Part shown: one piece after another, positions 1 through 64,000 of the stretch
Layout of the letters: the number at the start of each line of letters is the position of its first letter
How positions within the stretch are numbered: the stretch's first letter is position 1
Assembly (NCBI GenBank): GCA_000002435.2
Contig: CM018793.1
DNA length: 64,000 nt
From: Giardia intestinalis
Taxonomy: Eukaryota
Strand: one strand, 5' to 3'
Position numbers and translations under genes: made by a program
Notes under the pieces: generated by a model
Database searches by the model: none
The model's input: only the letters and a program-made list of their open reading frames with translations
What the model was told of the DNA's origin: nothing

Positions 1-14
1 CTAGAACCAAGTCC

Positions 15-749
15 GTGGTCATCCAGGCACTCAAAGACAGCATTAGAAAGATAGTTCAGTTCGAGGACCGGTTTCTTATGAAAAGAATTTTAGCTTCGAA
101 GGAGGAACGTGCAGCCGGACAACGGTCAAGGCCCTATGTAATATGCATGACTGGCGTGAACGGAGTTGGGAAAACGACATCGATAGCCAAGCTATTATAT
201 ATTTTCAAGAACAACGGGCTTCGCTCGTTGGTCTGTGCTTGTGATAGCTTTCGTTCCGGAGCTGTCGAGCAGCTTCAGGAGCACTGTAATAGATTGGGAG
301 CCACCCTCTATTCTCAAGGTTACGGTAAAAACGCAAGCGCTATAGCTAAGTATGGGATAAAGGAGGCGGAGTCTTTAAACTATGACATATGCTTAATAGA
401 CACTACAGGAAGGCAGTACAACAACGGCCCACTAATGCAGGCTCTTGGCGCCCTGGTTCTAGAGAACGCACCAGATGTGGTACTCTTCGTTGGGGAGGCA
501 CTCACCGGTAACGAGGGAGTAGAGCAACTAAAGCAATTTGATTGTGCACTTAAAAGCTACACAAATAGCCGTGGCATAGATGGAATCATTCTAACTAAGT
601 TTGATACATGTGGAGACAAGGTTGGCGCGGCACTCAATCTCTGTTTCGTTTGCGATCTCCCTATACTCTATGTTGGTACAGGCCAGAGCTACCCAGACTT
701 TGGCGTGCTGGATCCTTCACACATAGCAGACTTAATTGTGGGCAAGTAA
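15..749 (+). CDS. Signal recognition particle receptor alpha subunit (SR-alpha), 3' portion; the 5' end is cut by the window start
   Basis: SRP-GTPase NG-domain motifs are present: P-loop GVNGVGKTT, DTTGR, and TKFD followed by DKVGAALN...VGTGQSYPDF. This is the canonical SR-alpha C-terminus and there is no SRP54 M-domain. The reading frame is open to nucleotide 3; the 'start' at 15 is a GTG picked by the ORF caller. Confidence 0.8.
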   Translation: MVIQALKDSIRKIVQFEDRFLMKRILASKEERAAGQRSRPYVICMTGVNGVGKTTSIAKLLYIFKNNGLRSLVCACDSFRSGAVEQLQEHCNRLGATLYSQGYGKNASAIAKYGIKEAESLNYDICLIDTTGRQYNNGPLMQALGALVLENAPDVVLFVGEALTGNEGVEQLKQFDCALKSYTNSRGIDGIILTKFDTCGDKVGAALNLCFVCDLPILYVGTGQSYPDFGVLDPSHIADLIVGK

Positions 750-822
750 ACACTATCTTGTTTTATCCAAGGCGTTGTCGGGGCAGATAAAATATTCGTG
801 TCACCACACGCGATTTTACTCC

Positions 823-3800
823 ATGCAGGTTTCCATTATAAGCCCTAAGGGGGCTATTTGCACTTTTTGCACGCGCCCTGACGTTGCCATTGTAGCCCTA
901 GAGTTCGAATCTCGCTGCCGCTTAGGGTTGGAGGACACCCCTATTCTATTGCAGTACACGAGCAAATCCGCAACATTTACAAATGAACTGAGCACACTAG
1001 GTGAATGCTTAGCTAACCTAAACGTAGTTTCGGTCGATTCTCTCCAGTTCCACGTTCTTCCTTTGGATTTAGCATCAACCCCCAATCACTACACATCTGA
1101 ACCTGAGACCGTCTTTGACCTGCTAGAAAGCTGGCAATATCACAAATTGGACACTATTTTGCTTTCATTTACCATATTGCACTACCAATCACTTGTAGCA
1201 GAGGCTCTTGTCAGCAAAAAGAACAAGCTAATGATTACGGCACACACGCAGCCCGATATATCACCATCTCACCCATTTCTGACCAGTCCCTTAGCAAGGG
1301 ATCTAGCTACGAAAGTAACCTCTGCAATCCTTCGTGCAATCCCAACCCATAATCAAAATAAATCCGTTGACTTAGGGATCTTTCAGCAGGAGATTGCTGA
1401 CTGGATTGCCATGGACTTGCGAGCGCAGCTATCCTTTAGTGTGATTGAGCAACATGTATTGAATGCCAGCTCTTGCTCTTCTGCTCACAGTCTTCCTCCC
1501 AGACAAGAGCGATTGTTACCAGGAAAGGAAGGATCACTACCCGATTCCCAAGTATCTTCTCTCCACAAGCTTGGACCTTGTGGGGTTAAGAATAATTCAG
1601 GCATAGACCATACTCACATGAATCCATCCCATAACACTATCCTCATAGAAAACCTGCAAAGAAGAATAGACGAGAGCGGGGCGTGCGCTCATCTGGACTG
1701 GGAAGTCGTGACGGCAAGTCTAGACGGGGTTGAAAACCCATTAGGAGTATCACCTGCATCGCCTCTTGTCCCGCTAAACCCCATCAGTTATCCACACTTT
1801 ACTCTGGTTTTCAGCTTCCCGGAAGATACAACCGACCGTAGGCCTGCCATCTCTCGGAGCTGGTGTATCAGTGACGAACACCGAGCTTCTCTAGACAAAA
1901 CCACTGCTATTACTGTTGATGCCCAGCAATCTCTGTCCAGCAACTTAGAGAATACCATCACCATCTCGCCTCTTTTAACATGTGACGAAGCATGCTGCAT
2001 TGTGTATGAATACGCCTCTAGCCAGTATGGATCTCAAAGGTTGGACCTTGCACTCAGAGTAACACGACCGTACGATCTTGTAATAAAGCAAAGAGGAACC
2101 TCTGCATATCTAGTTGGGATGGATTACTTAATCAACTATGATAGCGTTAGAGTTTGTCTAAAGAAAGCAGAACCTCTCTATGTTACTTTAGCCAACCGAA
2201 AAGAATTTGAAAAAGCCATGTCCGACACCCTGCTTGGCCATACATTTGAAAATATTATTTTCAACTTCAATTTTAAGCTGTTTCTGCAGGATTGCAATCC
2301 CACTAAGAGTACTTTGATTCATGCCGGAACCAGCTCTGCTTCTGAACCATCCGTTGGGACACCACCACTTTTTGATGACCAAATACTGGGAACTTTCGGT
2401 TCCATTGTGCATAAGAAGGATGTTATGAACCTTGAGTTTCAGCCCTTACTTAGGTCTCCTGCCAAGTCAATCGCAAGTCGAGAGACCTGCAACAGCCCTG
2501 CCTCTAGTATAGATCTTATGCGCTCTTCAAATTGTACTAAGCAAGCAGATGATGCAGAAGCGGAGAGGTTAGAGTCTACTCCATTTGAATCGTTGACTCC
2601 AGTCATTCCGAAAATACATGCTGAATCAGCGGCTAAAGGCATTGGCCGAGCCAATAGTTTCTTAAAATCACCTACTCTTGCGCCACTCAGAACGAATAGC
2701 GAAGAGAATGCAAGCATCTGTGCTGAATCTTATTCGTGGGACCCAAAGTTGCAACCTCTACCTTTGCCACCAGGCAATCGGTTCTATGATGATTACGTTG
2801 AGTACTACTCATTCTTGTCGTCGTCTACCTTCGATTTGTTGATCCAAAAGCGCTGTGCTGAGTATGCCAAAGATCCACTATCCTTTTATACACGATACTG
2901 TGGATCTGTAAAGGGAGTCGTTCGCAGGTGCCCCCTAAGATTTGCACCCTTGACTCAATTAATGAAGCGAAAGATTGTGCCAGACAAGCAATCCATGAAT
3001 CAGTCACACTTTTTACCAAGCAAAAAGCATTCAACTGCCACTGTTCGTTCCCCTGAAGAGTTGACAATAGTGGATATACGTACTCTTGACGAGGAATTAT
3101 CGGTGCGACTACTTGACGTGTCGCTTCCTCTAAGTAGCTTTCCAAAAGAGAACATTTCTAAATTTAAATCCACCAAATGGGGAACCCGTCCGTACAATGT
3201 CATCGATTATGCAATGCATATTGATCCACGCTACACAGCTAGAGTAGAAGCAGACTGGCTCGCTGAGTTACTACGTATTCTGTGTTTTTCAGATCAAAAG
3301 CTTTCTACCACAGACTCCAGCGGACCAATGAATAGACTGTCAACTCCTGTGCACAGAGCTGAAAGAAGGGGATCAGATGCTCAATTCAATGGAATGATAC
3401 AGAATTTAAAATATATTTTGGCTGACATAGATCAACTTCTTGCTGATCTGGGGGCATCGCCAATATTCGAAGAAGCATTCTATTCAGTAGAACAGAGCAT
3501 ACTTTCTCACGATAATTCCTTGACCAAATCATTAGACTGCAAGAGCTCTGAAGAGTTCCAGCGTGGTCCTCAAAAGTTACCCGAGGATACTACTCCGCTC
3601 AAAGAGCGGGTCTCCCTAGATTTACACTTGGCAGATCTTACTGTCCCACCTCCGCCGATCACTGACACAGCTGACGAGATTTCTTTCAAGCGGCAATGCA
3701 AAAGGACAAGCGTGAAGGATACTTCTCAAGTGGACCCAGCAGAGTCCCTCCTTGTTTCTTCTAAAGCCTCACAGGACATTCTTAAGATCAATACAACATA

Positions 3801-6800
3801 CGTATTCACTACAGTGGCCCAAATCCACGTCGGAACAGAACCAATTTCAGATAAAGCTTTTGCTGGCTATGCGGCCCTTGAATTCAGTGAAGTTAAGAAA
3901 GCAGAGGTTGTTTGCAAGCTACACTATGACACAACTCTTAGTTTTAAGAACTTCCTCACCAAGTTCCTCCCTTTTGGTGCCCAAATAGTATTCACAGTAT
4001 ATGCCGTGAACAAGAAATCTCTCGGTCGTTTGATACAGGCCGCGAATGTCACTAATCAGCTTTTCTCGCAGTCATATATCAAACTTCTCAATGAAAAGCA
4101 ATCCTCTATTCTGCAATCATCCAACCAAAGTGTGTCTACGATGTTCATAGAAACATATGATGGGCTCCTAGCCGATAGTTCAACTCTGATACTAGGTAGT
4201 GTGAGCGTACCATTCTTTGATTCTTCTGGGGCTCTTTCACGGCGAGTGTATGAGGTGCCACTGTGGCCAGGAACAGACGCTAGCGATGTCCTTAGCATGC
4301 TTCTATTTCGCCCATACACACGGGGAGCTATGCGCATAAGCTTTGAGTTTCCGATAAAGTCGACCGAAAAAGTGATCAAGTCCTTAAAATTCTCGCCAAT
4401 GGTTATTAGCACGGATCCATATAAGCCACCTACAGAGGAAACCCTTGTGATGGCCTCCTCGAACGTTAGTATTCCATCTGGACAGAATTCTAGGTCATCA
4501 TCTAAGACTCGTTCAGCGTCAAACAAGCGTTCAACCAGTAGATCTTACTCAACGCGCGGAAGAGGTGCATCTAGGCGGCGAAATGCATGTAACACTATTG
4601 TTGATAAAGATGCCCCTGTCATTTTTAGCGAATTCAACCCCCTGTCATTAATTGGGGCCACCGCACATATGGAAGCAGAAGAGGTTAACAAGCCGTTTAA
4701 CACTTTTATCTCTTCACGGCCAAAGTCAAGTAAAAGTCGCACAAGACAAAGCATTTTCAAAGACAAGAAAGACGACAGGCGTGCCAAGCAGTCACCCTTT
4801 AGTAGGCGTACGCAGTCCAAGGTAAGAGTCAGTAACCGTAGTTCCTTTTCGTCACAGAAAGACGGAGATGATAGGTCTTCGTTTTCAGGGATCGCCTTAT
4901 CCTCATCATATACTAAGCACAATCCTGCCTCTCTACACAGAGACTCTGCATATGACGCTACCTACGACGTCCCCGAAGACGACGGTATCTCCAAGAACTA
5001 TGGCACTCGGCGTAGCAGTGCCTTCAGCTGTACCCAAGCTGTGTTCCAACGTAAACTTACTACAACGATTGAGTACAGCACAGACAACGAATTGTCAGAT
5101 ACATCCATGCTTCCCCCAACGCTAAAAGCTGTTGCCAGAAGGGTTTCCTCTAATAGCGATGACAATGCGTACAATGACAACCCAGAGGACCAGCACAATG
5201 AAATAGACGTAAGCCAAAAGCGAAATTACTACCTAAAGCTTCTCTGCATCCTGAAGTCGTATATCGAAACCAACAACCAAGATACCCACTGGGGAGATTA
5301 TACTTTTTCCGTCTGTACAAAGTTAGAGGCACTCTCTCCTTTTCTAACATACCCTTTGACATATCTGACAAAACTAGAATACCAGCATCTGTGGGAATAC
5401 AAAGACCTAGCCCTTTGCGATCCTGTTCTGCTATTTAGACTAAGCCAATCTATAAACTATAAAAATAAAGATTCTGTTCAAAGTTTCTATAACATTCTGT
5501 CCGCAAAGAAAATAGAAGACGTCACACTGGATACTGTCATGAACCTCTTGGCTAGCGCTCAAACAGATCCAATCATAAGAGGTTTTGCTGTTTCTGTTCT
5601 AAACACCTATTCTTCTTATGATCTCGAGCCTCACATCATGCAACTAGTCGAGCTATGCAAGTATGACATGGTCAATGCGGGCTTAGCATCTTTCCTCATA
5701 AGAATGGCCATTAAGGAGTTCCCAACATTCGGCTACCCTCTCTACTGGGCTTTTCGCTGTGAGATGCGGCTAAATCTTGTTTTTAGCAGTGCATACTCTC
5801 TATTCATGCTTAAAATCTTACTACATCTGCCAGAAAATCAACGAAGAAGCATTATTCTTACTGAATTACTACTTATTATATTACTTAAACTGGCCAAGTT
5901 CTCCTATCGGAAGAAGAAGGAATCCATCGATGCTAGTAAGGGCACACAACTTCGTGACGTGCCCAGCTTTATAGGACGCATAAACAACTTACTCACAAGA
6001 CTAAAGAACATATTAAAAGTGGATTGCTTTAAGCTGCCTCTATCTTACGACATAAAGTTGGCAACCTTCTGTGTGGTTGAGTGTGCTGTTCTTTCTAGCA
6101 AGAAGGCACCGCTACTCCTTTCCCTGAAAACAGCTGACGGCGCTTTCAACTACAAGTGTCTTTTTAAGACTCACGATGACCTGCGGCAGGACAGCCTTGT
6201 GCTCCGCACATTTTCATATATCCAAAACGTATGGTACAACAATAATATTAATCTGGCAATGAAGGTATATAGCTGCGTTGCAACAGGGCCATTCGAGGGT
6301 TTGATAGAGCTTGTTCCCGACTCTGAAACTCTGGGGTCCATAGAGCATACGTTTGGGGGTGCTAGGGGAGCATTTGCGAGGGGCCCTATCATGAAGTGGC
6401 TAGTGGATTCAATAAACCTCCACGACGAGGAATTTTTACGTGTACAGAAGAATGCACAACATAATAATAGTTTGACACAGGAGATGAGGTACAGCCTGCT
6501 ATTAGAGCCAGAGGATGACAATCGGGCGAGTGAGACTAGTGAGCTGACCATCTCTGATGTGGAGCAATCTGTCCTGAATAAGGGATACGACGACACCAAT
6601 CAGGGCCTATTCAATACCACAGCCAGCGTGCCTACGACTCTTAACACTAGAAGTCTCTACTCCAAATCTTCACGAGATAGCATATTTCAATCCGTCTCTC
6701 AGCTCTCCCTCATACAGAAGCATACAGCAACAAGGTACACCCAGATGATATCCAACTACCTTACGTCAATAGCAGCATACTGTGTGGCAACTTGCATTCT

Positions 6801-7290
6801 TGGTTTGGGCGACAGACACAATGACAATATAATGCTATGCCAGGACGGTACCTTTTTTCACATAGATTTTGGTCACTTTCTTGGTAATTTTAAAAAGAAG
6901 TTCAACTACGAAAGAGAGCGGGGACCATTCTTCTTCATTCCAGATATGGCTTTTGTGCTTAAGCACCATGACTACGTTAATGGCACAGAGTATGAGAAAT
7001 GTTTTGAAAAGATGTCAGCAGATGCCCTACTAGCAATCAGGCACCACAGCAGCGCTCTGATAAGCCTTTTTACGATCATGATACCCTCTGGTATCCCTCA
7101 GCTGACATCTCGGGAGGATGTGCAATGGATTGAAGACCATCTGTTCCTAGATATGAGTGAGTCCGAGGCGCACAGACACTTCATTCGGCTTATCCACGAG
7201 GCAGAACGATCTAAAAGATACTTGTACAACAACATGTTTCATATTTTGGCTCACTACAAGAAGCGGCGAGGAAGCGCCTCCTCCAACTAA
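823..7290 (+). CDS. Phosphatidylinositol 3-kinase, class-I-like catalytic subunit with PIK helical domain and an insertion-containing kinase domain
   Basis: C-terminal catalytic motifs are present: FKTHDDLRQD, LGLGDRHNDNIML, and HIDFGHFLGNFKKKFNYERERGPFFF (class I/II type, not the Vps34 or PI4K type). The ORF track start at 736 is TTG; the first ATG is 823. About 120 aa are inserted between the TLGSIEHTFGG and KHTATRY segments. Confidence 0.8.
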   Translation: MQVSIISPKGAICTFCTRPDVAIVALEFESRCRLGLEDTPILLQYTSKSATFTNELSTLGECLANLNVVSVDSLQFHVLPLDLASTPNHYTSEPETVFDLLESWQYHKLDTILLSFTILHYQSLVAEALVSKKNKLMITAHTQPDISPSHPFLTSPLARDLATKVTSAILRAIPTHNQNKSVDLGIFQQEIADWIAMDLRAQLSFSVIEQHVLNASSCSSAHSLPPRQERLLPGKEGSLPDSQVSSLHKLGPCGVKNNSGIDHTHMNPSHNTILIENLQRRIDESGACAHLDWEVVTASLDGVENPLGVSPASPLVPLNPISYPHFTLVFSFPEDTTDRRPAISRSWCISDEHRASLDKTTAITVDAQQSLSSNLENTITISPLLTCDEACCIVYEYASSQYGSQRLDLALRVTRPYDLVIKQRGTSAYLVGMDYLINYDSVRVCLKKAEPLYVTLANRKEFEKAMSDTLLGHTFENIIFNFNFKLFLQDCNPTKSTLIHAGTSSASEPSVGTPPLFDDQILGTFGSIVHKKDVMNLEFQPLLRSPAKSIASRETCNSPASSIDLMRSSNCTKQADDAEAERLESTPFESLTPVIPKIHAESAAKGIGRANSFLKSPTLAPLRTNSEENASICAESYSWDPKLQPLPLPPGNRFYDDYVEYYSFLSSSTFDLLIQKRCAEYAKDPLSFYTRYCGSVKGVVRRCPLRFAPLTQLMKRKIVPDKQSMNQSHFLPSKKHSTATVRSPEELTIVDIRTLDEELSVRLLDVSLPLSSFPKENISKFKSTKWGTRPYNVIDYAMHIDPRYTARVEADWLAELLRILCFSDQKLSTTDSSGPMNRLSTPVHRAERRGSDAQFNGMIQNLKYILADIDQLLADLGASPIFEEAFYSVEQSILSHDNSLTKSLDCKSSEEFQRGPQKLPEDTTPLKERVSLDLHLADLTVPPPPITDTADEISFKRQCKRTSVKDTSQVDPAESLLVSSKASQDILKINTTYVFTTVAQIHVGTEPISDKAFAGYAALEFSEVKKAEVVCKLHYDTTLSFKNFLTKFLPFGAQIVFTVYAVNKKSLGRLIQAANVTNQLFSQSYIKLLNEKQSSILQSSNQSVSTMFIETYDGLLADSSTLILGSVSVPFFDSSGALSRRVYEVPLWPGTDASDVLSMLLFRPYTRGAMRISFEFPIKSTEKVIKSLKFSPMVISTDPYKPPTEETLVMASSNVSIPSGQNSRSSSKTRSASNKRSTSRSYSTRGRGASRRRNACNTIVDKDAPVIFSEFNPLSLIGATAHMEAEEVNKPFNTFISSRPKSSKSRTRQSIFKDKKDDRRAKQSPFSRRTQSKVRVSNRSSFSSQKDGDDRSSFSGIALSSSYTKHNPASLHRDSAYDATYDVPEDDGISKNYGTRRSSAFSCTQAVFQRKLTTTIEYSTDNELSDTSMLPPTLKAVARRVSSNSDDNAYNDNPEDQHNEIDVSQKRNYYLKLLCILKSYIETNNQDTHWGDYTFSVCTKLEALSPFLTYPLTYLTKLEYQHLWEYKDLALCDPVLLFRLSQSINYKNKDSVQSFYNILSAKKIEDVTLDTVMNLLASAQTDPIIRGFAVSVLNTYSSYDLEPHIMQLVELCKYDMVNAGLASFLIRMAIKEFPTFGYPLYWAFRCEMRLNLVFSSAYSLFMLKILLHLPENQRRSIILTELLLIILLKLAKFSYRKKKESIDASKGTQLRDVPSFIGRINNLLTRLKNILKVDCFKLPLSYDIKLATFCVVECAVLSSKKAPLLLSLKTADGAFNYKCLFKTHDDLRQDSLVLRTFSYIQNVWYNNNINLAMKVYSCVATGPFEGLIELVPDSETLGSIEHTFGGARGAFARGPIMKWLVDSINLHDEEFLRVQKNAQHNNSLTQEMRYSLLLEPEDDNRASETSELTISDVEQSVLNKGYDDTNQGLFNTTASVPTTLNTRSLYSKSSRDSIFQSVSQLSLIQKHTATRYTQMISNYLTSIAAYCVATCILGLGDRHNDNIMLCQDGTFFHIDFGHFLGNFKKKFNYERERGPFFFIPDMAFVLKHHDYVNGTEYEKCFEKMSADALLAIRHHSSALISLFTIMIPSGIPQLTSREDVQWIEDHLFLDMSESEAHRHFIRLIHEAERSKRYLYNNMFHILAHYKKRRGSASSN

Positions 7291-7370
7291 CTATGACTGG
7301 GCGCGCTAATGGAGGTGGTCAGCAGTATAATTTTATTTAAATCCAATCTGAAGATTTTAAATTTGGAATT

Positions 7371-7892
7371 ATGGGTATTAACTTCAATGAGGTTCTCTCT
7401 GGACTGTACATTGGGAATGTGCGGTCTCGGAACTACGACAGCTCTCCTGAGAACTGCAAAACCTGTATTTCGGTAGGTGTATATGACATGGGGAAACCTA
7501 GATGGGCAAGTAATTATTATTTTTACAAACTGTTGGACAGGCAGGATGTGTCATACGAGGTCATGCACACCATCGTGTTCTCTGCTGCGGAAGTTATCGA
7601 CAAATGCGTTAGTCGAGGGGTACTCGTCCATTGTGGTGTCGGTGTTAGCCGGAGTGCGTTGGTTGTAATAGGATACCTTATGATTAAGAAGAACATGTCA
7701 TTTCCTGACGCATATGCACTGCTCCGGAGCAGGCGGTCGTGCATTAACCCGAACGATGGGTTTGTGGAATTTTTGAAAATTCTTGATGCACAACTGACTA
7801 ACGAACGCCGGACCTTCCTTACCTCTCAGCTTGCAAAAGCAGACGTCAATTACGAGGATCTCGATATACGTGACTCCACGAATGCAGTGTAA
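7371..7892 (+). CDS. Dual-specificity protein phosphatase (DUSP family)
   Basis: CX5R catalytic motif VHCGVGVSRSA and a downstream NPNDGFVEFL-like helix. ATG at 7371 with an AT-rich upstream stretch (aagattttaaatttggaatt). Confidence 0.7.
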   Translation: MGINFNEVLSGLYIGNVRSRNYDSSPENCKTCISVGVYDMGKPRWASNYYFYKLLDRQDVSYEVMHTIVFSAAEVIDKCVSRGVLVHCGVGVSRSALVVIGYLMIKKNMSFPDAYALLRSRRSCINPNDGFVEFLKILDAQLTNERRTFLTSQLAKADVNYEDLDIRDSTNAV

Positions 7893-7912
7893 ATTGATCT
7901 TCAAACGAATAA

Positions 7913-8485
7913 ATGGATCACTCTGGCGGACTCCTTGATCTGCTCATAGGGTTTCTTGAGGGACGAGTGTCAAAGGAGGAGTATTGTCTCAGTTGCGCTG
8001 CCATCTGCACAAGCCTCCGGTCTGGTGCCTTCCTTTATTCAGGAAAAGAGTACTCCTCGTTCATCGCGGACATTCAGGAGTCCCGGTGCTTTGCTGCCTT
8101 GCAGGAACAATACAAGTATCTTGACGAGCGAATCCACTTTCTGTCTGAAGCATTTGCTAAGGCCTATCCTCCTGAGGCTTGCGAGTTGATCAGAGAGAAC
8201 TACTACGCTCTAAATAATGAGCTCCAGGACACAGAAAATAAGTTTAAAGACCATAGAAGCGACATGACCACACTAAACTCCCTTAAAGAGGAAGTGAAAA
8301 AGAGTATAAAGGACTTTGAAGATACTGCCAACAAACTCTCTAAAGCACTCTTTCATTCCTTCAATGCTGACACGGGGAACTGGCGTACAAAGGAATGGAA
8401 CCAAAAACGATATTCGGCCCGGTTGCCTGCGACTGGTGGAAGACGTAAGAAATTCAGTAGGGAAGGAGGCGCTCCTGTGGAGTAG
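7913..8485 (+). CDS. Hypothetical protein (190 aa)
   Basis: Clean ATG start preceded by an AT-rich stretch. No recognisable motif. Its stop lies 9 bp from the stop of the convergent gene. Confidence 0.45.
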   Translation: MDHSGGLLDLLIGFLEGRVSKEEYCLSCAAICTSLRSGAFLYSGKEYSSFIADIQESRCFAALQEQYKYLDERIHFLSEAFAKAYPPEACELIRENYYALNNELQDTENKFKDHRSDMTTLNSLKEEVKKSIKDFEDTANKLSKALFHSFNADTGNWRTKEWNQKRYSARLPATGGRRKKFSREGGAPVE

Positions 8486-8494
8486 CCTATTCGT

Positions 8495-11400
8495 TCACTG
8501 CTTTTGCACCATTCCTACTGTGCTGAGGACATCAAACACGTCGCTCATCTTAGTGGTAGGTGTCCGCTGCACATGCACTCCCACTTGTTTGCTGAGCTTT
8601 CCAGAGCCATGCGCCGACCTGTCCCCCAGAGCGTTAGCTGGAAAGGCAGAGTATGCAGACCTTGGCCTATATTGATCAGATGCAGAAGCAGCGTGGGCTC
8701 TCCGGCTTCCTCCTGCACCTTTGGTTGCGTACCCCCTGAAGCCATCCACGGACCCTTCACGTCCATTGATGCTATTGTTAGTATTCTGAGCATTGTCATC
8801 CCCCATAATACCTGCACCATAAACTTGGGCGCTCTGGATTCGCCTCTTACTGGCTGTCTCGTTAACATTTGGTCTAGCTGATTTCGAGGCTTGGGTGCGA
8901 ACGACACTATTTGGTTCGTGTATGCTCTGCCTGCGGGACCCCGGTGCAAGGCTTGGAGTCTGAGACGTAGATGGGCGACGCCCAGGGATGTTCAGTCTGG
9001 CGAGAACCTCCCCATTTGTCTGGTTACTCTCTGCAATTGTTTGGCGGCCTTTGGCTACATAATCTATGGGCTTTTGCTTTTGTGGCAAGATGCACTGTCT
9101 ATATTCAAAAGGTGTTTTGGCAGAGGCCGTGCTCTTGGCCGAGGACATCCTTGACGTGGGGCCTCCTCCACTCAGCCTCCGCGGAGCATCAGCGCTGGCG
9201 TGACCGTATGTATCGTACTCTAAGCCAATACCACCAGCTGGATAATCTTCGTGCTTGGATAGATTTCCAAATAGATATCTGTTTAGATTCTTATCTGCTT
9301 TGTCACCCCCAAATGTAGCATTTGCACTGTTACTCATCCTTGTTGTGCGTCCAGAAGTGTTGACGGAGTTGCTTCCACTCATCGCGGTCTGAGGTCTAAT
9401 GACGGGAGGCGTCACGGCAAAGATTCCCATGTTCTCTGATACTAGTGTAGGCTGTGCCACTACTGGAGCATCTGTTAAGAGAGAAAGCGCTCGTAAAATC
9501 CGCTCTGTGGTCCGCTTACGTTCCTGTAAGATAAGCTCCCGCTTTCTCAAATAGCGGATGCGTAGCTCCTCTGCTCGTTGGAGGATACGAGTAAATACTC
9601 CCTCCATGTTGGGATTGGTGTACGCACCGCCCCGAGCACCAGGTTTGAACGGTGGATAGTGGGGAATCTTGAATGGCTTGTGGGGGAACGGTTGATACTT
9701 GGTACCAGTAAAGCCATCATGATCATCCACTGGAGGTGGTCTACCAAAGCCAATCACGTCCTTTGTAGAACCAGAGGGCCTGCCAGACATAGTGGGTAGC
9801 ATTTCTTTACTACTGGGTGGTCGTGAAAGCTCCTTCTCACTAAGGTAAGTTCCAGGCGCTAGTGGCTCCATCCCACGTTTGGTCGGGACTGCTGCCGGAG
9901 AGTTATTGAATAGAAAAGCGGGAGGGCCGGCATTAATCATCATTTCTTTTGCTATTTCCGATAAGGGTATCCGAAGGCCACAACGTGGGCAAAGAATAAA
10001 CCTCTCTCCATTTTCATTTACGACAAAATGGATTTCAGCGTGTTCATGGTCAGTGGAATCTTTCATTGCCGTATCTATCGAAGTTCGTTGTCTAAACTCA
10101 TTGTTTGTAGCATTTTTGTCATCATCATAACCTGGCAGCTTGCCGAGTTCATCGTTTGTCTCAGCAGAATTAACTGTAGGGCGAATGATTACAACGCTGT
10201 TCCTCCTGTCAGTCTCTTCTTGAGCATCAGATGAGCGAATTCCTCTCCATTCAACAGACCGGCCTCCACAAAGCCCACCGCCTTCAGAGCTGTAGTATTG
10301 TCCTGGCATGTAGGCACCGGAGACTGGTGTATGTCTACTACTGCCTTGACTTGTATGAGGATCACTGAGCTCGTTTCTGATGGCAAGACAATCGCCACAC
10401 TCATACCTATGTGACGCTTGCATTAGGATGGGTACCTTGTCACTTGTGAAGTAAACATTATCGCAGGCTGTCGTACAAATCTGGGTGTTCACACCTACAT
10501 CCACGAACCGACGCCCTGAGCCGGAGCTTAGGCTCTTCTCTGTATCATAAGGAGCAACTGCTTGAATAGTATGCAAGGTAGACCCAGGTCCAGAAGGTTG
10601 CACGTCGCTTAGAGCATCTCCACCACGAGTCGAGGCTGCATCGGCATGATGGAATTCTTTGGACTTGTTCAGATATGAATTATCGATCCTCTCACTCATC
10701 AATTGAGGATCTGAGAGCACTATTGAATTGATAACTGTGAGCTGCGGGATTCCTTGTTCATCTGTAAAGAACTGGTCGGCAAATTCACGGTCTGGCATGG
10801 TTGCATAGTTGCCATAAGCGTTTCTGTAACCATCATGTGTTCGTTGATCTGCGGGGGGCTCTAAATCTGCATCTGTCAAATCTTGGCTGCCAGTAGTCTT
10901 AACGGATTTGCCATAGCCCTTCTTCTGTGTCCGACCTCCCTTTCGAGAAGAGCCAGCAGAGTCTAGTAAGCGGGAGTCTTGGTCCTCCTCCTTGATTCTG
11001 CTTGTGATAAGCTCCGTGTCTGCTCCGAGCGGTCTTAACGCACGCAGCTCCCCTAAATCATCATGGGGCCCGCTTGTAATCTTGGTTTGCGCATCGTACA
11101 TCCCAGTGAGGTCGTGACGTTTTCGCTTAGTCCCATAGTCTTCTTTGACCATAGAGTTGTCCGTCGAGACAGAAAGCTGACTAAGACCGAAGTCTCCTCC
11201 AAAGTTTGTAACAAGCTTAGAGTTTGCATATGCCTTACTCCATGCCAGAAGCTGCTTGAGTGATTTATTTAGATGCTTGTTTGCTAACTTTCCCATCCGT
11301 TGTTGATTGATCATCTTCTCAACAGTCTTGTACAGGTAGTTTGTTGGGATCGTTGCTCTTCCAGACCTATCGGACATGCTTTTGTCAATATCGTGGAGCG

Positions 11401-13066
11401 ACTCGCTAAGGTCTTCGACGCCGCTGACACCCACCCTAATCGTAGGCTCTGTACGTAGCGTAGATTCGTCGCTAACTTCCGTTGAGAAATGACTGGTGTC
11501 TGCTTTCTGGTACTTCTTACTGTCGCTATAATCTGCAGGATTGAAGTCCTTAGTAATGAGCATCTTCGTTAAGGCGCCGTTACGATCATCAAATAGACGA
11601 TTAAATATCAAATCCACGCACTTGAGAGTATTCTTGAACTCTTTCTCTGCATCCTCGACAGCTCCACTGAGGTCTGAGATGACGCTGTTGGAGTTGTATT
11701 CAGCGTAAATGTTATCCACCTCCTCGTCATGCTGCTGCTGCAGAGCCTTTATCGCGTCTTCCATCTCTGAGCGAACCTCCTTACATTGCTTCTCTAGACG
11801 CTCATTACGTTGCTCTTGCTCCTGTAGCTTTGCCATAAGATCTGCAATCTGGCCATCTGTATTCTTCGCTAGCATCTCTGCAAGAGTCCGCTCAGCTTCC
11901 TTAACTTTCTCCATAAGATCGGCCTTTTGTGCATCAAGATCTTTTACGTTTTGCTTGCGTAGCTGATCTAACTCCTCCTTGTGCTCACGTTTCAGTTGGT
12001 TCATCATCCCTTTCAGATAGTCTTCTCTCTCCAGGGAGTCTCTCAGCTCTGCAGATAGCTTAGTTATATCTCTGTCACGTGCGGCAAGTTCGCCTTCAAA
12101 CATACCAGAAGCAGATCTTGCCGCCTCAGTTAAGCTAGCTACTTGTGAATTTAAATACTCTATCTGATCATCGTAGTATGCCTTCTGCTTATCGACGTCC
12201 TCCTCGCAACGTGTGCGGAGAGCATCCGCTTCTGCTTCTGCCTGCTCTAAACGAGACTTCAATGCGTCTATTTCTGTGGCAAGCCGTGCAGTCTGGGTCT
12301 CTGCAGACTGCAGCTCTGCGCGGTGCTTTCCATCTATTCGCTTCTTCTCCTCATTGAATCTATCTGTAACGTCCTTCACAGCATGATCAATGTCTGCCTG
12401 TGTAAAGCCGCCGCCTGCTGATCCGGGCAGCATAACTGCGGTGGCATCCATCCCTGACCCAGGAGCAAAGTCAGGCTTGTAAAGACCTCCTATCCGGACC
12501 TTCTTTTGGAAAAGTTGCTCTCTCAGCATATTAATTTCCTTGGTGAGAGAGTCTCGAATTTCGTCTTTTTGGAGGCTTAGGTCTTTCGCAGTCACCTTAA
12601 GCGCGTCTAACTCCCGCTGCAAAGCAAGAATTTCTATATCCTGGCCAGATGTCCCTGCCATTTGCGTTGTAAAGCTATCAAAAATAAGAGCTTCGCGCGA
12701 GCCAATAAGCTGCCGGATGGTGGGTTCGATTATTGACGTTATCTTACATTGAAGGCTGGACATAACATCAGAGAAGTCTGCTACAAATATGGGATAGACA
12801 GACTTTGGACTTACGTGGTCTGTTCGCGCATCACATCCAAGCGAGGGTTCAAACATGACATAAAAGGGGTGCGAATTGACTATGTTCTTGATATCCAGCT
12901 CTGCGTCTCTAAACCAACGTTCTACCTCAGTGAGCAAGGTATCTACTGCCGTTCCCACAAAGTCCTCCATATCAGGTGGCTTATCTAATGCGGCACAATG
13001 TAGATCAAATGCATCAAAGTCTTGCGCAACCTGCGTTTGGTGACGCGAGACTGCGAAGCGCTCCAT
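8495..13066 (-). CDS. Large coiled-coil protein with a Ser/Pro/Gly-rich disordered C-terminal half and a CPRC zinc-ribbon-like motif
   Basis: 1523 aa from the first ATG (13066); the ORF track start at 13117 is GTG. There are long heptad-like E/K/L/Q-rich segments. The sequence aatttaaaaacagaa lies immediately upstream of the ATG. Confidence 0.6.
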   Translation of the reverse strand: MERFAVSRHQTQVAQDFDAFDLHCAALDKPPDMEDFVGTAVDTLLTEVERWFRDAELDIKNIVNSHPFYVMFEPSLGCDARTDHVSPKSVYPIFVADFSDVMSSLQCKITSIIEPTIRQLIGSREALIFDSFTTQMAGTSGQDIEILALQRELDALKVTAKDLSLQKDEIRDSLTKEINMLREQLFQKKVRIGGLYKPDFAPGSGMDATAVMLPGSAGGGFTQADIDHAVKDVTDRFNEEKKRIDGKHRAELQSAETQTARLATEIDALKSRLEQAEAEADALRTRCEEDVDKQKAYYDDQIEYLNSQVASLTEAARSASGMFEGELAARDRDITKLSAELRDSLEREDYLKGMMNQLKREHKEELDQLRKQNVKDLDAQKADLMEKVKEAERTLAEMLAKNTDGQIADLMAKLQEQEQRNERLEKQCKEVRSEMEDAIKALQQQHDEEVDNIYAEYNSNSVISDLSGAVEDAEKEFKNTLKCVDLIFNRLFDDRNGALTKMLITKDFNPADYSDSKKYQKADTSHFSTEVSDESTLRTEPTIRVGVSGVEDLSESLHDIDKSMSDRSGRATIPTNYLYKTVEKMINQQRMGKLANKHLNKSLKQLLAWSKAYANSKLVTNFGGDFGLSQLSVSTDNSMVKEDYGTKRKRHDLTGMYDAQTKITSGPHDDLGELRALRPLGADTELITSRIKEEDQDSRLLDSAGSSRKGGRTQKKGYGKSVKTTGSQDLTDADLEPPADQRTHDGYRNAYGNYATMPDREFADQFFTDEQGIPQLTVINSIVLSDPQLMSERIDNSYLNKSKEFHHADAASTRGGDALSDVQPSGPGSTLHTIQAVAPYDTEKSLSSGSGRRFVDVGVNTQICTTACDNVYFTSDKVPILMQASHRYECGDCLAIRNELSDPHTSQGSSRHTPVSGAYMPGQYYSSEGGGLCGGRSVEWRGIRSSDAQEETDRRNSVVIIRPTVNSAETNDELGKLPGYDDDKNATNNEFRQRTSIDTAMKDSTDHEHAEIHFVVNENGERFILCPRCGLRIPLSEIAKEMMINAGPPAFLFNNSPAAVPTKRGMEPLAPGTYLSEKELSRPPSSKEMLPTMSGRPSGSTKDVIGFGRPPPVDDHDGFTGTKYQPFPHKPFKIPHYPPFKPGARGGAYTNPNMEGVFTRILQRAEELRIRYLRKRELILQERKRTTERILRALSLLTDAPVVAQPTLVSENMGIFAVTPPVIRPQTAMSGSNSVNTSGRTTRMSNSANATFGGDKADKNLNRYLFGNLSKHEDYPAGGIGLEYDTYGHASADAPRRLSGGGPTSRMSSAKSTASAKTPFEYRQCILPQKQKPIDYVAKGRQTIAESNQTNGEVLARLNIPGRRPSTSQTPSLAPGSRRQSIHEPNSVVRTQASKSARPNVNETASKRRIQSAQVYGAGIMGDDNAQNTNNSINGREGSVDGFRGYATKGAGGSRRAHAASASDQYRPRSAYSAFPANALGDRSAHGSGKLSKQVGVHVQRTPTTKMSDVFDVLSTVGMVQKQ

Positions 13067-13143
13067 TTCTGTTTTTAAATTTTCTGCGTGGAATAGGAGC
13101 CATCTTCCGAAGCTCACCCACTAGTTGTCAACAAAACAATTTA

Positions 13144-13875
13144 CTAAGCATCGGTAGCTATCCCCAATGATTCTAAAGTAGGCATATCTGCACCATTCTC
13201 CAGTGGGGTGTCTGCGATGAACACACACTTAACACACTTGCTTGCTGTGTCATAGATCCTTTTTATAGTCTCCCAAGAATGTCGAATGTGTGTTGGAAAG
13301 CCATAAATGCCATGGCAAGTCTTGTCAAGGTACTTCTTCGTCTTGGGATCTGATGGATATCCGCTGCCCCACTGGGGCTTGATATTTCTGTCTCTAATAA
13401 CCTTAGCCACGATACTGGCTGCACCAGTGATAGGGTACTTCGCGTCTGCCTTTGCGCAAATTGTCAGAGCTATACTGGGCATCAATTCGCGTATGTATGC
13501 TGCATATTGCGATTCTGGGCCGACCAAGTCTATATAAACGTGCTCTATCTCATGAGATATGAAAAGTTGGTAAAGGAGGGAGCGGGCGGCCTCAAATGAG
13601 AGTAGGTTAAGTGAAGTCTTGTGGGGAGCCAGCATTGCGCGGCTAATCTGGTCTGCTGATACTATTGCAGTGTTGCATCCAAAATCCTCTTTCGGCAAAT
13701 CCTGCAATCTGTTGTAAATGTGCTCACGCGTATTTGCTGAGAGTGCCTTGGAGTCAGTTACTCCCAGCTTTTCTAAAATCCCTGTCTGATAGACCTCAGC
13801 TGGCATCCAGGCAATTCCATATACTAGTGGTCCGCACACAGGTCCACGACCAGCCTCATCGATCCCTACTATCAT
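13144..13875 (-). CDS. Ribonuclease H2 subunit A (RNase HII)
   Basis: N-terminal GIDEAGRGPVCGPLVYG signature of RNase HII/H2A. ATG at 13875, with only 34 bp to the upstream gene stop. Confidence 0.8.
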   Translation of the reverse strand: MIVGIDEAGRGPVCGPLVYGIAWMPAEVYQTGILEKLGVTDSKALSANTREHIYNRLQDLPKEDFGCNTAIVSADQISRAMLAPHKTSLNLLSFEAARSLLYQLFISHEIEHVYIDLVGPESQYAAYIRELMPSIALTICAKADAKYPITGAASIVAKVIRDRNIKPQWGSGYPSDPKTKKYLDKTCHGIYGFPTHIRHSWETIKRIYDTASKCVKCVFIADTPLENGADMPTLESLGIATDA

Positions 13876-13909
13876 TAATTTTTCGGATACGTGGTCCCTA
13901 AAACTTCAG

Positions 13910-16900
13910 TCAATCGAAGAGGAACTCTAAGAACTCTATAATTTCTACATGTCCCATTTTGTTTGCTATTTGACCTATTGTCTGACCAGCATTATCTACG
14001 ATATCGAATTCCTCGACAAGTAGTTTAACGCATTCTATGTGACCTGCCAGGACAGCGTGGATAGCCGCTGTCTGACCAAGGAGGTCCTGCTTGGTAAACT
14101 CATAATCGTGTAGAGCTTTGACAAGCTCAACATGGCCATGCTTGGCCGCGAAGATCAGAGCAGTATATCCATCGTCGTTTTGTCGCCGTATGAGAGAGGT
14201 TTCCATCTTCAGGATCTCACTGCAGATCTTCAAGATGCCATAGCGGGCAGTCATCATAAGTGCAGTGTCCTTTTTCCATGTAACCAAGTGTGTCTCTAGC
14301 GGGACAAGTAACAAGGCGCTGTTAACATTTCCGCTTTTGATAGCATACATGAGAGCGGAGAATCCATAATTATCTTGTTTTGTACACTCAACCGCCAGCA
14401 GTGCTCTGACAGCGTCAAAATTACCGTTTGCAGCGGCAAAGATCAATGCTGTCTGTCCTAGTTTGTTATGCATACCTTGCTCTATGGGGCACAGGACCTC
14501 CAGTATTTTCATCATCTGCCTGATTGTAGAACGTTCGTAAAGTACATAAGTGCTCTTTGGATACGATGCCTCTGCACCATGCTTCCCTTGAAGGATGCTG
14601 GTAGCATGGTGCAGAGCTGCTTGTATGGGCTCAATTTTGATACTGACTCTATGAGCAGTCAAAATAAGATGCATTAGGGCCGTATTTCCCTGGTTGTCTT
14701 GCATGCTCCCCTCCAAAGACGCCAGGACGCTAGCTACTGAATAATGAAGATGACTTACAGCGTACATGAGTGCTGTTTGCCCACGAATGTCTTTCATCCG
14801 GGCCTCCCATTTTGCGATGGTGAGGAGTAACTCTACATGTGTTGTCCAGGCAAGTGTACAAAGTTCATCCAATTCCTCCGGGTGACGTTTAATAAAACAT
14901 GAGGATATTCGCATAATCTTATCGCGCAGCATGATGCGGATATCTGTGTCTGCCTCATACTTATAGTAATCGGTCTCATCTAGGTAGTCACTGCTTGATT
15001 CATCGTCAAACTGAACCAAATTGTTGGGAACTCCGGTTCTTGTACTGATTACTTTCCCACTAGCACTGCATATTTGCGGACTTCTAGCAGACAATATAGT
15101 ATCTAGCGGCGCTGCTTCATAACCGGCAAAGGCCCTTAGAGCAGTACCTTGAACTATCTCCATACTTTCATCCTTTGGGTCTTTCTCAGAGTCCAATGAT
15201 GGGCTGTCACAAGTGGACACCTGATCGTTTTTAATGCTCAGCTTGGTGCCTTCGCTCTGACTTTTGCTTGTCCTGTTCATGGCAAACCGGCGCCTGGTCT
15301 GCTGCTTAAGCGCACGGATGCTCTGCTCTATGCTTTCCTCGTCACTGTCTAAAATATTCATCGGAAAGCTTACATTCACGCTTGCATAGGACCCTGTAAG
15401 TTCATGCTCAACCATGGTCACACTATACTCATGTGCACTGCTGTCTTCTACTCGTTGATCTTCAGCACTTGGGAGCACACCATCCTCTATCAATCCAAGC
15501 TTTTTTTGAAAGATTGTATTAACAGACTGCTGTGAGAGATTTGGATTGAGAAGATCAAAAAAAGTTTCTCGACCAAGACGCCTGAATAGCATTATATTTC
15601 GTTTAAGAGCACGTATTCGCTCTGCAAGGCCAACACCATGCTTGACTGCTAGCATAAGAAGCGTCTGTCCCTCGTTATTCTGCAACCCCGCCTCCTTTGG
15701 AAGAAGTCGGTCGATAGCACACAGGAATTGCCTCCAAGTTCTATCACGAATAAAATCATACAGGCTTTCCACGTCACTCCCATCCTCAATTTGCTTTAAG
15801 CGATGGCAGAGCTCCGTGTACATGACCTCCAAGGCCAGCATCGCAGCACTTGTCCCATCGTGGTCTTGCCGGCCACATTCATGCTCATGAAGCAGCTCCA
15901 TTACTAGGAAGTTCTTCTTTAGAATTGCTATCATATAGGCTGTTCGGCCGGGCTTAAACGTGGAGTCTAACTCTTGATCATTGGATATATCCCTGTTGGA
16001 CAAGAGATCAATGTTGGCCATCGATAGAGGTATCTTACTGCCACTCAAAGAAACGTCAACTATGCCATGTTTCCGAAGGTAGTGGGAGGTGATAACTTGT
16101 GCATGCTTGGGTCGTAGATGGTGGTGTACTACCGCTGCTGTTTCTTCGATGCTTCTTATTACCATTCCAACCTCTTTCTGAATGAGTACTTTCGTTATTT
16201 CGGGCATCTCATAGTAAATGCTTAACATGAGAGCCGAGATATTGTTGCGGGAGAAGATGCCTTGCTCATCGTTAACCAGTCTGGTAGCTATTCGATGCAT
16301 TTGATATCTGATACTGAGCATCAATGCAGTCCATCCTTCTGAATTCTGATACCGCTTCTCCGACTTGACCAGAAGCCGGGCGATCTTGAAATGCCCCTCC
16401 CTAACGGCAATCATTAGTGCTGTTTCTCCCTCGCAATTCTGAAGGCAGTGTTCTCTGTTGGCGAGCAGCTTTGCACACTCATAATACCCTAGCTCTGCAG
16501 CCATCATCAACGCACTATAGCCGCTGTTCATTTGCGCCTTTACTTCCATTTCTAACACGTAGTGCATGCACTTGTAGTTATTTCTCCTCACCAAGTACAT
16601 CAGTGCCGTTTCCCCCAAAGTAGTCCGACAGCATGTCTCTCTTTTACTAAGGAGTTTAATCATATCCTCGTTGTTATTGATGCATGCTAATATTAGTGCG
16701 GTTAAGCCCCGTGAGTTCTGCCTTCTGGCCTCTACCTCCAGCAACGTCTTTGCAGAATTTACTGATCCGTGAATTGTGATAAGCATCAGAGCAGTCATAT
16801 CTTCTTGCTTTGACAAAAGGGAACTTTCGTGCTCCATGAGGATGCGGATCAGCTTTATGTTCCCTTGCACTCCCGCTAACATTAGGGCAGTGTAGCCGTC

Positions 16901-17005
16901 AGCGTTGTACCACCCTCTACACCTATGCAACAGCCGGATTACCGTACCAGTGTCTCCTGCCAGAACTGCGCCAAACCACTCATTTGCTACTTGAGCCGAT
17001 CTCAT
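13910..17005 (-). CDS. Ankyrin-repeat protein (Giardia 'protein 21.1' family)
   Basis: More than 15 degenerate ankyrin repeats (TALM.A...GH...V..LL). First ATG at 17005; the ORF track start at 17008 is GTG. Confidence 0.75.
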   Translation of the reverse strand: MRSAQVANEWFGAVLAGDTGTVIRLLHRCRGWYNADGYTALMLAGVQGNIKLIRILMEHESSLLSKQEDMTALMLITIHGSVNSAKTLLEVEARRQNSRGLTALILACINNNEDMIKLLSKRETCCRTTLGETALMYLVRRNNYKCMHYVLEMEVKAQMNSGYSALMMAAELGYYECAKLLANREHCLQNCEGETALMIAVREGHFKIARLLVKSEKRYQNSEGWTALMLSIRYQMHRIATRLVNDEQGIFSRNNISALMLSIYYEMPEITKVLIQKEVGMVIRSIEETAAVVHHHLRPKHAQVITSHYLRKHGIVDVSLSGSKIPLSMANIDLLSNRDISNDQELDSTFKPGRTAYMIAILKKNFLVMELLHEHECGRQDHDGTSAAMLALEVMYTELCHRLKQIEDGSDVESLYDFIRDRTWRQFLCAIDRLLPKEAGLQNNEGQTLLMLAVKHGVGLAERIRALKRNIMLFRRLGRETFFDLLNPNLSQQSVNTIFQKKLGLIEDGVLPSAEDQRVEDSSAHEYSVTMVEHELTGSYASVNVSFPMNILDSDEESIEQSIRALKQQTRRRFAMNRTSKSQSEGTKLSIKNDQVSTCDSPSLDSEKDPKDESMEIVQGTALRAFAGYEAAPLDTILSARSPQICSASGKVISTRTGVPNNLVQFDDESSSDYLDETDYYKYEADTDIRIMLRDKIMRISSCFIKRHPEELDELCTLAWTTHVELLLTIAKWEARMKDIRGQTALMYAVSHLHYSVASVLASLEGSMQDNQGNTALMHLILTAHRVSIKIEPIQAALHHATSILQGKHGAEASYPKSTYVLYERSTIRQMMKILEVLCPIEQGMHNKLGQTALIFAAANGNFDAVRALLAVECTKQDNYGFSALMYAIKSGNVNSALLLVPLETHLVTWKKDTALMMTARYGILKICSEILKMETSLIRRQNDDGYTALIFAAKHGHVELVKALHDYEFTKQDLLGQTAAIHAVLAGHIECVKLLVEEFDIVDNAGQTIGQIANKMGHVEIIEFLEFLFD

Positions 17006-17033
17006 CACGTCCTCCTAAAGGTGCAATTTTTTA

Positions 17034-18539
17034 TCAGTGTCTCCCCAATGACATGGTAACGTCACGCTGAAGAGAAATGGTACGCCCCTGTTTGAGCACA
17101 ACCGTGTTGCTGGCTCTCAGAGCCAGAGAAGCCAAAAACAGAGAGGCTGCCATTCGTCTCGATGATCCGGCTAATTCTGAAATCGAAAGGGGTGCCGAGG
17201 ACTGCCTTAGCATGGACAGCAATGTCAGCCCACTTTCGGGTATACTATCATGTTTATGTGAGTGGCTATCACCCTGTGCTGAAGCTTTTTCATTGAGTGG
17301 CGAGGCTTCACTATAGTCCGGCTCTGGGGGCTCCTCACACCCCACGGGAGTAGTGACCATGCAGTCCTCCTCTGGAAGATCTTCTTGTCTGAAACATTTC
17401 CAATTCTCCGAGACAATGGTCGCTAAGTCATGATACTCTGGCTCAGACCAATTGAAAGTGATATCTGGTTTATTGACTACCTCTTGAATTGGATGCCTAT
17501 CTCTAAAGTCTATGAAGATGGAGGCTACTACTTGATCTGGTGGCCTATACGCATACTTCTGCATAGTACTGTGATGCATACGTGCCTGCTTATCGAAAAG
17601 GAATGATGGGGGTCTGGTTCTCTTTGCAGCGACTGTGGCAGTGCTGCTCTTCTTCGCTGGATTCTTTATCTCTCTAACGGTGACGGTAACATCTGGAAGC
17701 TTGTCAGAGGTATTGGCCAAGAAAAGGCTCGTCAACTTCTGCGAGGCCTCCAGAAATGCGCTGCCAGACACATCAAACGCGTGTTTGGACAGCAAAGAAC
17801 TATGCATGGCATGCCCAGTGACAACCTGGCTTGTATCGAGGTCATTGAGCCCAATTTCAGAGGTGGCACGTACAAGCTCCCCCTCGACCGCACGGACTTG
17901 CATGTCGGCGTCTGAATTATTTGCCAAAGAAATAGAGCCCATCATACTATCATGGAAAGGATCTTGTGATTCTGGATTGGTGAGGGAGAAGGGAACATTT
18001 GTTGCTTTAGAGAATGACAGTAGATCGCTTTCAGTATCTTCTTTCAGTAGATTGGCCCATACACCCCCTGGTAACTGGTGTACAAAATCGAGATTTCTTG
18101 GATATTCTTGGTCTTCGAGGCTGTCCTCTTTAGATTGAGTGCCAAATATGGAAGAGATCAGCGCATTATGCCGAGTAGTCTTATTAGCTACAATGGTAGA
18201 GAAATGTAATGAGAGACCTAGGGCTCGTGGGCCTGCACTCTTGGCCACTGCTGAAGAAGCCTTCCGAGTGGATTTGGCCAAGGACAAAAGCTGGTGCATC
18301 TTACGCGCAACGCTAAGCACAGTGGATGATTTGTATGTTTGTATCAAAACGACACCAGAGAGAATAATGGAAAAATCCTGCAGAGTGCTATAATTTGCTT
18401 TTAAAAGCACTTCTATGAGTGTCGCTAATCGGACGCTTCTAAGAGAAGCGCTTGCAATGTGGCCAGTAAACCCCGATGTCCATACAGTCAGCACTGCGGG
18501 GTTGTCCTGCGCAGACTCCTGCGGCTCGGCCACTGTCAT
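17034..18539 (-). CDS. Hypothetical protein (501 aa)
   Basis: Long ORF with ATG at 18539. It diverges from the kinase gene across a 15-bp AT-rich gap. Confidence 0.5.
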   Translation of the reverse strand: MTVAEPQESAQDNPAVLTVWTSGFTGHIASASLRSVRLATLIEVLLKANYSTLQDFSIILSGVVLIQTYKSSTVLSVARKMHQLLSLAKSTRKASSAVAKSAGPRALGLSLHFSTIVANKTTRHNALISSIFGTQSKEDSLEDQEYPRNLDFVHQLPGGVWANLLKEDTESDLLSFSKATNVPFSLTNPESQDPFHDSMMGSISLANNSDADMQVRAVEGELVRATSEIGLNDLDTSQVVTGHAMHSSLLSKHAFDVSGSAFLEASQKLTSLFLANTSDKLPDVTVTVREIKNPAKKSSTATVAAKRTRPPSFLFDKQARMHHSTMQKYAYRPPDQVVASIFIDFRDRHPIQEVVNKPDITFNWSEPEYHDLATIVSENWKCFRQEDLPEEDCMVTTPVGCEEPPEPDYSEASPLNEKASAQGDSHSHKHDSIPESGLTLLSMLRQSSAPLSISELAGSSRRMAASLFLASLALRASNTVVLKQGRTISLQRDVTMSLGRH

Positions 18540-18554
18540 ATTAAAAATTTAACG
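18540..18554. promoter_or_regulatory. 15-bp AT-rich bidirectional initiator region (attaaaaatttaacg) between divergent ATGs
   Basis: Minus-strand ATG at 18539 and plus-strand ATG at 18555. The whole intergenic region is 15 bp, 80% A+T. Confidence 0.55.
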
Positions 18555-19463
18555 ATGCTTAAGCTTCCTGAGTACAGGCATGGGAAAGAGGTTGTGTTGT
18601 CAGCATCAGAGTTTTCCGTTACTTACCGAGCCATCAGACTGAAAGACCTGGCCGATGTTGCTGTGAAAGTAACGGATACCGTGAAGCTGGCGGAATCTGG
18701 GCGTTCAGACTACCGTCACGAGTCTCGAGTACTTCAGAATGCAGTGCATCCGCATATACTGCGCGCTGTGTATGGATACTATGATGAGGAGACCAAGAAG
18801 TTCCTGTTAGAAACAGAGTACTGCCGCGGTGGATCTCTTTGGGGACTAATGGCCTGGATGCGGAAGAGTGATATGCGTTTTTCTGAGCAAGAGGTCTGGG
18901 AACTGTTTGCTCAATTGGTGAGTGCATTGCACTACCTGCATAAGACCAACGAGCACATTGGGATAACTGCGCATTTGAATCTTCGCCCTGACAACGTTCT
19001 TCTTACTCAAGACGGTATTTTGAAACTTTGTGGCTTTGGATATAGCGCTACTAGGGAGCCCAACAAGCTATTTACGCTGCGCAATCCTGGAACCGCCTAT
19101 CATGCCCCCGAGGTTGTAGCATTTACCAACTCTCAAGGTAGTAGTGAGGGGTACACGGAAGCAGCTGATATCTGGAGCCTTGGCTGCATGATTTATGAAC
19201 TCTGCACGTTTAGGCGCATAGAGAATGAGCCTGTATCGTCCTTCAACCCATTACCGGAGAACCTTGAAACACCAGGGTATGCGGATGACCTTCTCATCCT
19301 TATAAAGGCGTGTCTTGCTCCCAACCCCAGGGAGCGAATCACAGCAGAGCTTCTTATGGCCAGTCCCCCAATTCAAGCCGCATACGCTAGAATTAACGAT
19401 ATCTTGAAAGCAGGAAGAAAGTGGTCTGGGCTGATCATAGAGATGCAGCGTGAACTGCGTTAG
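18555..19463 (+). CDS. NEK-like protein kinase, predicted catalytically inactive (pseudokinase)
   Basis: Kinase fold with VAVK, HLNLRPDN in place of HRDLKPxN, CGFG in place of DFG, and APE-like HAPE. The glycine loop is degenerate. First ATG at 18555. Confidence 0.6.
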   Translation: MLKLPEYRHGKEVVLSASEFSVTYRAIRLKDLADVAVKVTDTVKLAESGRSDYRHESRVLQNAVHPHILRAVYGYYDEETKKFLLETEYCRGGSLWGLMAWMRKSDMRFSEQEVWELFAQLVSALHYLHKTNEHIGITAHLNLRPDNVLLTQDGILKLCGFGYSATREPNKLFTLRNPGTAYHAPEVVAFTNSQGSSEGYTEAADIWSLGCMIYELCTFRRIENEPVSSFNPLPENLETPGYADDLLILIKACLAPNPRERITAELLMASPPIQAAYARINDILKAGRKWSGLIIEMQRELR

Positions 19464-19539
19464 AGCACTCAATCATAAATTCATACTGTGCCTGTTCGCT
19501 GTGTTTGTTCATAAGGTAAAGGGCCCCAAAATAAAAATC

Positions 19540-19734
19540 ATGGAGGAGTGGCTATTGACTCTAATTGTGACGTTATCCATTGTTTCGTCGTCGCTTGTTA
19601 GCGCTACAATCTACTATACGGTTCGGTGTATTCGTGCGAAGAGGACTAAGCGCTCACACTCATCATCGCGTTCGCACTCCTCACAGCCGGAGTCTGATAA
19701 GAATGCCAGCGAGAGATCAGACAATATAGACTAA
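19540..19734 (+). CDS. Small single-pass membrane protein (64 aa), hypothetical
   Basis: ATG preceded by aaaataaaaatc. A hydrophobic helix LLTLIVTLSIVSSSLVSATIYY is followed by the basic sequence RCIRAKRTKR. Confidence 0.35.
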   Translation: MEEWLLTLIVTLSIVSSSLVSATIYYTVRCIRAKRTKRSHSSSRSHSSQPESDKNASERSDNID

Positions 19735-19850
19735 TTTCCTCGTGGAGTAGTCATCGCATCACTGGGTTCGATCTCTACTTCCAGGAATAAATTCTTCATC
19801 AGTTTGCGGGTTTTTAGAAAAGAGCTAAAAAACATTGCTGCAGCAGCCGG

Positions 19851-22800
19851 ATGTCGCGTGGTGGAAGCCAGCTTGAAGGTTGGTTTTCGTGGGCGATTAA
19901 AGGCGACTATGAGAAAATAAAGGAGAACTCATATATCTATGCTCGGAAGACCACAGATCATGACATGACTGCCCTGATGTACGCGGCTGTCTATGGGCAC
20001 GTAGAGATAGTGAGGCTTCTTTCAACGTTAGAGCAAGGCATACGGAACAGTTACGGCTTTACTGCCTTAATGCTCTCTGTTCTACGCGATGATGTTGAAC
20101 CTTTTCAGATGACACCAGATGACATGAGCGAGAACACCCTTGCTTCAATAAATCGGCGGTATGACTATACAACTCGGAAAAGCCATCGACGGGAAATTAT
20201 GATGGAGCTAGTTGATGGCGAGCTGTCTATCCGAGACCCCAGAGGGCGTACTGCGCTAATGCTTGCCGTTGAACATGGAAACCGCGATGCAGTAGAGTTT
20301 CTTCTGAACAAGGGTGGCGAGATGACGACAGATTGTGGGTGGAATCCGCTTATGCATTCAATTATACGGCAAAACATGCACGAATTTAACAAACACTACG
20401 ACAGATACAGCAGAAAGCGGAATATGTCGCGGCAAACCCCCCTCATGCAGGCTGCTATGATGGGGAATATCTCTATGGTGGAGAAGCTAATAGACACTAG
20501 CACAAGAAAGCAGGACATCCGGGGCTTGACTGCACTAATGTATGCATCCAAGGTTAACGAGGTGGAAGTGCTTAATTTACTGAAGGAGAAGGAAAACAAG
20601 ATGACAGACAAGGCGGGGATGACTGCTCTCATGTATGCTGCGGCGCGGGGGTTTTCAGAAGCAGTGGCAGCGCTTAAAGACCTTGAACATGGTCAGAAGG
20701 ACTTGTATGGTTGGTCCTCGCTTATATATTCTTGTCTCTCCAATAATCTCCAGTCTGCAATGCTTTTGCGATCGGCAGAGTCTCACATAGTGGACAAGTC
20801 CGGCACCACCGCCCTTATGTACGCAGCTGTACTTAATAGGATTGATATTATACATATTCTCATGAACGATCTTATCCTAAAGACAGATGAAGATGGCACG
20901 ACCGCCCTTATGCATGCGGCTGTCTTCAACAGAACGGACGCGGTCCGGATATTGGCCAACTACGAGACCAAGCTCACAGATTCTAACGGTCTTACTGCGC
21001 TTCATCACGCAGTGACTCACAACCATATAGAAGTAGTCAAGCTATTGATTCCAAGTGAATATTCCATGCGGGATTCGTGTGGAAGGACGGCCTTGTACCG
21101 TGCGATTGAGCTGGGGTACCTGGGCCTTGTGCAAGTGCTTGGGCCAATGGAGAAGGATGGTCCCCTTCCCACTGGTTGGACGCGGTTGATGGTCTGCACT
21201 ATTGCAAACAAAGTTGACTGCTTTTCACAGTACATTCATGAAGCTAAGTCGTTCATTCCTACTGGGGAAACCGCACTGATACTAGCCGTCCAATACTCAA
21301 CACTTGTGACTATTCAGGCACTCTTGCAATATGAGGCAACCTTATCGAATAGCCGGACAGGTCGGACTTCACTCATGTATGCAGCCTCCCAGGGCCGTGA
21401 GGATGTGGTACCACTGCTTTTGCTCAGTGAGAAAATGATGCAGGACAAGGAGGGTTTAACGGCGACAATGATTGCTGTCATCTCTGGTAACACTTCTGTC
21501 TTGAAGGCATTACTGACCGTTCCTTTTAGCACTGGGCAGAGTCCTGCACCCTTTGAGGTAGGCATGAAAGACATATACGGTCAAACCGCTCTTATGAAAG
21601 CAGCAGTATTAGGAAATCGAGAAGCAGTGGAGATGCTGTTGCCATTTGAGTCAGGCCTACAAGACTGGAATGAAAGGTGTGCAATAATGTACGCGCAGAA
21701 TAGAGGACACGTTGATCTTGTCTCTATGTTACTTCCTTTCGAGGGGAAAATAAGGGATAAACTAGGAAACACATACCAATCATATAAGTTAGGCGAAGGT
21801 CTGGATTTTAAAGTACCTATGAGCGATCTAATAGTTAGCGGAGACCATACGTCGTCTGCGGCCTCAAGGGGCATTCGACTAGACTCCATACAAGAAGAGT
21901 CTGTCGATGTTTATAGAACTGCTCACACAGATGAGAACACCCATCTGACCTCACTTTCTGTGCGGCGAAACGACGTCGTGGAAGACGAGCACCAGTCAAT
22001 TATACGAATAGGGTTTAGCATGGATGGGAGCTCACGCGTTATTGAGGTGCCTAGGAGCATTGGAGATAGGTCTGGTACTGACCATCCCAACGCCAAGCGT
22101 GGGATTTTGTTAGACAGCACGATTGATGATTCTGATCAGCACTCTCTCGGGACTCCACGAATCATTCATGAGCAGAATTCAAGTAGGCTTACAGCGAGAA
22201 TTTCTTCCTTATTGGCTGCCTCTCCACATGTCGAGGACATCGACGCCCCTCTTCAGATACTTTCGAAGCAAACCATCAATAAGTTAGGTAAAGCCAGTGA
22301 AAGGCATGAGCTACCTGATTTAGAAGCCTACACAATTGAGCCAAACGCATCTCTCACAGACCCTACTACCTCTCAGAGTTTAGGCACTAGCGATTTTAGT
22401 TCTAAAAAGATGTTTCGGCCTAATTCAAATTCAACTAGAGAGCCCATCAAGGACACTAATTCGGCCATTTCGTATTTGTCGCAGCTGGTTCCAATGGTTC
22501 CAATTACTGAACACTCTCCTCCCAATGATCCTCCTGTCCCAAAGCCTGAGCGTTTGCTACCCACTGCAGAGTTTTCCAACTCTGTATCATCGGTTCCCAT
22601 TGTCGACGCTCCGACCAATATACCTTATGCACTTATTAGAGAAAACAACGTAATATATAGAATCCCTGTTCATAGTGGAGTGCAGCAGGCCACCGGAGCG
22701 TATCCTCCCTACACCTTCATGGAGAATATTACTCAGCCTTATCAACAAAACTTACCCTATCAAGCATTACCGTCGTTACCACAAATGCAATCACTATCAT

Positions 22801-23135
22801 CTCTGCAAACAAAGTATGAATTCCCACCGTTTCCTACAATTCCAGACGTTGCTTATCCATGTATAAACTACTCTGCCCCATTGCAATCTGCACACCCGGG
22901 TCCACAGCGAGTCAATCAGCAACCCAAGCCTCTCATGTTCTCCTCTATTCAGCCACTATCAACGCCCTCTGAGAAGGAATGTTGCACTCCTGAGTCCCGG
23001 GTTACGGTGCTTGCAAAGCCATGCAAACACATCTTTTCTCTACCCTGTGAAAAGATCGATAGTAACAATCTAAACTTAACTTGTCCTATTTGTCACAATG
23101 CAGTAACATGTATAATTCCCGAAAATAAGAATTAG
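19851..23135 (+). CDS. Ankyrin-repeat protein (21.1 family) with C-terminal Cys/His zinc-finger-like module
   Basis: About 17 ankyrin repeats in the N-terminal 650 aa. The C-terminus is PCKHIFSLPC...CPICH. ATG at 19851 preceded by aaaagagctaaaaaac. Confidence 0.75.
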   Translation: MSRGGSQLEGWFSWAIKGDYEKIKENSYIYARKTTDHDMTALMYAAVYGHVEIVRLLSTLEQGIRNSYGFTALMLSVLRDDVEPFQMTPDDMSENTLASINRRYDYTTRKSHRREIMMELVDGELSIRDPRGRTALMLAVEHGNRDAVEFLLNKGGEMTTDCGWNPLMHSIIRQNMHEFNKHYDRYSRKRNMSRQTPLMQAAMMGNISMVEKLIDTSTRKQDIRGLTALMYASKVNEVEVLNLLKEKENKMTDKAGMTALMYAAARGFSEAVAALKDLEHGQKDLYGWSSLIYSCLSNNLQSAMLLRSAESHIVDKSGTTALMYAAVLNRIDIIHILMNDLILKTDEDGTTALMHAAVFNRTDAVRILANYETKLTDSNGLTALHHAVTHNHIEVVKLLIPSEYSMRDSCGRTALYRAIELGYLGLVQVLGPMEKDGPLPTGWTRLMVCTIANKVDCFSQYIHEAKSFIPTGETALILAVQYSTLVTIQALLQYEATLSNSRTGRTSLMYAASQGREDVVPLLLLSEKMMQDKEGLTATMIAVISGNTSVLKALLTVPFSTGQSPAPFEVGMKDIYGQTALMKAAVLGNREAVEMLLPFESGLQDWNERCAIMYAQNRGHVDLVSMLLPFEGKIRDKLGNTYQSYKLGEGLDFKVPMSDLIVSGDHTSSAASRGIRLDSIQEESVDVYRTAHTDENTHLTSLSVRRNDVVEDEHQSIIRIGFSMDGSSRVIEVPRSIGDRSGTDHPNAKRGILLDSTIDDSDQHSLGTPRIIHEQNSSRLTARISSLLAASPHVEDIDAPLQILSKQTINKLGKASERHELPDLEAYTIEPNASLTDPTTSQSLGTSDFSSKKMFRPNSNSTREPIKDTNSAISYLSQLVPMVPITEHSPPNDPPVPKPERLLPTAEFSNSVSSVPIVDAPTNIPYALIRENNVIYRIPVHSGVQQATGAYPPYTFMENITQPYQQNLPYQALPSLPQMQSLSSLQTKYEFPPFPTIPDVAYPCINYSAPLQSAHPGPQRVNQQPKPLMFSSIQPLSTPSEKECCTPESRVTVLAKPCKHIFSLPCEKIDSNNLNLTCPICHNAVTCIIPENKN

Positions 23136-23191
23136 TCTTTTCGGTGTAAACTTATAGATATAAGTTTGGACTCCTCTAGATATTAAAACCT

Positions 23192-25051
23192 ATGCTCCAA
23201 GTAATCAGTCGCACAGCTCTTTCGGATGCTTCACCAGAAGGCAAAGTACTTTCCACTACACCAATAGGCAACTGTACTGTGTCACAACTTGCGCTAAATG
23301 CGGAATCTTTGTCCTCACTAAAATACCTGCTCCTTTCCCTTGTCCAAGGTTCGTCCCCAGATAAGATAAAGCATTTCGAAGAACAGCTTCAAGCTATGAT
23401 GGAGGACGTGCACCTAGTTCCATACATAAGTATGTTCATTAGTGATGGGGCTTTACCAGTGTTTCGTAAAGCTTTCAACTTTACGTTATATCCAATGTTT
23501 CATATTGAACTCTGTCACAAGACGCTGGAGAATGCCTGGACAGGCATTGAGAATGAATACTCTCTTAGGTTGGGACCACTTGAGCCACTTCTGTCATTCC
23601 GAACTCGCAGCACCTATCTCTCAAGTGGAGTCTCTTCAACCCTGGGTAAGATACATCTGGCTGGATACATTTTCCTCAGCAAGCATGCACTTTTAGCCCC
23701 GTTATACTTTGCTTCTACGGTTTCTCTTGAACTCTTTGCAAATAAGCCAGGCACCAACGTCACCAGACCAATCATTGCTTATAGAATACCAGTATCGGAC
23801 TTCATCGCACAGACAGAGAGAACACATACTATTCCAGTCGACTCGACGGTGGAAGTTAGAATTACATACTGTGGACAGCATGCTCCGGGCCACCTTTGCA
23901 ACCTTTCACGCTCTTCCTTGACTCTCCCAACTTCTCCAGTCGCCAACGCGTTGCCAATTCTGGGCCACAGGGGCTGTGGAAGCAATAAGATTCACTTTGG
24001 ACAAAAAGCACCAATACTGGAGAATACGCCCTTGTCCATACTGACAGCTCGCCAAATGGGTTGCGTAGGAAGCGAGTTGGATATCATTCTAACTAAAGAT
24101 ATGGTCCCTGTGATTAATCATGACTTTGAGTTGAATGTTATCGCCGACACAATTCTACAGTCTAAAATCAGTCTCCCTATACCATGTATGTTGTACCATG
24201 AGATTGCTAATCTAGAAAATCCCAGAGGAATAAAGGCAGTCGGTCATGAGCGTAATCTTTTCTCTTCGAAGCATCTTTCTGGGCGCTCAACTTCTGCTCC
24301 ACTTATGCGTTATCACACTAAGTGTACAGAGATTCTAATAGATCACGAACCTAAGGAAGCTTTCCACAATGCATTGACAGAAGAAGTGTTAAAACAGAAT
24401 CCTGACTGTGGTGAAGAGCACAGGGTTTCATACCCGGTCATAACGGAGCAGAAGCGTCTGTATACGCTTGCTGAAATACTAGAACAGTGCACGGATATGA
24501 TACTGAACATTGAGCTCAAGTACCCCTCCAGGTTTTCGCCTTACAGTACACTCTATCCGTCAAGACTGGCTCTAGTGAAAGTAGTCCTGGATACTCTCAA
24601 TAACAAAGCTCAGATGAATAGTTCAAAAGCACCGAGAGTATTCATATCATCATTTGATTCTATTATCTGTATCTTAGTGAAGCTCTTAGCACCATCTATC
24701 CCTGTCTTCTTGTTATTCTTGGGAGACAATGAAACGGTAGCTCCTTATATGGATGTAGACCTAACTGTTCCTAGTCAATTATTCTCAGAAGATGCTATAT
24801 CTGTTGTCAGCTCCATAAATCTAACTGGAGTGGTTCTCTGGAAAGATATACTAAGCGTTCAAACAGGACCCATGTGTCTGTACGAGTATGCACACCACCA
24901 TGGGCTCACTATCTTAACATATGGGACTGCAGTGGGTGAAGCTATACAGGATCAACAAGACAAGGGGGTCTCTGCCTTAATATGTGACCTTTGCCATTAT
25001 CAGGGGCTCACCGTCTCTGAATCTTTAAATGTGGAGCGCAGAACTTACTAA
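23192..25051 (+). CDS. Glycerophosphodiester phosphodiesterase family protein
   Basis: GP-PDE motifs are present: GHRGCG, ENTPLS, GSELDIILTKDMVPVINHD. Confidence 0.7.
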   Translation: MLQVISRTALSDASPEGKVLSTTPIGNCTVSQLALNAESLSSLKYLLLSLVQGSSPDKIKHFEEQLQAMMEDVHLVPYISMFISDGALPVFRKAFNFTLYPMFHIELCHKTLENAWTGIENEYSLRLGPLEPLLSFRTRSTYLSSGVSSTLGKIHLAGYIFLSKHALLAPLYFASTVSLELFANKPGTNVTRPIIAYRIPVSDFIAQTERTHTIPVDSTVEVRITYCGQHAPGHLCNLSRSSLTLPTSPVANALPILGHRGCGSNKIHFGQKAPILENTPLSILTARQMGCVGSELDIILTKDMVPVINHDFELNVIADTILQSKISLPIPCMLYHEIANLENPRGIKAVGHERNLFSSKHLSGRSTSAPLMRYHTKCTEILIDHEPKEAFHNALTEEVLKQNPDCGEEHRVSYPVITEQKRLYTLAEILEQCTDMILNIELKYPSRFSPYSTLYPSRLALVKVVLDTLNNKAQMNSSKAPRVFISSFDSIICILVKLLAPSIPVFLLFLGDNETVAPYMDVDLTVPSQLFSEDAISVVSSINLTGVVLWKDILSVQTGPMCLYEYAHHHGLTILTYGTAVGEAIQDQQDKGVSALICDLCHYQGLTVSESLNVERRTY

Positions 25052-25149
25052 CTTATCAACATATTGATCACTAGGTAATGTAGACAGACAATAATCACCT
25101 ATGGCTTGTCGGCTTTATGATCGCTATCAAAGTATAAAACTCAGGGGTG

Positions 25150-25177
25150 TGACAATTGTAGAGTGACAATTGTAGAG
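25150..25177. repeat. Tandem 2 x 14 bp repeat (tgacaattgtagag) in an AT-rich convergent intergenic region
   Basis: Direct inspection: the same 14-mer occupies 25150-25163 and 25164-25177. Confidence 0.8.
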
Positions 25178-25312
25178 ATTGATTGATAGATATATCAAAA
25201 ACCTTTTCAAAATAAACTACTATAATCAGGGTCTTTTATATTCATGCCAATTAACCTTCAATTAGATTGAGCGAATTCATAAGTGATGAAAAGCCACCAA
25301 ACAGAGGGCCGA

Positions 25313-25936
25313 CTAATATAAGTCTAAAACGGATTCACAAGGAATGTCGCCAAGATTGATATGTGCCCAACTAACATCAACCAATCCATCCTTGAATAGA
25401 GACACGTTGTAGATAGCATTAAGAGTCGACAGTCGTTGTCCACACAGTGCCTCCAGAGCAAACTCTGCGTAGATTCTGTGCTTGAAATGAACTACAAGGG
25501 TGGTAACAAGACTATACTCAGTAACGGGGCCAATATGCTTGCAGATAGCCAACATTCCTTGCTGGTTTGCAGGCTTTTCAAAGACTATGGAGCTATTCCT
25601 CCCTAAAAATGAAGCTGGTCCCAATGCAGAGCGTTGCCGGCCAAATATATCGACGCTATGGGGCAGTTCTTCATCTTGGACTGCTGGAAGTCTGTGAAGC
25701 CGACGACAAGTTGCCCCTCTTGAGCATCTGCCTCGGGCATAGTCTAGGCACACTGGTGGTACTGTGGCTTTTGTTGTGGAGCTATCCTTAAACGGATTCA
25801 GGCAGGTTTCGCGCTCTACACCCCTAGTTGGCCTTCCACTAATGCTATCATAAAACAGGTTGTACACCCCCGCACCCGTTGCACTCTCTGCGCCTATCTT
25901 GCTTTGTTGATTTGTGGGACAACAACTCTTTGCCAT
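25313..25936 (-). CDS. CCCH zinc-finger protein with possible RRM-like C-terminal region
   Basis: C-x7-C-x5-C-x3-H (CLDYARGRCSRGATCRRLH). First ATG at 25936; the ORF track start at 25957 is TTG. Confidence 0.5.
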   Translation of the reverse strand: MAKSCCPTNQQSKIGAESATGAGVYNLFYDSISGRPTRGVERETCLNPFKDSSTTKATVPPVCLDYARGRCSRGATCRRLHRLPAVQDEELPHSVDIFGRQRSALGPASFLGRNSSIVFEKPANQQGMLAICKHIGPVTEYSLVTTLVVHFKHRIYAEFALEALCGQRLSTLNAIYNVSLFKDGLVDVSWAHINLGDIPCESVLDLY

Positions 25937-26002
25937 TTCTCCCAGAGTGCTTTTCAAAAATTAAGAGGAAGAAGAGGAAGTTGTGCATTTTAGATCTTGC
26001 AT

Positions 26003-26893
26003 ATGACAACTAAGAAAGCTAAAGTAGAGCCTAAGCTGCTAACACATGAACATTTTGATCCTCTACACTTGGCGTACAGCGGGACTACCTTGAGCCAAAT
26101 TCAGAAAGACATTGCCTCTCTCCTCCAACACCGTCTATGTCCCGAGAAATCTCTTCTAGACGATGCACTTCTGTCATACTTCACCGAATTTGCCTATACA
26201 TGCAAGCTTAACTCAATTCCATATCACAAGTTCTACTATGCTCACCGGCTTTCTCGCCTCTTGCTACACATCATCAGCACTGGGGAATATAATATAGATG
26301 AGCTCAGAGCTGCACTGTTGTCAAAGTTAAACAATCTCCAGAGTCCACTTGTCGGTCTGACCTATGACTTGAGTGACATAACCAATACAGAGTATGAGAA
26401 CGCCTCTGACCCCTTAATATTTGACGATAACCACGATCCTGTCATATATAGGGACCATCTGATGGCTGTGGAGTGCTATAATACACTCACTGGCATTAAT
26501 AAGCAATCTCCAGAACCTACAGGACAGGTCAAGCCAGGAGCCAAATCAAAAGCTCCTCCAATAGAAGCAAAGCGATATGCATTTACTCTAAGCCCGCAAG
26601 AGGCAGACTTGCTTGCACAACTGTACAGCCCGCTGCTACAGTGCCATATGTTATGGAGACAGTGCTTTGTGCATCAGAAAGTGTTTATAAGAGGGACTGA
26701 GCACGTGCCTGTTCCGAATAATCCGCAGATACTGTCACTTCCTCCTTTGGCCGGTGCATATCCGTACAGAAAGCTCTCACCTCTTGATGCAAAGATAGTG
26801 AGTGTGGCTCGTCCAAAAGCGGCAGAGCTGTATCGAGACATGAAGAAGTTCATAGAATCTAAAGCGATTGCATCAACTGAAGGATCTCAGTGA
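26003..26893 (+). CDS. Hypothetical protein (296 aa)
   Basis: ORF with ATG at 26003 (the track start is TTG). No recognisable motif. Confidence 0.45.
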   Translation: MTTKKAKVEPKLLTHEHFDPLHLAYSGTTLSQIQKDIASLLQHRLCPEKSLLDDALLSYFTEFAYTCKLNSIPYHKFYYAHRLSRLLLHIISTGEYNIDELRAALLSKLNNLQSPLVGLTYDLSDITNTEYENASDPLIFDDNHDPVIYRDHLMAVECYNTLTGINKQSPEPTGQVKPGAKSKAPPIEAKRYAFTLSPQEADLLAQLYSPLLQCHMLWRQCFVHQKVFIRGTEHVPVPNNPQILSLPPLAGAYPYRKLSPLDAKIVSVARPKAAELYRDMKKFIESKAIASTEGSQ

Positions 26894-26982
26894 ATGGGTC
26901 CCCTTGTCATTGAGTTTAGATTAGTGGACTAAGTGGACTGGCAGATTGACAGATTGGCAAACCCAGTTCTCAGTTCTCAGAG

Positions 26983-28374
26983 TCATGTGGCATATGCATC
27001 AGCTCCATAGCAATCAGCTACATTGATAAGTACGGTGCCCCTTGTTTCCACGTGACAGAGCTGGCAAAACTCTCCAACAAGACGCCTCTCCTTGTTTTGA
27101 AACGTATAGTGACAACAGGGCAGCCTCAAAATGCATTGGAATCCAGTAGGGCAATAGTTAGGGAGGTTACGCATCACTGAGATCTTGATTGATCGCTCCA
27201 CTCCGTTGCGCAGCTCACTGATGCGTGCCTTCTTTGCGGCCAGGTCGTTGTGAAGTATTTGCCGAGTAGAGTCATAAATTCGTATTAGTTCTATTATGTT
27301 TTCACGATCAATATATGTTGAAATATTAGAGCTACTACCGAGGGCCGAGGGCCTAACAGACCTTGCTGTCAGGGCACCTTTGGTGTCAGATAAATTAGAA
27401 AGGGCAAGCCTGTCCTTTGGGAGATTCCGTGCACTTTTTGACTCGACTGCATGCTGAACTACTTGGGAGTTACCCATTGTCTCAAAAGAGCTGTTAGAGA
27501 TATCAAGCTTTGGTACAACCGCTTTCTTCGCCTGAGCTGAAGAGTGATAGCTATGAGATACTGATGTAGATTTCCTGGGGGTACTTACTGGACTACTAAG
27601 GACAGTGATCATCCTGTTAATCCCTCCGGAAACACTTGTCATATTATTTAGTTGCTTATCAAACCTGGCACTATAGTTTAGGGCATGCCGCTCTTCGCTA
27701 TAAGATAGAGGCGCATACATCTTCTTCTCCCGTCTTTCTGACCGTAGCTGATGCGTCTTGAGAATAAGAGGTTCGGCCTCCTCGCCATTGACACGAGTCT
27801 TCAAGGGTAGTAACAATTTGATATACTGCTTGATGCTGCACTTCTTATCATGAATGTCTCGCGGCGTGATTGGGTGTGCTCGTTCAACGGTGTTGCCAGA
27901 TTTCTCTATGACAGGCTCATCTCCCTGTGGGGTGTTACCTCTTACAGTCGTGGTACTGAAAGATAAATTGGAAGCCAGAATAGAAGGGAGCGAAAGATCA
28001 CGCAAACGGTTGGGCGTATCCTGACGTTGGTCTTTGAAAATAGTAGGATGATCAATGCTTGGCTGATAGCCTGTCAGAGACTGGTTACTCTTTGGAGACG
28101 ATGCTTCTTTATTACATAAATCCGGAGCAATGCCTATAACTTCTTTAGCTCCACGAACAGATGATGAACACTGTTCTCGACTGAATGATTTGATCGATTG
28201 TAGGGTCGTAGTTGCCAGTTCAGAAGACTTAGCAGGCGAATTCCCCATCTTTGCAATCTCAGTAACCTCGCCTAACGTTCCTTTCTGCATGGGTAAGAGC
28301 AACAAAAGCGCCAAATAAATCCTGCCTCCTTTGCCGTAAAATTTATATCCCATGGAACTGGATTTCGGTACCAT
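26983..28374 (-). CDS. Ser/Thr-rich coiled-coil protein with C-terminal Cys/His (C-P-x-G-F...LPCCHY...C-x2-C-H) module; paralog of 35466..36827
   Basis: The C-terminal 60 aa align with the C-terminus of the 35466..36827 product. An alternative ATG at 28353 sits inside the palindromic CCATGG shared with the divergent plus-strand gene. Confidence 0.5.
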   Translation of the reverse strand: MVPKSSSMGYKFYGKGGRIYLALLLLLPMQKGTLGEVTEIAKMGNSPAKSSELATTTLQSIKSFSREQCSSSVRGAKEVIGIAPDLCNKEASSPKSNQSLTGYQPSIDHPTIFKDQRQDTPNRLRDLSLPSILASNLSFSTTTVRGNTPQGDEPVIEKSGNTVERAHPITPRDIHDKKCSIKQYIKLLLPLKTRVNGEEAEPLILKTHQLRSERREKKMYAPLSYSEERHALNYSARFDKQLNNMTSVSGGINRMITVLSSPVSTPRKSTSVSHSYHSSAQAKKAVVPKLDISNSSFETMGNSQVVQHAVESKSARNLPKDRLALSNLSDTKGALTARSVRPSALGSSSNISTYIDRENIIELIRIYDSTRQILHNDLAAKKARISELRNGVERSIKISVMRNLPNYCPTGFQCILRLPCCHYTFQNKERRLVGEFCQLCHVETRGTVLINVADCYGADAYAT

Positions 28375-29245
28375 TGCACCGCGCCTGCGTACTATGGGCC
28401 TTCATATAACCATCCAGGAACAGAATATGATAGATGCCGCATTTCCCTGGTTGCTTCACGAATTTTCTCTGGAGCACGTGCAATATTTTGGGAAGATACA
28501 CACCTTGCTTCCAGATCCATATTTAATTGTTAGAGGGTTCAGGGAGGCCGTGGCAATTCCGGTTTTCTTGGTTTCCATAAATGGAGTTGATTGGATAGAG
28601 CTCCCTCTTGTTGATGAAAAGGTCTTGGAAGCCCTTGATGCCATAGGCTACGGGCTCACGTGCCAAAGACCTTTTACAGGAAAGTTAATGGAGCTGCTTC
28701 CTAGACCGGAGGAAGAAGAGGAGGAAGAAGAACAAGAGGAGCAGGAAGAGCAGGAGGAACAGGGGGAGGACCAAGGTGAAGAAGGAGAAGAGACTACTCC
28801 AATCAAAAAGGAACCAAAGCCAAAGAAAGAAAAGCCTATTAAGCCTACCGAGGCACATAGACTCAGTGTCTGCATAAATGAAATCCAGGCTCACTTACAG
28901 TTGATCATACCAGCAGCATACTCTAAGAGAGGATCTCAGCCTGCCCGCAATGCAACATTTCGGGGCCTCACAGCGGCAAGCAGCAAGAGCATTGCTATTA
29001 AAAGTGAGTATCTGGCCTTCCTGGAATCGGGCTACAGGGGGACAATAGAGGATTGCCCAACAATTGCAGACTATCCGAACAGCTTCATCTACCCGAGTAC
29101 ATTCGATCCAATAACAAACTGCCTCATAGTTTCAAGCCGTTTTTGGCCTGGATGCATTTACTATGTCTTCGCGCGTACACTTATCTGGGGATCGGCATAT
29201 GAAGGGACAGGATTGATGAATTGCAACGTACACTTAGAAATGTAG
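28352..29245 (+). CDS. Hypothetical acidic protein with poly-Glu/Gln and Lys/Pro-rich linker
   Basis: ATG preceded by gccgtaaaatttatatccc. The low-complexity stretch (E8-QEEQEEQEEQGEDQGEEGEE) is encoded by a GAG-rich tract at about 28700-28800. Confidence 0.5.
   Translation: MELDFGTIAPRLRTMGLHITIQEQNMIDAAFPWLLHEFSLEHVQYFGKIHTLLPDPYLIVRGFREAVAIPVFLVSINGVDWIELPLVDEKVLEALDAIGYGLTCQRPFTGKLMELLPRPEEEEEEEEQEEQEEQEEQGEDQGEEGEETTPIKKEPKPKKEKPIKPTEAHRLSVCINEIQAHLQLIIPAAYSKRGSQPARNATFRGLTAASSKSIAIKSEYLAFLESGYRGTIEDCPTIADYPNSFIYPSTFDPITNCLIVSSRFWPGCIYYVFARTLIWGSAYEGTGLMNCNVHLEM
28690..28800. repeat. GAG/GAA-rich low-complexity coding tract (poly-Glu)
   Basis: Direct inspection. It also creates a Ser/Cys-rich antisense shadow ORF. 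Confidence 0.7.
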
Positions 29246-29439
29246 GTATGTAAATTGCATTACTATTTGCATTAGTATCACTCTCGTGAACAACTGAATA
29301 GCTTACTTGTGTCTATGGCTTTCGGGCAGCACAAACTCCTTCTGTTAAGAATCTGTGTTAATCAAGTGATGTGTGGGACAGCTCTTTACTTCCTAAGATT
29401 GCACTATTAAATCTGTACTATTCCAAATTCAAAAAGCCC

Positions 29440-30171
29440 ATGGCGCGTTTAATTTTCATTGGTCTAGAAGCCACTGGGAAAACAGCTGCTTTTCATAATA
29501 TTACTGGCCAGAGAAACTATATGACGACACGTGAGACAGTCGGGATTAATACCTCCACATTTAGTGTTAGAGGCACAGGCTGTAGGTCGCAGGACATCTC
29601 CATAACACTAGTGGATTTGGGCGGCAGTGAAAAGATTCGCGACCTTTGGTCTAGTCAGTTCTTCGACACGTCTGGTGCACTCTATTTCATCCGGGACCCA
29701 GATACCCTCGATCTGGCTGTGCAGCTACTACTCAATATTCTCACCACAACCAGCTTTCCACTCCACATACTCATCAATAATCAAGAGGCAAGTACTGCTT
29801 CGAGGCTGGAAGCAGTGATTAAGGAACTTCTCGACGAGCATTCACCATCACGACCGTTGCTGTGCTGCTCTATCTGTGATATATCTGTAAGATACCGCAA
29901 AAATAAGACCCTCATAAGTATCATGAAAAGCTTAGGTCTCGCTGCTCATACCTACTATGTGGCAAATCGCGAAGAGATCATATTGCAGCAGAGAGATGCC
30001 CTTATGACATCCTTTCATCTTAACCTTTCTACAGAAGAGCGGAAACAAAAACTATTGGAACTCAGACAGCAACACAATTCAATGGATCCCCAGGAACAGG
30101 ATGCAGCAGAGACCCAGGAAGCGAAGGAAATTCAGATTCTAACACCAACTATGTTTACAACGTCTGTGTAA
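29440..30171 (+). CDS. ARF-like (ARL) small GTPase, divergent, with C-terminal extension
   Basis: P-loop GLEATGKT and switch II VDLGGSEKIRDLW (the canonical Gln is Ser here). NNQE stands in place of NKxD. First ATG at 29440; the track start is GTG. Confidence 0.55.
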   Translation: MARLIFIGLEATGKTAAFHNITGQRNYMTTRETVGINTSTFSVRGTGCRSQDISITLVDLGGSEKIRDLWSSQFFDTSGALYFIRDPDTLDLAVQLLLNILTTTSFPLHILINNQEASTASRLEAVIKELLDEHSPSRPLLCCSICDISVRYRKNKTLISIMKSLGLAAHTYYVANREEIILQQRDALMTSFHLNLSTEERKQKLLELRQQHNSMDPQEQDAAETQEAKEIQILTPTMFTTSV

Positions 30172-30264
30172 GACAATCTACGATCTTATCTTAAGTGAGG
30201 AGCAGATAGTAAAGAAAACTGTCAGATTGTTAAAAGAAAGGCAGACCACAGGCAAAGCATCTAC

Positions 30265-31971
30265 TCACTCCCAATTGTTTTGCAAGATGTCTTCGACGAA
30301 CATGGGGAGATATATGCTCCACCTGTCTGGAAGAGTATCCGGTACTCCGTGTCGTGGGACCCCGGGGTGCTGAGAGAAGTTGAACAGGGGGAGGAGGCCA
30401 TCTCTACCGCGTGTTGGACCGACGACCACATCAAATGCCAATTGGGCCGCAAGCTTTGCGTCTGTTGCCTTGGAATCTGTGCATCCGAAAATGGATGGTG
30501 ACCTCCCACAAAGTAACGGGTCTCTTAGGTCGTAGCGCGAAGCGATGGATTGGCCGGGATCCTTGTTGGATGCATCATCATTCAGATAGTCATTATATCG
30601 CATAAGAAGCTTGAAGTCTTCAAAGTTGTCCACCTTCGGGAGTTCTCTAGTGAAGATTTTATATCTGGACGACTCATTAAAACTCCAGTAAGGGTCGTTC
30701 TTCGCCGCATATCCAGAGATAACAAACAGCTCCTCGTCCATGGGCGTGTTGATTGAAAAGAAGTAGCCATCATTCAGGAGCATCTCTGTGACATCATAGG
30801 CTTTTATGTGCCCTGGAACAACCTCGTTAACATACAGCAGTGGCTTCCCATAATGGAGAATATAGTCCTTTTTCTCCTCTATTGTCATGTTCACTGTTGC
30901 CTCAGATAGAAGATCGAATAATCCGTAGTCGAGGCTGACCCACATGTTGTTGTACGTGTAAGAGTTCTCATTATTGAACACTTCTGACCACTGGTCTGCT
31001 GAAAATGCCATCATATTCGCTATCTGACTTCTCATCCATGTCAACACTACCGATCCATCCGTGCGTAGAAACTCATCATATAGGGTTGTGTTGAATGTGT
31101 GATAGGTCGTTTCCAACACAGCTACATTAGATTTTCTTCCTGTCGCAGATGTGACGGACTGGATATAGAAGTCGTCTATGGACGAGAAGTAACCAGGCAT
31201 CGACGAAAAGCTTACTTTCTGGTGCTGAGATTCTCCAAGGTCCCAGTGGAAGTGGTAATGCTTCATAGCCCTGTTAAACCCGGATCCGAAACTCGTCCAT
31301 GTGTCATGAGAGAAGAAGACATCCGACAGGTCAGGAGACATGCGGACAGCGGCAGAACAATGGTGGTGCTGTCCAAGTTCAATGCGCTCTCGCCGACGCT
31401 GGAGCATCTTTTCGCGGCGTGTAGGTTCGACAATAAGGACTGCCTCCAAGTCCTCCCAGTCTCCCACAGAATTATACATGAAGAACTCCTCTATAGTGTA
31501 AGGACGAATCTTCTCTTCGTTTGCGTATCTCGTGTATCCGTGAGTAAGACCCTGAAGCCAGTTGCAGGCGGTCAGATTGACTGCGTGCCAAAAGACGCTA
31601 GTGTTAACGTTGACCTGCTCCTTGATATATGCAAGGTTTTTCTGTGTGTAAGTATAAAACTCCACGGGGAATTCGCCATCGAAGCTATCCTCGAGCACGT
31701 TATTCATGAGATGGTATATGTGAGGCCCCATGGTGTACCCTTCGAGATATCCGGCCGCATATGCTTGCTCATAGTCAGGGATGTCGGGATTAGTCTTGAT
31801 CACCGCATACGTGTAGCCGAACTCAAACTTCCGGTCCTGGAGCTTAATAGAAGCTGCCCCCTCTGGATCAACGCCAGGAAGAATTCTGTTGTCTCGCGTA
31901 ATGGAATAGTATTCGACGTGGGAGACAGAAAGGGTCAAAGACAGAAGGAGAAGAACGGCAAGCGCCTGCAT
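30265..31971 (-). CDS. Phospholipase B-like (PLBD/LAMA family) secreted protein
   Basis: Signal peptide MQALAVLLLLSLTLSVS. It is about 568 aa with an internal HHCSAAV sequence consistent with an Ntn-hydrolase-type self-processing Cys. The family call rests on overall resemblance. Confidence 0.45.
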   Translation of the reverse strand: MQALAVLLLLSLTLSVSHVEYYSITRDNRILPGVDPEGAASIKLQDRKFEFGYTYAVIKTNPDIPDYEQAYAAGYLEGYTMGPHIYHLMNNVLEDSFDGEFPVEFYTYTQKNLAYIKEQVNVNTSVFWHAVNLTACNWLQGLTHGYTRYANEEKIRPYTIEEFFMYNSVGDWEDLEAVLIVEPTRREKMLQRRRERIELGQHHHCSAAVRMSPDLSDVFFSHDTWTSFGSGFNRAMKHYHFHWDLGESQHQKVSFSSMPGYFSSIDDFYIQSVTSATGRKSNVAVLETTYHTFNTTLYDEFLRTDGSVVLTWMRSQIANMMAFSADQWSEVFNNENSYTYNNMWVSLDYGLFDLLSEATVNMTIEEKKDYILHYGKPLLYVNEVVPGHIKAYDVTEMLLNDGYFFSINTPMDEELFVISGYAAKNDPYWSFNESSRYKIFTRELPKVDNFEDFKLLMRYNDYLNDDASNKDPGQSIASRYDLRDPLLCGRSPSIFGCTDSKATDAKLAAQLAFDVVVGPTRGRDGLLPLFNFSQHPGVPRHGVPDTLPDRWSIYLPMFVEDILQNNWE

Positions 31972-32046
31972 TTTGTTTTGCCAAATTAACGGAATTCAAT
32001 ATTTTACGTCCTTTGGCAGATCAAATTAGTAAAATGCAATTTATAT

Positions 32047-32757
32047 TCAAAGACGGTCTTGAAGCATTGAAATGAGGGGCTCTCGTAGGAGCCGCTGGGA
32101 TACTGCCAACCGTAGCGCACCCTGAGTATAGAAGGGGTACTCTGGATCTGCAGTCTCTGTATTGGCAGCTTCCAATTCAGTAATTTCATCCACCAAGGCT
32201 ATGCATTGACCAGCTCGACCGTTCACCAATCTGTCATAGTATGGAGGCAGGTACTGCACCTCTGCGCGAGACCTTAAATGAACGATTGTCCCTGGAGGTT
32301 GTGCAGTGCGCAAGGATGACAGGGCCTTACCAATCAGCCCCTGCAGACATGACCCGCTTTTCTCATGCTGTAATTCTATATGGTTGCACAATGGAGTCTT
32401 TGGATTAGGCTTTGTGCTTATGGGCAAATTCATACTAAGGCATAGCTGCTTAAGGACACCCGTAGGAACAATCCCCTTCTGCTTTATACAAACAGTATGC
32501 GTATTGGATTTTTCTCGCAAAAAGTTCCAAAACGCCATATTCTGAGCTAGAAGCACCCGGTCCTGTCCAAAGACACGTTTCTTAGCGAGCAGTAAATCCT
32601 CGTCAACCATCAGAGTGGGTAGAGACCCCCGTTCATCAGCGATTTTCCGGCGAAGTGCATGCGTTTGTGTTACCCACGTGCCAGCACCCAAGGAGCAGTA
32701 AACGAGGGCAGCAGTTAGTAGACCGTTGGTAGCGGCCTCTATGAAGCGCCGAGGCAT
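32047..32757 (-). CDS. Hypothetical protein with N-terminal hydrophobic segment
   Basis: ATG at 32757 preceded (minus strand) by ggaattttctagttgaaa. Confidence 0.45.
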   Translation of the reverse strand: MPRRFIEAATNGLLTAALVYCSLGAGTWVTQTHALRRKIADERGSLPTLMVDEDLLLAKKRVFGQDRVLLAQNMAFWNFLREKSNTHTVCIKQKGIVPTGVLKQLCLSMNLPISTKPNPKTPLCNHIELQHEKSGSCLQGLIGKALSSLRTAQPPGTIVHLRSRAEVQYLPPYYDRLVNGRAGQCIALVDEITELEAANTETADPEYPFYTQGALRLAVSQRLLREPLISMLQDRL

Positions 32758-32782
32758 TTTTCAACTAGAAAATTCCAAGACC
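32758..32782. promoter_or_regulatory. 25-bp AT-rich bidirectional initiator region between divergent ATGs
   Basis: Sequence ttttcaactagaaaattccaagacc separates the minus-strand ATG at 32757 from the plus-strand ATG at 32783. Confidence 0.5.
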
Positions 32783-33940
32783 ATGATTGTCTGCTTGTTG
32801 GTCCTGCTAGCAGTCATTGGAGGGAAACAATTAGCTGCGCTGCCAGCTGATGAAGTGGTGGAACAGTTAGAATTGGCTGTAGAGCGTTTTTTGATCCAAC
32901 GGAAAATCCCAGACCAGACAGAGCTGGGGTTCATACTAAATCATTTACACTATCAGACAAAAAAGGGTGGGGCTGTAGGAGTCCAGGAGCTCAATATAGA
33001 TAAAAATATCCATCAAATTGCCGTTATCGGGGACCTCCATGGAGATGCAGAATCCACTAAGTATATCTTTCAGAAGGTGCTTCTTAACAAAACATTTATG
33101 GAGTCTGGCATGGCTGTTTTTCTAGGAGACTACGTGGATCGGGGCCAGCATGGAATTAACGTTCTAACCTCCATTTTGGCAGCTAAAGTTGTTTACGGTG
33201 ATCGTGTCATAACTATTCGAGGAAATCATGAATCTGAAAACCTAAATCGCCGATATGGTTTTCTAGATGAAGTTTCCCGCGCATATGGACATGCCTTTTA
33301 CCATAAGACTATTGCTCCATTCTTCAAGCTTTTGCCCGTCGCGTATGTAGCCTCTGTGACTAGCCACACCACACTAGCAAATAGGATCCTTTTTGTACAC
33401 GGAGGACTGCCTAGAAATGCTACACTAGATACACTGATACTAAGATCCAAAGTGGATATTCCATCCAGCAACGATATCACAGATCAGAGATATACACATT
33501 CGCTAGAAAACTGTCTTCCCGAAGACGCTGTGCAAGATATTCTGTGGAGTGATCCTAGTCAGACAGTCCACGGAAAAGATACACTAAATGATTACACGAA
33601 AAACCCCAGAGGAGCAGGAATTCTGTATTCGAGTGAGTTTTATAGAAAGTTTGCCACAGAAAATAGAGTACTTGCAATGTTCAGAGGCCACCAGGTTGTC
33701 AAGAATGGGTTTAGAAGGGACTTTTTCAATCACTACACAGTTTTTAGCAGTTCAGACTACGTAGGCATGAAAAACAAAGGTGCATATGCTGTACTCGATG
33801 TTAGGTGCATGCGAACTACTATTACTTCTGAGGTTGATGTGATTGGCCTCCAAAACTACAAGGAGGTAAATCTGGCACACTGTATTCATGCTTATCCCGT
33901 CGTACAGAAGCCAGAGAACGGCACAACCAACAACAGCTAG
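32783..33940 (+). CDS. PPP-family Ser/Thr protein phosphatase with N-terminal signal peptide
   Basis: Motifs GDLHGD, GDYVDRG, RGNHE, HGG, LWSDP, RGH and FSSSDY are in PPP order. The N-terminus MIVCLLVLLAVIGG is hydrophobic. The track start at 32726 is TTG. Confidence 0.7.
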   Translation: MIVCLLVLLAVIGGKQLAALPADEVVEQLELAVERFLIQRKIPDQTELGFILNHLHYQTKKGGAVGVQELNIDKNIHQIAVIGDLHGDAESTKYIFQKVLLNKTFMESGMAVFLGDYVDRGQHGINVLTSILAAKVVYGDRVITIRGNHESENLNRRYGFLDEVSRAYGHAFYHKTIAPFFKLLPVAYVASVTSHTTLANRILFVHGGLPRNATLDTLILRSKVDIPSSNDITDQRYTHSLENCLPEDAVQDILWSDPSQTVHGKDTLNDYTKNPRGAGILYSSEFYRKFATENRVLAMFRGHQVVKNGFRRDFFNHYTVFSSSDYVGMKNKGAYAVLDVRCMRTTITSEVDVIGLQNYKEVNLAHCIHAYPVVQKPENGTTNNS

Positions 33941-33950
33941 ATACGCTGGC

Positions 33951-35441
33951 CTATAGCTTGCATACCGACTTATGAAAGCCTATCTTTTCGCTGAAGTTGG
34001 CGTGAGATGGGTATCTTTTATAGAACGGATTGTGACTGACTCCCTCCGTAGATATCCGCTTCAAAACACACATACGGCGTCCGTAAAGCATAGTCATCTG
34101 CTGTGGTAGGTGATAAAGGCACAGAAAATCAGGGTGTGCGGGGATATCGTCCTCAGTAAACTCATTGACTAAGTATGGCATCCAAAAGACCAGATGGCCG
34201 TCTAATTTCAGTGTCCATGCAGCAAACTTTAGGACAGACAAGAATATGTCTGCTGTATCCTGATGTTGGGATGCAACACTAAACTTGTTATAGTTCCAGC
34301 TACGTGTGAATACAGTATCTGTGACTAAATTATCAGTGTCGTCCACTGATTCGGCCGGATGTGCAACATCAGCTGCTTTCCCTTTTCTGGATCCAGCACG
34401 GATGGAATATGGGGGGTCACATAGTATTGCATCTATACATAGGCACTGATATGCTATCCTATTAACATCATGGTGCGAAATTATCGGTTGGGGAAGGCCA
34501 TACTGAAGAAAGTTCTTACTGAAGTTCTCGTCAGTGCTTTTCCCCCGCAGCACACGAATATTTAAGTCTCCGCCAATAGTAATACATCCATACGATGCGG
34601 CGCTGACCAGAATGCTGCATGTGCCAGCAAATGGGTCGCAGACAATATCTCCTGGCTTCAATCCTGCAACCTCACACATTATGAAAGCTAGCTCATGGTC
34701 CATGGAGGTTGGTCCAAGGAAGACTCGATCGGGGAGTTGATAAGTCTTCAGCTTATACCGCATCATCGATCCCAGATATTTGGAGGTGGACACAGCCAAA
34801 ACTACAGATCCCGATTGTTGATGGGAAGTTCCTGGAAGAATGTTTGCCTTCTCCTTCTTTCCATGCATCTGTAAGCACTCGTTAATAAGCATAAATCGTA
34901 TATTGTAATTTGTCAGATCACAGGATAACGACTGGAGTGCAGGAAGACGCTGTATTATTTCTGCGTAAAGCTGAGTCTTCTGCGAATTTGCAACCTTTTC
35001 ACCAACGATATTAGAGTCAAAGCGGTACCGTATAGACTCTGAGTATAGCACTACTACGGCATCTAAGAAGTGCTTAAGAGAAGCATTTGCAGCTCTCATC
35101 GAGCTTTCGCCAAGAAGTTCGATATAAGACGAAGCAGATGCCAAGACAAACCCATATGCCTTTATGAGGGTCAAGCTAGCTAGAAACGATTCTACGACCT
35201 CAATTTGCTTTATAAAGGGCGTATTGTCTTGATAGGTAGGATCCAGAGTAAAGAGCATTATTGGGCTTATATATGGCCTACGAATAACGACAGGAAGCCC
35301 TAACAGAGCCGCCCGAGCAAGAAATGTTGGCTCGTGAAAGGCAGCTTTAATTTCACCAAAGTTGGCAACCCATAGTAGAGATCTTTCCAACGGTGCGTCT
35401 GAGGTTGAGCTAGAGATTAAAGAGGAGGACTGGGACTTCAT
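33951..35441 (-). CDS. tRNA (guanine-N2)-methyltransferase Trm11/TRMT11-like
   Basis: SAM motif I DPFAGTCSILV and motif IV DPPY. First ATG at 35441; the track start at 35480 is GTG. Confidence 0.55.
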   Translation of the reverse strand: MKSQSSSLISSSTSDAPLERSLLWVANFGEIKAAFHEPTFLARAALLGLPVVIRRPYISPIMLFTLDPTYQDNTPFIKQIEVVESFLASLTLIKAYGFVLASASSYIELLGESSMRAANASLKHFLDAVVVLYSESIRYRFDSNIVGEKVANSQKTQLYAEIIQRLPALQSLSCDLTNYNIRFMLINECLQMHGKKEKANILPGTSHQQSGSVVLAVSTSKYLGSMMRYKLKTYQLPDRVFLGPTSMDHELAFIMCEVAGLKPGDIVCDPFAGTCSILVSAASYGCITIGGDLNIRVLRGKSTDENFSKNFLQYGLPQPIISHHDVNRIAYQCLCIDAILCDPPYSIRAGSRKGKAADVAHPAESVDDTDNLVTDTVFTRSWNYNKFSVASQHQDTADIFLSVLKFAAWTLKLDGHLVFWMPYLVNEFTEDDIPAHPDFLCLYHLPQQMTMLYGRRMCVLKRISTEGVSHNPFYKRYPSHANFSEKIGFHKSVCKL

Positions 35442-35465
35442 AAGGATTAATTTTATCTGGCGGAG
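35442..35465. promoter_or_regulatory. 24-bp AT-rich bidirectional initiator region between divergent ATGs
   Basis: Sequence aaggattaattttatctggcggag lies between the minus-strand ATG at 35441 and the plus-strand ATG at 35466. Confidence 0.5.
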
Positions 35466-36827
35466 ATGCCGCGTAATCACACCCAGGCCTCAATGTGGAG
35501 GCAATCACAAGAGCAACGAATTCTTGATACTGTTAAGCAATCAATAGAAAAGAGAAAGACCGCAGATCCGCAGGCTTCTACCTACACGTTTCAGCGCTTC
35601 AAAATGTCTGACCTTGGTCCTTCCGCACTCAGTCCCAATCCCTGTCGCTTACTAATGTCAAAGTTCACCTCTTTGGGGTCTGCAGTCAGTCCTCATGAGA
35701 TGACTGGCCGGCGTCTAAAATCCACCTTAATTGAGCGGTTCAAGTCCAGGTCTCCAAACCTTTACAGCTTCAAGAAGCAGCAACGCCAAATACCCCAATC
35801 TTTGACACTAACTCCGTCCGCTCATAAATCTGAAATAGATTTAAACTCCACACTAAAGAACATAACGTTTTCCGACTTAGACCTAGCTTCTGATTTAGTT
35901 TCGCAGAAACAGACAAGTAGCGAGACAATTGAGGAACTTCCAAATATAAGACCCGCCTTTACACAGGATCAACTTAAGCGCTTCAAACTCACATCTGATG
36001 CTGCCTACACGGCCATGGCATGCAGTACTATAAAGAGTAACGTGGCCAGAGACCTAACGGATCTCTCTATTTTGGACAGCACACCTACCCTTGCAAGTGC
36101 TACTAGAGAGCGCCTACTGATGCACATGTCCAGAGAAGACATTGAGCAAGAAGCCTTACGGAGTAGATTCCTTGAAGATGCAGGACTTAAAAAAGAAAAG
36201 AAGTATCCTCCCTATGTGAGACTAGCAGATAAAAGACACTCCGACAATATAAGCGCATCAGGAGAACGAATGAGAGTTCGCCGGATCATAACTGCTGATT
36301 CTGCCTTAGCCCAGAAACATCAGACAGAGCGCGAGAAGCTACTGCTAAGCAGTAGCTGCATTGTGCGAACTGTCAATCCAGCTCCATCAGAAAATCATGT
36401 GGAAAGCAAACCACGCACTAGAACAGGCACGGTACCACCTTGTCCTAAAGGACAAGCAGCTATTAGTACACCTCCCACTCAAGCACCTGCTGTGGCGCAG
36501 ACGGTCTTGTCTGACTACATAAGTAAGCAATCTCAAACAGAACTGATTGCAACATATCAGCAAGCGAGTATCAAGTTAAGGGAAGAATTACATGAAAAGA
36601 AGCGCAGGTGCAATGATCTACAAAACAGCTTACGATACTTACAGATTCTCGCCTCTATAAAGCTCCAGCCAGATAGGGTTCCTCCGGGATTCTACTGTTA
36701 CCTCAACCTTCCGTGCTGCCATTACTCTATTTATTCAGAGCTTCACTTTTCCATTGGAGACCTTTGTGTTAAGTGTCGGCAGCGGATAGAAAACTGTATC
36801 ATGATCAAGGCCGACATAGCACAGTAA
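35466..36827 (+). CDS. Ser/Thr-rich coiled-coil protein with C-terminal Cys/His (PPGFYCYLNLPCCHY...C-x2-C) module; paralog of 26983..28374
   Basis: C-terminal alignment with the other paralog. Its last 85 nt overlap the 3' end of the convergent MTAN gene. Confidence 0.5.
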   Translation: MPRNHTQASMWRQSQEQRILDTVKQSIEKRKTADPQASTYTFQRFKMSDLGPSALSPNPCRLLMSKFTSLGSAVSPHEMTGRRLKSTLIERFKSRSPNLYSFKKQQRQIPQSLTLTPSAHKSEIDLNSTLKNITFSDLDLASDLVSQKQTSSETIEELPNIRPAFTQDQLKRFKLTSDAAYTAMACSTIKSNVARDLTDLSILDSTPTLASATRERLLMHMSREDIEQEALRSRFLEDAGLKKEKKYPPYVRLADKRHSDNISASGERMRVRRIITADSALAQKHQTEREKLLLSSSCIVRTVNPAPSENHVESKPRTRTGTVPPCPKGQAAISTPPTQAPAVAQTVLSDYISKQSQTELIATYQQASIKLREELHEKKRRCNDLQNSLRYLQILASIKLQPDRVPPGFYCYLNLPCCHYSIYSELHFSIGDLCVKCRQRIENCIMIKADIAQ

Positions 36828-37627
36828 TCAAATTTACTTGCAGATGCTAAATAGCTCTTCAGAACAGCAAGCATTAAGGGCGAGCTAATGCCATTGCAAA
36901 ACTCGTCAAATTGAACGGTTGCTTCTCCAGAACCAGAGTCGCTGATTGCTCTGATAATGATATACGGCACTCTTGCCTCATAGCAAATTTGTGCCACGGC
37001 CGCACCCTCCATCTCTACACACAGTGCACTCTCAAATCGAGATCCTAGTTCCTTATTCATCTCATCGGAAGAAACAAATTGATCTCCCGACAGAACACTC
37101 CCAGTTAGCAATTTGGGGGACCTGTTTAATTGGGCAAGAATCCTTCGCCCAATAGGCTCAGAATTATCGTCTAAAACTAGAGCCATATCGTCTGCCAGCA
37201 CAGCCTGAACTGCAGCTTGGGCTCGCGTCTGCAACTGTCCATCTGCTGGGATTTCGCACTTACCCACCGAAAAGACTACGCTCCGTTCTACCCACGGTCT
37301 TCCATCAAAGTCGTGTTGAATGGCAGCAGTCGATACAACGACATCACCGATTGCAGCGCGTCCTTGAATTCCGCCAGCAACCCCTAGGAATATGACCTCA
37401 GAGCAGCCGAAGACAGAGATCATAATAGCTGCCGTAGATGCTGCGGCCACTTTCCCTATCCCGCTCTTAGAGATCACCACAGTTTGGCCGCTTATCTCTC
37501 CAGTGTAGAAAGTGCGTCCGCAGTGGTCTTCAGATTGCAGCTCCTTCTCAAAGCACTTCTTTATCATACCGAACTCACGCTCTATGGCACACATGGCCCC
37601 AATTATTCGCCTCTTCTGTGAACTCAT
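36743..37627 (-). CDS. 5'-methylthioadenosine/S-adenosylhomocysteine nucleosidase (MTAN, bacterial type)
   Basis: IIGAMCAIE, GIGKVAAA, FLGVAGGI and EMEGAAVAQ match the MtnN/Pfs family. ATG at 37627 preceded by caaaaacacataaata. Confidence 0.75.
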   Translation of the reverse strand: MSSQKRRIIGAMCAIEREFGMIKKCFEKELQSEDHCGRTFYTGEISGQTVVISKSGIGKVAAASTAAIMISVFGCSEVIFLGVAGGIQGRAAIGDVVVSTAAIQHDFDGRPWVERSVVFSVGKCEIPADGQLQTRAQAAVQAVLADDMALVLDDNSEPIGRRILAQLNRSPKLLTGSVLSGDQFVSSDEMNKELGSRFESALCVEMEGAAVAQICYEARVPYIIIRAISDSGSGEATVQFDEFCNGISSPLMLAVLKSYLASASKFDYCAMSALIMIQFSIRCRHLTQRSPMEK

Positions 37628-37787
37628 TATTTATGTGTTTTTGACAGAGGCTCCGTCCTAACAAATCCCTGCCAGCTATGGTGAAATGATACCCGCGCAG
37701 CGGCCGCCCATGGGACTACAACCCCAAGGACTACAACGCTGGCAGGCAACAGGGGCCCGCACGCAAAACGCAGAGTTCACTAGCGGC

Positions 37788-40700
37788 CTACTGGAGGTCC
37801 AGGGCCGAGAGGTTGTCGTCGAGGACGACGATGCCGGCGCGGATGTCGTCCACAAGCTTCTTGTAGTACTCGACGGCCTTCCGGAGGTTGCCCGTCTCGC
37901 TGATGGCCTTGCCGCACTCGTCTGTCTTCTGCGCAAGGTCCTCGTTGGCCTTGTCGAGCGACTCCTGCAGCGAGGCGATCTCTGCCTCGAGCGCCATGGT
38001 GCGCTCGTCGTTTGCGGAGTGGAGGTTGGCGTCGCGGGCCTCCTCCAGCTCCCTGTTCAGGGCCTCGATCTGGGCGCTGACCTCCGCGTTCTTGCCCTCC
38101 TGGTCGTCGAGGAGGCCCTGGAGTTCCGTGATGGTGTTCTCGCGGTCGTCGAGCTCCTCCTGGAGCTTCCTGAGCTCCTCCTGCAGGCTCTCGACGACGG
38201 CCGGGTCGATGTCGTTCGCCGTGTTCTTGAGCACCTCGACCTCCTCCTGGAGGTCCGCGATCTGCTTCCTGCTCTCGTCCAGGGAGCACTGGAGGGTGGT
38301 GATCTTGTCGTTGTTGGCGCTGTCCAGCTTGATCATCTCGTCCTTGAGATCGCTGCACTGCTGCTTGAGGCCGTCGATCTCGTCCTGGAGCTCGTCGATG
38401 AGGGACCGCTTGGCCTCGAGCTCGTCCTTCAGCGCTGCGTTCTCGTCCTGGACCTCCCGGAGGGCCGCAGCATCCCCGACCTCCTCGCCGGACTCCGGAT
38501 AGACGGTGGTCGCGGTGGGCTGGGCCTCCAGCTGTTCGCGCAGCTCGGCGATCTCGGCGTCCTTGTCCTTGAGCCCGTCGTTGAGGACCGCGATCTCGTC
38601 ATCGAGCTCTGCGATCCTCTCCTTGAGGTCGTCGTACTCCTCGGTGTCGCGGAGCCTCTGCTTGAGCTCGTCGATGGTGGCGTCCCGCTCCGCCACAAGC
38701 TCCTTGGCTCCGCTGAGGTCCTTCTCGAGCTGCTCGACGAGCTTCTGGAGGTCGCCGTCTGCTGCCCTGGAGTCGCTGAGAGCGTGGAGCTTGTCCTGGA
38801 GGGCCTCGGCGCTCTCCCTGAGCTCGCGCACAGTGGCCTCGCTGGCCTCGAGCTTGTTTGCGAGCTCGGGGTCCGCAGTCGCAAGCTCGGCCCGGAGCCC
38901 CTCCGTCTCCATTTCCTTGGCCTCGAGCGCGGCGCGCAGCTCTGCAAGCTCCTTGCGCGCGTCCTGGAGCTGGTCCTCGAGCATCCGGACGCGCTCGGTG
39001 TCCTCGGGCACCTGGGCGGCCTCGAGCTGGACCCGGAGTCCGCCCAGCTCCTCGCGGAGGCGCGCGGCCTCGGCGTCGCTGTCGACGAGGTTCTTGTGGA
39101 CGGCGTCGATCTCGGCGAGCTTGGCGTTGAGCTGTCCGCGGAGCTCTGCAACCTCGTTCTCGAGGGAGGCAACCCGAGCCTTCGCAAGCTCCGCGCCGTC
39201 GTCATCGGTGACGGCTCTGAGGCCTGTCGTCGCGCCCGCGAGCTCGGCGTCCTTGCTGGCGAGCTGGGCGAGGAGGCTGTCGACCATCTCCTTGCTCTCG
39301 CCGAGCTTGGCCTTGTAGCCCTCGACCTCGGCGAGGAGCTCGCTAAGCCGCTCGGTGTTCTCGGCGCTGGCGCGGGCAATGGCAAGCTCCTTCTCGAGTT
39401 GCTCGATGGTCTCGTCCTTGCCTTTCGCCGCGTCGATCAGCTCGTCGACGCGGCTGCGAAGGTCGGCAACCTCCTGGCGCAGGGCCGCGACCTCGCCCTG
39501 GTCCTGCGGGGCGCCGAGGTCCTTGCGCAGGCTCTCCACCAGATCTGTCAGATCCCGGACCTGCTTCATGAGCCGCTCCTTGTCGCCCTCCAGGGAGTCG
39601 CTCCTCAGCCTGCCGTTGCGTAGGTCCTCCTTGAGCGCGTCCATCTCCGCCATGATCCGCGCGTGCTCGCCCTTGTAGTGGTCGTTCTCGCCGGTGAGGG
39701 CGTTGACGAGGGCCTGCAGCTCGTCGACCTTCTGGACCAGGCCGTCGTCGAAGTCGAGGATGCTCGAGACCTTGGCCTGCTCCTCGGGGTCGACGTCGCT
39801 GATCTCCGTCTGGGCGTCGACGTACTCCGCACCGGACTGGTCGGACGGCGCCACGCTGAGCGGCTTCTCGCGGAGCTCGCAGAGGGCGTCGTTGAGCTGC
39901 CTCACCTCGTCCTCGAGGCGGCGGAGGCTGTGCTCCTTGTCGGCGACCTCCTTGCCCTTGTCTGCAGCGAGCTGCTCGAGCTCGGCGAGCCGCGCGGTCT
40001 TCTCTTCAAGTCCCCGAATTGCGTCGTCGCGCGCGGCAACGGTGCCCCGGAGGTCTGCGATCTCATCCTCGAGGATCTTGATGCGCGCGTCGTCTTGGGG
40101 CACGGTGCTGTCAAGCTGGGCCTTGAGGTCCGCGATGAGGCTCTCCTTCGCGTCCAGGGCGCCGTTGAGCCTGTTGAGCTCGTCCTTCTGCTCGCGGTTC
40201 TGGCCGTGCATGACCTCGAGCTCCTCGTTGAGGACCTGGACCTCCTCCCTAAGCGCGTCGAGCTCCTCCTTGAGCCTGTCGAGGTCCTCGGAGGATGCGC
40301 CGGGCTCATCGGTGTAGACCGTCGAACCCACTGGCTTCTGCTCGAGCTCCCTCCGCATGTCCTCCATCTCGGCCACCGCGCAGTCGTACCTGTCCTTGAG
40401 CGAGAGGAGCTGCTCCTGCGCGTCCTCCAGCTGCTCCTGGAGCTCGACAAGCCTCTCCACGTCGCTTGCGTCTCCGCTCGCCCGGGCGTTGGCGAGCGCC
40501 TCCTTGAGGTCAGAGACCTCCTTGTTGAGGTGGGCGACCTGGCCGCGGAGTCCGCTGGCCTCGTCTGCGCCGCTCTTCCTGAGGGCCTCAAGCGCGTCAT
40601 TGAGGGCCTGGAGCTCGTCTTTGAGTCGGCCGTTCTCCTCCTCCAGCGCGGTGAGCTGTGCCGGATCGGTCTCGACTGGCTGAGCGGGCGCGCCGTCGAC

Positions 40701-42671
40701 GAGCTCCTTGAGCTCTGCGATCTGGTTATCGCGCGCCTCGATCTCATCGGTCAGCGCCCTGATCTTCTCCTCGAGGGCGCGGATGGCCGTCTCGTCTGCG
40801 GGGGCGTCGCGCGACCTACCGCTGAGCTCCTTGACCTGCTGCTGGAGCTCCTCGATGCGCGCAAGGTACTCTGCAGCGTCTGCTCCCCGCGTGGCGTCTG
40901 CCTCCAGGGCGTCCACCCTTTCCTGGAGAGCCGCGCTGTTCTTCATCTCCTCCTGGATGCGGTCGCGGAGGAGCTCGATCTCGTCGTCGCGCTCGTCGAT
41001 GTCCTGCTTCGCGTTGGCGAGCTCGAACTGGAGGTCTGCGATCTGCTCGTTGAGCTCCTTGACCCTCTCGTCGTCGCCGCCCTGCGCGTCGGCGAGGAGC
41101 CTCTCCAGCCCTGCGATCTGCGCCTCGAGCTGGGCTACGCGTTTATCGCCCTCGGCAGACGACCTCTGGGCGCTCTCTGCGCGCATGACGAGGTCCTGGA
41201 GGCGGGCGATCTCCGAGTTCTTGGCGGCGATGATGGCGTCGAAGTCCGCCGCCTCGCCTCCCCTGGCCAGGGTCTCCTCGAGGCGGCTCTGGAGGGCCTC
41301 GAGCTCCCCGTCCTTGGCGAGGAGGGCCTGGCGGAGGCTCTCGACCTCCTCCTCGAGAATCTGCGTGGCGTACGCCTCGTCCTGGCTGGCGGCTGCCTGT
41401 TCCAGCTCGGCAATGCGTGCGTCGCGCTCATCGAGCATGGACCGGAGGCCTGCGAGTTCGTCCTCGAAGGCCCTGGTCTTCTCGACGATGGGCCGGAGCC
41501 CCGAGAGGTCGGACTCGCGCGCCTCCAGCTCCTCCCGGAGGGCGCTGATCTTGTTTTCGTAGTCTGCAAGAAGGGCCGCGTCTCCCGTGGGCGACGGGAC
41601 GGCGGTCAGGCGCTCGTTGAGGGCGCGGATGTCCCTCTCCTTCTCCGCGAGCTCGGACTGGAGCGCCCTGATCTTGTCCTTGAGGCCGTCGACGTCCTCG
41701 CCAGACCCGCCGGCGCTGAGCATTCCCTCCATGTCGGAGAGACGCTCCTTGAGGTCGCTGATGATGGCGTCCTTGTCGGCCGTCTCGGACTGGAGCCTGC
41801 TGATCTCGATGCGCAGCGTGGTGATGTTCTCCTCCATGTTCTTGACCTGGCCGTGCAGGGAAACGTTCTGGCCGATGACGATCGACGACTCGTCGTGCAG
41901 CGAGGCCAGCTTCAGCTCGAGCTGCATGATCTTGGACTCGAGCTCGTGCTCGAGCTGCGTCTTGGTCTGCGTGAGGGAGTCAGCCTGTCCGCCGGGGAAG
42001 CGGTGCGCGTCGATCAGAGAGAATGACAGGGAGAGGTCGAGGGCGGGGTTTCCGACCTGGGACGAGGAGAAGTTCATGAGCGAGGGGCGGGTGAACTCCG
42101 GAATCAGGTTCGCCTCATAGGACGCGAGGCACTGGACGATGTCGGTGTGCCCGTTCTCGGCCGCGAGCACGAACGCCGTCTTGTGGTCGTACGAGACGAT
42201 CTCCTTCTCGCGGACCACGAGGAGCTTCACCACGTCCGTGTGGCCGGCCGCCGCCGCGTACATCAGGGCGGTGCGCCCGCGCGCGTCTGTCTTGGCCTTG
42301 AGGTAGGGGAGCAGGTTGCTGACCGCCGCGGTCGACCCGTGCTCGGCGGCGAGCATGAGAGGCGTCATCTGGAAGTCGCCGTAGGTGGTGTTGACCTCAT
42401 AGGCGACGAGGCGCTTGCAGACGTCGCCCTTGTTGGCCTCGGCGGCGATCATGATGGCGGTCTTCCCCTCGCCGTTGACCATGCCGTTCTCGAAGAAGCC
42501 GAGGATCTTGACAAGCTCCACGTTCCCTTCGCGCGCGGCGATCATCAGGCCCGTCTCGCCGTCGCCGTTGACGGACTTGGCGTACTCTGCTGCGTGGTTG
42601 CGGATCAGCTCGACCTGGCCGGCCTGGATGGCCTCAAACCATTCCTCCACAGAAGACACCACTGCAGGCAT
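37788..42671 (-). CDS. Ankyrin-repeat plus giant coiled-coil protein; GASP-180-like axoneme-associated protein family (inference)
   Basis: N-terminal ~200 aa contain 5-6 ankyrin repeats, followed by ~1400 aa of continuous heptad coiled coil. 1627 aa is about 180 kDa. The gene is markedly GC3-rich (~65% GC versus ~48% in neighbours). ATG at 42671. Confidence 0.7.
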   Translation of the reverse strand: MPAVVSSVEEWFEAIQAGQVELIRNHAAEYAKSVNGDGETGLMIAAREGNVELVKILGFFENGMVNGEGKTAIMIAAEANKGDVCKRLVAYEVNTTYGDFQMTPLMLAAEHGSTAAVSNLLPYLKAKTDARGRTALMYAAAAGHTDVVKLLVVREKEIVSYDHKTAFVLAAENGHTDIVQCLASYEANLIPEFTRPSLMNFSSSQVGNPALDLSLSFSLIDAHRFPGGQADSLTQTKTQLEHELESKIMQLELKLASLHDESSIVIGQNVSLHGQVKNMEENITTLRIEISRLQSETADKDAIISDLKERLSDMEGMLSAGGSGEDVDGLKDKIRALQSELAEKERDIRALNERLTAVPSPTGDAALLADYENKISALREELEARESDLSGLRPIVEKTRAFEDELAGLRSMLDERDARIAELEQAAASQDEAYATQILEEEVESLRQALLAKDGELEALQSRLEETLARGGEAADFDAIIAAKNSEIARLQDLVMRAESAQRSSAEGDKRVAQLEAQIAGLERLLADAQGGDDERVKELNEQIADLQFELANAKQDIDERDDEIELLRDRIQEEMKNSAALQERVDALEADATRGADAAEYLARIEELQQQVKELSGRSRDAPADETAIRALEEKIRALTDEIEARDNQIAELKELVDGAPAQPVETDPAQLTALEEENGRLKDELQALNDALEALRKSGADEASGLRGQVAHLNKEVSDLKEALANARASGDASDVERLVELQEQLEDAQEQLLSLKDRYDCAVAEMEDMRRELEQKPVGSTVYTDEPGASSEDLDRLKEELDALREEVQVLNEELEVMHGQNREQKDELNRLNGALDAKESLIADLKAQLDSTVPQDDARIKILEDEIADLRGTVAARDDAIRGLEEKTARLAELEQLAADKGKEVADKEHSLRRLEDEVRQLNDALCELREKPLSVAPSDQSGAEYVDAQTEISDVDPEEQAKVSSILDFDDGLVQKVDELQALVNALTGENDHYKGEHARIMAEMDALKEDLRNGRLRSDSLEGDKERLMKQVRDLTDLVESLRKDLGAPQDQGEVAALRQEVADLRSRVDELIDAAKGKDETIEQLEKELAIARASAENTERLSELLAEVEGYKAKLGESKEMVDSLLAQLASKDAELAGATTGLRAVTDDDGAELAKARVASLENEVAELRGQLNAKLAEIDAVHKNLVDSDAEAARLREELGGLRVQLEAAQVPEDTERVRMLEDQLQDARKELAELRAALEAKEMETEGLRAELATADPELANKLEASEATVRELRESAEALQDKLHALSDSRAADGDLQKLVEQLEKDLSGAKELVAERDATIDELKQRLRDTEEYDDLKERIAELDDEIAVLNDGLKDKDAEIAELREQLEAQPTATTVYPESGEEVGDAAALREVQDENAALKDELEAKRSLIDELQDEIDGLKQQCSDLKDEMIKLDSANNDKITTLQCSLDESRKQIADLQEEVEVLKNTANDIDPAVVESLQEELRKLQEELDDRENTITELQGLLDDQEGKNAEVSAQIEALNRELEEARDANLHSANDERTMALEAEIASLQESLDKANEDLAQKTDECGKAISETGNLRKAVEYYKKLVDDIRAGIVVLDDNLSALDLQ

Positions 42672-42775
42672 GTTTTATTATCCAGATAGTGTAAAGGTCC
42701 ATTCGATTTTAAATTCACTTCCCGCCCCTCAGATGCGGCCGGCGTGCGCTGTGTGTGCGGCCGGACCCGCCTGCA

Positions 42776-44218
42776 TCACCAGGGGGCCGCGAACCTTGCG
42801 ACTTCTCCAATGGTGCTCGCGAGGACGTCTGCGGTGAGCCCGTCGAATTTCGCTGAAAGAAGGCCGGCTACTACGAGCTGCTTTTCGTCCTCATCGAGGT
42901 GTCTGTACCGCTCCAGGGTGCCCAGGTCTATGAGGGCGTCTGGATCCCGGCGAGCTCGGCCCTTCTGCTGCATGGCGCTTTCTGCTAGGCAAAGCATTGC
43001 CGAGCACTGCTCGGTGACCTTTATGATGACTCCTATTTGGCCGCCTATCGTCGCGTATAGTATGGGAGGATACGGCTCAATGAGCTGCCGACCAGACGCG
43101 TGGCTTCTGCTCGTCGCGACGGCGCTGCTCTCCCTTCGATGGCCTGGCGCGGGGCCGAAGCAGACGACCTGCTCCCCGACGTAATGGGATGCGACAGTCT
43201 TCAGCCCCTGCGAGCTGTGCAGTTTGATGATGTGTATGTACCCTGCGCGATCCCCAACCAGTATCGGTCCGTCGACGCCTATCTGATAGATGCACGCCGG
43301 GATCATCCGCTGCAAGAGCTGTGACTGGATTACCAGGCGGGGCTGCTCCAGAGTAGTGTGCGCAGTCCTTAGCCCGTCGCTCATGAGCGTCACGCCCTTG
43401 AGCATATCCAGTATAGTCACTTGGGAGTACGCCGTGCCTAGCTTCAGAAGCAGCGCAGGCCCGGTGCAGCCGTACACCTCCAGCAGTTGGTACTCCGTGC
43501 TCATAAACGGCTTTCCTATGGATTGACCAAAGTGAAGCCCGTGCGTGTCCCTCGTAATGTCCTCTTGGGCCAGGTCTTTGTCTGTTACCAAGGCAAGGAT
43601 GATTATGGCGGTTCGCAGCGAGACAGCTACGCGGTGGTTTGTGTAGGGTGCGATGTCGCACACGGTGTTGTTGCTGAACAGAAAGTTCGCAACAAGCTCT
43701 ACCGCATACTCCTCCTTCGGAGAGTACGAGATCTTCATGCTATAGACTGCTACGAATCCGTCCTCGGCGTCGGCCTGCTCGGCAGACGGAAGGTTATAAC
43801 TCACAACAATAAACGGAAGCCTGTCGCTGCGCAGCGGCATGTACTGTAATCCGCTGATGACGGCGTTGTCGGGAAGCTGCACCGTGAAGACCGGGCGCAA
43901 GTTGTACGTGAAAAATCCCAATGCAGCGTACGAGTTCTGGTGCATCAGGGCTTCTGGAATAGTGCTCGTGGGGGCGGGGTATCCGGGATTCCCCGTGGCT
44001 AGTACGTCGAAGGTCCTGGTTACGTTGCTGTAGGAGTAATGCTCTACCGGGCCCTCTTGGAGAGCGGAGGTGTCCGACTCGTCTGCTCCTTTTCTGACCT
44101 CTCCTGCCATCAGATTGACAACTGATGCTGTCTTGTTGATTCCCCCGCAAGTAGTCGACTGGTTGGTTCCTCCGCCCGAGGATAGAGGGCGTAGAGAGTG
44201 GAACCCCACGCACAGCAT
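42776..44218 (-). CDS. CPSF_A-domain protein (DDB1/CPSF160/SF3B3 family C-terminal region only)
   Basis: C-terminal motifs HYVGEQVVCF, ILYATIGGQIGVI and IDLGTLERYRHLDEDEKQLVVAGL match the DDB1/CPSF160 C-terminal domain. The protein is only ~480-495 aa. First ATG at 44218; the track start at 44263 is TTG. Confidence 0.55.
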   Translation of the reverse strand: MLCVGFHSLRPLSSGGGTNQSTTCGGINKTASVVNLMAGEVRKGADESDTSALQEGPVEHYSYSNVTRTFDVLATGNPGYPAPTSTIPEALMHQNSYAALGFFTYNLRPVFTVQLPDNAVISGLQYMPLRSDRLPFIVVSYNLPSAEQADAEDGFVAVYSMKISYSPKEEYAVELVANFLFSNNTVCDIAPYTNHRVAVSLRTAIIILALVTDKDLAQEDITRDTHGLHFGQSIGKPFMSTEYQLLEVYGCTGPALLLKLGTAYSQVTILDMLKGVTLMSDGLRTAHTTLEQPRLVIQSQLLQRMIPACIYQIGVDGPILVGDRAGYIHIIKLHSSQGLKTVASHYVGEQVVCFGPAPGHRRESSAVATSRSHASGRQLIEPYPPILYATIGGQIGVIIKVTEQCSAMLCLAESAMQQKGRARRDPDALIDLGTLERYRHLDEDEKQLVVAGLLSAKFDGLTADVLASTIGEVARFAAPW

Positions 44219-44851
44219 TCCGTGGTAGACAATATGGGCGAGCCTTCTTGGGAGTCCTGGCAACGGAGCACTTGAGCAAATGATGGTCTACGGGGATCTA
44301 TGCGCTAAAAGGAGAAATAGTTGGTCTGATCTTCCTATCGCTGCGTACAAGGAAAGCCCGCACCGTGATCTCCTCCACCAGGGGTCATCCTGTCTCATCT
44401 CCGGTGCTGTCCTTCGCCGGGCCTTCGGTGGGACACCCATGCATATCGGTCATTGCACAATATACAGTATGAATCTCTAACAATCTCTGACACATTGCAC
44501 AGCCCTACCAGCCGCCAGCTCGGCCATCCTACGGCAGAGACTCCTTAATTCGTTCTGAATTGAGAAGAGGGCCCAGGGCTACGATTAGTGTTATGCGAGC
44601 ACGAGATGCAGACCTCCTTCATCAATGCCTCTCCCTCCTGCCAGACAATGCCCTTTGTAGATACAAAATGGACGTAGATACCTGTCCAAAGATGGGGGCG
44701 TTATTCTTTACCTAAACACCACTTGTTGCTATGCCTTCGCCAGACGCACCAGCCCTAAATAGAGTCTCAGTTCTTGCTACTCAGAGCTAATGATGATTGT
44801 CCTCTGGTGCCCTCTAAAGCATTCTAGGACTCCAACATCCGCGCCTGTGAC

Positions 44852-47494
44852 CTAGATTGTTGCTGTGTTACTGACTAAATTTGTTGACAGAATCTGCGCC
44901 AGGTCGGTTCCTCTCGGGATTATCTCTATGTACTCCCTGGGGTCTGCCGAGGGGATAATCCAGTTTGTCGCGGGAATGCTAGTGAACCACTGTGAAACGT
45001 TTTCCCCCTGAAGAATTACGGATCTCCTAGGAGCTCGCTTCTGAGTCACTTCGATTCTGTTCCTGTGCAGCAGTATGCAGCTCGCAGTGTTGATGGAGTG
45101 GTGGCCTGCATGCTCCTCGACAATGGCAAGGGAGGACACGTTCGAGGCCTGGTAGTCGCATTTGCTCACGAGGATGCAATGGTGCTCGGGCAGCTTCGTT
45201 GCGCTCGTGAGGTGAGTGGACTTTGTTAGAATGGGTGACGTCCGAAGAGACAGGGTACCATACATGGGCTTTCCGGTGGCCTCCCCTGATTGGGACTGCA
45301 CCACAGACGAGGGCACTGTGTCGAAGACTAGAGATCCCCCAATGATGCTGTCCTCCTCCTGCTCTGCCGGGCTAGGGGCTTCCGGAGCAGGGGCTGCTCT
45401 CTGCTCCGACACCCGGTACCTGTAGTTGATGTTCGTGTCTATGGCCGTGTTGGATATGACAAGCCCGCAGACGGAGCTCATCTCGTAGCGGGACAAGTAG
45501 AGGGCTGATGTGTTCCTGAGCCTGTGCATCATGGCACCAATGCCGTTTTCGCTAAACACAGTGTAGACAAACCGCGCATCGTATGCGTCGTTCGCCACAA
45601 TCGCCCCCACGCAGCAGTTATTGATGAAGCACGTGTTGGCGTGGACGGAGCCATCGGAAGTGTACACCCCCACAAAGGAGTTGAACAGGTGAGTATCACT
45701 CATTGCTAGATGGGAGCCCTCCTTGACGACAATAAGGGACCCCTTCACAATCATCTCTCTATCCCTGAGAAACCTGTCTGGCGTGAGCATGAAGGGAAGG
45801 TTCTTGGCTGGCTCCTCGGCGGCCTCTAGGCTGCACAACTCCCTGGGATGTCTGCTGCCCTGTCCGCCAAAGTCCTGTGTGCGACTGATAGCGCTGTTCA
45901 TCAAGCTTCTTTGCGTGTCGAGTTCTAAGATGGGGGATAACGCCACGGTTCGAAAGCTCGTGGTCATCGCGAGGGGGTTGATTTGTGTGCAGAAGACAGA
46001 GGAGCCATGAATGTACAGCTGGGACGCCGAGGATACAAGAACGGGGCACCTTGGCCCAACATACAGGCTGCTTTCGCTCTCGGGAAGCTTGTGCGACAGA
46101 CTGAATGGAAGGCTCGCCAAACTATTCGAGTTAATCCTGGACTTAATCAGTAGCGTACTCGTAGACCTGTTGGTCACGACGAGACACGGGTTAATGGTAG
46201 CAAGATCACGCTCCAAGTGCGCCAGCGAATCCGCAGTTAGAGTCACCCCCACTCTTTCTAGAGCCTGCGAGATGGCTGCCAGCGAGAGGTTGTTGGGAGA
46301 CGAAGACCTCAGCAGCTTCTGGAGCCGGGGGACAGACGACGCCATGGAGCGGTCCCTTGACGCTATGGGACACCCGGGTAGCCCCGTGTACCGGTCTGTG
46401 AAGGACTCTGAAGAGTAGGCGGGCGTGGACTCGATCGTGCAGTTGATGATGTTCGCGTTGCTTCCGATGACGTACACTCTCCCTATTATGTGAAGGTTGA
46501 AGATCGTGCTATTGTCTGTGAGTATGACGGTGCCGTACACAACAGAGCGACGCTTCCTGTTAGCGGTAAGGGACTGGGTGACGCGGGACTCAAACCTGCA
46601 CTGCGCCTTCTGCACTGCGACGTCTGTCCCGCCCCTGCTGGAAGCCCCGCCCAGGGTTGTTCTGGGGGGAAGTACCAATGCGGCAGGCAAGACGTACAGG
46701 CCAGTCTTGAGAATGTGGATTTTGAATAGGTCTGCGTGGCCTACGTATATGTTCTTTGCTAGGGCGACGGAGTCTAGAATGCCCTTGATGTTGTGGTGAG
46801 ACTTGAACAGCGGTAAAGACGCCGAGAGCGTATCCATGACATTCTGGCGGACGAGCGAGATAAGAGAGCCAGTGGGAGCATGGGCAGCTGGTGCGGAGCG
46901 ATCAGTGGAGGAGCTGGCAAGCTGGTGCATGTGTCTGGCGGCGAGATCCTCCATGGACGCGAGAAGCTCAGCCGCAGTCGACATGAAGACCAGGTTTCCA
47001 GCCCTCTGGGCAATGAAGTCGACCGTTGCCTGATTGCTTGCTATGCATCCCTGGTAGACGGAGGCTAGGCGGGCCTTCATGTTCCGCACCCACAGCTCGG
47101 ACGCCAGGAAGTTCTCCTCGGTGATCTTTTCGAGCTTGCTGATCTGGACTTCGAGCGCCTGTTCTATCGTCGTGGCCACTCTGCCAAACCTGTCAAGCTC
47201 GTTGCGATCGATCTTCTCCTCGATGCTCGTCTTCTTGCTCTCTGCAAGGTACAGGCTAGCCTCCGCCTTGGTCCTGGCCTGCTCCATTGAGACGTACGCC
47301 TTTAAGATGAGGCTCTTGTGGGTCGCGCTATGCTTGTCGTCTGCGAAGTGCTCTGTCAGAATGCACGACTGACATTTTAATTCCTGGCGTTTGTGTGCGT
47401 GGGTTTCCAATTCAAGTTTACACAGCGGACACAGGATCTTATGGGCTCCTGGGCGAACAAGGTTGGCGCATGCGACACAGCATAGAGACGCCAT
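44852..47494 (-). CDS. B-box-type zinc finger / coiled-coil protein with C-terminal parallel beta-helix-like repeats, hypothetical
   Basis: N-terminus CCVAC...CPLC...HAH...CQSC...H, then a ~150-aa coiled coil, then repeated NxxxI/V-containing ~25-aa units. ATG at 47494 preceded by caaaaaacaa. Confidence 0.5.
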   Translation of the reverse strand: MASLCCVACANLVRPGAHKILCPLCKLELETHAHKRQELKCQSCILTEHFADDKHSATHKSLILKAYVSMEQARTKAEASLYLAESKKTSIEEKIDRNELDRFGRVATTIEQALEVQISKLEKITEENFLASELWVRNMKARLASVYQGCIASNQATVDFIAQRAGNLVFMSTAAELLASMEDLAARHMHQLASSSTDRSAPAAHAPTGSLISLVRQNVMDTLSASLPLFKSHHNIKGILDSVALAKNIYVGHADLFKIHILKTGLYVLPAALVLPPRTTLGGASSRGGTDVAVQKAQCRFESRVTQSLTANRKRRSVVYGTVILTDNSTIFNLHIIGRVYVIGSNANIINCTIESTPAYSSESFTDRYTGLPGCPIASRDRSMASSVPRLQKLLRSSSPNNLSLAAISQALERVGVTLTADSLAHLERDLATINPCLVVTNRSTSTLLIKSRINSNSLASLPFSLSHKLPESESSLYVGPRCPVLVSSASQLYIHGSSVFCTQINPLAMTTSFRTVALSPILELDTQRSLMNSAISRTQDFGGQGSRHPRELCSLEAAEEPAKNLPFMLTPDRFLRDREMIVKGSLIVVKEGSHLAMSDTHLFNSFVGVYTSDGSVHANTCFINNCCVGAIVANDAYDARFVYTVFSENGIGAMMHRLRNTSALYLSRYEMSSVCGLVISNTAIDTNINYRYRVSEQRAAPAPEAPSPAEQEEDSIIGGSLVFDTVPSSVVQSQSGEATGKPMYGTLSLRTSPILTKSTHLTSATKLPEHHCILVSKCDYQASNVSSLAIVEEHAGHHSINTASCILLHRNRIEVTQKRAPRRSVILQGENVSQWFTSIPATNWIIPSADPREYIEIIPRGTDLAQILSTNLVSNTATI

Positions 47495-47527
47495 TTGTTT
47501 TTTGACGAGCGGCCGACACGGGTCCCG

Positions 47528-47872
47528 CTAGCGGTTCCTTCTGTCTTGCTCCTGGGTGGATGCGGCCAGGATTCTTCCTATCTCTTCTGCAAACGAGCCT
47601 CGGGGCTCACAAACAATTCTCCCGAGCTCTTGTCCATCGCGCAGAAAGACCCAAGTGGGGACCGCTGTGACCCCATACCTTACGGCATAACCCTCTCTGT
47701 CCCGCAGGTTGTGCATCTGGACGCGCACCTCGGCGATCCGTGGCTGATGTGCTGCAGCGGCCGCCGAGAACTCCTGCTGCCTCTGGGCCACGAGGAGCCT
47801 CTGTGTGCGCTCGTCTGGCATGAACGCAAGCACGTCCAGCCGCCGCGCCCCCGAACCGCAAGGCCTCTCCAT
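47528..47872 (-). CDS. Thioredoxin-like protein, degenerate paralog lacking the CxxC active site
   Basis: The C-terminal half (YGVTAVPTWVFLRDGQELGRIV) parallels the adjacent thioredoxin. The position equivalent to WCKDC reads DERTQ. First ATG at 47872. Confidence 0.45.
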   Translation of the reverse strand: MERPCGSGARRLDVLAFMPDERTQRLLVAQRQQEFSAAAAAHQPRIAEVRVQMHNLRDREGYAVRYGVTAVPTWVFLRDGQELGRIVCEPRGSFAEEIGRILAASTQEQDRRNR

Positions 47873-47913
47873 GAGCGTACAAGCGCCAAAAGAATTCACT
47901 CCTGGTGGAAGGC

Positions 47914-48285
47914 CTAGAGCATGGCGGCCACGTCCTCGTCGAAGGAGGCCGTGAAGTTCTCGACGATCCGGCCGATCTCCTTCCCCCCGCGGAGGACGAC
48001 CCAGGACGGGACCTTCTTGACGCCGTACTTCTCGCAAAGGCCGGCGCTGTCCGTGCGGGTCTCCTTGTCGACGGTGGCGACGGTGACCTTGATCTTGTCG
48101 TTCGTCACGCACGTCATGATCCTGTTGAAGACGGGGATGCTGTACTGGCAGTCCTTGCACCATGGCCCGTGGAACGCGATGAGCTCCAGCTCCCCGGCCT
48201 CGTTGATCTTCTTCAGCGCAGAGGCGGTCGGCTCATACCAGTCGTTTGTCTCGTACTCGGGCGCGGAAATGGGGCTGAAGGGCAT
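47914..48285 (-). CDS. Thioredoxin-fold protein
   Basis: 123 aa with FHGPWCKDC active-site motif and a thioredoxin-like C-terminal beta strand and helix. ATG at 48285. Confidence 0.65.
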   Translation of the reverse strand: MPFSPISAPEYETNDWYEPTASALKKINEAGELELIAFHGPWCKDCQYSIPVFNRIMTCVTNDKIKVTVATVDKETRTDSAGLCEKYGVKKVPSWVVLRGGKEIGRIVENFTASFDEDVAAML

Positions 48286-48890
48286 CTGTCGCCGCAGCAG
48301 ATTTTCCCCGACGATTTTACTTTAAAATGGTACGGACTGCCTCTCTGTTGGCCGCTGGCCTCCCAGTTGCAGACTGAGAGCCAACACCGCGACCGGTATG
48401 CCTGACCTACTACCTAGTCAGTAGATACCCCTGTTCGGCAAGCAGAAGCTGTGGGGTTAGCCCTGGACAGGTCAGACTCGTTCTGTCCGTAAAGGCCCTC
48501 CGTGGCCGGCTCGTCACTTGTGGCGCCATGACTCAGACTCTGCACACGCTTATCGCACAGGGCATCCAACCCGTGCCTTCTGGGCGAGTAGTTAATGTCA
48601 AAGGCGATTATCGTGTCTTAGTGTGCCAGCGCATGACCGAGACTACCTTACAAAGTACAGTAGCGTACTGCCTAACGCTAGAAGCATGGGGCGACTTGTC
48701 CGAGAGCAGCCCATCCGTTATAGGGCCGCCCCTGTAATGGGTTCGCACAGGCCTCGGTCACCGACCACCCGAGATGTGATCTGCTCCTTGATGATTGTGT
48801 CATGTGCGAGCCTCTTTTGTATAATCCGAACACTACTTCCACTGATAACACGATCTGAGATTAAAAATTAATACTTTTAGACAGCTGTTG

Positions 48891-50927
48891 ATGCATGCGT
48901 TGGTGGTGCTCGTCGCTCTGGCCACCGCGCCGTCGCGTGGAGGGAAGATGAGCTGCCCCAAAAACCACTACCTGACCGGGAGCATGTGCGTTGAGTGCGC
49001 CACGGCGATAAAGTGGTGTCTGGAGTGCACCGGGGCAGGCGCGTGCACGAGGTGCGCTTCCGGGGCGTATCTCGAGGGAGGGTACTGCAAGCCGTGCGAC
49101 CCTACCTGTGAGCGCTGCACAGGCCCGGGGAAGTGCACGGCGTGCAGCGAGGCCCACTGCAGGGCACAGGACGGGACGTGCAAGAAGCCCAAGGACTTAT
49201 ATACAGGATGTAGCAAGTGCGTCCATGACACAGGAAAGTGCATGACCTGCGCAGAGGGGTACTTCCACTCGGGCGCGGGATCAACCCCCTGCACAAAGTG
49301 TGCCGATAACTGTCTATCCTGCAAGAGCCCCACTGAGTGCACGAGGGCTGCCTCAGGGTACTATGTTAACCCCTCGACGAAGAGTCCAGCTGCCTGTACC
49401 AGTGCTAACTGTGACACTTGCGCAGATGGCGGAGCATGCACTGTCTGCAAGCCAGGTTATAGGCTTTCTACGTCATCAACAACGACATCATCGGCAACAT
49501 GTGTAAGTTGTACTGGCAATTGCAGCACGTGCGATTCCAACAAATGCACCTTCTGCATGCCCGGCTATGCCCTCACTTCTGACAGTACCTGCCAGGCGTG
49601 TCAGCAAGGCTGCGCTATCTGCGCCGATGATGAGCACCAGTTTCCTGGCAAATGTCTCTCCACTGGCTGCGCACAAGGCTACTATTACCATTCGTACGCA
49701 AAGGTGTGTGCCAAGTGTCCAACCAATTGTGCCGACTGCTACTACGACGAGGTGCACAGCATTCCTGTTTGTACCCGGTGTACGGACTCGTCCCAACTCA
49801 CGGTAGGACCAAAGATATATGGCATTTGGTGCTCTGATCTACCGACCAAAAGTTGTAAGAGTAACGAGTTTTTAGAAAACGGCTTTTGCGTCCCCTGCTA
49901 CGGGGCCATTATGAACTGTATAGGATGCAGCGACCGCTTCCGCTGCACTGAATGCTTGCCTGGCTACTACTTGTACGACAACCTCTGTGTCCGGTGCGAC
50001 GACAACTGCCTTGCTTGTGAGAACACTGCGACAAACTGCACCAATTGCGATGATGGCTTTGTCCTGCAGAATGGCACATGCGTTAAAGTGGGCTTGGTGA
50101 TAGAGAACTGTCTCCACGCGGATAATACCACAGATCCAACCAAAGGCTGCAGCACGTGTCGGGGCGGCTTTTACGTAGCTGACGGTGCGTGCAAGAAGTG
50201 TGTGGATAACTGTCAGTTATGCAAGGGACCGGAGGTTTCGAACTGCATACTAGGATTCAATGGCTATCGGTATGATAGCTACAAGAATACGTTGGAAAAG
50301 TGTGAGGATCCCAACTGTGAGCTGTGCGCAGAAACAGCAAAGTATTGCGGCACTTGCAAACTAGGATTTTACATATCACCTGACGATCAGAAGTGTGCGA
50401 AAGGACAAGTAGAGAATTGCAAGGTCTATACATATGACGGCTCTGCATGCAGCGAGTGCCTAGCCGGCTATGGCATTTCAGTTGATGGAGATCGGTGCTC
50501 CCCGTGCTTGGAAGGCTGCAAGGGAGAGTGCACAGACACTACTTGTGAGTCTGGCGTGTGTGTGCAGGGATACTATTTCGCTGAAGGGGATACGTGTCTA
50601 ACGTGTCCGAGCGAATGTGCGTCCTGTATGGCAAACAGCAAGAAGCTGGTCTCTTGCGATCGGTGCACGTCTGGCCAGGTTTTCGCCATTAGCTCAGTCA
50701 TGGGTCTCTACTGCGGTAAGCTGGACTCTAACTTCTCCAGCAGGGGCGCAGGACTCATCTCTACGATTGTTATCTTGGGCCTCATCATCGTCGGTTTCAT
50801 CGTGGCTACTCCGTTCCTCGTCAAGCTTGCGAAGAAGCGGGGGGTCCGAGTTAGCAAATTACGCAGCATAAATTCCGGGTCAGAGAGCCACAACGAGTTC
50901 CTTCTAGAGGAGCCGGATCTTCTGTGA
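48891..50927 (+). CDS. High cysteine membrane protein (HCMP), type I membrane protein
   Basis: Signal peptide, about 12% Cys arranged as repeated CxxC/CxC units, one C-terminal TM helix (LISTIVILGLIIVGFIVATPFLV), and a short cytoplasmic tail that does not end in CRGKA. ATG at 48891; the track start is TTG. Confidence 0.8.
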   Translation: MHALVVLVALATAPSRGGKMSCPKNHYLTGSMCVECATAIKWCLECTGAGACTRCASGAYLEGGYCKPCDPTCERCTGPGKCTACSEAHCRAQDGTCKKPKDLYTGCSKCVHDTGKCMTCAEGYFHSGAGSTPCTKCADNCLSCKSPTECTRAASGYYVNPSTKSPAACTSANCDTCADGGACTVCKPGYRLSTSSTTTSSATCVSCTGNCSTCDSNKCTFCMPGYALTSDSTCQACQQGCAICADDEHQFPGKCLSTGCAQGYYYHSYAKVCAKCPTNCADCYYDEVHSIPVCTRCTDSSQLTVGPKIYGIWCSDLPTKSCKSNEFLENGFCVPCYGAIMNCIGCSDRFRCTECLPGYYLYDNLCVRCDDNCLACENTATNCTNCDDGFVLQNGTCVKVGLVIENCLHADNTTDPTKGCSTCRGGFYVADGACKKCVDNCQLCKGPEVSNCILGFNGYRYDSYKNTLEKCEDPNCELCAETAKYCGTCKLGFYISPDDQKCAKGQVENCKVYTYDGSACSECLAGYGISVDGDRCSPCLEGCKGECTDTTCESGVCVQGYYFAEGDTCLTCPSECASCMANSKKLVSCDRCTSGQVFAISSVMGLYCGKLDSNFSSRGAGLISTIVILGLIIVGFIVATPFLVKLAKKRGVRVSKLRSINSGSESHNEFLLEEPDLL

Positions 50928-53900
50928 CGGCGCGGATCAATGTCTTCTCCTGTCTGCCTTGCTTGTATGCGTACCCAGTTTCTATCGTGCTGGGGCAATA
51001 CAGCCCTTCTCCTAGTAAACAAGGCAGAAGTATGTATGCTGGTGTCACCACGGTCGTTGACTACCTAGGGGCCGGCGACAGCTGCGAGAGCAATGGGCAC
51101 AGGAGTAGCGCATTCCGGGGCGTGATTTATCTGTCTTGCCATCTGCCGTGGTACTGTACATGACTCCGAGGATGATACAGTGTTGATCGCTGAGGTGGTT
51201 TCCAGCAAATACGTCCTTAGTTAACTTCCTCGTATCGGGCGGCGCTTCGCATGCCTGGTTCCGACGTCCGGCGCCACCCAGCTCCGGGAGCAGGAGAAGG
51301 CGGGGAAGGAGGTCGGTAGCCCGACCCTCTCACCTGCAGCAGCCTCCGGATCCGCATGCCGATAGAAACGACTCGAAGCGGGATCCGGCAGACACTTGGC
51401 GGGATGATGGTACTGCAGGCGAAGAGGGCCCTCGCGCTCGCCGCCCCAGTCGATCTCCCTACTAAAGAGCAAGCGTGTGGCGGACTTCTAAGACGGTTGC
51501 CGCTATCACTGAACCCTCTCCCCAGCTGGGCTAGTCGTCAAATGGGAAGTGGCTCATGAACGCATTATCTCGCCTTTTGAGGCCCGCCTTGCCTCTATTG
51601 TATTGTCCATGGCGCCAGGAGTTATGGAAGACACGCCTGCACCTCCTGACTGAAGAGCTTTGCCGCGGGCAAGGCACCGAACGCCGCGTCCTGGGAAGCC
51701 TCCCGCCTCAGGCTCATTCAACTGGAGTCTCATACGCCAAATAAGGCATTTCATTTCCCTTTCCACACCTCCATAGCTTACAGGCTGTGTTACATCATGC
51801 TGCACCAGATGACGCCTACGCCAACATCCCCAGGACGCTGAGAGAGATCAGAAGGCCTTCCAAGTCCTCTGGAGGCGTTTAGATGCAACTCCTAGCTCTT
51901 GCTCTTGGGAGACCTCGATAGGGATCAGCAATCGACACGTAGACTGCGAGCTATGTAATCAAGACCTGGAACAGATGGCCTTCGTTATCGACAAGACAAG
52001 AACAGGTGATGGAGCTCCGTTCTCCCCGGATCCTGTGCTCCAGAGGAGGCAGGGCTTCCAGTCACTGACTGCCCCGATAGGAGTCATGCGTCTGCTGATG
52101 CTTTGTGAGGACCGCATGGACTCCGACTCGTACCTATACACTGTGGATGCTGCTGGTCTCTCGAGGGAGATGCTCCGACACCATAGCAAGAACAGGAGCC
52201 TTAGGTGCACATGTGAGAGCTTGACACGGGACATAGAGCTAATTCAGGCCTCATTTAAGAACCTGGGGGCGTTTCACACGCTGGAGGATACCAGGATTGG
52301 GGGAGTCCCCATCATCTGTTGCCCCAAATGCTTCAGCACCAGAATGGCGAGTAGGAGACATCTGGCTAAAACGAAACACTCTGTGCTGATGTGGCACCAG
52401 ATGGTAGTCACTCGAGCATATGCTCGTTCTGCACTGAACCCACCGAGGTCAGAGAGCCGTCCAGGTGCACTGCAACACAAACATCGAGTGTAGAGCGTAA
52501 CTGCGTGAAGGGATGGGAATGAAGAGGAGAGGGACATCCTTTTCAGCACCCACCCCATAGCCATGCTCAGGGATGATAAAGACCCTTCTTATAGAACCCC
52601 AGTCAAAAGAGGCGAGAGCACCTCGTGAAGCAAATGAGGTGTGCTTTGTCAGACTGGTGGGTCGTTGATATATGAGCAACAGCCACCAGAAGGCCTCTAA
52701 CAGGGATCAGATTGTCAAGTGCGTCGAAGACGCCTTGATGAAGAACAACTGCCCTCGGGTCACGGGCTTCTCTCCTACAAGAACATTCACAACCTGGACT
52801 CTCTAGAGGGGATAAAGGTAACACGTGAGCTGCACTCTAATACCCCAAAGTGTTACCGTGGCTGGACGACAGGAGATTGTGCTGGTCACGTGGTGAGAAT
52901 CTTCATGCGAACTTCCAGCCAGATCAGACAATAGTGAGAAATAGCTAGTTTTCTCGTAGCGTGCCTCCTCTCTGAACAGGACTGGAGGTGCCTGGGATGC
53001 TCTTCTAGAGTCTCGGTATCGAAGGGTCCATGCCAAGTAGCAGACCCTGTACTGCATGGCATGAGAGCTTTTAGGACGTGTAAATACCCGTGTGGCCGTA
53101 GCGACGCGTTTCCATCCGCAGGTACCAGGGCACGTCGGTGGACAGCGTACACAGTGACTCAGGCACTCTACGTGTGGTCATGTCCTACAGTTCCTGTAGT
53201 GGGCTATGGACAGCCTGATAACCAGTGTTCTATAGCAGCGCGACGTGGGATGGTGCGCCCAGCAGCACACCACATCTATGGTCTCAACGAGGCTTTACAG
53301 GGTGCAGTAGGGCATCCGAGCCAACTGAGCATTGGACTGGGCCCTGGGTGGGAGGTAAGGGCTCCTGTGCACGACTGGGTTGCTCCCAGATAGAATAGGG
53401 TATACAGTGAGCTAGATGAATGCGATGCTGTAAGGTATCCACAGCCGCATAGATTCATCCGGTGGTGCCGCACTGGATGTTGGGAGGCACACTGCCGACA
53501 GGTCAGGGAAGCTTAAAGAGTGATAGTGCCATTTTGCTATTATTATGTAGTACTTCGGGGCATGTAGCTAGGGAGGTATCCCCTGATGGTTGGGAAAAGG
53601 GCAGAGCTAAGTGAATAATGACCATGCCCATCATGAACAGCTCTAGATGCTACCCGATCACTTTCTAGAAGTGCATATGTCTCGGATAGGTGGGAGCTAC
53701 ATTCAGGGCCATGTGCGGATAGAAGGCAGCCCAGCGACTGACGCTTTGTACAACCTCCTCATCCGCTGCCTGAGCAGCCAGAAGCCAGCTTCGATATGCA
53801 GACGGAAGCTGCGAAGAGTAAACTCATCGTGGGGTCGATTGTCTGACACTAAAAAATCCGGAACGATGACGGCAGCCATTGTCTCCCTAAGATGATGTAT

Positions 53901-56900
53901 TATGCGCGGTATCAGCTTTGGCCCTCTAGATGGGTAGTTTGGGGCATTCTGCACTAGCCTTGACTTCTGAGACGCTAAGACCTGTGAATAGCACAGAACG
54001 AGGCATGGTATGTATAGACGGTGCGTTGTCTTCATGAATGTGCACTACAGCCTCCAAATGCACGCAGCTAGACCAGAATGGACGGATCAGCTAGCTTACA
54101 CAGGCGACCTGCCCACCACCATGTTTGCTGCGATGAGGGGCTGCATCTACCCAACAGACTGAGCAGAGATTACAGCAGCTTCTCTACTGATGCATGCATG
54201 GCCATGCGCCGCCCTAGTAGGTGGTGTAGATACTATAGTATCTACCCTGCCTGTTGTTAATAAAGAATATCAGTTAGTCGCACTGGACACTCTTCTAGGA
54301 AGGCATACAGTCTCTATGGTTGCAATTTCACCAGTTGTAATGACAACTGAACACTAGGAAAGGTGCCATAGAACGATCTGCTGCCTTTCAAGGTGAGACA
54401 TAAATCCACACATAAGCCAAAAGCAGAACTCTATACATCGATTGTTATGATCTTAGTGCGATGACCGGTTTGAGCTATGATACACTCCTCACTTATCTAT
54501 GTACTCGTTTGGATCCTCGCTGCTAGTGTTGGACAGGACTGCGAGGGGGCCTGTCTCTGGTTGCGTTGACCTTATGGTATCTAGTCCTTGGTGACACACC
54601 TCAGCGGATGAGGATGTTATTCGGGTACTCAAAAGACTATCCGTGCATAACGGTTTCTGGAGAGCCGGTCCGCATGGAGAATATAGGGTGACCAGCGAAT
54701 CAGTGAAGTAAGACTGGCGTCAGAGAGGCCAGCTACTAGCCCGGATTGCAGCAGAGACGCCTGTAGCGCCTCTCTGGTCTCCGAGTGGTAAAGATCGCGG
54801 GGTCTACAGATAAGTTGAAAGCTGCTTTTTGATTTTATATATTCCTAACAGCGTAATATTTATCAGCGGCCTGCCTCGTCTGAAGTTGAAGAAGTTTACC
54901 TTCTCTCCGCATATTGGCGAGGATCTATTGTAGAGGCATGCTGTGCAGGCTGGTACCAGTCGGCGTGGTTGCTGTCCACAGATTTCTCACCTGCGTCTTC
55001 TCATGGCAGATGATCGCTAGCAGCGCTCTCAGCTCACGTGGCTAAGTCTACGGTGCATCTCCACTTCGGCCAAGGATTGTATACGTATTATATAGTCTGG
55101 ATTGCTCATCAGCCAGGATAGTGTGGTCCACTCCTGTTCTCTGCTTGCCTATCTCGTGCAACCATTTATTAATGACCTTTCCAGATCAATGGGTACTTCC
55201 ATCAGTTCTGTAAAGGCATACGTCACGCAGACGGCCACTACAAGCCAGACTCCTGTCTACCAAGGAAAAGGGTCAATAGATTTATCATCTGGGCATCCGT
55301 TATGTCCCTTATACAGATCTGGCAGGTCTTGGGCTCCTCAGCGTTTCTTCGTAAGTCTCTGGCTGAAGCCCGTATGCATATCGTTACTGACAAGCGCCTT
55401 AGCTTCATCTGACCACTTAGGGCATTAGATCCTTTGCCCTGCACAGTGGGTATGCTCAGCGTGGGAGGTACACAACCAGCATCAGCTTTCTCGGCTCATT
55501 GTCTGAGTAATACTGTCATTGCTTCTCAATTTAACTAGCAACTCAACTAATGGTCTCAAAAGCAGATAACAACTCACCAGCAGGTAGTCAGCAGTGACCG
55601 TGACGCGTACTTTCGCTAAGGCGCAGACTTCTAAGCAGGAGCATGAGGTAGGCCTCTGCCATTCTGTGGTCCTGTTAATTCCTCGGATAGTAAAGATTGG
55701 AACAGCTCAGGCTAGCATTGGATGCATCCGGGTCTCTATCTATCTCCGTCGTCTGGAGTGTGTTTGACTTCATAAACTGAAAGGAGCTGTACCGTGCTCG
55801 TGCCTGCAAGCCTCAGCTAGGCAGAGCTATATCTCAGTTGTTGCGTGGGGGTAGCCACACGCCCCGCAGAGCCTGCAAGGAACATTGTGGCCCAATAGAG
55901 CCTTTTACCTATCGAATGCAAGCTGTGACCTCATAGGCGCAGGCTTTCTTATAGTAACCAGTCAGCTACAGAGTTCGTCCACTCGTATAAACCCAACGGA
56001 TGGAGGGCGATATCAGTCTCGTCGATCGTCTACAACGCACAGCAGTCGAGTCCTACAGGTGGACAGAGGTCATCCAGCCCGCATCAATAAACATCGATAG
56101 GAAGCCTTCACAACAATGAATGAGTGAGTACAGTAGCCATTTTTCTATTGAAGATTCTCCAACCACTGAGGTCCAGGACAGCCTCCTACAGGATTCTTGG
56201 CAGGATCGTATCCGATGCATGTTTGTGGCACTCCCGCTCAAGGTGTGTGTTGCTAGACTTTCACTTCCTACACTGGCCTGTGAACATTGAGCTCTGGGCT
56301 CTAGCGGGGCCATGCTGGAGATCACAAGGATATGGTGTCTTCGGAGACTATTCGGCTTCCGTAGCCACACAATAAGGATCTACTTCTCGCAGTAGCATCA
56401 CAGAGAGGTGTATAGAACCATACCACGCCCTCTACCAGGTGACATGATGCATGAATCAAGAGGTAGGACGCTTGCACCGATCGGCATATCTACCATGATC
56501 AGACACAGATTGGCCCGAAAGTAGCAGCTAAATGTTGTTCGACTCCCTTATCAGTGGATGGGCACCCAACTACCCTGGTACCCACACGAGGCCACGCTGA
56601 GTATGGGCCTGGTCACTGGCTATCAAACCAGCACAGTCCCTCTGGATCTCGTCTCTCATGAAGACAGCCTAACACAGAGAGCTCTGTGTCACTCACATCA
56701 ACAGACCAAGGTACCGCAGGCCTGGGTGCTTCTGGTACGATAGAGCGGTAGCATCAGAGTAATTCAAGGGGTGATGGGAGTCCTCTCCATCAGCTCAGGA
56801 GACAGCACGGTCTGGGCAGTGCTTCCCCTTGACTAGACACGGGAGGGCTGACCCGTCTCTGAGTTCTACTTGCCACTCTGTCATGCAATGAAGAACCCTA

Positions 56901-57137
56901 ATGGTACTTAGTACAGGGGGCCAGTAGTAACGCCATGCATCCACCAGATCAGAGTGCCCCATGAGCCTGTCTCTGTTGATCCACACCTTCTACGAACTTT
57001 AGTGACTGATGCAATCTTCTCTCGAGATCCTCCGAGGATTTGTCTCTGAGTGTAACTCCCCCACGACAGCTAAGGGTCACGGGCATAACCGAAGGACGAG
57101 AGCGATCCAGGGGGAGAGCACCGGCGCATGGGGTCCG

Positions 57138-59720
57138 CAGGGGCCGGTTCCCAGGGATGCAAGGACGGCAGATCGCTTGCTGTCTAAGCAGTAATTAGAT
57201 CCATGTTTTGTCATGACGGCAAGGTTGGCACCGGATCAAGTTCTTTGGATCTTTAACACAATATCTGACAAATGCATTGTTCTATTGGCTGAACATAGGA
57301 TTGCTGACAAAATTTTGTTTCCGCATTGGCATAACCCGAACAGAACTTCAATGTTGTTGGTAGTATTCTATCTTGTGTTGAGTGCTCTCGCGGCAGCATG
57401 CAAGCAAGCACAAAATTGTGTAGAGGATAAGTGCGAAATGATCGGAGACACCGAAATTTGCACTCAGTGCACAGCAGGAAAAGTCCCAATTGATGGAGTA
57501 TGTACAGCAGTTGGTAGTGCCGCTGGTAAATGTACAAAGGCTGAAGGACAAGCAGTAGATGACACTGATAAAACATGTGGAAAATGCGTAGACGCATACT
57601 TCATGTACAAAGGCGGATGTTATCTGGCCGGTGCAGCTGGACCGGGTACTGGTACTAAAATGTGCAAGCAGGCTGCTGGTGGCAAGTGTACGCAAGCTGC
57701 TGATGCGAAGAACTACTTCATTCCACCAGCAAATACAGACGATACTCATGATTCTGTCGTTTGGTGCGGTGATGAAATAGGCGTAACACTTAGTAGTACT
57801 CAGTATAAGGGTGTTGCTAAGTGCCTAGTATGTGATGCTCCCGGTGGCGCTGGTGCTGCAACGTGCACAACCTGTGAAGACGGGTACTTTGGTGCTACTT
57901 GTGAAAAATGCCATGAAAGTTGTAGGACATGTGAAGCTGCAGAAGAGAATAAGTGCAAGTCGTGTACAGATGGCTACTTCCTTGGAGCAACCAATGGAGC
58001 CGCAGGTAAGTGCCTTAAATGTAACTCTAAAACAGAGGAAGGCTGGCACGGAGTTGACAACTGTGCTAAGTGCACGTCATCTAATACGCAAAACACTCCT
58101 GCGACATGCACTGAATGCGTTGCAAATTTCTATCTAAAACCAGCTGCGGATGCGACTCCTTCTAGTTGCGTCACAGAAACGGGGTGCGGTGACGGATACT
58201 TCCCAACTATTGTTGATGAGGTCAAGAAATGTATCGCTTGCAGTGCAGCTACAAATGGTGGCATAGATGACTGCAAAAAGTGTTCTCTCAAAACAACGTC
58301 TGCGAAGGCAGGAGTAGAGATCGTATGCACTGAATGTAATACTAAATGGCTCAGTCCTCTAAGAGACGCATGTTTGGATAGCTGTCCTCCTGGAACACAT
58401 GCTGATTCTGGCAATATTTGTCCTTTATGTCATAGTACATGTGCAGAATGTGATGGTAATGCAGGAGCCAACTTTTGTACAGTTTGTTATCCAGGGTTTG
58501 TATTAAAGCGCGGTGAAACTGGCAACATGGGCATGTGCGTTCCCGAGTGCACTGGAGAGTACGCAGAGAACTGCGAAGCTGACCAATGCACGGCCGTTAT
58601 AGGTAGCTCCAAGTATTGCAGCAGGTGTAAGGTTGGATTTGCCCCAGTGGATGGCGTCTGTGTATCGACGGCTTCAAGAGCAGTAACTGGATGCACAGCA
58701 GGAAACGATGGGACATGTACGGCCTGCACAGGTACATATTTCTTACAATCTGGTGGGTGCTATCAGTCAACAACGTATCCTGGTAATACCCTCTGCTCTA
58801 TCGCTGCTAGTGGAAAGTGCACAACATGCGCCAATGGGCAAACAGCAGATAGCAATTTGGGTTCTTGCCCAGCATGTCCAGCTGGCTGCTCAAAGTGCGC
58901 AACTAGTGGTAGTCCCAAAGCATGCTCAGAGTGTTTCCCTGGATACTATAAATCTGGGGATAGCTGCGCAAGATGCGATACTAATAACAGCCAAATTACC
59001 GGTGTCGCTAATTGCGTAAGCTGTGCTCCTCCATCTAATGGTCAAGGATCTGTCATCTGCTACATAACGCGACAAGAGACCGACGATGGCACTGGCGACA
59101 ACACAGGTGGAAGCACGAACAAGAGCGGCCTCTCCACGGGTGCCATCGCGGGGATCTCCGTGGCTGTGATTGTTGTTGTAGGTGGCCTCGTCGGCTTCCT
59201 CTGCTGGTGGTTTATCTGCCGTGGAAAGGCGTAGACTTAGGTAGTAAACACGTCACTGTATATGGCTTATTACGCTATTCTGCCGGGGCTATCTGAGGAT
59301 CGCCCAGAGATCGTGTGAGTGAGTCCGCTCCTTTCTGACTAGTCCGGAGACGAGGGTTGGTCATGAATAACATGACGGAGAGTCCTCTCCAGTGATATAT
59401 CCAGAGCCTGGTGCGCTCCTCTGCCATTTCGCGGGGGTGTACTCAATCCGAGTGTGTGCGTCACTCACCCTGGGATTCAGCTTACCTATCCATTTGCATC
59501 GTCCACCAGTGGCGCCTCTCGTTGGTCTTCCTTCGTGGTGGGTGAAGCTCCGGTCGCCGTCCTTTTTTAGATGCCCCGTCTGTCAGGGGCTGCCACCGGG
59601 CTCTCCGCTGGCTGGGCCCTCGGTGTCCGGGCAGCTGTGGCTCGAGTCAGCGCTCCCACAGTCCAGTCACCTGTGTCTCAGTGGGCCGGCTGGTGGGTGG
59701 GGCGGGGGTATGGGGCGGTG
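57138..59720. repeat. Left arm of a >=2583-bp perfect inverted repeat (carries VSP copy 1)
   Basis: Reverse complement of 61418..64000. The arm may extend further left because the right arm is cut by the window end. Confidence 0.85.
57351..59234 (+). CDS. vsp: Variant-specific surface protein (VSP), copy 1
   Basis: Signal peptide MLLVVFYLVLSALAA, many CxxC motifs, a GGCY-type motif, a C-terminal TM and the invariant CRGKA terminus. The upstream in-frame ATG at 57213 adds 46 non-signal residues and is probably 5' leader. Confidence 0.85.
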   Translation: MLLVVFYLVLSALAAACKQAQNCVEDKCEMIGDTEICTQCTAGKVPIDGVCTAVGSAAGKCTKAEGQAVDDTDKTCGKCVDAYFMYKGGCYLAGAAGPGTGTKMCKQAAGGKCTQAADAKNYFIPPANTDDTHDSVVWCGDEIGVTLSSTQYKGVAKCLVCDAPGGAGAATCTTCEDGYFGATCEKCHESCRTCEAAEENKCKSCTDGYFLGATNGAAGKCLKCNSKTEEGWHGVDNCAKCTSSNTQNTPATCTECVANFYLKPAADATPSSCVTETGCGDGYFPTIVDEVKKCIACSAATNGGIDDCKKCSLKTTSAKAGVEIVCTECNTKWLSPLRDACLDSCPPGTHADSGNICPLCHSTCAECDGNAGANFCTVCYPGFVLKRGETGNMGMCVPECTGEYAENCEADQCTAVIGSSKYCSRCKVGFAPVDGVCVSTASRAVTGCTAGNDGTCTACTGTYFLQSGGCYQSTTYPGNTLCSIAASGKCTTCANGQTADSNLGSCPACPAGCSKCATSGSPKACSECFPGYYKSGDSCARCDTNNSQITGVANCVSCAPPSNGQGSVICYITRQETDDGTGDNTGGSTNKSGLSTGAIAGISVAVIVVVGGLVGFLCWWFICRGKA

Positions 59721-61417
59721 AGGCTGGAGGGGACTGGTGGGACCAGGTGGTGGGTGTTCGTATGCGCCCCTGACCTTTTAGTGGACTGGGGTGATCCCCG
59801 CTCTGTTTGCCAAGGTGGTTGTGTCTGATCTTCAACCATCGTTGCACTCCCGAGACAGAGGCACCGACGATCGTGTCGTGTCCCCCTGAGTGAGCGCCTC
59901 CCTTGGCCCCTGCATGCCTCGGGCAGTACTGCTCTGTCTGGCTGGTGCATGAGGGCTGAGGCAGACCATCGCAGCCTCTCCTGTTGCTCGCTGATGCTCT
60001 GTGACGGGTCTGCTGGGCCCCTGGCATGCCCTGTCCGGTGCCTCGACGATAGTTCACCTCGGGCCAGCAGGGGTGTGGATGACCTTGTGAATGGGATGGG
60101 GTTCTCTCATGCCTCTAGTGTGATGACTCAAAAGACTAACACGGTGGGGCATCGGTGACTGCACTGTCCCCGTGGTCAGCTGTGCTGCTCCTGGTGGGTC
60201 CTTGTTGTGGAGCGCTGTGTATCATCCATAGGCAGAGGTGAGCCTCCTTGGTCTCAGGATGCTCTACCATCAGAGAGGAGCACGCTGGGGGTCACCCAAC
60301 ATCACCTGCTGTGCCCTCGGGAGTTCCCGGTGTGGTCTACTAACCTTAACACCTCTCGTGGCTCTGATGACCCCTCGGGGAGAGCCGGGGTGTCCTATGC
60401 CAGGGAGGCGTGCACCTTCCTGCATGAGCTGGGCCATCCACTGCACTGCCCCCAAGGAGGTCTGCTATGAGAGGCAGTGGGATGATTGACAGCCCCTCAG
60501 AGTGGGTGGAGGGCGCTCGTGGTCGTCTCTGTGACCGGGCATCACTCTGATAGTCGGCTCTGTGCCTGCGTGGTGCTCAGAGGTCACCTGTCTGCCTCAT
60601 TGCCTGCTGGACAGCCGGCCTCTTGTGTCATCCGAAGGCCTCCTCACTCCTCTGGCTGCTGCCCCCTCGGGTCATCGATGGAGACCAGCGGAGTCTTCGG
60701 TGGGTCTGGTGCCTGTCTGGGTGTCATGGGGGCTGGCAGCTATCAGGGCTCTGCCACTGCTCACCTGCCTGGAGTGTGCCTCCCTTGGGTCTGCTGTGCT
60801 GTAGTGTTTGAGTCCTCTGGTTTCCTATCAGGCCCTGGTTGTGAGGGTGACCCCACCTGGCCCTCTGATGTCCCTGTGGATGAGCATAGCAGCTGTCTGG
60901 CTGGGGATCTCTGGTGCCCGTGGCTGTTGCTGCCTCTCGGGTGCTCGGGTGGTTGCCTGGCACTCTCGTATGGGACACAGTCAGCGTGTCCCGAGCAGAC
61001 CCTAGTCCTCTCTGGGTCATGCACAGTCTGTCCGTGTGTGGATGGTCCTCCTGCACTCAGGTCCATCTGTGCATACTATCACTCAGCCTCGAGAGCAGGC
61101 CAGTGCCAGTTACTAGGGCTGCTGTCAGAGGGAGTCGTCTGCCACTACCATCGCTCGAGCAGCCCTGCAGATCAGGCTGGTTGCTGTGCACCCTCATGGC
61201 AGGGCTGCCTGACTCCCTTGGTCATCCTCTCTGTCCCGGTGTGCACGGCTCCTGAGGGTTGCCTGGGTGGAGGCACTCACAGACCACGAGCACACAGAGG
61301 GATGAGTCACAGGTAGACAGCCCCCAGTCACCACAGCTGCGATCACCCCAGTTCACCGGACCCAGGGGCACATACGAGCACCACCAACCTCAGCCCCCAC
61401 CAGAGCCCCTCCAGTCC
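59721..61417. other. 1.7-kb spacer between the IR arms: a degenerate continuation of the palindrome with a strand-compositional switch
   Basis: The left half is A-poor (G/T/C-rich) on the plus strand and the right half is T-poor (C/A-rich). The spacer edges are still ~80% identical to each other in reverse complement. Spurious long ORFs arise here because stop codons are rare. Confidence 0.6.
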
Positions 61418-64000
61418 CACCGCCCCATACCCCCGCCCCACCCACCAGCCGGCCCACTGAGACACAGGTGACTGGACTGTGGGAGCGCTGACTCGAGCCA
61501 CAGCTGCCCGGACACCGAGGGCCCAGCCAGCGGAGAGCCCGGTGGCAGCCCCTGACAGACGGGGCATCTAAAAAAGGACGGCGACCGGAGCTTCACCCAC
61601 CACGAAGGAAGACCAACGAGAGGCGCCACTGGTGGACGATGCAAATGGATAGGTAAGCTGAATCCCAGGGTGAGTGACGCACACACTCGGATTGAGTACA
61701 CCCCCGCGAAATGGCAGAGGAGCGCACCAGGCTCTGGATATATCACTGGAGAGGACTCTCCGTCATGTTATTCATGACCAACCCTCGTCTCCGGACTAGT
61801 CAGAAAGGAGCGGACTCACTCACACGATCTCTGGGCGATCCTCAGATAGCCCCGGCAGAATAGCGTAATAAGCCATATACAGTGACGTGTTTACTACCTA
61901 AGTCTACGCCTTTCCACGGCAGATAAACCACCAGCAGAGGAAGCCGACGAGGCCACCTACAACAACAATCACAGCCACGGAGATCCCCGCGATGGCACCC
62001 GTGGAGAGGCCGCTCTTGTTCGTGCTTCCACCTGTGTTGTCGCCAGTGCCATCGTCGGTCTCTTGTCGCGTTATGTAGCAGATGACAGATCCTTGACCAT
62101 TAGATGGAGGAGCACAGCTTACGCAATTAGCGACACCGGTAATTTGGCTGTTATTAGTATCGCATCTTGCGCAGCTATCCCCAGATTTATAGTATCCAGG
62201 GAAACACTCTGAGCATGCTTTGGGACTACCACTAGTTGCGCACTTTGAGCAGCCAGCTGGACATGCTGGGCAAGAACCCAAATTGCTATCTGCTGTTTGC
62301 CCATTGGCGCATGTTGTGCACTTTCCACTAGCAGCGATAGAGCAGAGGGTATTACCAGGATACGTTGTTGACTGATAGCACCCACCAGATTGTAAGAAAT
62401 ATGTACCTGTGCAGGCCGTACATGTCCCATCGTTTCCTGCTGTGCATCCAGTTACTGCTCTTGAAGCCGTCGATACACAGACGCCATCCACTGGGGCAAA
62501 TCCAACCTTACACCTGCTGCAATACTTGGAGCTACCTATAACGGCCGTGCATTGGTCAGCTTCGCAGTTCTCTGCGTACTCTCCAGTGCACTCGGGAACG
62601 CACATGCCCATGTTGCCAGTTTCACCGCGCTTTAATACAAACCCTGGATAACAAACTGTACAAAAGTTGGCTCCTGCATTACCATCACATTCTGCACATG
62701 TACTATGACATAAAGGACAAATATTGCCAGAATCAGCATGTGTTCCAGGAGGACAGCTATCCAAACATGCGTCTCTTAGAGGACTGAGCCATTTAGTATT
62801 ACATTCAGTGCATACGATCTCTACTCCTGCCTTCGCAGACGTTGTTTTGAGAGAACACTTTTTGCAGTCATCTATGCCACCATTTGTAGCTGCACTGCAA
62901 GCGATACATTTCTTGACCTCATCAACAATAGTTGGGAAGTATCCGTCACCGCACCCCGTTTCTGTGACGCAACTAGAAGGAGTCGCATCCGCAGCTGGTT
63001 TTAGATAGAAATTTGCAACGCATTCAGTGCATGTCGCAGGAGTGTTTTGCGTATTAGATGACGTGCACTTAGCACAGTTGTCAACTCCGTGCCAGCCTTC
63101 CTCTGTTTTAGAGTTACATTTAAGGCACTTACCTGCGGCTCCATTGGTTGCTCCAAGGAAGTAGCCATCTGTACACGACTTGCACTTATTCTCTTCTGCA
63201 GCTTCACATGTCCTACAACTTTCATGGCATTTTTCACAAGTAGCACCAAAGTACCCGTCTTCACAGGTTGTGCACGTTGCAGCACCAGCGCCACCGGGAG
63301 CATCACATACTAGGCACTTAGCAACACCCTTATACTGAGTACTACTAAGTGTTACGCCTATTTCATCACCGCACCAAACGACAGAATCATGAGTATCGTC
63401 TGTATTTGCTGGTGGAATGAAGTAGTTCTTCGCATCAGCAGCTTGCGTACACTTGCCACCAGCAGCCTGCTTGCACATTTTAGTACCAGTACCCGGTCCA
63501 GCTGCACCGGCCAGATAACATCCGCCTTTGTACATGAAGTATGCGTCTACGCATTTTCCACATGTTTTATCAGTGTCATCTACTGCTTGTCCTTCAGCCT
63601 TTGTACATTTACCAGCGGCACTACCAACTGCTGTACATACTCCATCAATTGGGACTTTTCCTGCTGTGCACTGAGTGCAAATTTCGGTGTCTCCGATCAT
63701 TTCGCACTTATCCTCTACACAATTTTGTGCTTGCTTGCATGCTGCCGCGAGAGCACTCAACACAAGATAGAATACTACCAACAACATTGAAGTTCTGTTC
63801 GGGTTATGCCAATGCGGAAACAAAATTTTGTCAGCAATCCTATGTTCAGCCAATAGAACAATGCATTTGTCAGATATTGTGTTAAAGATCCAAAGAACTT
63901 GATCCGGTGCCAACCTTGCCGTCATGACAAAACATGGATCTAATTACTGCTTAGACAGCAAGCGATCTGCCGTCCTTGCATCCCTGGGAACCGGCCCCTG
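61418..64000. repeat. Right arm of the inverted repeat (carries VSP copy 2); truncated by the window end
   Basis: Reverse complement of 57138..59720. Identity ends at gtatggggcggtg / caccgccccatac. Confidence 0.85.
61904..63787 (-). CDS. vsp: Variant-specific surface protein (VSP), copy 2, identical inverted duplicate
   Basis: Exact reverse complement of copy 1, giving an identical 673-aa ORF translation. Tail-to-tail relative to copy 1. Confidence 0.85.
   Translation of the reverse strand: MLLVVFYLVLSALAAACKQAQNCVEDKCEMIGDTEICTQCTAGKVPIDGVCTAVGSAAGKCTKAEGQAVDDTDKTCGKCVDAYFMYKGGCYLAGAAGPGTGTKMCKQAAGGKCTQAADAKNYFIPPANTDDTHDSVVWCGDEIGVTLSSTQYKGVAKCLVCDAPGGAGAATCTTCEDGYFGATCEKCHESCRTCEAAEENKCKSCTDGYFLGATNGAAGKCLKCNSKTEEGWHGVDNCAKCTSSNTQNTPATCTECVANFYLKPAADATPSSCVTETGCGDGYFPTIVDEVKKCIACSAATNGGIDDCKKCSLKTTSAKAGVEIVCTECNTKWLSPLRDACLDSCPPGTHADSGNICPLCHSTCAECDGNAGANFCTVCYPGFVLKRGETGNMGMCVPECTGEYAENCEADQCTAVIGSSKYCSRCKVGFAPVDGVCVSTASRAVTGCTAGNDGTCTACTGTYFLQSGGCYQSTTYPGNTLCSIAASGKCTTCANGQTADSNLGSCPACPAGCSKCATSGSPKACSECFPGYYKSGDSCARCDTNNSQITGVANCVSCAPPSNGQGSVICYITRQETDDGTGDNTGGSTNKSGLSTGAIAGISVAVIVVVGGLVGFLCWWFICRGKA

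Follow-up and report, generated by a model that had tools for sequence, protein, structure and literature searches.

A candidate one-zinc, RING-like module at the C-termini of two Giardia paralogues

Two hypothetical proteins encoded in a 64,000-nucleotide window of Giardia intestinalis WB, here called A and B, are true paralogues, and the paralogy covers solely their last ~105 residues, in which a 47-residue helix is followed by a Cys/His module of about 45 residues. The only similarity of this module that reproduces is to canonical Giardia RING fingers of the IAP-type C3HC4 kind, in their C-terminal half. We predict with good confidence that the module binds zinc. The chances are about even that it is a RING finger that lacks zinc site 1 (C1, C2, C5 and C6) and has kept site 2 (C3-x-H4 ... 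C7-x2-C8), and even or a shade better for RING ancestry as such; real E3 activity of A and B is putative and on balance doubtful. Read as a RING, the module would be a modest, lineage-specific departure from a familiar domain.

The ORF of A (GL50803_0017279, equivalent to GL50803_17279) lies at 26983..28374 on the minus strand and that of B (GL50803_00103895, equivalent to GL50803_103895; 453 residues) at 35466..36827 on the plus strand, with 7 kb between the two genes. Both match WB proteins annotated as hypothetical, and A has no Pfam family. The longest ORF of A has 463 residues; its true start is probably M29 (coordinate 28290, giving 435 residues), because the orthologues and the current WB annotation begin there. 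These two ORFs and that of the ankyrin protein discussed below, from which the earlier note built its case, are all present in the window. UniRef at present lists one of A and B under a wrong name, 'RNA polymerase beta' subunit', and a literature search with the identifiers GL50803_17279 and GL50803_103895 found no relevant paper and no experimental or localisation data.

That A and B end in alignable modules, as had been proposed from the DNA letters, is borne out. Their last 100 residues align without gaps at 30% identity (BLASTP E 4e-15), and profile-profile comparison with hhalign gives a probability of 98%. Outside the C-terminus we find no homology between them, and hhalign of the full-length alignments matches the last 106 columns only. 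The paralogues are restricted to Giardia, and the pair probably arose by an old local duplication. The N-terminal regions (~345 residues) are basic (pI about 9.5), contain a few conserved short motifs and have a composition which suggests that they lack a fixed structure; the long Ser/Thr-rich region described in the earlier note holds as a mild enrichment, with 21-22% Ser plus Thr against 16% in the other long ORFs of the window.

The same note had placed a coiled coil before each module, and a helix does stand there. In A, the helix (residues 357-403; 27166..27306, minus strand) is amphipathic and directly adjoins the Cys module on its upstream side; AlphaFold predicts it at positions 6-52 of a 112-residue fragment, and in the core of the helix the pLDDT exceeds 90. 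The homologous helix of B (residues 354-400; 36525..36665, plus strand) is placed by the gap-free alignment with A, and a TRQxLHNDL motif within the helix is kept even in a distant orthologue. Only 8 of the 14 heptad a/d positions in the A helix are hydrophobic. We infer that this helix may dimerise as a coiled coil.

The module itself spans residues 405-451 of A (27022..27162, minus strand) and 402-448 of B (36669..36809, plus strand), and its candidate ligands are C414, C420, H422, C437 and C440 in A and C411, C417, H419, C434 and C437 in B. The spacers first quoted for these motifs were wrong: from HYTF to the next Cys there are 11 residues, not 15, and from HYSIY 10, not 14, which puts the distance from His to Cys at 14 in both proteins. 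When 1.84 billion protein representatives are searched exhaustively with an HMM, only three clusters turn up: A, B and P0167, a syntenic orthologue of A in a distant Giardia, whose neighbours (radial-spoke-like, Arf and phospholipase B) are those found at A; no B-like gene lies beside P0167 on its 7.4-kb contig. A scan of metagenome contigs with module patterns matched 185 stretches, none of which encodes a relative. As anticipated, the shared Cys/His positions persist in orthologues: they are invariant in four to five Giardia lineages for each protein and also in P0167, and the five putative ligands C-x5-C-x-H-x14-C-x2-C are common to A, B and P0167. Of the module's 8 Cys/His columns 5 are invariant, compared with 7 among its 38 remaining columns (Fisher p = 0.02). 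It is the single C, the C-x-H and the C-x2-C that do not change, and the remaining Cys and His residues vary; in P0167 the second Cys of the 'CC' pair is replaced by Arg, which leaves C-x-H as the conserved motif. A P-x-G-F-x-C motif is likewise invariant in A and B. The 'CCHY' string also brought up the zf-CHY finger, in which about 5 residues separate PCC from C-x2-CH; with 16 residues there in A and B, and no Pfam match, this candidate was rejected on spacing.

Conserved cysteines need not hold a metal. They could serve in disulfides, redox sensing or acylation, with the module acting as a structured cap for the helix, and it is consistent with such a role that AlphaFold has only moderate confidence in the module and that there are five ligand candidates rather than four. 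Against this, paired C-x-H and C-x2-C motifs whose first Cys follows a conserved Pro are the typical signature of a zinc site, and the RING-like similarity of the module is obtained by two methods. Structural disulfides are not expected in cytosolic proteins of Giardia, which also counts against metal-free cysteines, and we regard that reading as very improbable.

The proposed relationship to RING fingers is carried by profile comparison. Against a profile of 18 Giardia C3HC4 RINGs the module scores 27.7 in hhalign (79.6% probability), a score that none of 200 column shuffles reaches (maximum 19.4), and against the G. muris subset of RINGs it scores 32.6 (90%). Sub-profiles built from A only and from B only each score above 59-60 of 60 shuffles. 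The Giardia RINGs used are real ones, of IAP/MGRN1/MEX3C/MYLIP/Mdm2 type (E 1e-15 to 1e-7 against PDB sequences). In the hhalign columns the module's C-x-H falls on RING C3/H4 and its C-x2-C on C7/C8. Its fifth candidate ligand, an additional Cys, precedes C3 by six residues; nothing in the module corresponds to RING site 1, and A and B have no family-wide stand-ins for C1, C2, C5 or C6. With a shallow profile built from three human IAP RINGs the result is 1.4% (score 13.3), and 12 of 100 shuffles reach that score. Pfam, scanned at E up to 10 with A and B entire and with their C-termini alone, finds no family, and thus no RING, U-box, zf-MIZ or zf-Nse. Searches of PDB sequences give only insignificant matches, at E 0.71 and 6.6 with a 112-residue profile and at E 0.11 (the best, a RING-H2) and 0.75 with a 77-residue profile.

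An initial AlphaFold run with the 112-residue fragment gave a confident helix and a module that stayed below pLDDT 50, unfit for a fold search. With a 77-residue fragment one of five models converged (the other four have pLDDT 39-44), and in it residues 21-60 reach pLDDT 71-86. The model runs from a helix through a hairpin tipped by P-C-C-H into a third strand and shows no central RING helix; AlphaFold2 does not place metals, and the fold it gives the module is not independent of the sequence resemblance. Foldseek against the PDB returns nothing at E of 0.001 or better. The module might instead be a small zinc domain of another kind than a RING (a zinc ribbon, a rubredoxin-like fold or a treble clef) that binds nucleic acid or protein, with the basic N-terminus helping to bind nucleic acid or microtubules. 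A zinc ribbon has two C-x2-C or C-x2-H knuckles and two beta-hairpins; A and B keep one C-x2-C, their other motifs being C-x-H and C-x5-C, and the structural matches to zinc ribbons are insignificant. We consider a non-RING domain of this sort rather unlikely.

How far a RING without site 1 departs from its canonical form is best seen ligand by ligand. A canonical RING has eight ligands, C-x2-C-x9-39-C-x1-3-H-x2-3-C-x2-C-x4-48-C-x2-C, which hold two zinc ions in a cross-brace. A and B have only the equivalents of C3, H4, C7 and C8 and the non-canonical Cys at -6, which is invariant and has no RING counterpart. Compared with the IAP/Mib/MGRN1-type C3HC4 RING (zf-C3HC4_3, PF13920, found on Giardia 21.1/ARP-2 proteins), they lack C1, C2, C5 and C6 and can bind at most one zinc; they also have no predicted central helix and no Pro after C7. 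Canonical RINGs dock an E2 with this Pro, in whose place A and B have Q, H, R, V or I. Pfam models miss A and B. The U-box differs in the other direction: it has no zinc site at all, whereas A and B keep the full C-H-C-C set.

If the RING reading holds, a single Zn2+ would hold the beta-hairpin together with the C-terminal strand in a RING-like fold, and the abutting helix would join chains in pairs (A-A, B-B or A-B) in the manner of helix-flanked dimeric RING E3s; such proteins (TRIM32, TRIM23, KAP1, Rad5, RNF8, Bre1) are among the closest systems to A and B. The dimer could then act as an atypical E3 for an E2 of the ubiquitin family, or as a RING-like partner or scaffold that has no catalytic role, with substrate-binding or regulatory sites in the N-terminal region. 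Degenerate or non-catalytic RING partners are known from dimeric E3s (MAEA/RMD5 of CTLH-GID, BARD1, MdmX), from which A and B differ in lacking LisH/CTLH/CRA and BRCT domains and any sequence similarity, and their own pairing is hypothetical. Such a reading would offer an initial way into the structure and function of two hypothetical Giardia genes conserved across assemblages. Should the module bind an E2, it would illustrate, in a compact and naturally occurring form, how far a RING can be pared down; should it bind none, its interest would be purely local, as a dimerisation or zinc module confined to one lineage.

A single zinc is also the principle of the SP-RING (PIAS/Siz) and of Nse2/Mms21, in which C-x-H and a C-terminal Cys pair hold the RING fold together and non-metal contacts take the place of site 1, and the earlier note had likened the layout of the modules to such fingers of SUMO E3 ligases. 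A, B and P0167 do have the single-site layout, C-x-H-x14-C-x2-C with no site-1 ligands, although the likeness is one of layout only; the Nse2 SP-RING, like the A/B module, lies C-terminal to a helical region, which in Nse2 binds the Smc5 arm. The resemblance goes no further. A and B lack the CP[IL][ST] motif of loop 1, have no Pfam match to PINIT or SAP (accessory domains of PIAS), and show no profile similarity: hhalign gives 0.2% against PIAS2/3 with Siz1/2 and 0.07% against Mms21 with NSE2, and against a combined SP-RING and Nse2 profile the score of 7.4 is reached by 91 of 100 column shuffles. The search of Pfam for zf-MIZ, zf-Nse and U-box that the note had proposed is silent, as given above. 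That the modules are SP-RING/Nse2-type fingers and the proteins SUMO E3 ligases is highly improbable. Giardia has no identified SUMO E3 (PMC4030834), and one may speculate that a helix-paired A/B dimer with one-zinc RING-like domains is the missing E3 for SUMO or another ubiquitin-like modifier, a single-zinc class evolved independently from the ubiquitin-type RING rather than from the SP-RING lineage; we would give this idea very little weight.

The third module to be considered belongs to Ankyrin repeat protein 1 (formerly Protein 21.1; 19851..23135, plus strand; 1094 residues, identical to XP_001709227), which falls outside the A/B family. Its C-terminus reads PCKHIF-S-LPC-x11-CPIC, that is C-x-H-x17-C-P-x-C, so the spacers of 4 and 13 residues first quoted should be one residue (S) and 11. 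A single lineage-specific family, in which the A, B and ankyrin modules descend from a common local ancestor, was suggested by their lying within 17 kb with P-C-x-H ... C-x2-C at the extreme C-terminus of each, and both the A/B and the ankyrin modules match the Giardia RING profile at about 80%. The lineage-specific Cys/His module in A and B stands; the three-member family does not. The A/B-module HMM does not match the ankyrin ORF even at E up to about 25, direct hhalign between the modules gives a probability of 3%, and the ankyrin protein lacks both the A/B helix and the invariant P-x-G-F-x-C motif. Nor is its nearness to A and B remarkable, since its family counts hundreds of genes, which are spread across the chromosomes and form no evident clusters (PMC7641422). 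Descent of all three modules from one local ancestor is thus largely refuted, and improbable.

Alignment of 22 proteins instead identifies the ankyrin C-terminus (22983..23120, plus strand) as a decayed RING of the known ankyrin-plus-RING 21.1/ARP-2 family (PMC3218828; PMC7641422), not specifically related to A and B. Proteins of that family have ankyrin repeats of TALM type and, after them, a C-terminal zinc finger (RING). The ankyrin C-terminus aligns on the canonical RINGs borne by the protein's paralogues, and four ligands and two prolines alone are invariant: C1058-x-H1060 and C1078-P-x-C1081, or RING C3, H4, C7 and C8. Orthologues keep only C-x-H and C-P-x-C, and thus not the eight ligands of a canonical RING; the 'CC' and 'LPC' cysteines occur in assemblage A only. 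In hhalign this relic matches Giardia RINGs at 80.5%, SP-RING with Nse2 at 62.7% (0 of 200 shuffles) and IAP RINGs at 30%, each above every shuffle; it is the only one of the modules similar to the SP-RING and Nse2 profile, and canonical RINGs match it at least as well. Its Pfam matches (Prok-RING_4 E 0.022, zf-RING_2 E 0.032, zf-RING_5 E 0.074) are all below the gathering score.

The ankyrin protein would then be an independent case of the same kind of RING decay as A and B, and, if both readings are true, RING site 1 has been lost at least twice in Giardia and domain-based counts of its E3 ligases and of 'ARP-2' ankyrin proteins are underestimates. The current annotation places the protein in ARP-1, as ankyrin only (PMC7641422). 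By the two features of 21.1/ARP-2 proteins, its ankyrin repeats are present (Pfam E 4e-91) and its RING is present as a site-2 relic only.

The last 100 residues of two proteins annotated as hypothetical, GL50803_0017279 (A; ORF 26983..28374, minus strand) and GL50803_00103895 (B; ORF 35466..36827, plus strand), align without a gap at 30% identity (E 4e-15). When the alignments of their full-length orthologues are compared, hhalign returns 98%, with the match limited to the last 106 columns. The alignable C-terminal modules reported in the earlier note for A and B are real and reflect paralogy. The unit common to both proteins is a 47-residue helix, which AlphaFold predicts confidently (core pLDDT >90), followed by a module of ~45 residues. 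The DNA source, Giardia intestinalis strain WB, belongs to assemblage A, and we find orthologues of A and of B in four or five Giardia lineages each, including assemblages B and E and Logan assemblies. Among 1.84 billion cluster representatives, searched exhaustively by HMMER, a 112-column profile matches exactly three proteins: the representative of A, that of B, and P0167, which stems from one Logan assembly (SRR30592944, contig L001, 1-7448; contig GC 0.52). The module of P0167 is 43% identical to that of A. Its gene is flanked, as A is, by radial-spoke-like, Arf and phospholipase B genes, with a Torus/CCCH gene also on the contig and the order partly rearranged; because these neighbours are common to both, P0167 is the positional orthologue of A in a distant Giardia. 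No B-like gene for this lineage appears on L001 (1-7448) or in the representative search. Together, A and B make up a two-gene family confined to Giardia and carrying a putative cryptic half-RING.

The module columns that never vary in the ten sequences (P, P, G, C, L, L, P, C, H, G, C and C) give the motif C-x5-C-x-H-x14-C-x2-C. Invariance is concentrated in Cys/His columns (5/8, compared with 7/38 of the others; p = 0.02), and the Cys/His module proposed earlier for A and B is real and conserved, with the correction that the spacers first quoted were off by about four residues. The fifth invariant Cys of the module lies at position -6. The second Cys of the 'CC' pair is Arg in P0167, and both the His behind C-x2-C and the distal DCYG Cys vary. 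The helix adjoining the module is itself strongly conserved, its TRQxLHNDL being kept even in P0167.

Is this module a RING? The Pfam check suggested for it returns no family at E up to 10, and there is no significant sequence match in the PDB. Aligned to 18 Giardia RINGs, it scores 27.7 in hhalign (79.6% probability, 35 columns), a value reached by 0/200 shuffles (highest 19.4). In this alignment L-x-L-P-C-x-H falls on the strand plus ligands C3 and H4, C-x2-C falls on C7 and C8, and the hydrophobic strand behind C-x2-C is matched as well. The Pro that is canonical after C7 is missing from A/B, and its position varies between orthologues. The similarity persists when A and B are taken alone, each beating 59-60 of 60 shuffles, and when the RING set is split, with 90% for the G. 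muris sequences and 35% for those of G. intestinalis. The Giardia RINGs are themselves real IAP/XIAP/MGRN1/MUL1/MEX3C/MYLIP/Mdm2-type RINGs (E 1e-15 to 1e-7 in the PDB). It does not show against a shallow three-sequence profile of human IAP RINGs (1.4% for the module). A zinc-binding, RING-like module, as the earlier note suggested in general form, is plausible; an SP-RING identity is not supported for A/B: real SP-RING and Nse2 sequences give 0.07-0.2%, and 91/100 shuffles score equally. When AlphaFold was run again, on the 77-residue helix plus module with ten sequences, one model converged (residues 21-60, pLDDT 71-86) and the other four stayed at pLDDT 39-44. The converged model consists of the helix, then a beta-hairpin whose tip carries P-C-C-H, then, behind C-x2-C, a third strand, with no central helix; Foldseek finds nothing significant for it, the best hits being MCM-type zinc ribbons (E 0.2 or worse). 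The best reading, moderately supported rather than proven, is a RING-derived domain that keeps zinc site 2 only.

A third protein, 'Ankyrin repeat protein 1' (formerly Protein 21.1; 19851..23135, plus strand), had been tentatively placed in the same family on the strength of its C-terminus. We find that it does not belong there: a six-frame scan of the window with the A/B-unit HMM misses it, comparing its module alignment directly with that of A/B in hhalign yields 3%, and its C-terminus aligns instead to the RINGs of its ankyrin paralogues. Many of these carry a canonical C-terminal C3HC4 RING (PF13920), an architecture already known (Manning et al. 2011, PMC3218828; ARP-2 class, Xu et al. 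2020, PMC7641422). In the 22-protein alignment only P-C-x-H and C-P-x-C (C3, H4, C7, C8) are invariant; the 'ECC' and 'LPC' cysteines are restricted to assemblage A. Pfam RING models fall under threshold (E 0.02-0.07). In profile comparisons the C-terminus reaches 80.5% against Giardia RINGs, 62.7% against SP-RING plus Nse2 (a profile made from PDB sequences) and 30% against the three human IAP RINGs, each score exceeding all column shuffles. From these scores and the site-2-only invariance, we conclude that the C-terminus is a decayed, site-2-only RING whose layout has converged on an SP-RING appearance. Annotation as ARP-1 (ankyrin only) missed this relic (22983-23120, plus strand), and counts of Giardia ankyrin plus zinc-finger (ARP-2) proteins may omit decayed members.

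In A and B, a single zinc held by C-x-H and C-x2-C would join the hairpin to the C-terminal strand. By analogy with helix-flanked dimeric RING E3s, in which a helix likewise adjoins the RING, A and B would be expected to form homo- or heterodimers through the conserved helix. In RING-E2 complexes, site 1 forms one of the two loops touching the E2; site 1 is gone from the A/B module. Like BARD1, MdmX or MAEA, the dimer would be no less likely to act as a non-catalytic partner or scaffold than as a catalyst. The module resembles one-zinc RING variants in working principle, while its sequence places it in none of the SP-RING/Nse2, U-box or canonical RING families. No SUMO E3 turned up in Giardia's genome (Vranych et al. 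2012, PMC4030834), and it is very improbable that A/B supply Giardia's missing E3, whether for SUMO or for a different ubiquitin-like modifier.

Both proteins are basic (pI ~9.5). Their N-terminal regions, likewise basic and mildly S/T-rich, contain 6-7 [ST]P sites and conserved motifs of short length, and are probably regulatory or partner-binding segments. The label 'S/T-rich' captures only a mild enrichment (21-22% S+T over a background of 16%). Some UniRef/NCBI records name A 'DNA-dependent RNA polymerase beta' subunit/160 kD subunit', which neither Pfam families nor any other evidence here supports and which looks like a propagated annotation error. The 463-aa ORF of A overlaps the start of a divergent radial-spoke-like gene (Pfam Radial_spoke E 1.5e-7; window 28290-28374 and 28352-29245). 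In orthologues, as in the current WB model, A begins at M29 (28290), and with that start the overlap disappears. Neighbouring genes at 25313-25957 and 33951-35480 (both minus strand) encode a protein with a Torus domain plus a CCCH zinc finger and one with a UPF0020 (RMKL-like) methyltransferase domain (Pfam E 9.7e-10); neither shows a connection to the module.

Elsewhere in the window, GC rises from ~0.45 to 0.60-0.67 within 38000-44000, over a 1627-aa ankyrin plus long coiled-coil ORF (37788..42671, minus strand) with long spurious ORFs on the opposite strand. At 48888-50927 (plus strand) lies a 679-aa ORF that is rich in Cys, has numerous CxxC motifs and partly matches VSP (E 2.7e-15); it is probably a VSP-like gene or one for a high-cysteine membrane protein. 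A perfect inverted repeat (2595 nt, 100% identity; 57138-59732 and 61406-64000) reaches the window end, its arms separated by 1673 nt. Each arm carries an identical 673-aa VSP gene (57213..59234, plus; 61904..63925, minus; Pfam VSP E 3.7e-85), making a pair of the convergent, tail-to-tail identical type reported for Giardia genomes (PMC7641422).

Follow-up and report, generated by a model that had tools for sequence, protein, structure and literature searches.

Members of the DDB1/CPSF160/SF3B3 (CPSF_A) superfamily share a three-propeller architecture (BPA, BPB and the MMS1_N region, with a third propeller, BPC, and a C-terminal domain, CTD), and known structures of the DDB1 family show close packing of the third propeller on both the first propeller and the C-terminal domain. 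DDB1, the CUL4 adaptor (PDB 3EI1, 4A0K), is the best sequence and fold match of the Giardia protein considered here, marginally ahead of CPSF160, although sequence identity is ~14-24% and the full-length Giardia protein is ~490 residues longer. CPSF160/Cft1 (PDB 6BLY, 6DNH, 8E3I) is of similar length (1443 aa vs 1434-1626 aa in Giardia), and SF3B3 (also SF3b130 or Rse1) of the U2 snRNP belongs to the same superfamily and is the weakest of the three in profile searches. A second described system is formed by truncated duplicates that lie at the edges of segmental duplications and are homogenised by interlocus gene conversion. The locus studied here resembles these in its abrupt loss of homology inside a gene, its lost 5′ end, its intact co-duplicated neighbour and the clustering of its paralogues by strain; unlike typical truncated duplicates, it carries no internal disabling mutation, even though it is older than the split between assemblages A and E. 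Here, we argue that this open reading frame (ORF), at 42776-44263 on the minus strand of the window (the 64-kb stretch of Giardia intestinalis WB DNA that was analysed), is probably a collateral 3′ fragment of a full-length parent gene, generated by a 6.6-kb duplication and kept intact by gene conversion, rather than a piece of minimised machinery. The part of this reading that concerns segmental duplication and gene conversion is, taken alone, very nearly certain.

The ORF is real, its longest stop-to-stop reading comprising 495 codons from a TTG, and the 480-aa product read from its first ATG is identical to GL50803_0060256/XP_037902231.1 of G. intestinalis WB. A literature search with the locus tags found no mention of them. 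The features of the ORF are as follows:

42776 to 44263, minus strand: longest ORF (TTG to stop, 495 codons), a copy of parent codons 1132-1626, corresponding to BPC and the C-terminal helical domain
42776 to 44218, minus strand: annotated CDS, starting with the first ATG (ORF Met16), 480 aa, by exact-sequence look-up
42788 to 43012, minus strand: C-terminal helical domain, ORF residues 418-492, four helices (hhalign and AlphaFold model)
43025 to 43930, minus strand: beta-strand-rich propeller core, ORF residues 112-413 (Pfam, hhalign, AlphaFold, Foldseek)
43934 to 44200, minus strand: insertion, ORF residues 22-110, poorly conserved and probably disordered (alignment gaps; pLDDT <50 for residues 22-120)

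The insertion is mostly missing in G. muris and bears the majority of the paralogue-specific substitutions.

Profile and model evidence assigns the predicted product to the DDB1/CPSF160/SF3B3 superfamily, of which it comprises the third propeller and C-terminal domain only. The earlier note had recognised C-terminal motifs of this family in the sequence and had proposed a Pfam search and a structure prediction as checks, and both bear it out. Pfam CPSF_A is matched above its gathering cut-off (hmmscan, E 3.2e-7, 30.5 bits vs 27, residues 280-433), and hhalign against Carpediemonas DDB1 (KAG9396543.1, residues 785-1132) gives a probability of 97.9% and an E-value of 5.9e-13. In that alignment the motifs pair column for column (HYVGEQVVCF with FHLGEQVNVF, YATIGGQIGVI with YATVNGGVGTI, and LIDL..LERY with FIDGDVVEQF). 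The AlphaFold model of the ORF has moderate confidence (pLDDT 59, with 70-85 in the core; an earlier run with 7 sequences gave an unusable 43) and adopts the propeller and helical CTD fold of the BPC+CTD part of DDB1. Its best PDB matches are all DDB1 or CPSF160 (Foldseek E 4e-14 to 8e-13, TM-score (query) 0.55; E 4e-14 for the BPC+CTD part of DDB1 and 7.5e-13 for CPSF160), a fold match that is biased by the presence of Carpediemonas DDB1 in the alignment behind the model. The three-propeller architecture is absent from the locus, as the earlier note had stated: parent residues 1-1110 find no match in the 64-kb window by tblastn. It is present in the parent gene elsewhere in the genome.

That parent is GL50803_0061566, a full-length 1626-aa paralogue from the same WB strain on another chromosome-sized contig (chromosome 1). 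The window ORF shares 98% identity over 495 aa with residues 1132-1626 of this protein. Assemblages E and B have full-length orthologues, and so does G. muris (GLP15_1879, GL50581_4630 and GMRT_11516); the gene was found in every Giardia lineage sampled, and the full-length orthologues in the other lineages are 1626, 1627, 1624, 1434 and 1428 aa long. These relatives escaped a word-indexed homologue search with the 495-aa ORF, in which two truncated proteins were the only hits, and were recovered through cluster listing and a search with the N-terminal part of the parent. Like the window copy, GL50803_0061566 and its orthologues have an ankyrin/coiled-coil gene downstream. In contrast to it, the parent has ~1130 extra N-terminal residues that resemble the N-terminal propeller region of CPSF160 in a profile search, whereas in the window copy the parental start codon is missing and a TAG lies a short distance upstream. 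The full-length model on chromosome 1 is unlikely to be an assembly artefact, given the independent P15, GS, BAH15c1 and G. muris assemblies. Taken by itself, the window locus, which encodes just the third propeller and C-terminal domain, in an organism known for reduced machineries, would suggest a drastically minimised scaffold that has replaced the canonical three-propeller protein, as first proposed. That proposal is refuted by the full-length gene in the same genome and its orthologues in the other lineages, and by a full-length profile with matches to both the N-terminus of CPSF160 and the C-terminus of DDB1; we give it practically no weight.

How did the fragment arise? The ORF lies at one end of a duplicated block:

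37748 to 44308, minus strand: whole duplicated block, ~6.6 kb (positions 5388-11982 of the parent locus L003 match window 44308 to 37748 at 91.5%)
37788 to 42671, minus strand: co-duplicated ankyrin-repeat and coiled-coil gene, 1627 aa (Ank_2, E 2e-48)
44264 to 44326, minus strand: residual 5′ extension, 21 codons alignable to parent residues 1111-1131 (DQLFLLLAHRSP*TIICSSAP vs DKQMLSLAHRSPSTIICSSAP)
44288 to 44290, minus strand: in-frame TAG (Ser in the parent, TCG in P15), seen in both assemblage-A sequences examined (window, L001)
44327 to 44851, no strand: unique intergenic DNA, not parent-derived, conserved with the P15 contig at the locus, with no RNA family match and no intron motif

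From the parent gene, the block takes in the last 1.5 kb (3′ end); beyond this come the intergenic promoter region and the complete ankyrin/coiled-coil gene, which is probably an intact gene carried by the duplication, and the block ends ~40 bp beyond the stop codon of that gene. On the other side, homology to the parent continues for 21 codons beyond the ORF, across the in-frame TAG, and then ends, which places the 5′ breakpoint at about 44308-44326 (the L003 match ends at window 44308). The N-terminal side of the ORF is bounded by a stop codon and by the duplication breakpoint. The locus is highly identical to one part of a longer gene, its homology breaks off inside that gene, and a neighbour has been duplicated along with it. 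The fallback wording of the earlier note, 'or a remnant', was essentially correct: the ORF lies where the edge of the 6.6-kb segmental duplication cuts the gene. Its description of the upstream 588 bp (44264-44851) holds in part: the stretch contains no ORF of at least 100 aa, and the gene beyond it (44852-47494, 880 aa) lacks both a Pfam match and similarity to the full-length parent protein, but the initial ~45-63 bp are still parent-derived and not unrelated sequence.

A repeat of 98% identity is hard to assemble, and the junction could in principle be a mis-join. The same junction nevertheless occurs in three further independent assemblies, and the DHA2 product is likewise 495 aa long, which leaves such an artefact with a negligible probability. 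The support includes a 454-era P15 contig with 1.5 kb of unique flank (L002, collinear with window 45849 to 42299 across the junction) and a Logan short-read contig with ~80 bp across the junction; in assemblage B the junction is present in rearranged form, in the opposite orientation. A simple inversion was considered as the origin of the assemblage B layout and ruled out, as the far flank differs.

Giardia trans-splices a few split genes, e.g. those of HSP90 and the dynein heavy chains. The ORF might accordingly be the 3′ exon of a split gene, joined in cis or in trans to 5′ exons elsewhere, a case that the earlier note had named as fatal to its own proposal. Five trans-spliced introns are annotated in Giardia (PMC7000408), and the TAG at 44288-44290 is formally readable as a YAG acceptor. 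Against this, the Giardia 3′ intron motif CTRACMCACAG is absent in and near 42700-44900 even with one mismatch allowed (matches in the window number 5, vs a chance expectation of 4.5), parent-derived coding homology extends upstream of the TAG, P15 has TCG at this position, and the annotators' own motif search yielded no new introns (PMC7000408). Moreover, the parent is a single unbroken ORF through the point equivalent to the window junction. We regard a split gene as very improbable. An Rfam scan of 42600-45000 returned only one snoRNA match, below threshold (18.5 vs 42 bits).

Comparison between strains shows how the two copies have evolved. The truncated copy, with the same junction, is also found in assemblage E (P15), which has its own full-length gene as well, and hence the duplication is older than the A/E split. 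Truncated and full-length copies are nonetheless 98.1% identical within WB and 99.4% within P15 (the two P15 copies are 99.3% identical at the nucleotide level), vs 86-87% in all comparisons between A and E. The paralogues thus group by strain and not by locus, despite a junction common to A and E, as expected under concerted evolution, and this within-strain identity of 98-99% against ~86% between strains indicates that gene conversion has homogenised the fragment and the full-length gene repeatedly. Duplications are reported to account for 6.9% of the WB genome (Xu et al, 2020; PMC7000408). The differences that remain are mostly synonymous, the synonymous and non-synonymous counts being 10 and 4 for the P15 paralogues, and 18 and 6 for two assemblage-A isolates at the window locus, an excess that purifying selection on a genuine product would explain just as well. 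In assemblage B just the last 73 codons are kept, beside the copied coiled-coil gene, and a 480-aa product is therefore not conserved across G. intestinalis.

These observations give the following course of events. A ~6.6-kb segmental duplication copied the last 495 codons of the parent, together with the downstream ankyrin/coiled-coil gene, to a second chromosome (chromosome 5). With its breakpoint ~15-20 codons ahead of the third propeller, the resulting fragment happens to cover one whole module (BPC and CTD). We infer that the fragment is a by-product: gene conversion from the selected parent, and not selection on a stand-alone product, would keep the ORF open and its substitutions mostly synonymous. 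Any product would start at Met16 (44218) or Met52 (44110), and would lack the first one or two propeller strands together with the two N-terminal propellers on which the third one normally packs.

Could the fragment instead be a functional gene in its own right? Such a gene would be expressed from Met16 or Met52 as a ~444-480-aa protein of propeller and helical domain and would be retained by selection in A and E; its product could be a decoy or regulator that competes for the partners of the parent's third propeller and CTD. The ORF is intact in 7 of the 7 copies examined (the window, the DHA2 protein, P15 and four 444-aa variants from other assemblies, one of them confirmed at the window locus and the others called independently), with no internal stop, frameshift or other disabling mutation in the retained coding region and its sole stop upstream of the ORF. 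The excess of synonymous changes also points to a product, as does the complete structural module left by the breakpoint, which starts at the conserved PLPGLPRRL strand. The gene is protein-coding in the WB, DHA2 and P15 annotations, and the WB annotators, with RNA-seq as a guide, kept it outside their 306 pseudogenes (PMC7000408). However, gene conversion from a selected parent accounts for both the intact ORF and the low ratio of non-synonymous to synonymous changes, and only 73 codons survive in assemblage B. No ATG stands at the beginning of the copied part, assemblage A has the in-frame TAG just upstream, and no A/T-rich initiator is found. The stability of an isolated third propeller also appears doubtful by analogy with known structures.

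The A/T content ahead of the two possible start codons is low, with 43% A+T in the 60 nt before Met16 and 50% before Met52, at the lower end of the 42 to 70% that precede the other large genes of the window. This comparison discriminates weakly, however: in parts of this upstream interval, the 880-aa neighbour and one 463-aa ORF show equally low A/T. Giardia promoters are minimal, which further weakens the argument. On balance we consider a functional stand-alone gene improbable, if not negligibly so. Marginally less probable again is a variant that combines both views, in which the third-propeller and CTD module has been released as a separate expressed protein in A and E, for example to titrate scaffold partners, and is kept in step with the parent by gene conversion.

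The parent itself is a very divergent yet full-length 1626-aa protein of the DDB1/CPSF160/SF3B3 family. A full-length Giardia profile matches human DDB1 with E 5e-7 and human CPSF160, via its N-terminal region, with E 5e-6, matches that emerged only once a distant 1655-aa relative (P0034) had joined the profile. SF3B3 and Rse1 lie far behind, with E-values of 0.018 to 1, and are thus not the closest relatives; yeast Cft1 is not among the 60 profile matches listed. PDB searches gave no match with a six-sequence Giardia profile and one spurious match with the single full-length protein (a ketosteroid dehydrogenase, E 0.016), and a profile search of a 5.8-billion collection returned Giardia proteins only. 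Five proteins came back from an exhaustive search of 1.84 billion representatives, too few for a deep alignment; outside the Giardia lineage the hits were Carpediemonas DDB1 and one 1655-aa Logan protein. No Giardia cullin was found in a Pfam-based inventory (PMC7029713), and the CUL4 partnership that defines DDB1 may therefore not exist there. Candidates for the usual partners of CPSF160 have been listed, namely CPSF30 (GL50803_13225), WDR33 (GL50803_16900) and CPSF73 (GL50803_4498 and GL50803_8026) (PMC9014877).

An inventory of the 3′-end processing, splicing or ubiquitin machinery of Giardia drawn from the window locus alone would yield a false one-propeller scaffold. Prior inventories are inconsistent on this family: a P15 CPSF_A protein (GI 308162520) is listed as an SF3b130 candidate, "only in P15" (Korneta et al, 2012, Table 9; PMC3424538), while a different locus tag, GL50803_7570, has been named putative CPSF-160 (Bilodeau et al, 2022; PMC9014877). 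The locus is also a clean case of interlocus gene conversion, in which a partial duplicate older than the A/E split has been kept almost identical to the parent. SNP typing and read mapping in Giardia are affected, because reads from the two loci will cross-map. The sites that discriminate between the two WB copies are ORF codons 53, 57, 58, 63, 65, 220, 236, 448 and 480, and an example of a segment that separates them is ...MAGEVRKGADESD... vs ...MTGEVGEGADEPD...

The ORF that the earlier note had read as a half-size DDB1/CPSF160-family protein is a truncated gene duplicate of an ordinary kind, lying where a segmental duplication ends. The ORF and its neighbours are as follows.

42776-44263, minus strand: the ORF, 495 codons in its longest stop-to-stop reading, opening with TTG
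44852-47494: next gene upstream, 880 aa, no Pfam match
37788-42671, minus strand: co-duplicated ankyrin/coiled-coil gene, 1627 aa, Ank_2 E 2e-48

The ORF exists as described, and the 588 bp upstream of it (44264-44851) lack any ORF of at least 100 aa; its first ATG is codon 16 (44218) and its second is codon 52 (44110). The family assignment was also correct: in hmmscan residues 280-433 match Pfam CPSF_A (E 3.2e-7; 30.5 bits, over the 27-bit curated cut-off), and neither MMS1_N nor any other propeller family was reported. Read from the first ATG, the 480-aa product agrees at every residue with GL50803_0060256 / XP_037902231.1 of G. intestinalis WB, recorded on a 4,018,654-bp contig, and truncated relatives are annotated in assemblage A2 (DHA2_154668, 495 aa) and assemblage E (GLP15_2936, 480 aa, 86% identical). 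An Rfam scan of 42600-45000 gave nothing over threshold; a weak match to the C/D-box snoRNA family snoU82P inside the ORF (43442-43483, minus strand; 18.5 bits where the gathering score is 42 bits, E 0.098) is most likely due to chance.

A drastically minimised scaffold, as the earlier note had proposed, is contradicted by a full-length paralogue in the same genome. The 90%-identity cluster of the ORF protein also contains GL50803_0061566 / XP_037901556.1, a WB protein of 1626 aa recorded on another contig (1,485,438 bp), which over its residues 1132-1626 matches the full 495-codon ORF at 98% identity, the 15 codons ahead of the ORF's first ATG among them. The tblastn match to this parent continues for another 21 codons upstream of the ORF, to about 44326 (window DQLFLLLAHRSP*TIICSSAP, parent DKQMLSLAHRSPSTIICSSAP) and runs through the TAG at 44288-44290, so that the stop bounding the ORF is a Ser codon in the parent. 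Similarity dies out between 44308 and 44326, and parent residues 1-1110 have no tblastn match in the 64-kb window. Full-length orthologues are present in P15 (GLP15_1879, 1626 aa), GS (GL50581_4630, 1627 aa, whose cluster includes the assemblage-B protein KWX11207.1, 1632 aa), G. muris (GMRT_11516, 1434 aa) and two Logan assemblies (1624 aa and 1428 aa). Since full-length proteins occur across Giardia lineages, Giardia has a normal-sized family member and the window carries a piece of a second copy. A word-indexed homologue search with the 495-aa query missed two full-length relatives (P0014 and P0015) whose identity to that query is 77-87% along its full length and which were recovered only by an N-terminal query; a negative from such a search does not equal absence.

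That the ORF could instead be the 3' exon of a full-length homologue, or part of a split gene, is ruled out by the intron-motif scan, by Rfam, by the parent, which is a single uninterrupted ORF, and by the WB re-annotation, which reports no introns past the known 8 cis-spliced and 5 trans-spliced (Xu et al. 2020, PMC7000408). Even with one mismatch allowed, the Giardia 3' intron motif is absent from the vicinity of the ORF, and its count across the window is that of chance (5 found, 4.5 expected).

The copied part corresponds to the C-terminal module of the family. In hhalign, the full-length Giardia-lineage profile aligns parent residues 1241-1617 to residues 785-1132 of Carpediemonas DDB1 (probability 97.9%, E 5.9e-13), which itself matches human DDB1 at E 1e-117. 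The start of the ORF, (L)PGLPRRLAHI, aligns with IGELPRRIATH of Carpediemonas DDB1, a position that is probably the first strand of the third propeller. An AlphaFold model of the ORF (9 sequences, pLDDT 59, pTM 0.59) starts with two short strands, followed by an insertion that is disordered and little conserved (residues 22-110), roughly 22 strands (112-413) and four C-terminal helices (418-492). Foldseek against the PDB returned DDB1 chains (E 4e-14, query TM-score 0.55, about 405 columns) and CPSF160 (8E3I; E 7.5e-13), an order that carries no weight because the model's alignment contained a DDB1.

For the parent, CPSF160 or DDB1 is more likely than SF3B3: the full-length profile matches human DDB1 through its C-terminal region (E 5e-7), human CPSF160 through its N-terminal region (E 5e-6) and SF3B3/Rse1 only at E 0.018 to 1. 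An exhaustive search of 1.84 billion representatives added to the known Giardia proteins only a 1655-aa Logan protein and the Carpediemonas DDB1. In Giardia, a Pfam-based inventory turned up no cullin (PMC7029713), which argues against a working CUL4-DDB1 role. The literature on Giardia family members is inconsistent: a P15 CPSF_A protein is listed as an SF3b130 candidate "only in P15" (Korneta et al. 2012, PMC3424538), and the putative CPSF-160 is GL50803_7570 (Bilodeau et al. 2022, PMC9014877), a different gene from 60256 and 61566 under the locus-tag rule that inserts "00" into every id (Xu et al. 2020, PMC7000408). The locus is of modest interest as a warning for gene inventories.

At the P15 parent locus, a 1641-aa gene lies downstream of the full-length gene (2040-6920 of contig L003). 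Window 44308..37748 has a 91.5% match in L003 5388-11982, so the copied block spans about 6.6 kb. It takes in the final 1.5 kb of the three-propeller gene, the intergenic region and the ankyrin/coiled-coil gene in full, and ends about 40 bp beyond the stop codon of the latter. L002, the P15 contig carrying the truncated gene, is collinear with window 45849..42299 (85%), past the breakpoint and on into the unique DNA upstream and the 880-aa gene's 3' end; L001, a Logan contig of a second assemblage-A isolate, covers 44389..37745 at 98.6%. These matches across the breakpoint show that the junction is real and that assemblages A and E share it.

The 1627-aa protein of the co-duplicated gene has ankyrin repeats in its N-terminal part and an acidic coiled coil that is very long, and the region of the gene is 66-67% G+C versus 45-50% in adjoining DNA. 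Counterparts lie at L003 7016-11941 and at 10343-15295 of the assemblage-B contig L004 (JXTI01000010.1); assemblage E has two copies per genome, and the second-locus copy is present in assemblages A, B and E. In P15, one more ankyrin/coiled-coil gene, at least 1832 aa long, follows the parent locus.

Truncated and full-length copies are 98.1% identical within WB and 99.4% within P15, and comparisons of A with E give 86-87% throughout, whichever copies are paired. The DNA of the two P15 copies is 99.3% identical over 1997 bp, and all 14 differences fall in the CPSF_A-type part, the 468 bp downstream being identical. The common junction together with this clustering by strain indicates repeated gene conversion between both loci; the sole alternative, separate insertions at the identical base in two lineages, is far less likely. 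The fragment is of modest interest for this long-lived homogenisation with its parent gene.

Does the fragment work on its own? The reading frame is unbroken in all copies compared (the window, P15, the DHA2 protein and four variants of 444 aa in other assemblies), synonymous differences outnumber non-synonymous ones between the P15 paralogues (10 versus 4) and between the window and L001 (18 versus 6), and the WB annotators retained the fragment as protein-coding (PMC7000408). However, gene conversion from a parent under purifying selection yields the same patterns without selection on the fragment. In assemblage B, moreover, all that remains of the three-propeller gene ahead of the copied coiled-coil gene (1650 aa) is its last 73 codons, annotated or called as 65-91-aa ORFs in many assemblies, so the 480-aa product is not conserved across the species complex. 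The copied part also starts without an ATG, assemblage A carries the TAG shortly before the ORF at a site that reads TCG in P15, and the A+T content of the 60 nt before Met16 (43%) and Met52 (50%) is at the low end among the window's other large genes, a weak test because the 880-aa neighbour is similar. A stand-alone function thus seems unlikely, and the fragment is quite probably a by-product, in keeping with the remnant that the earlier note had also considered.

In assemblage B (L004 10001-15329 compared with window 37760-42990), the block adjoins the PNP_UDP_1 neighbour that it also has in the window, but in opposite orientation, with a different far flank, the short 5' end of 73 codons, and the 3' end that A and E have. 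One inversion cannot by itself explain this layout. The GenBank label 'Uridine kinase' is wrong on both the 75-aa assemblage-B remnant and the 1632-aa full-length protein.

Elsewhere, the window holds a perfect (100%) inverted repeat of 2595 nt (57138-59732 and 61406-64000, 1673 nt between arms), which touches the window end and may truly be longer. Its arms carry identical VSP genes, tail to tail (Pfam VSP E 3.7e-85), listed with a further VSP-like ORF.

57213-59234, plus strand: VSP gene, 673 aa, inverted-repeat arm
61904-63925, minus strand: VSP gene, 673 aa, inverted-repeat arm
48888-50927, plus strand: VSP-like ORF, 679 aa

The repeat fits the class of duplicated VSP pairs described in '-> <-' orientation (Xu et al. 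2020, PMC7000408). The 679-aa ORF matches the VSP family less strongly (E 2.7e-15), through the N-terminal part of the profile alone; it may encode a high-cysteine or VSP-like protein or be a pseudo-VSP.

Follow-up and report, generated by a model that had tools for sequence, protein, structure and literature searches.

Earlier papers left two questions about the identical VSP genes of Giardia, namely why they are confined to inverted pairs and how their sequences stay identical; one of these papers describes such pairs as "cryptic" (Adam 2010, PMC2996952). One of these pairs lies at the end of the 64,000-nt stretch of Giardia intestinalis contig CM018793.1 that we analyzed (hereafter, the window), where two identical genes converge from the arms of a palindrome. 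Our preferred reading, to which we assign a probability of roughly 0.8, is that this is a known pair with an old multi-copy cassette, that its arms are homogenized by gene conversion, and that its genes serve an ordinary VSP function rather than a dedicated regulatory device.

The locus is a catalogued VSP gene pair

The palindrome is the duplicated VSP pair vsp53.2/53.1 (GL50803_00137714 / GL50803_0011470, "VSP S1") on chromosome 5 of isolate WB of Giardia duodenalis (intestinalis/lamblia), and is already known. The 627-aa product of the left gene, one member of this pair, is 100% identical to the proteins deposited at NCBI as "VSP with INR" under the consecutive accessions KAE8305191.1 and KAE8305192.1, and a longer, 673-aa ORF equals XP_001708121.1 / AAN52096.1 ("VSP S1"). 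For vsp53.1, Adam 2010 (PMC2996952) lists 673 aa, 69.2 kDa, 73 Cys, 24 CXXC, and the Inr CAATGTT (Additional file 1), and for the pair gives an identity that extends 486 nt beyond the stop codon and a distance of 2670 nt between the ORFs (Table 5). Xu 2020 (PMC7000408, Table 2), which is based on the PacBio reference, gives genes 137714 and 11470 on chr5 in convergent orientation (-> <-), with 627 aa, 2669 bp between them and no intervening gene. Every measurable feature of the window locus agrees with vsp53.1/53.2 (GL50803_11470 / GL50803_137714), without any difference. What we add to the published description is a diverged boundary zone of ∼100 nt, two mismatches near the boundary, and a comparison with other copies of the spacer.

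The arrangement also conforms to that of its class. Identical inverted VSP pairs have 2 to 4 kb of intervening DNA and a divergence point 139 to 729 nt from the ORF (Adam 2010; Xu 2020). Here, the identical ORFs are convergent, their stop codons are separated by 2669 nt, matching the 2.67 kb of the first-pass annotation of this DNA, and identity ends at +486. That annotation had also seen a likeness to a reported tail-to-tail duplicated vsp locus, which proves apt. The vsp1267 locus (Mowatt et al. 1991, as cited in PMC2996952) is of the same kind and likewise has inverted identical ORFs, 2 to 4 kb between them, and sharp divergence of the flanks, and the exact pair is in PMC2996952, PMC7000408, and the preprint of Rodriguez-Walker et al. 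(bioRxiv 10.1101/2022.03.07.483299), where it is named. The other 12 to 13 tail-to-tail identical pairs of WB share the layout and differ in VSP coding sequence. Five tail-to-tail pairs of Giardia muris also have this layout, but their spacers hold NEK, ARP, or zinc-finger remnants (PMC7641422), whereas the vsp53 spacer holds none.

One possible artefact is a single VSP gene that was falsely duplicated or folded back, since inverted repeats with identical arms are difficult to assemble and contigs that terminate at them are noted in Adam 2010 (PMC2996952). However, two assemblies, one Sanger and the other PacBio (GL2.1), independently contain the pair, and homologous spacers with inverted arms are present in independent assemblies. 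A fold-back would create neither a unique 1.5-kb core, nor two mismatches near the boundary, nor a diverged boundary zone, all of which are seen here. An assembly artefact is thus extremely improbable.

Each arm carries a complete VSP gene

The first-pass annotation had described two identical 673-aa VSP genes with CRGKA ends. Their identity, convergent orientation, and CRGKA termini are borne out by the ORFs (57213–59234 on the plus strand and 61904–63925 on the minus strand; 69.2 kDa and 73 Cys for the 673-aa model), but their length is not. The biological start is the internal ATG at position 57351, which is embedded in a VSP initiator motif of the PyAATGTT type (CAATGTT) and gives a protein of 627 rather than 673 aa. 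The in-frame extension upstream of this ATG, which underlies the older gene model, is probably untranslated.

The protein has the features expected of a VSP. It begins with MLLVVFYLVLSALAAA, a putative signal peptide, has a cysteine-rich ectodomain (72–73 Cys, 10.8%; 24 CXXC), matches PF03302 in Pfam with E = 1.8e-85, and ends in AIAGISVAVIVVVGGLVGFLCWWFICRGKA, wherein a conserved transmembrane segment is followed by CRGKA and the stop codon. Both copies are also consistent with the short 3′ UTR of VSP genes, with a poly(A) signal of the AGTRAA type (AGTAAA) located 9 nt after the stop codon. The AGTAAA of the left gene is the sole such motif on the plus strand across the 2.67-kb interval.

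Table 1. Coordinates of features of the vsp53 palindrome within the window.
Feature	Position	Strand	Remarks
Left arm, strictly perfect part, 2583 nt	57138–59720	+	0 differences vs right arm
Right arm, strictly perfect part, 2583 nt	61418–64000	-	0 differences vs left arm; runs off window
In-frame upstream extension behind the 673-aa model (XP_001708121.1 / AAN52096.1 "VSP S1")	57213–57350	+	mirror 63788–63925 (-)
VSP initiator (Inr) CAATGTT around the start codon	57349–57355	+	mirror 63783–63789 (-)
VSP gene, 627 aa: putative signal peptide MLLVVFYLVLSALAAA, 24 CXXC, transmembrane segment, CRGKA tail	57351–59234	+	100% identical to NCBI "VSP with INR"; Pfam PF03302
3′ flank within left arm, 486 nt	59235–59720	+	mirror 61418–61903; homologous to 3′ flanks of other VSP cassettes, 75–83%
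Poly(A) signal AGTAAA, 9 nt past stop	59243–59248	+	mirror 61890–61895 (-); motif class from PMC3610916
Left transitional zone	59721–59822		2 mismatches in initial 12 nt, then ∼69% identity with indels vs right partner
Spacer core, unique, non-palindromic, non-coding	59823–61315		GC ∼61%, A 14% on + strand
Right transitional zone	61316–61417		partner of left transitional zone
Second VSP gene, 627 aa, identical, convergent	61904–63787	-	ORF comparison; Xu 2020 Table 2 (PMC7000408)

Perfect identity steps down to a diverged boundary zone

The inverted repeat was first scored as 2595 nt per arm (57138–59732 / 61406–64000) with 100% complementarity. This value reflects rounding, as a base-by-base comparison reveals two mismatches near the inner end (59721/61417 and 59723/61415). 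Strict identity spans 2583 nt per arm, consistent with the ∼2.58 kb of the first-pass annotation, and stops 486 nt beyond the VSP stop codon. Because the right arm stops at the window edge, position 57138 is merely the mirror of position 64000, and the true outer boundary is out of view. The palindrome is the sole inverted repeat of at least 30 nt reported within the 64-kb window, and therefore chance is excluded as its origin.

Just inside the perfect arms, the two sides continue to resemble each other over ∼90 nt, where 66 of 95 aligned columns match (69%) and the alignment score is 29, compared with −6 ± 4.5 in shuffled sequences. Past this zone the score does not rise, and no palindromic similarity was detected in the central core of ∼1.5 kb. 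The interval between the genes consists of two inverted 486-nt 3′ flanks, two diverged boundary zones of ∼100 nt, and a 1.5-kb non-coding core. The earlier statement that identity "decays gradually" into the spacer is overstated; it steps from 100% to ∼70% over ∼100 nt and then meets the core.

The spacer belongs to a multi-copy cassette family

The pair belongs to a multi-copy cassette family, each cassette being composed of a VSP tail, a 3′ flank, and a spacer. At least seven distinct, diverged copies were found, whose spacers are 80 to 92% identical to each other (8 to 20% divergence), although the comparison copies come from metagenome assemblies and may include orthologues from other assemblages, not just paralogues. 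The right-hand ∼1 kb of the core (60443–61404), to which the all-copy comparison was confined, is 88 to 92% identical to at least six other copies on metagenomic Giardia contigs; the left part of the core was compared only with one contig, L001. Among the cassette copies, conservation of the core (88–92%) exceeds that of the neighboring 3′ flanks (75–83%) and far exceeds that of the VSP coding sequence (∼64%).

L001 is an independent metagenome contig in which the spacer recurs with both inverted flanks, although it could be chimeric at 2951–3064. Its partner VSP gene is lost and its arm remnants are 84 to 87% identical, leaving a "solo" state with one VSP gene and a 369-nt inverted remnant. 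The unique flank of L001 shares 97.65% identity with a contig that we take to be WB-like, as one of its encoded proteins exactly matches a WB protein; its spacer identity of 84% is therefore paralogous, not orthologous. Another copy, L002, was rejected as evidence for inversion (flip-flop) of the spacer. The identity of its flank, at only 67%, marks it as a paralogue, and its orientation is ambiguous because the outer limit of the window palindrome is unseen.

Six-frame translations of the spacer yielded no Pfam family at E ≤ 1 and no transposase or reverse transcriptase remnant, and the translated homologues are ORFs of sister spacers only; a retrotransposon, a VSP pseudogene, and any other pseudogene were accordingly rejected. 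A 276-aa ORF (60486–61316) is a composition artefact of the A-poor plus strand of this strongly strand-asymmetric core, and its reading frames differ between copies. In the copy alignment, spacer substitutions show no periodicity by codon position, and most indels (24 of 35) are 1 nt long, whereas in the VSP tail, which served as a control, 17 of 21 substitutions fall at one codon position. Protein coding was rejected. A known or structured RNA was also discarded, since searches of the spacer gave no Rfam match at E ≤ 1 and no tRNA, and alifold analysis in 34 windows, the best of which reached z = −3.9 and contained just a single double-sided compensatory pair, was unconvincing in both z-scores and covariation. 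A scan of JGI metagenomes with a 20-mer conserved in the family returned two chance matches and no extended homology.

The conservation of the core might nevertheless indicate a functional element rather than junk, such as an organizer of recombination or conversion by which identical VSP pairs arise and are maintained, or a regulatory RNA's loop or promoter with a role in VSP switching. We consider such a role quite unlikely.

The entire 2.67-kb interval could instead be a foldback-type mobile element that inserted 3′ of VSP genes and nucleated outward growth of the palindrome. Terminal repeats and dispersed copies are indeed present, in that the family is multi-copy (seven copies) with inverted ends of ∼500 nt and a conserved core. 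The solo state of L001 fits as well, and the preprint 10.1101/2022.03.07.483299 describes relics of transposable elements in the vicinity of VSP pairs. However, each copy with a visible flank adjoins a VSP tail, so that none of these is independent of VSP genes, the six frames hold no transposase or reverse transcriptase remnant, and L001 may be a chimera. A foldback transposon was rejected when no target-site duplication was found at the repeat ends of L001, and the mobile-element origin in general appears very doubtful.

An old inverted repeat with identical arms

The boundary zones provide a means of dating the repeat relative to the family. Left zones are 79% identical to each other across copies and right zones 74 to 89%, whereas left and right zones are only 61 to 73% identical. 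The left-type and right-type zones are thus each conserved across copies, and therefore the inverted repeat predates the cassette family. The arms nevertheless have 0 differences in 2583 nt, compared with 8 to 20% divergence among the cassette copies and an identity of only 84 to 87% between the arm remnants of L001, where the partner gene is lost. The identity of the arms is thus well above what is expected from the age of the repeat. This combination of shared boundary zones and identical arms supports the proposal of the first-pass annotation, made from sequence, that an old palindrome is kept identical in a manner fitting gene conversion. The arms are probably held identical by copying between them. 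Recurrent intrachromosomal conversion from arm to arm would have this effect, with an inner tract limit near 59720/61418. A lone recent re-copying event ending at 59720 would give the same pattern.

A young, one-off inverted duplication would have identical arms merely from recency, with no ongoing homogenization. The absence of differences over 2583 nt followed by a sharp step is what such an event would leave, and Adam 2010 (PMC2996952) reports "abrupt divergence" and favors recent duplication and transposition. Against this stand the ∼90 nt of significant, 30%-diverged inverted similarity just inside the perfect arms and the left and right forms of the boundary zone that are common to diverged cassette copies, which indicate that the repeat is old. 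The spacers of separate copies are also 8 to 20% apart, and identical pairs are present in G. muris too. We judge a recent duplication to be unlikely.

Arm-to-arm gene conversion, as preferred here, has a precedent. The ampliconic palindromes of the human Y chromosome are large palindromes maintained by conversion between their arms. They share with the vsp53 palindrome near-perfect arms, a unique spacer, genes within the arms, and an identity far above the expectation from age. The vsp53 palindrome is, however, about a thousand times smaller with a single gene per arm, and the case for conversion draws on paralogues instead of orthologous palindromes in sister species.

Transcription of the paired genes

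The first-pass annotation had proposed that convergent transcription of the two genes would yield complementary VSP RNA as a substrate for RNAi. The sequence of the locus does not support this proposal. Identical genes that converge produce the same sense RNA from either side, and complementary RNA requires 2.67 kb of read-through past the AGTAAA that lies 9 nt beyond each stop codon.

Long inverted repeats that act as sources of siRNA include the hairpin-RNA genes of Drosophila and the inverted repeats of trypanosomes. The vsp53 locus shares with them a long inverted repeat and a loop-sized spacer, but each of its arms constitutes an entire gene, start and poly(A) signal included. Were read-through to occur, an RNA of sense-spacer-antisense form could be processed by Dicer as an RNAi trigger. 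The 2.6-kb perfect inverted repeat, if transcribed through, would be ideal dsRNA, no other poly(A)-type motif occurs on the plus strand of the spacer, and strand-specific RNA-seq has reported abundant VSP antisense transcripts. The reported antisense RNA concerns VSPs generally, though, and not pairs specifically, and we found no link in the literature between VSP pairs and small RNAs, nor evidence of transcription through this spacer. Moreover, mass spectrometry has identified the VSP-53.1 protein (PMC5070761, PMC3044749), and therefore the paired arrangement does not enforce silencing; the paired VSP1267 is likewise seen at the protein level, with monoclonal antibody mAb 5C1. Given also the same-sense mRNAs and their canonical poly(A) signals, we hold a trigger of this kind to be very improbable.

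The two copies are complete and independently equipped, each having an Inr start and an AGTAAA signal. In the reading favored here, they would have ordinary VSP function and together act as a two-copy antigen gene that is expressed or silenced like other VSPs, and the palindrome would be no dedicated regulatory device but both a by-product of recombination and a substrate for it.

Implications

The vsp53 pair has stood in published tables since 2010, with long-read confirmation in 2020, and its finding here adds nothing in itself to the Giardia literature. The comparison with other copies suggests an ancient inverted-repeat cassette that has an unusually conserved non-coding core. The age of the cassette and the conservation of its core make it possible to test for gene conversion as well as for any function that the spacer may have.

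The window contains a catalogued pair of identical VSP genes

A repeat search of the region returned one inverted repeat, and no other of at least 30 nt was reported across the whole 64-kb window. Base-by-base comparison of its arms (2595 nt each) revealed two mismatches, 59721/61417 and 59723/61415, corresponding to an identity of 99.92% that the repeat search had rounded to 100%. The strictly perfect portion is 2583 nt per arm, in agreement with the approximately 2.58 kb put forward by the first-pass annotation. The window edge cuts the right arm, which makes position 57138 merely the mirror of 64000 and leaves the outer end of the palindrome out of view. The identical, convergent, CRGKA-ended reading frames that had been placed 2.67 kb apart are likewise present, with 2669 nt from stop to stop.

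Locations of features in the window and in related contigs.
Feature	Location	Strand	Basis or property
ORF copy 1, 673 aa, CRGKA end	57213-59234	+	ORF search
ORF copy 2, 673 aa, CRGKA end	61904-63925	-	ORF search
Inverted-repeat arms	57138-59732 / 61406-64000		repeat search
Strictly perfect arms	57138-59720 / 61418-64000		base-by-base comparison
Mirrored 3' flank	486 nt inward of each stop	both sides	perfect identity
Near-boundary stretch	next 12 nt inward	both sides	2 mismatches
Boundary zone	next ~90 nt inward	both sides	66/95 aligned columns (69%), indels
Core, 1.5 kb	about 59823-61315		no self-complementarity
Core homologue	L001:1020-2513		sequence comparison
Core homologue	L002:479-1610		sequence comparison
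Cys-rich membrane protein, partial PF03302 match	48888-50927	+	Pfam
Ankyrin + coiled-coil protein, 1627 aa	37788-42671	-	window ORF

The ORF matches Pfam family PF03302 (Giardia VSP; E = 1.8e-85) and encodes 73 Cys, 24 CXXC motifs, and a canonical transmembrane segment with its CRGKA tail. Position 57351 is an internal ATG that carries the VSP initiator motif CAATGTT and begins a typical signal peptide, MLLVVFYLVLSALAAA. Given these two features, the real start is probably this internal ATG rather than the first, and the product from there is 627 aa. This product and the Giardia duodenalis entry 'VSP with INR' at NCBI agree at 100% identity; the entry has two consecutive accession numbers, KAE8305191.1 and KAE8305192.1, both from a contig of 4,018,654 nt. 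The 673-aa form is XP_001708121.1 (also AAN52096.1, 'variant-specific surface protein S1'), and XP_001708122.1, an old partial model of 524 aa, covers its C-terminal portion.

Indeed, the locus has been described more than once. Among the 14 identical VSP gene pairs in inverted orientation reported by Adam et al. 2010 (PMC2996952), vsp53.1 (GL50803_11470) is listed in Additional file 1 as member 'a' of a tail-to-tail inverted pair on chromosome 5, with the Inr CAATGTT, 673 aa, 69.2 kDa, 73 Cys, and 24 CXXC. The window ORF reproduces every one of these figures. Member 'b', vsp53.2 (GL50803_137714), is 5'-incomplete in that study, where Table 5 gives pair 53 a 3' divergence point at stop + 486 nt and an ORF spacing of 2670 nt. 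Perfect identity in the window ends at 59720, which is also stop + 486 and ties the locus to that table. Xu et al. 2020 (PMC7000408), who present the chromosome-scale WB reference from PacBio data, place 137714 and 11470 on chromosome 5 in their Table 2 as -> <-, with 627 aa, 2669 bp, and no gene between. A 2022 preprint (10.1101/2022.03.07.483299) names 20 duplicated pairs, 13 tail-to-tail and 7 head-to-head, and this pair is one of them. The pair is therefore real, yet already known, and the first-pass annotation, which likened it to a reported tail-to-tail vsp locus, had its identity and class right. The concern that the palindrome might be an assembly artefact is largely answered by its presence in two independent assemblies. 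Moreover, a fold-back artefact would not create the unique core, the near-boundary mismatches, or the diverged boundary zone.

Between the upstream Cys-rich membrane protein gene and the left VSP lie approximately 6 kb (50928-57137) without an ORF longer than 172 aa, in agreement with a published remark on gene-poor VSP surroundings. Because the upstream protein carries a transmembrane segment followed by a long cytoplasmic tail instead of CRGKA, its sequence identifies it as an HCMP/CRMP-type product rather than a VSP. Farther upstream, the GC-rich periodic codon usage of the ankyrin gene accounts for 32 repeat hits, grouped as two degenerate 'repeat families' of 46-48 nt, and for several long antisense ORFs that are spurious, such as 37686-39623 (+) and 39663-42026 (+).

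Organization of the interval between the stop codons

Identity had been described as decaying gradually into the spacer. Diverged similarity does exist just inward of the perfect arms, where the left-right alignment of the boundary zone scores 29 versus -6 +/- 4.5 (maximum 7) in 500 shuffles. However, the score is flat beyond 90 nt, and the gradual decay was overstated: identity drops in one step to the level of an old, diverged repeat, beyond which no similarity is left. GC content in the core is approximately 61%, and a strong strand asymmetry, with 14% A against 24% T on the + strand, accounts for long spurious + strand ORFs. No Pfam match was obtained from its six-frame translation, no Rfam match at E <= 1, and no tRNA. 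The core gave no support for a structured RNA, as just 1 of 34 alignment windows reached z = -3.9 and that window held a single compensatory pair.

The sole 7-nt A/T runs in the interval (TTTTTTA at 59563-59569 and TAAAAAA at 61569-61575) lie approximately 330 nt past each stop and, read as A-rich strands, face back into the adjoining VSP. Given the AT-rich cryptic promoters of this organism, they are conceivable candidates for antisense start sites.

The first-pass annotation also proposed that the convergent genes yield complementary sense and antisense RNA, a substrate for RNAi-mediated VSP silencing. This is not borne out, because convergent identical genes make mRNAs of the same sense; a sense-loop-antisense hairpin would need 2.67 kb of read-through into the partner. 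The + strand of the spacer does lack any further poly(A)-type motif beyond the first signal, but a canonical AGTAAA lies directly past the stop (9 nt) in both gene copies. Published strand-specific data give antisense RNA for VSPs generally rather than for pairs in particular, we found no paper tying pairs to small RNAs, and two mass-spectrometry studies detected VSP-53.1 protein. The silencing proposal is thus unsupported here, although it keeps a low probability.

The spacer belongs to a repeated non-coding family

A search of a protein collection with the translated longest spacer ORF matched unnamed ORFs only, which derive from six Giardia-derived metagenome contigs in five ENA samples (L001, L002, L008, L009, L010, and L011). 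These contigs are mutually 80-92% identical and thus are distinct copies, giving a family of at least seven with the window. Their visible flanks are VSP tails ending in CRGKA. The right-hand ~1 kb of the core (60443-61404) is 88-92% identical among copies, and the whole core is about 79-96% identical between the window and L001 in 100-nt windows. The core is better conserved than the adjoining 3' flanks (75-83% versus the window) and VSP coding sequence (about 64% over the alignable part). Between the interval and L001, substitutions lack a three-base period and most indels (24 of 35) are single-base, whereas 17 of 21 substitutions in the adjoining VSP tail, used as a control, fall on one codon position. 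This pattern indicates that the spacer family is non-coding.

Contig L001 carries a 'solo' cassette (L001:1-6072) with one VSP tail and a full spacer homologue, the partner VSP being missing; all that is left of the inverted arm is a 369-nt remnant, 84-87% identical to the left arm. The contig may represent either a pair that has decayed or a chimera of the metagenome assembly (candidate break 2951-3064). Over 2085 nt, its unique right flank shares 97.65% identity with Logan contig L003, taken as WB-like since it encodes WB protein GL50803_117393 exactly, which places the L001 organism close to assemblage A. Because its spacer is just 84% identical to that of the window, this spacer appears to be a paralogous cassette rather than a distant orthologue. 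Directly after the arm remnant come a gene resembling alpha-tubulin acetyltransferase (PF05301), which is homologous to GL50803_117393, and another Cys-rich gene. The WB protein GL50803_117393 itself has three identical entries in the old proteome.

We also considered a foldback-type mobile element, expected to combine long inverted ends with a non-coding core and to occur in many copies. The solo contig agrees with this model, but no target-site duplication was seen at the L001 repeat ends, and each copy with a visible flank adjoins a VSP tail.

The 2.4 kb located 5' of the left VSP (54750-57144) match L002:3998-6457, upstream of a different VSP, at 67% identity in inverted orientation; thus, the paralogous unit extends well past the gene. 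This segment has no ORF longer than 110 aa and may be part of the palindrome arm.

Age and homogenization of the arms

Across copies, the ~90-nt boundary zones are 79% identical left to left and 74-89% right to right, compared with 61-73% left to right. Since each side matches the same side of other copies, the inverted repeat predates their divergence (8-20%), despite which the window arms have no differences in 2583 nt. Adam et al. 2010 (PMC2996952) proposed recent duplication as the source of identical arms. Our reading differs, because boundary zones common to the copies make the repeat older than a recent duplication would allow. We favor an old cassette in which gene conversion between the arms would repeatedly homogenize them, the inner limit of the converted tract lying near 59720/61418; were the partner VSP lost, the arms would then diverge, as perhaps in L001. 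Gene conversion had been suggested earlier together with old age, and the boundary-zone comparison strengthens both, with conversion the simplest plausible reading from copies in metagenomes of uncertain lineage. One recent round of re-copying would leave an identical pattern. As in Giardia WB, identical VSP pairs occur in both head-to-head and tail-to-tail arrangements in G. muris (PMC7641422), which fits a recurrent or ancient process.

The spacer family is only partly new, because the preprint (10.1101/2022.03.07.483299) had noted that intergenic sequences of some pairs resemble one another. ORF, Pfam, Rfam, and covariation analyses offer no explanation for the conservation of the core. The residual point of interest is therefore the unusually conserved non-coding core of these tail-to-tail VSP cassettes.

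What the first reader, a model, noticed from the sequence alone, without database searches (positions are those of the whole stretch)
59721..61417. Strand-skewed, A-depleted spacer with a compositional switch at the palindrome centre
On the plus strand, about 59.7-60.6 kb is strikingly poor in A. The right part, about 60.9-61.4 kb, is C/A-rich and T-poor. This is what a diverged extension of the inverted repeat would look like, with the skew being the same on the VSP sense strand on both sides. Because all three stop codons contain A, the region produces long spurious ORFs such as 60486..61316 with low-complexity translations. The reason for about 1 kb of A-depleted sequence downstream of each VSP is unknown. 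Possibilities are a 3' element, a degenerated coding remnant, or structure-forming G/T-rich DNA.
Basis: seen in the sequence. Interest (0 to 1): 0.5.

Follow-up and report, generated by a model that had tools for sequence, protein, structure and literature searches.

The report
Loop between paired Giardia VSP genes
The interval is the non-coding central loop of an already published pair of identical, convergent surface-antigen (VSP) genes in Giardia intestinalis WB; its shortage of A is real but runs one way across the whole loop instead of switching at the centre, and it looks inherited rather than newly made.

Summary
The window is Giardia intestinalis WB chromosome 5. The finding covers the spacer of the published tail-to-tail VSP pair GL50803_00137714/0011470 (vsp53.1/53.2; 2,669 nt between ORFs, no gene between).

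A-depletion and high GC are confirmed: A 0.149 and GC 0.61, against 0.242 and 0.50 for the window. The claimed switch at the palindrome centre (60569) is not confirmed. Both halves of the spacer are equally A-poor. AT skew is negative in 19 of 20 100-nt bins from 59400 to 61299 and flips at about 61300, where the right arm begins.

Reverse-complement similarity continues only about 73 nt past the perfect arms, perhaps up to 130 nt. The remaining 1.4-1.5 kb is unique and one-directional. It shows no codon periodicity, no conserved frame, no Pfam or Rfam match and no excess folding.

The whole inter-VSP region of about 2.7 kb is a family, 84-93% identical next to unrelated VSP genes in assemblage-A genomes. 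Rodríguez-Walker et al. 2022 already noted this similarity. Substitutions among copies are strand-symmetric and AT-biased, so the skew is inherited, not being generated now.

Extra features not mentioned in the four papers I read: strong CpG and A/T-run avoidance, and arm identity ending at a hypervariable G-tract.

Verdict: ordinary, known locus, low interest.

The parts
57138..59732 (.). Left perfect arm of the palindrome. Its outer limit is set only by the window end.
   Evidence: 100% complementary to 61406-64000. 57138 pairs with 64000, so the true arm may be longer.
57351..59234 (+). VSP gene, 627 aa with CRGKA tail. One member of the pair GL50803_00137714/0011470 (vsp53).
   Evidence: Exact match to KAE8305191.1/KAE8305192.1 'VSP with INR'. 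Listed in Xu 2020 Table 2 and Adam 2010 Additional file 1.
59234..59253 (+). Extended VSP polyadenylation signal GACTTAGGTAGTAAACACGT. The AGTAAAC core lies at 59243-59249.
   Evidence: Sequence read. It is the only AGTRAA on the + strand between 57138 and 64000. Listed for this gene in table S6 of Rodríguez-Walker 2022.
59235..59732 (+). 3' flank carried inside the left arm. A-poor from about 59400 (A 0.147 overall).
   Evidence: It is 65-90% identical to the flanks of other family copies.
59690..59760 (+). G-rich tract with a G4 motif at 59695-59715. The perfect arm ends here, and it is the most length-variable part of the family.
   Evidence: G4 motif. Identity between copies falls to 0.44-0.77 with 30-40-nt indels. 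The arm boundary maps to the same place in WB, L008 and L001.
59733..59805 (.). Imperfect inner extension of the inverted repeat, left side. About 76-80% identical to the reverse complement of 61332-61405.
   Evidence: z 8.7.
59806..61331 (+). Unique, one-directional core of the loop. A 0.145, T 0.244, GC 0.61, CpG observed/expected 0.37, no A/T run longer than 4. Non-coding.
   Evidence: No self-similarity and no tandem repeats. No period-3 signal. No Pfam match and no Rfam match. Dinucleotide statistics. It is 85-96% identical to other copies.
60486..61316 (+). Spurious 276-aa ORF.
   Evidence: Listed. Its relatives are mutually frameshifted. Variable sites are spread evenly over codon positions.
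61332..61405 (.). Imperfect inner extension of the inverted repeat, right side. The AT skew flips just before it, at about 61300.
61394..61426 (-). C-run, the mirror image of the G-tract and G4 motif. Sits at the inner end of the right arm.
61406..64000 (.). Right perfect arm, running off the window end.
61889..61895 (-). AGTAAAC polyadenylation signal of the right VSP copy.
   Evidence: It is the mirror of 59243-59249.
61904..63787 (-). Second, identical VSP copy (627 aa).

Best explanation
The interval is the unique central loop, plus the inner arm edges, of a gene-conversion-homogenised palindrome. The palindrome is formed by two identical convergent VSP genes of Giardia intestinalis WB (vsp53.1/53.2).

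The loop and the roughly 0.5-kb VSP 3' flanks together make a non-coding cassette of about 2.7 kb. The same cassette occurs, in the same internal orientation, beside unrelated VSP genes elsewhere in assemblage-A genomes.

The A-poor, GC-rich composition is a property of one continuous, one-directional block (about 59.4-61.3 kb). This block lies downstream of the left VSP copy. The right arm carries an inverted copy of only the first ~0.5 kb of that block, so the skew flips at the right arm/loop junction and not at the geometric centre.

Inferred steps:
- The two arms are kept identical by arm-to-arm gene conversion.
- Conversion tracts stop at a hypervariable G-rich tract. The innermost ~75-130 nt of the old repeat are therefore left to diverge.
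- The loop itself is a passive spacer whose skew is inherited from its ancestral sequence. Present-day mutation is slowly eroding it rather than creating it.
For: Shown by tool results or papers:
- Identity of the locus: exact protein matches, Xu 2020 Table 2 '137714 / 11470, -> <-, 627 aa, 2669 bp, no genes between' and Adam 2010.
- One-directional skew.
- Reverse-complement similarity ends within about 73-130 nt of the perfect arms.
- Non-coding. Indels between copies are mostly 1-2 nt.
- Family membership: window 59076-61796 aligns to L001 at 84% in one piece. Window 59118-61942 aligns to L008 (isolate DH) at 85%. The adjacent VSP coding sequences are only about 64% identical at the DNA level in L002, and 40-65% identical at the protein level among the VSP hits.
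- Rodríguez-Walker 2022 table S4 places this pair in a cluster of pairs whose intergenic regions 'are very similar'.
- All copies share the A-poor core, A 0.13-0.16.
- The arm boundary falls at the same G-tract in WB, L008 and L001. Arm identity is 100% in WB, 99.8% in L008 and 87% in L001.
- Substitution spectrum among copies is strand-symmetric: A>G vs T>C p=0.73, G>A vs C>T p=1.0. It is AT-biased, with 112 S>W against 46 W>S changes, implying an equilibrium GC of about 0.40 against the actual 0.61. A gains (38) exceed A losses (19).
Against: - Gene conversion, and its stopping at the G-tract, is inferred from identity patterns and was not observed.
- The core is somewhat better conserved between copies (about 0.88-0.92) than the flanks (about 0.65-0.9). 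A purely passive spacer does not predict that.
- A/T runs and CpG are avoided far beyond what base composition gives: AA+TT z -8.7, CG z -10.9, longest A/T run 4.
- New S>W changes next to an existing A/T are slightly under-represented, 66% against 76.5% expected, p=0.014. This hints at constraint or context-dependent mutation.
- G>T (11) exceeds C>A (2), p=0.022 uncorrected, a small asymmetry in the direction of the skew.
- The ancestral source of the composition remains unidentified.
- Most family copies come from metagenome contigs. The other WB pairs could not be fetched.
Confidence: 0.6

Rival explanations
1. First reader's reading. The whole spacer is a diverged inward extension of the inverted repeat. 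Each half keeps the same skew on its own VSP sense strand, with the switch at the centre.
For: The repeat does continue imperfectly for about 73 nt at about 76-80% identity, with a marginal signal for the next 70 nt. A similar imperfect extension is visible in L008.
Against: Both halves are equally A-poor on the + strand. The skew flips at about 61300, not at 60569. Blocks deeper than about 140 nt show no reverse-complement similarity, z<2. Family copies align co-linearly across the whole core in one orientation.
Confidence: 0.03
2. The core is a long-decayed protein-coding remnant on the minus strand, where the sense strand would be T-poor as in GC-rich Giardia genes. This would resemble the NEK, ankyrin or zinc-finger pseudogenes reported between G. 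muris VSP pairs.
For: The real coiled-coil gene at 37788-42671 (-) gives a similar A-poor + strand. The G. muris paper reports pseudogenes between VSP pairs. Rodríguez-Walker 2022 say pseudogenes are frequent between tail-to-tail pairs.
Against: No period-3 signal anywhere in 59250-61800: chi-square below 11, against 25-48 in the VSP. No position-specific composition in any frame. No Pfam match in six frames at E<=10. Protein search found only frameshifted DNA-level relatives. CpG observed/expected is 0.37, against 0.7-1.1 in real genes. For this pair table S4 lists 'None' between the genes.
Confidence: 0.12
3. The cassette is a selected non-coding element. One version is a spacer kept free of promoters and polyadenylation signals, insulating the two convergent genes. 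Another is the loop of a read-through hairpin RNA (sense VSP, loop, antisense VSP) that feeds the RNAi pathway proposed for VSP silencing.
For: Giardia promoters and polyadenylation signals are A/T-rich (established knowledge). The core has no A/T run longer than 4, with 2 runs of W>=4 against 21 expected, and there is no AGTRAA on either strand across the whole inter-ORF region apart from each VSP's own signal. The core is the best-conserved part of the cassette. S>W changes that would create A/T pairs are under-represented. Alternative distal polyadenylation is reported for one VSP.
Against: Each VSP has a strong canonical signal 8-15 nt past its stop codon. The core folds no better than shuffled sequence. 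No expression or small-RNA evidence was found in the papers read. Higher conservation could come from exchange between loci. Only 0.16 and 0.52 AGTRAA sites are expected by composition on the + and - strands of the core anyway.
Confidence: 0.15
4. The cassette is, or was, a mobile or foldback-like unit with ~0.4-0.5-kb terminal inverted repeats. It lands next to VSP 3' ends and seeds inverted duplication of the neighbouring gene.
For: The cassette has its own inverted termini in every copy. Two 'solo' ends (L001 right, L006 left) are cut at nearly the same point, 108-115 nt from where a VSP stop would be, and abut a different shared sequence. The cassette is far more conserved than the adjacent VSP coding sequences. 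The inter-ORF distance in 12 WB pairs falls in a narrow range, 2526-2813 nt.
Against: No transposase or reverse transcriptase was found. No target-site duplication was examined. Copies are seen only beside VSP-type sequence. The solo ends come from metagenome contigs that may be chimeric. Shared descent plus VSP shuffling through the conserved VSP 3' end explains the same facts.
Confidence: 0.1
5. The skew is being produced now by strand-asymmetric mutation, coupled to transcription or to replication.
For: T>A on the + strand is the direction expected for the non-template strand of a rightward transcript (general knowledge from other eukaryotes). G>T exceeds C>A, 11 against 2.
Against: The dominant changes are strand-symmetric: A>G 0.081 vs T>C 0.071 and G>A 0.113 vs C>T 0.113 per site. 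GC skew is about 0. Two equally transcribed convergent genes would give a switch at the centre, and none is seen.
Confidence: 0.05

Closest known systems
Giardia WB tail-to-tail identical VSP pairs (Mowatt 1991 vsp1267; Adam et al. 2010 Table 5; Xu et al. 2020 Table 2; Rodríguez-Walker et al. 2022 table S4)
   Same: This is one of them: vsp53.1/53.2 = GL50803_0011470/00137714. It has 2,669-2,670 nt between the ORFs, flank identity ending about 490-500 nt past the stop codon, and no annotated gene between the copies. Its intergenic region is already flagged as 'very similar' to those of other pairs.
   Different: Nothing differs in kind. The four Giardia papers I read do not report the following details: the one-directional A-depletion, the CpG and A/T-run avoidance, the strand-symmetric AT-biased substitution pattern, and the shared arm boundary at a G-tract.
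Large palindromes with a unique spacer and arm-to-arm gene conversion (for example the human Y-chromosome ampliconic palindromes)
   Same: The arms are near-identical and carry a gene copy each, with a non-duplicated asymmetric spacer between them. Arm identity is much higher than the age of the structure suggests: WB arms are 100% identical, while the related palindrome at the closest-related VSP locus in isolate P15 has arms 89.8% identical.
   Different: This one is kilobase-scale, not 10 kb to Mb. The same spacer family is shared by many separate palindromes. Conversion is inferred here and was not measured.
Head-to-head VSP pairs of Giardia with retrotransposon relics between them (Xu 2020; Rodríguez-Walker 2022)
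   Same: They are also duplicated identical VSP genes separated by 2.5-6 kb of largely non-coding DNA.
   Different: Those spacers carry reverse-transcriptase remnants or a NEK gene. This core has no Pfam match in any frame.
G. muris VSP pairs (Xu et al. 2020, Microbial Genomics)
   Same: Identical VSP genes occur in head-to-head or tail-to-tail pairs with intervening DNA.
   Different: The G. muris spacers hold NEK, ankyrin or zinc-finger genes or pseudogenes. No such remnant is detectable here.

Membership tests
Giardia tail-to-tail identical VSP pair | Two identical VSP ORFs in convergent orientation | tested here: met
   57351-59234 (+) and 61904-63787 (-) lie inside arms that are 100% identical. 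Both accessions KAE8305191.1 and KAE8305192.1 carry the same sequence.
Giardia tail-to-tail identical VSP pair | About 2.4-3.2 kb between the ORFs, with flank identity ending abruptly 318-559 nt past the stop codon | tested here: met
   2669 nt between the ORFs. Perfect identity ends 498 nt past the stop. Adam 2010 Table 5 lists vsp53 as 486 / 2670.
Giardia tail-to-tail identical VSP pair | Intervening DNA is non-coding, and similar to that of other pairs | tested here: met
   No period-3 signal, Pfam match or conserved frame. 84-93% identity to cassettes next to other VSPs. Table S4 footnote.
Diverged inward extension of the inverted repeat | Reverse-complement similarity and mirrored base skew about the centre | tested here: not met
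   Similarity is limited to about 73-130 nt. The skew is not mirrored and flips at about 61300.
Protein-coding gene or recent pseudogene | Codon periodicity, a conserved reading frame, third-position excess of substitutions, or domain homology | tested here: not met
Known structured RNA family (Rfam) | Covariance-model match, or folding energy beyond that of shuffled sequence | tested here: not met
   No Rfam match at gathering score or at E<=1. Folding z-scores range from -1.77 to +0.18.
Non-LTR retrotransposon relic (GilM/GilT/GilD type, as found between head-to-head pairs) | Reverse-transcriptase or endonuclease homology | tested here: not met
   No Pfam match in six frames at E<=10. No DNA-level comparison with Gil elements was possible because no copy was available.
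TIR or foldback-type mobile element | Terminal inverted repeats | tested here: met
   Flanks of about 0.37-0.57 kb are inverted at both ends of the cassette in WB, L001 and L008.
TIR or foldback-type mobile element | Transposase, target-site duplications, insertion polymorphism | tested here: inconclusive
   No transposase domain was found. The solo ends share a breakpoint.
G-quadruplex or R-loop-forming tract | Clustered G-runs or strong GC skew on one strand | tested here: not met
   This holds for the core: GC skew is about 0, and the only G4 motifs lie at the arm ends, 59695-59715 and the mirror 61394-61426.

The most novel reading that the evidence does not exclude
The inter-VSP cassette is a functional module and not inert spacer DNA. 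It would be a GC-rich loop free of promoters and polyadenylation signals, with its own inverted termini. In this reading it both seeds and maintains inverted duplication of whichever VSP lies beside it. It would also let occasional read-through transcripts fold into long VSP hairpin RNAs, tying a subset of VSP genes to RNAi-based silencing.
Probability: 0.08. Interest if true: 0.6.

Novelty: already known. Interest (0 to 1): 0.22.

Why it matters
VSP genes drive antigenic variation in Giardia. The authors who catalogued the identical inverted pairs called them 'cryptic'.

The loop turns out to be a one-directional, non-coding cassette shared between different VSP pairs. Its composition is far from mutational equilibrium. 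Arm identity stops at the same G-tract in different pairs.

These facts give concrete handles on how the palindromes arose and are homogenised. They also identify a uniquely mappable sequence that can be checked for transcripts or small RNAs. None of this changes the annotation: there is no gene here and the locus is already described.

Tried and rejected
- **Coding.** Six-frame stop maps and position-specific composition, period-3 chi-square, Pfam on six frames at E<=10 and a codon-position test on family variation were all negative.
- **RNA.** Rfam at gathering score and at E<=1 gave nothing. Folding of both strands in two halves was no better than shuffles.
- **Internal repeats.** Tandem Repeats Finder found only a trivial 8-mer repeated twice. 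A low-stringency self-BLAST found nothing significant inside the core.
- **Other copies in the window.** None found.
- **Fetching other WB pairs.** Exact look-ups of the window VSP and of WB VSPs P0095 and P0170 returned 'not on record'. The WB chromosome assembly could therefore not be read outside the window.
- **JGI metagenome scans.** Two invariant oligos (22-mer and 20-mer) gave 0 hits.
- **Active CpG hypermutation.** The CpG transition rate is 0.15 against about 0.11 elsewhere, which is not convincing.
- **Flawed analyses.** A first multiple alignment that included non-homologous contig ends gave misleading flank conservation. It was replaced by pairwise profiles. A global 'left half vs reverse complement of right half' score with free end gaps was uninformative and is disregarded (first line).
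- **Closest P15 VSP locus.** It does not carry the cassette.

Full report
**Where this is.** Several window ORFs match Giardia intestinalis WB proteins exactly, from the 4,018,654-nt chromosome-5 contig of assembly AACB03. The two ORFs flanking the finding encode the same 627-aa VSP with a CRGKA tail. The accessions are KAE8305191.1 and KAE8305192.1. An older 673-aa model was called 'variant-specific surface protein S1'.

Xu et al. 2020 list this pair as '137714 / 11470, -> <-, 627 aa, 2669 bp', with no gene between the copies. Adam et al. 2010 call it vsp53.1/53.2, a tail-to-tail identical pair, and give 486 nt of shared 3' flank and 2670 nt between ORFs. Rodríguez-Walker et al. 2022 (table S4) list it with 'None' between the genes. 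They put it in a cluster of pairs whose intergenic regions 'are very similar'. The object is therefore published.

**The observation.**
- The repeat finder gives perfect arms 57138-59732 and 61406-64000, with 1673 nt between them. Position 57138 pairs with 64000, so the arm length of 2595 nt is only a lower bound.
- The spacer has A 0.149, C 0.302, G 0.311, T 0.238. The window has A 0.242 and GC 0.50.
- Only the coiled-coil gene at 37-41 kb is as A-poor over the same length.
- The A-depletion is therefore real and large.
- It does not switch at the centre. The left and right halves have A 0.149 and 0.148. AT skew is negative in 19 of 20 100-nt bins from 59400 to 61299 and flips at 61300.
- The A-poor block also begins inside the left arm, at about 59400.

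**Extent of the inverted repeat.** With gaps allowed, the repeat continues to 59805/61332. An alignment shows about 76-80% identity over those 73 nt and then decay. Working inward in 70-nt blocks, the scores against shuffles are z 8.7, then 2.0, then below 2. About 1.4-1.5 kb (59806-61331) is therefore unique. It has no direct or inverted self-similarity and no tandem repeats beyond a trivial 8-mer repeated twice.

**Not coding, not a known RNA.**
- No frame shows position-specific composition.
- Period-3 chi-square stays below 11 from 59250 to 61800, against 25-48 inside the VSP genes.
- Six-frame translations hit no Pfam family at E<=10.
- Rfam gives nothing at gathering score or at E<=1.
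- The 276-aa ORF owes its length to a stop probability of 0.027 per codon, against 0.046 for the window.
- Its database relatives are frameshifted against one another.
- Variable columns among family members fall evenly on codon positions, 50/66/55, p=0.31.
- Indels between copies are mostly 1-2 nt.
- Both strands fold no better than dinucleotide shuffles, with z from -1.77 to +0.18.

**A family.** Searching with the spurious ORF and with a flank ORF recovered metagenome contigs and one NCBI contig of isolate DH, assemblage A2.
- Window 59076-61796 aligns to L001 in one piece at 84%.
- Window 59118-61942 aligns to L008 (DH) at 85%. L008 has its own 99.8%-identical arms.
- L002 is the same locus as L008.
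- The neighbouring VSP coding sequences are unrelated beyond the family level: about 64% DNA identity in L002, and 40-65% protein identity among the VSP hits.
- The cassette of about 2.7 kb is thus shared by different VSP genes, always with the A-poor strand continuous with the 'left' VSP sense strand.
- Every copy has the A-poor core, A 0.13-0.16.
- Against WB, the core is 0.85-0.96 identical and the flanks 0.65-0.9. The G-rich and C-rich junction tracts are the worst, 0.44-0.77, with 30-40-nt length differences.
- The inner limit of high arm identity maps to the same place, WB 59706-59732 / 61406-61431, in WB, L008 and L001.
- L001 has the cassette with 87%-identical inverted flanks but no second VSP.
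- Its right end and the left end of L006 both stop 108-115 nt from where a VSP stop codon would lie, and both abut a shared different sequence. These are metagenome contigs, so I treat this as a lead only.

**Is the skew being made now?** I polarised singleton differences against the majority base in the core alignment.
- Transitions dominate and are strand-symmetric: A>G 0.081 vs T>C 0.071 per site (p=0.73), and G>A 0.113 vs C>T 0.113 (p=1.0). A five-copy subset agrees.
- Changes are AT-biased, 112 S>W against 46 W>S. This implies an equilibrium GC near 0.40, against the actual 0.61. In the five-copy subset, A gains (38) exceed A losses (19).
- The skew and the high GC are therefore inherited states that are being eroded, or are held by something other than mutation.
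- Two small departures exist: G>T 11 against C>A 2 (p=0.022, uncorrected), and fewer S>W changes next to an existing A/T than expected, 66% against 76.5%, p=0.014.
- Caveats: majority-rule polarisation, a star-like tree assumed, and few copies.

**Other compositional features.**
- The core has the lowest CpG observed/expected in the window, 0.37, with TG and CA at 1.57.
- AA, TT and TA are at 0.38, 0.35 and 0.46 of expectation.
- The longest A/T run is 4, against a shuffle mean of 7.3 (P=0.001).
- Runs of W>=4 number 2, against 21 expected. AA+TT has z -8.7 and CG has z -10.9.
- L001 shows the same pattern.
- CpG sites do not mutate convincingly faster now, 0.15 against 0.11.
- Apart from each VSP's own AGTAAAC just past its stop codon, there is no AGTRAA on either strand of the inter-ORF region. 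Composition alone predicts only 0.16 and 0.52 on the + and - strands of the core.

**Interpretation.** The compositional block is one continuous A-poor tail downstream of the left VSP copy. The right arm repeats only its first ~0.5 kb in inverted form, so the flip sits at the right junction. Three steps are inferred rather than shown:
1. Arm-to-arm gene conversion keeps the arms identical. WB arms are 100% identical, whereas the closest-related VSP locus in isolate P15 has a single VSP between 3-kb inverted arms only 89.8% identical.
2. Conversion stops at the indel-prone G-tract.
3. The loop is a passive spacer.

The better conservation of the core and the avoidance of A/T runs leave room for constraint. 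I give a functional reading 0.15 and a mobile or seeding reading 0.10. A remote coding origin (0.12) has no remaining trace. Ongoing asymmetric mutation (0.05) is contradicted by the spectrum. The mirrored-repeat reading is refuted except for the outer 75-130 nt on each side.

**Limits.**
- The WB assembly outside the window could not be read.
- Two JGI metagenome scans found nothing.
- No expression data were available. The four Giardia papers I read do not discuss the composition of these spacers.

**Verdict.** The locus and its family are already in the literature. The compositional details are modest additions.

Noticed in passing
window 37788-42671 (-): A 1627-aa ankyrin plus coiled-coil ORF makes a 5-kb tract with A about 0.10 and GC about 0.67 on the + strand. 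This is more extreme than the finding, and it spawns many long spurious overlapping ORFs (for example 37686-39623 + and 39663-42026 +). The exact protein sequence from this start codon is not in the protein collection.
   Followed up: partly
L005 (G. intestinalis P15, ACVC01000129.1) 4833-12934: At the locus of the closest P15 VSP (65% aa identity) a single VSP sits between 3-kb inverted arms that are 89.8% identical, and there is no cassette. Part of these arms (L005 4677-5401) matches window 54114-54836 at 65% identity. The WB palindrome may therefore extend well beyond the window end, and P15 looks like the WB layout minus 'cassette plus second VSP'.
   Followed up: partly
L001 2866-2978 and L006 1245-1353: Two cassette ends lack an adjoining VSP. 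Both are cut at nearly the same point (WB 61796 / 59349, 108-115 nt from a VSP stop) and are preceded by a shared AGTAAA-type sequence. This hints at a discrete unit boundary. Both contigs come from metagenome assemblies.
   Followed up: partly
window 59806-61331: CpG observed/expected is 0.37, the lowest in the window, with TG and CA at 1.57 despite 61% GC. No current CpG hypermutability is visible among the copies. The cause is unknown.
   Followed up: partly
window 59690-59760 and 61380-61430: A G-tract with a G4 motif, and its C-rich mirror, mark the exact end of perfect arm identity. They are the most length-variable part of the family. The same boundary holds in two other cassettes.
   Followed up: yes
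window 50927-57213: There is about 6 kb upstream of the left VSP without any ORF of 200 aa or more. It is moderately GC-rich, with CpG 0.63 and AA/TT about 0.75-0.78 of expectation, a milder version of the core's signature. This fits the published remark that VSP surroundings are gene-poor.
   Followed up: no
window 28651-29000: A short stretch with A 0.38 and T 0.13-0.14 lies inside the ORF 28352-29245 (+). It is the only strongly T-poor, A-rich spot in the window outside the palindrome.
   Followed up: no
window 57213-57350 and 63788-63925: The VSP ORF can be read from an upstream ATG (673 aa, the older GenBank and 2010 model) or from the signal-peptide ATG (627 aa, the current annotation). 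Both versions are in the databases.
   Followed up: yes
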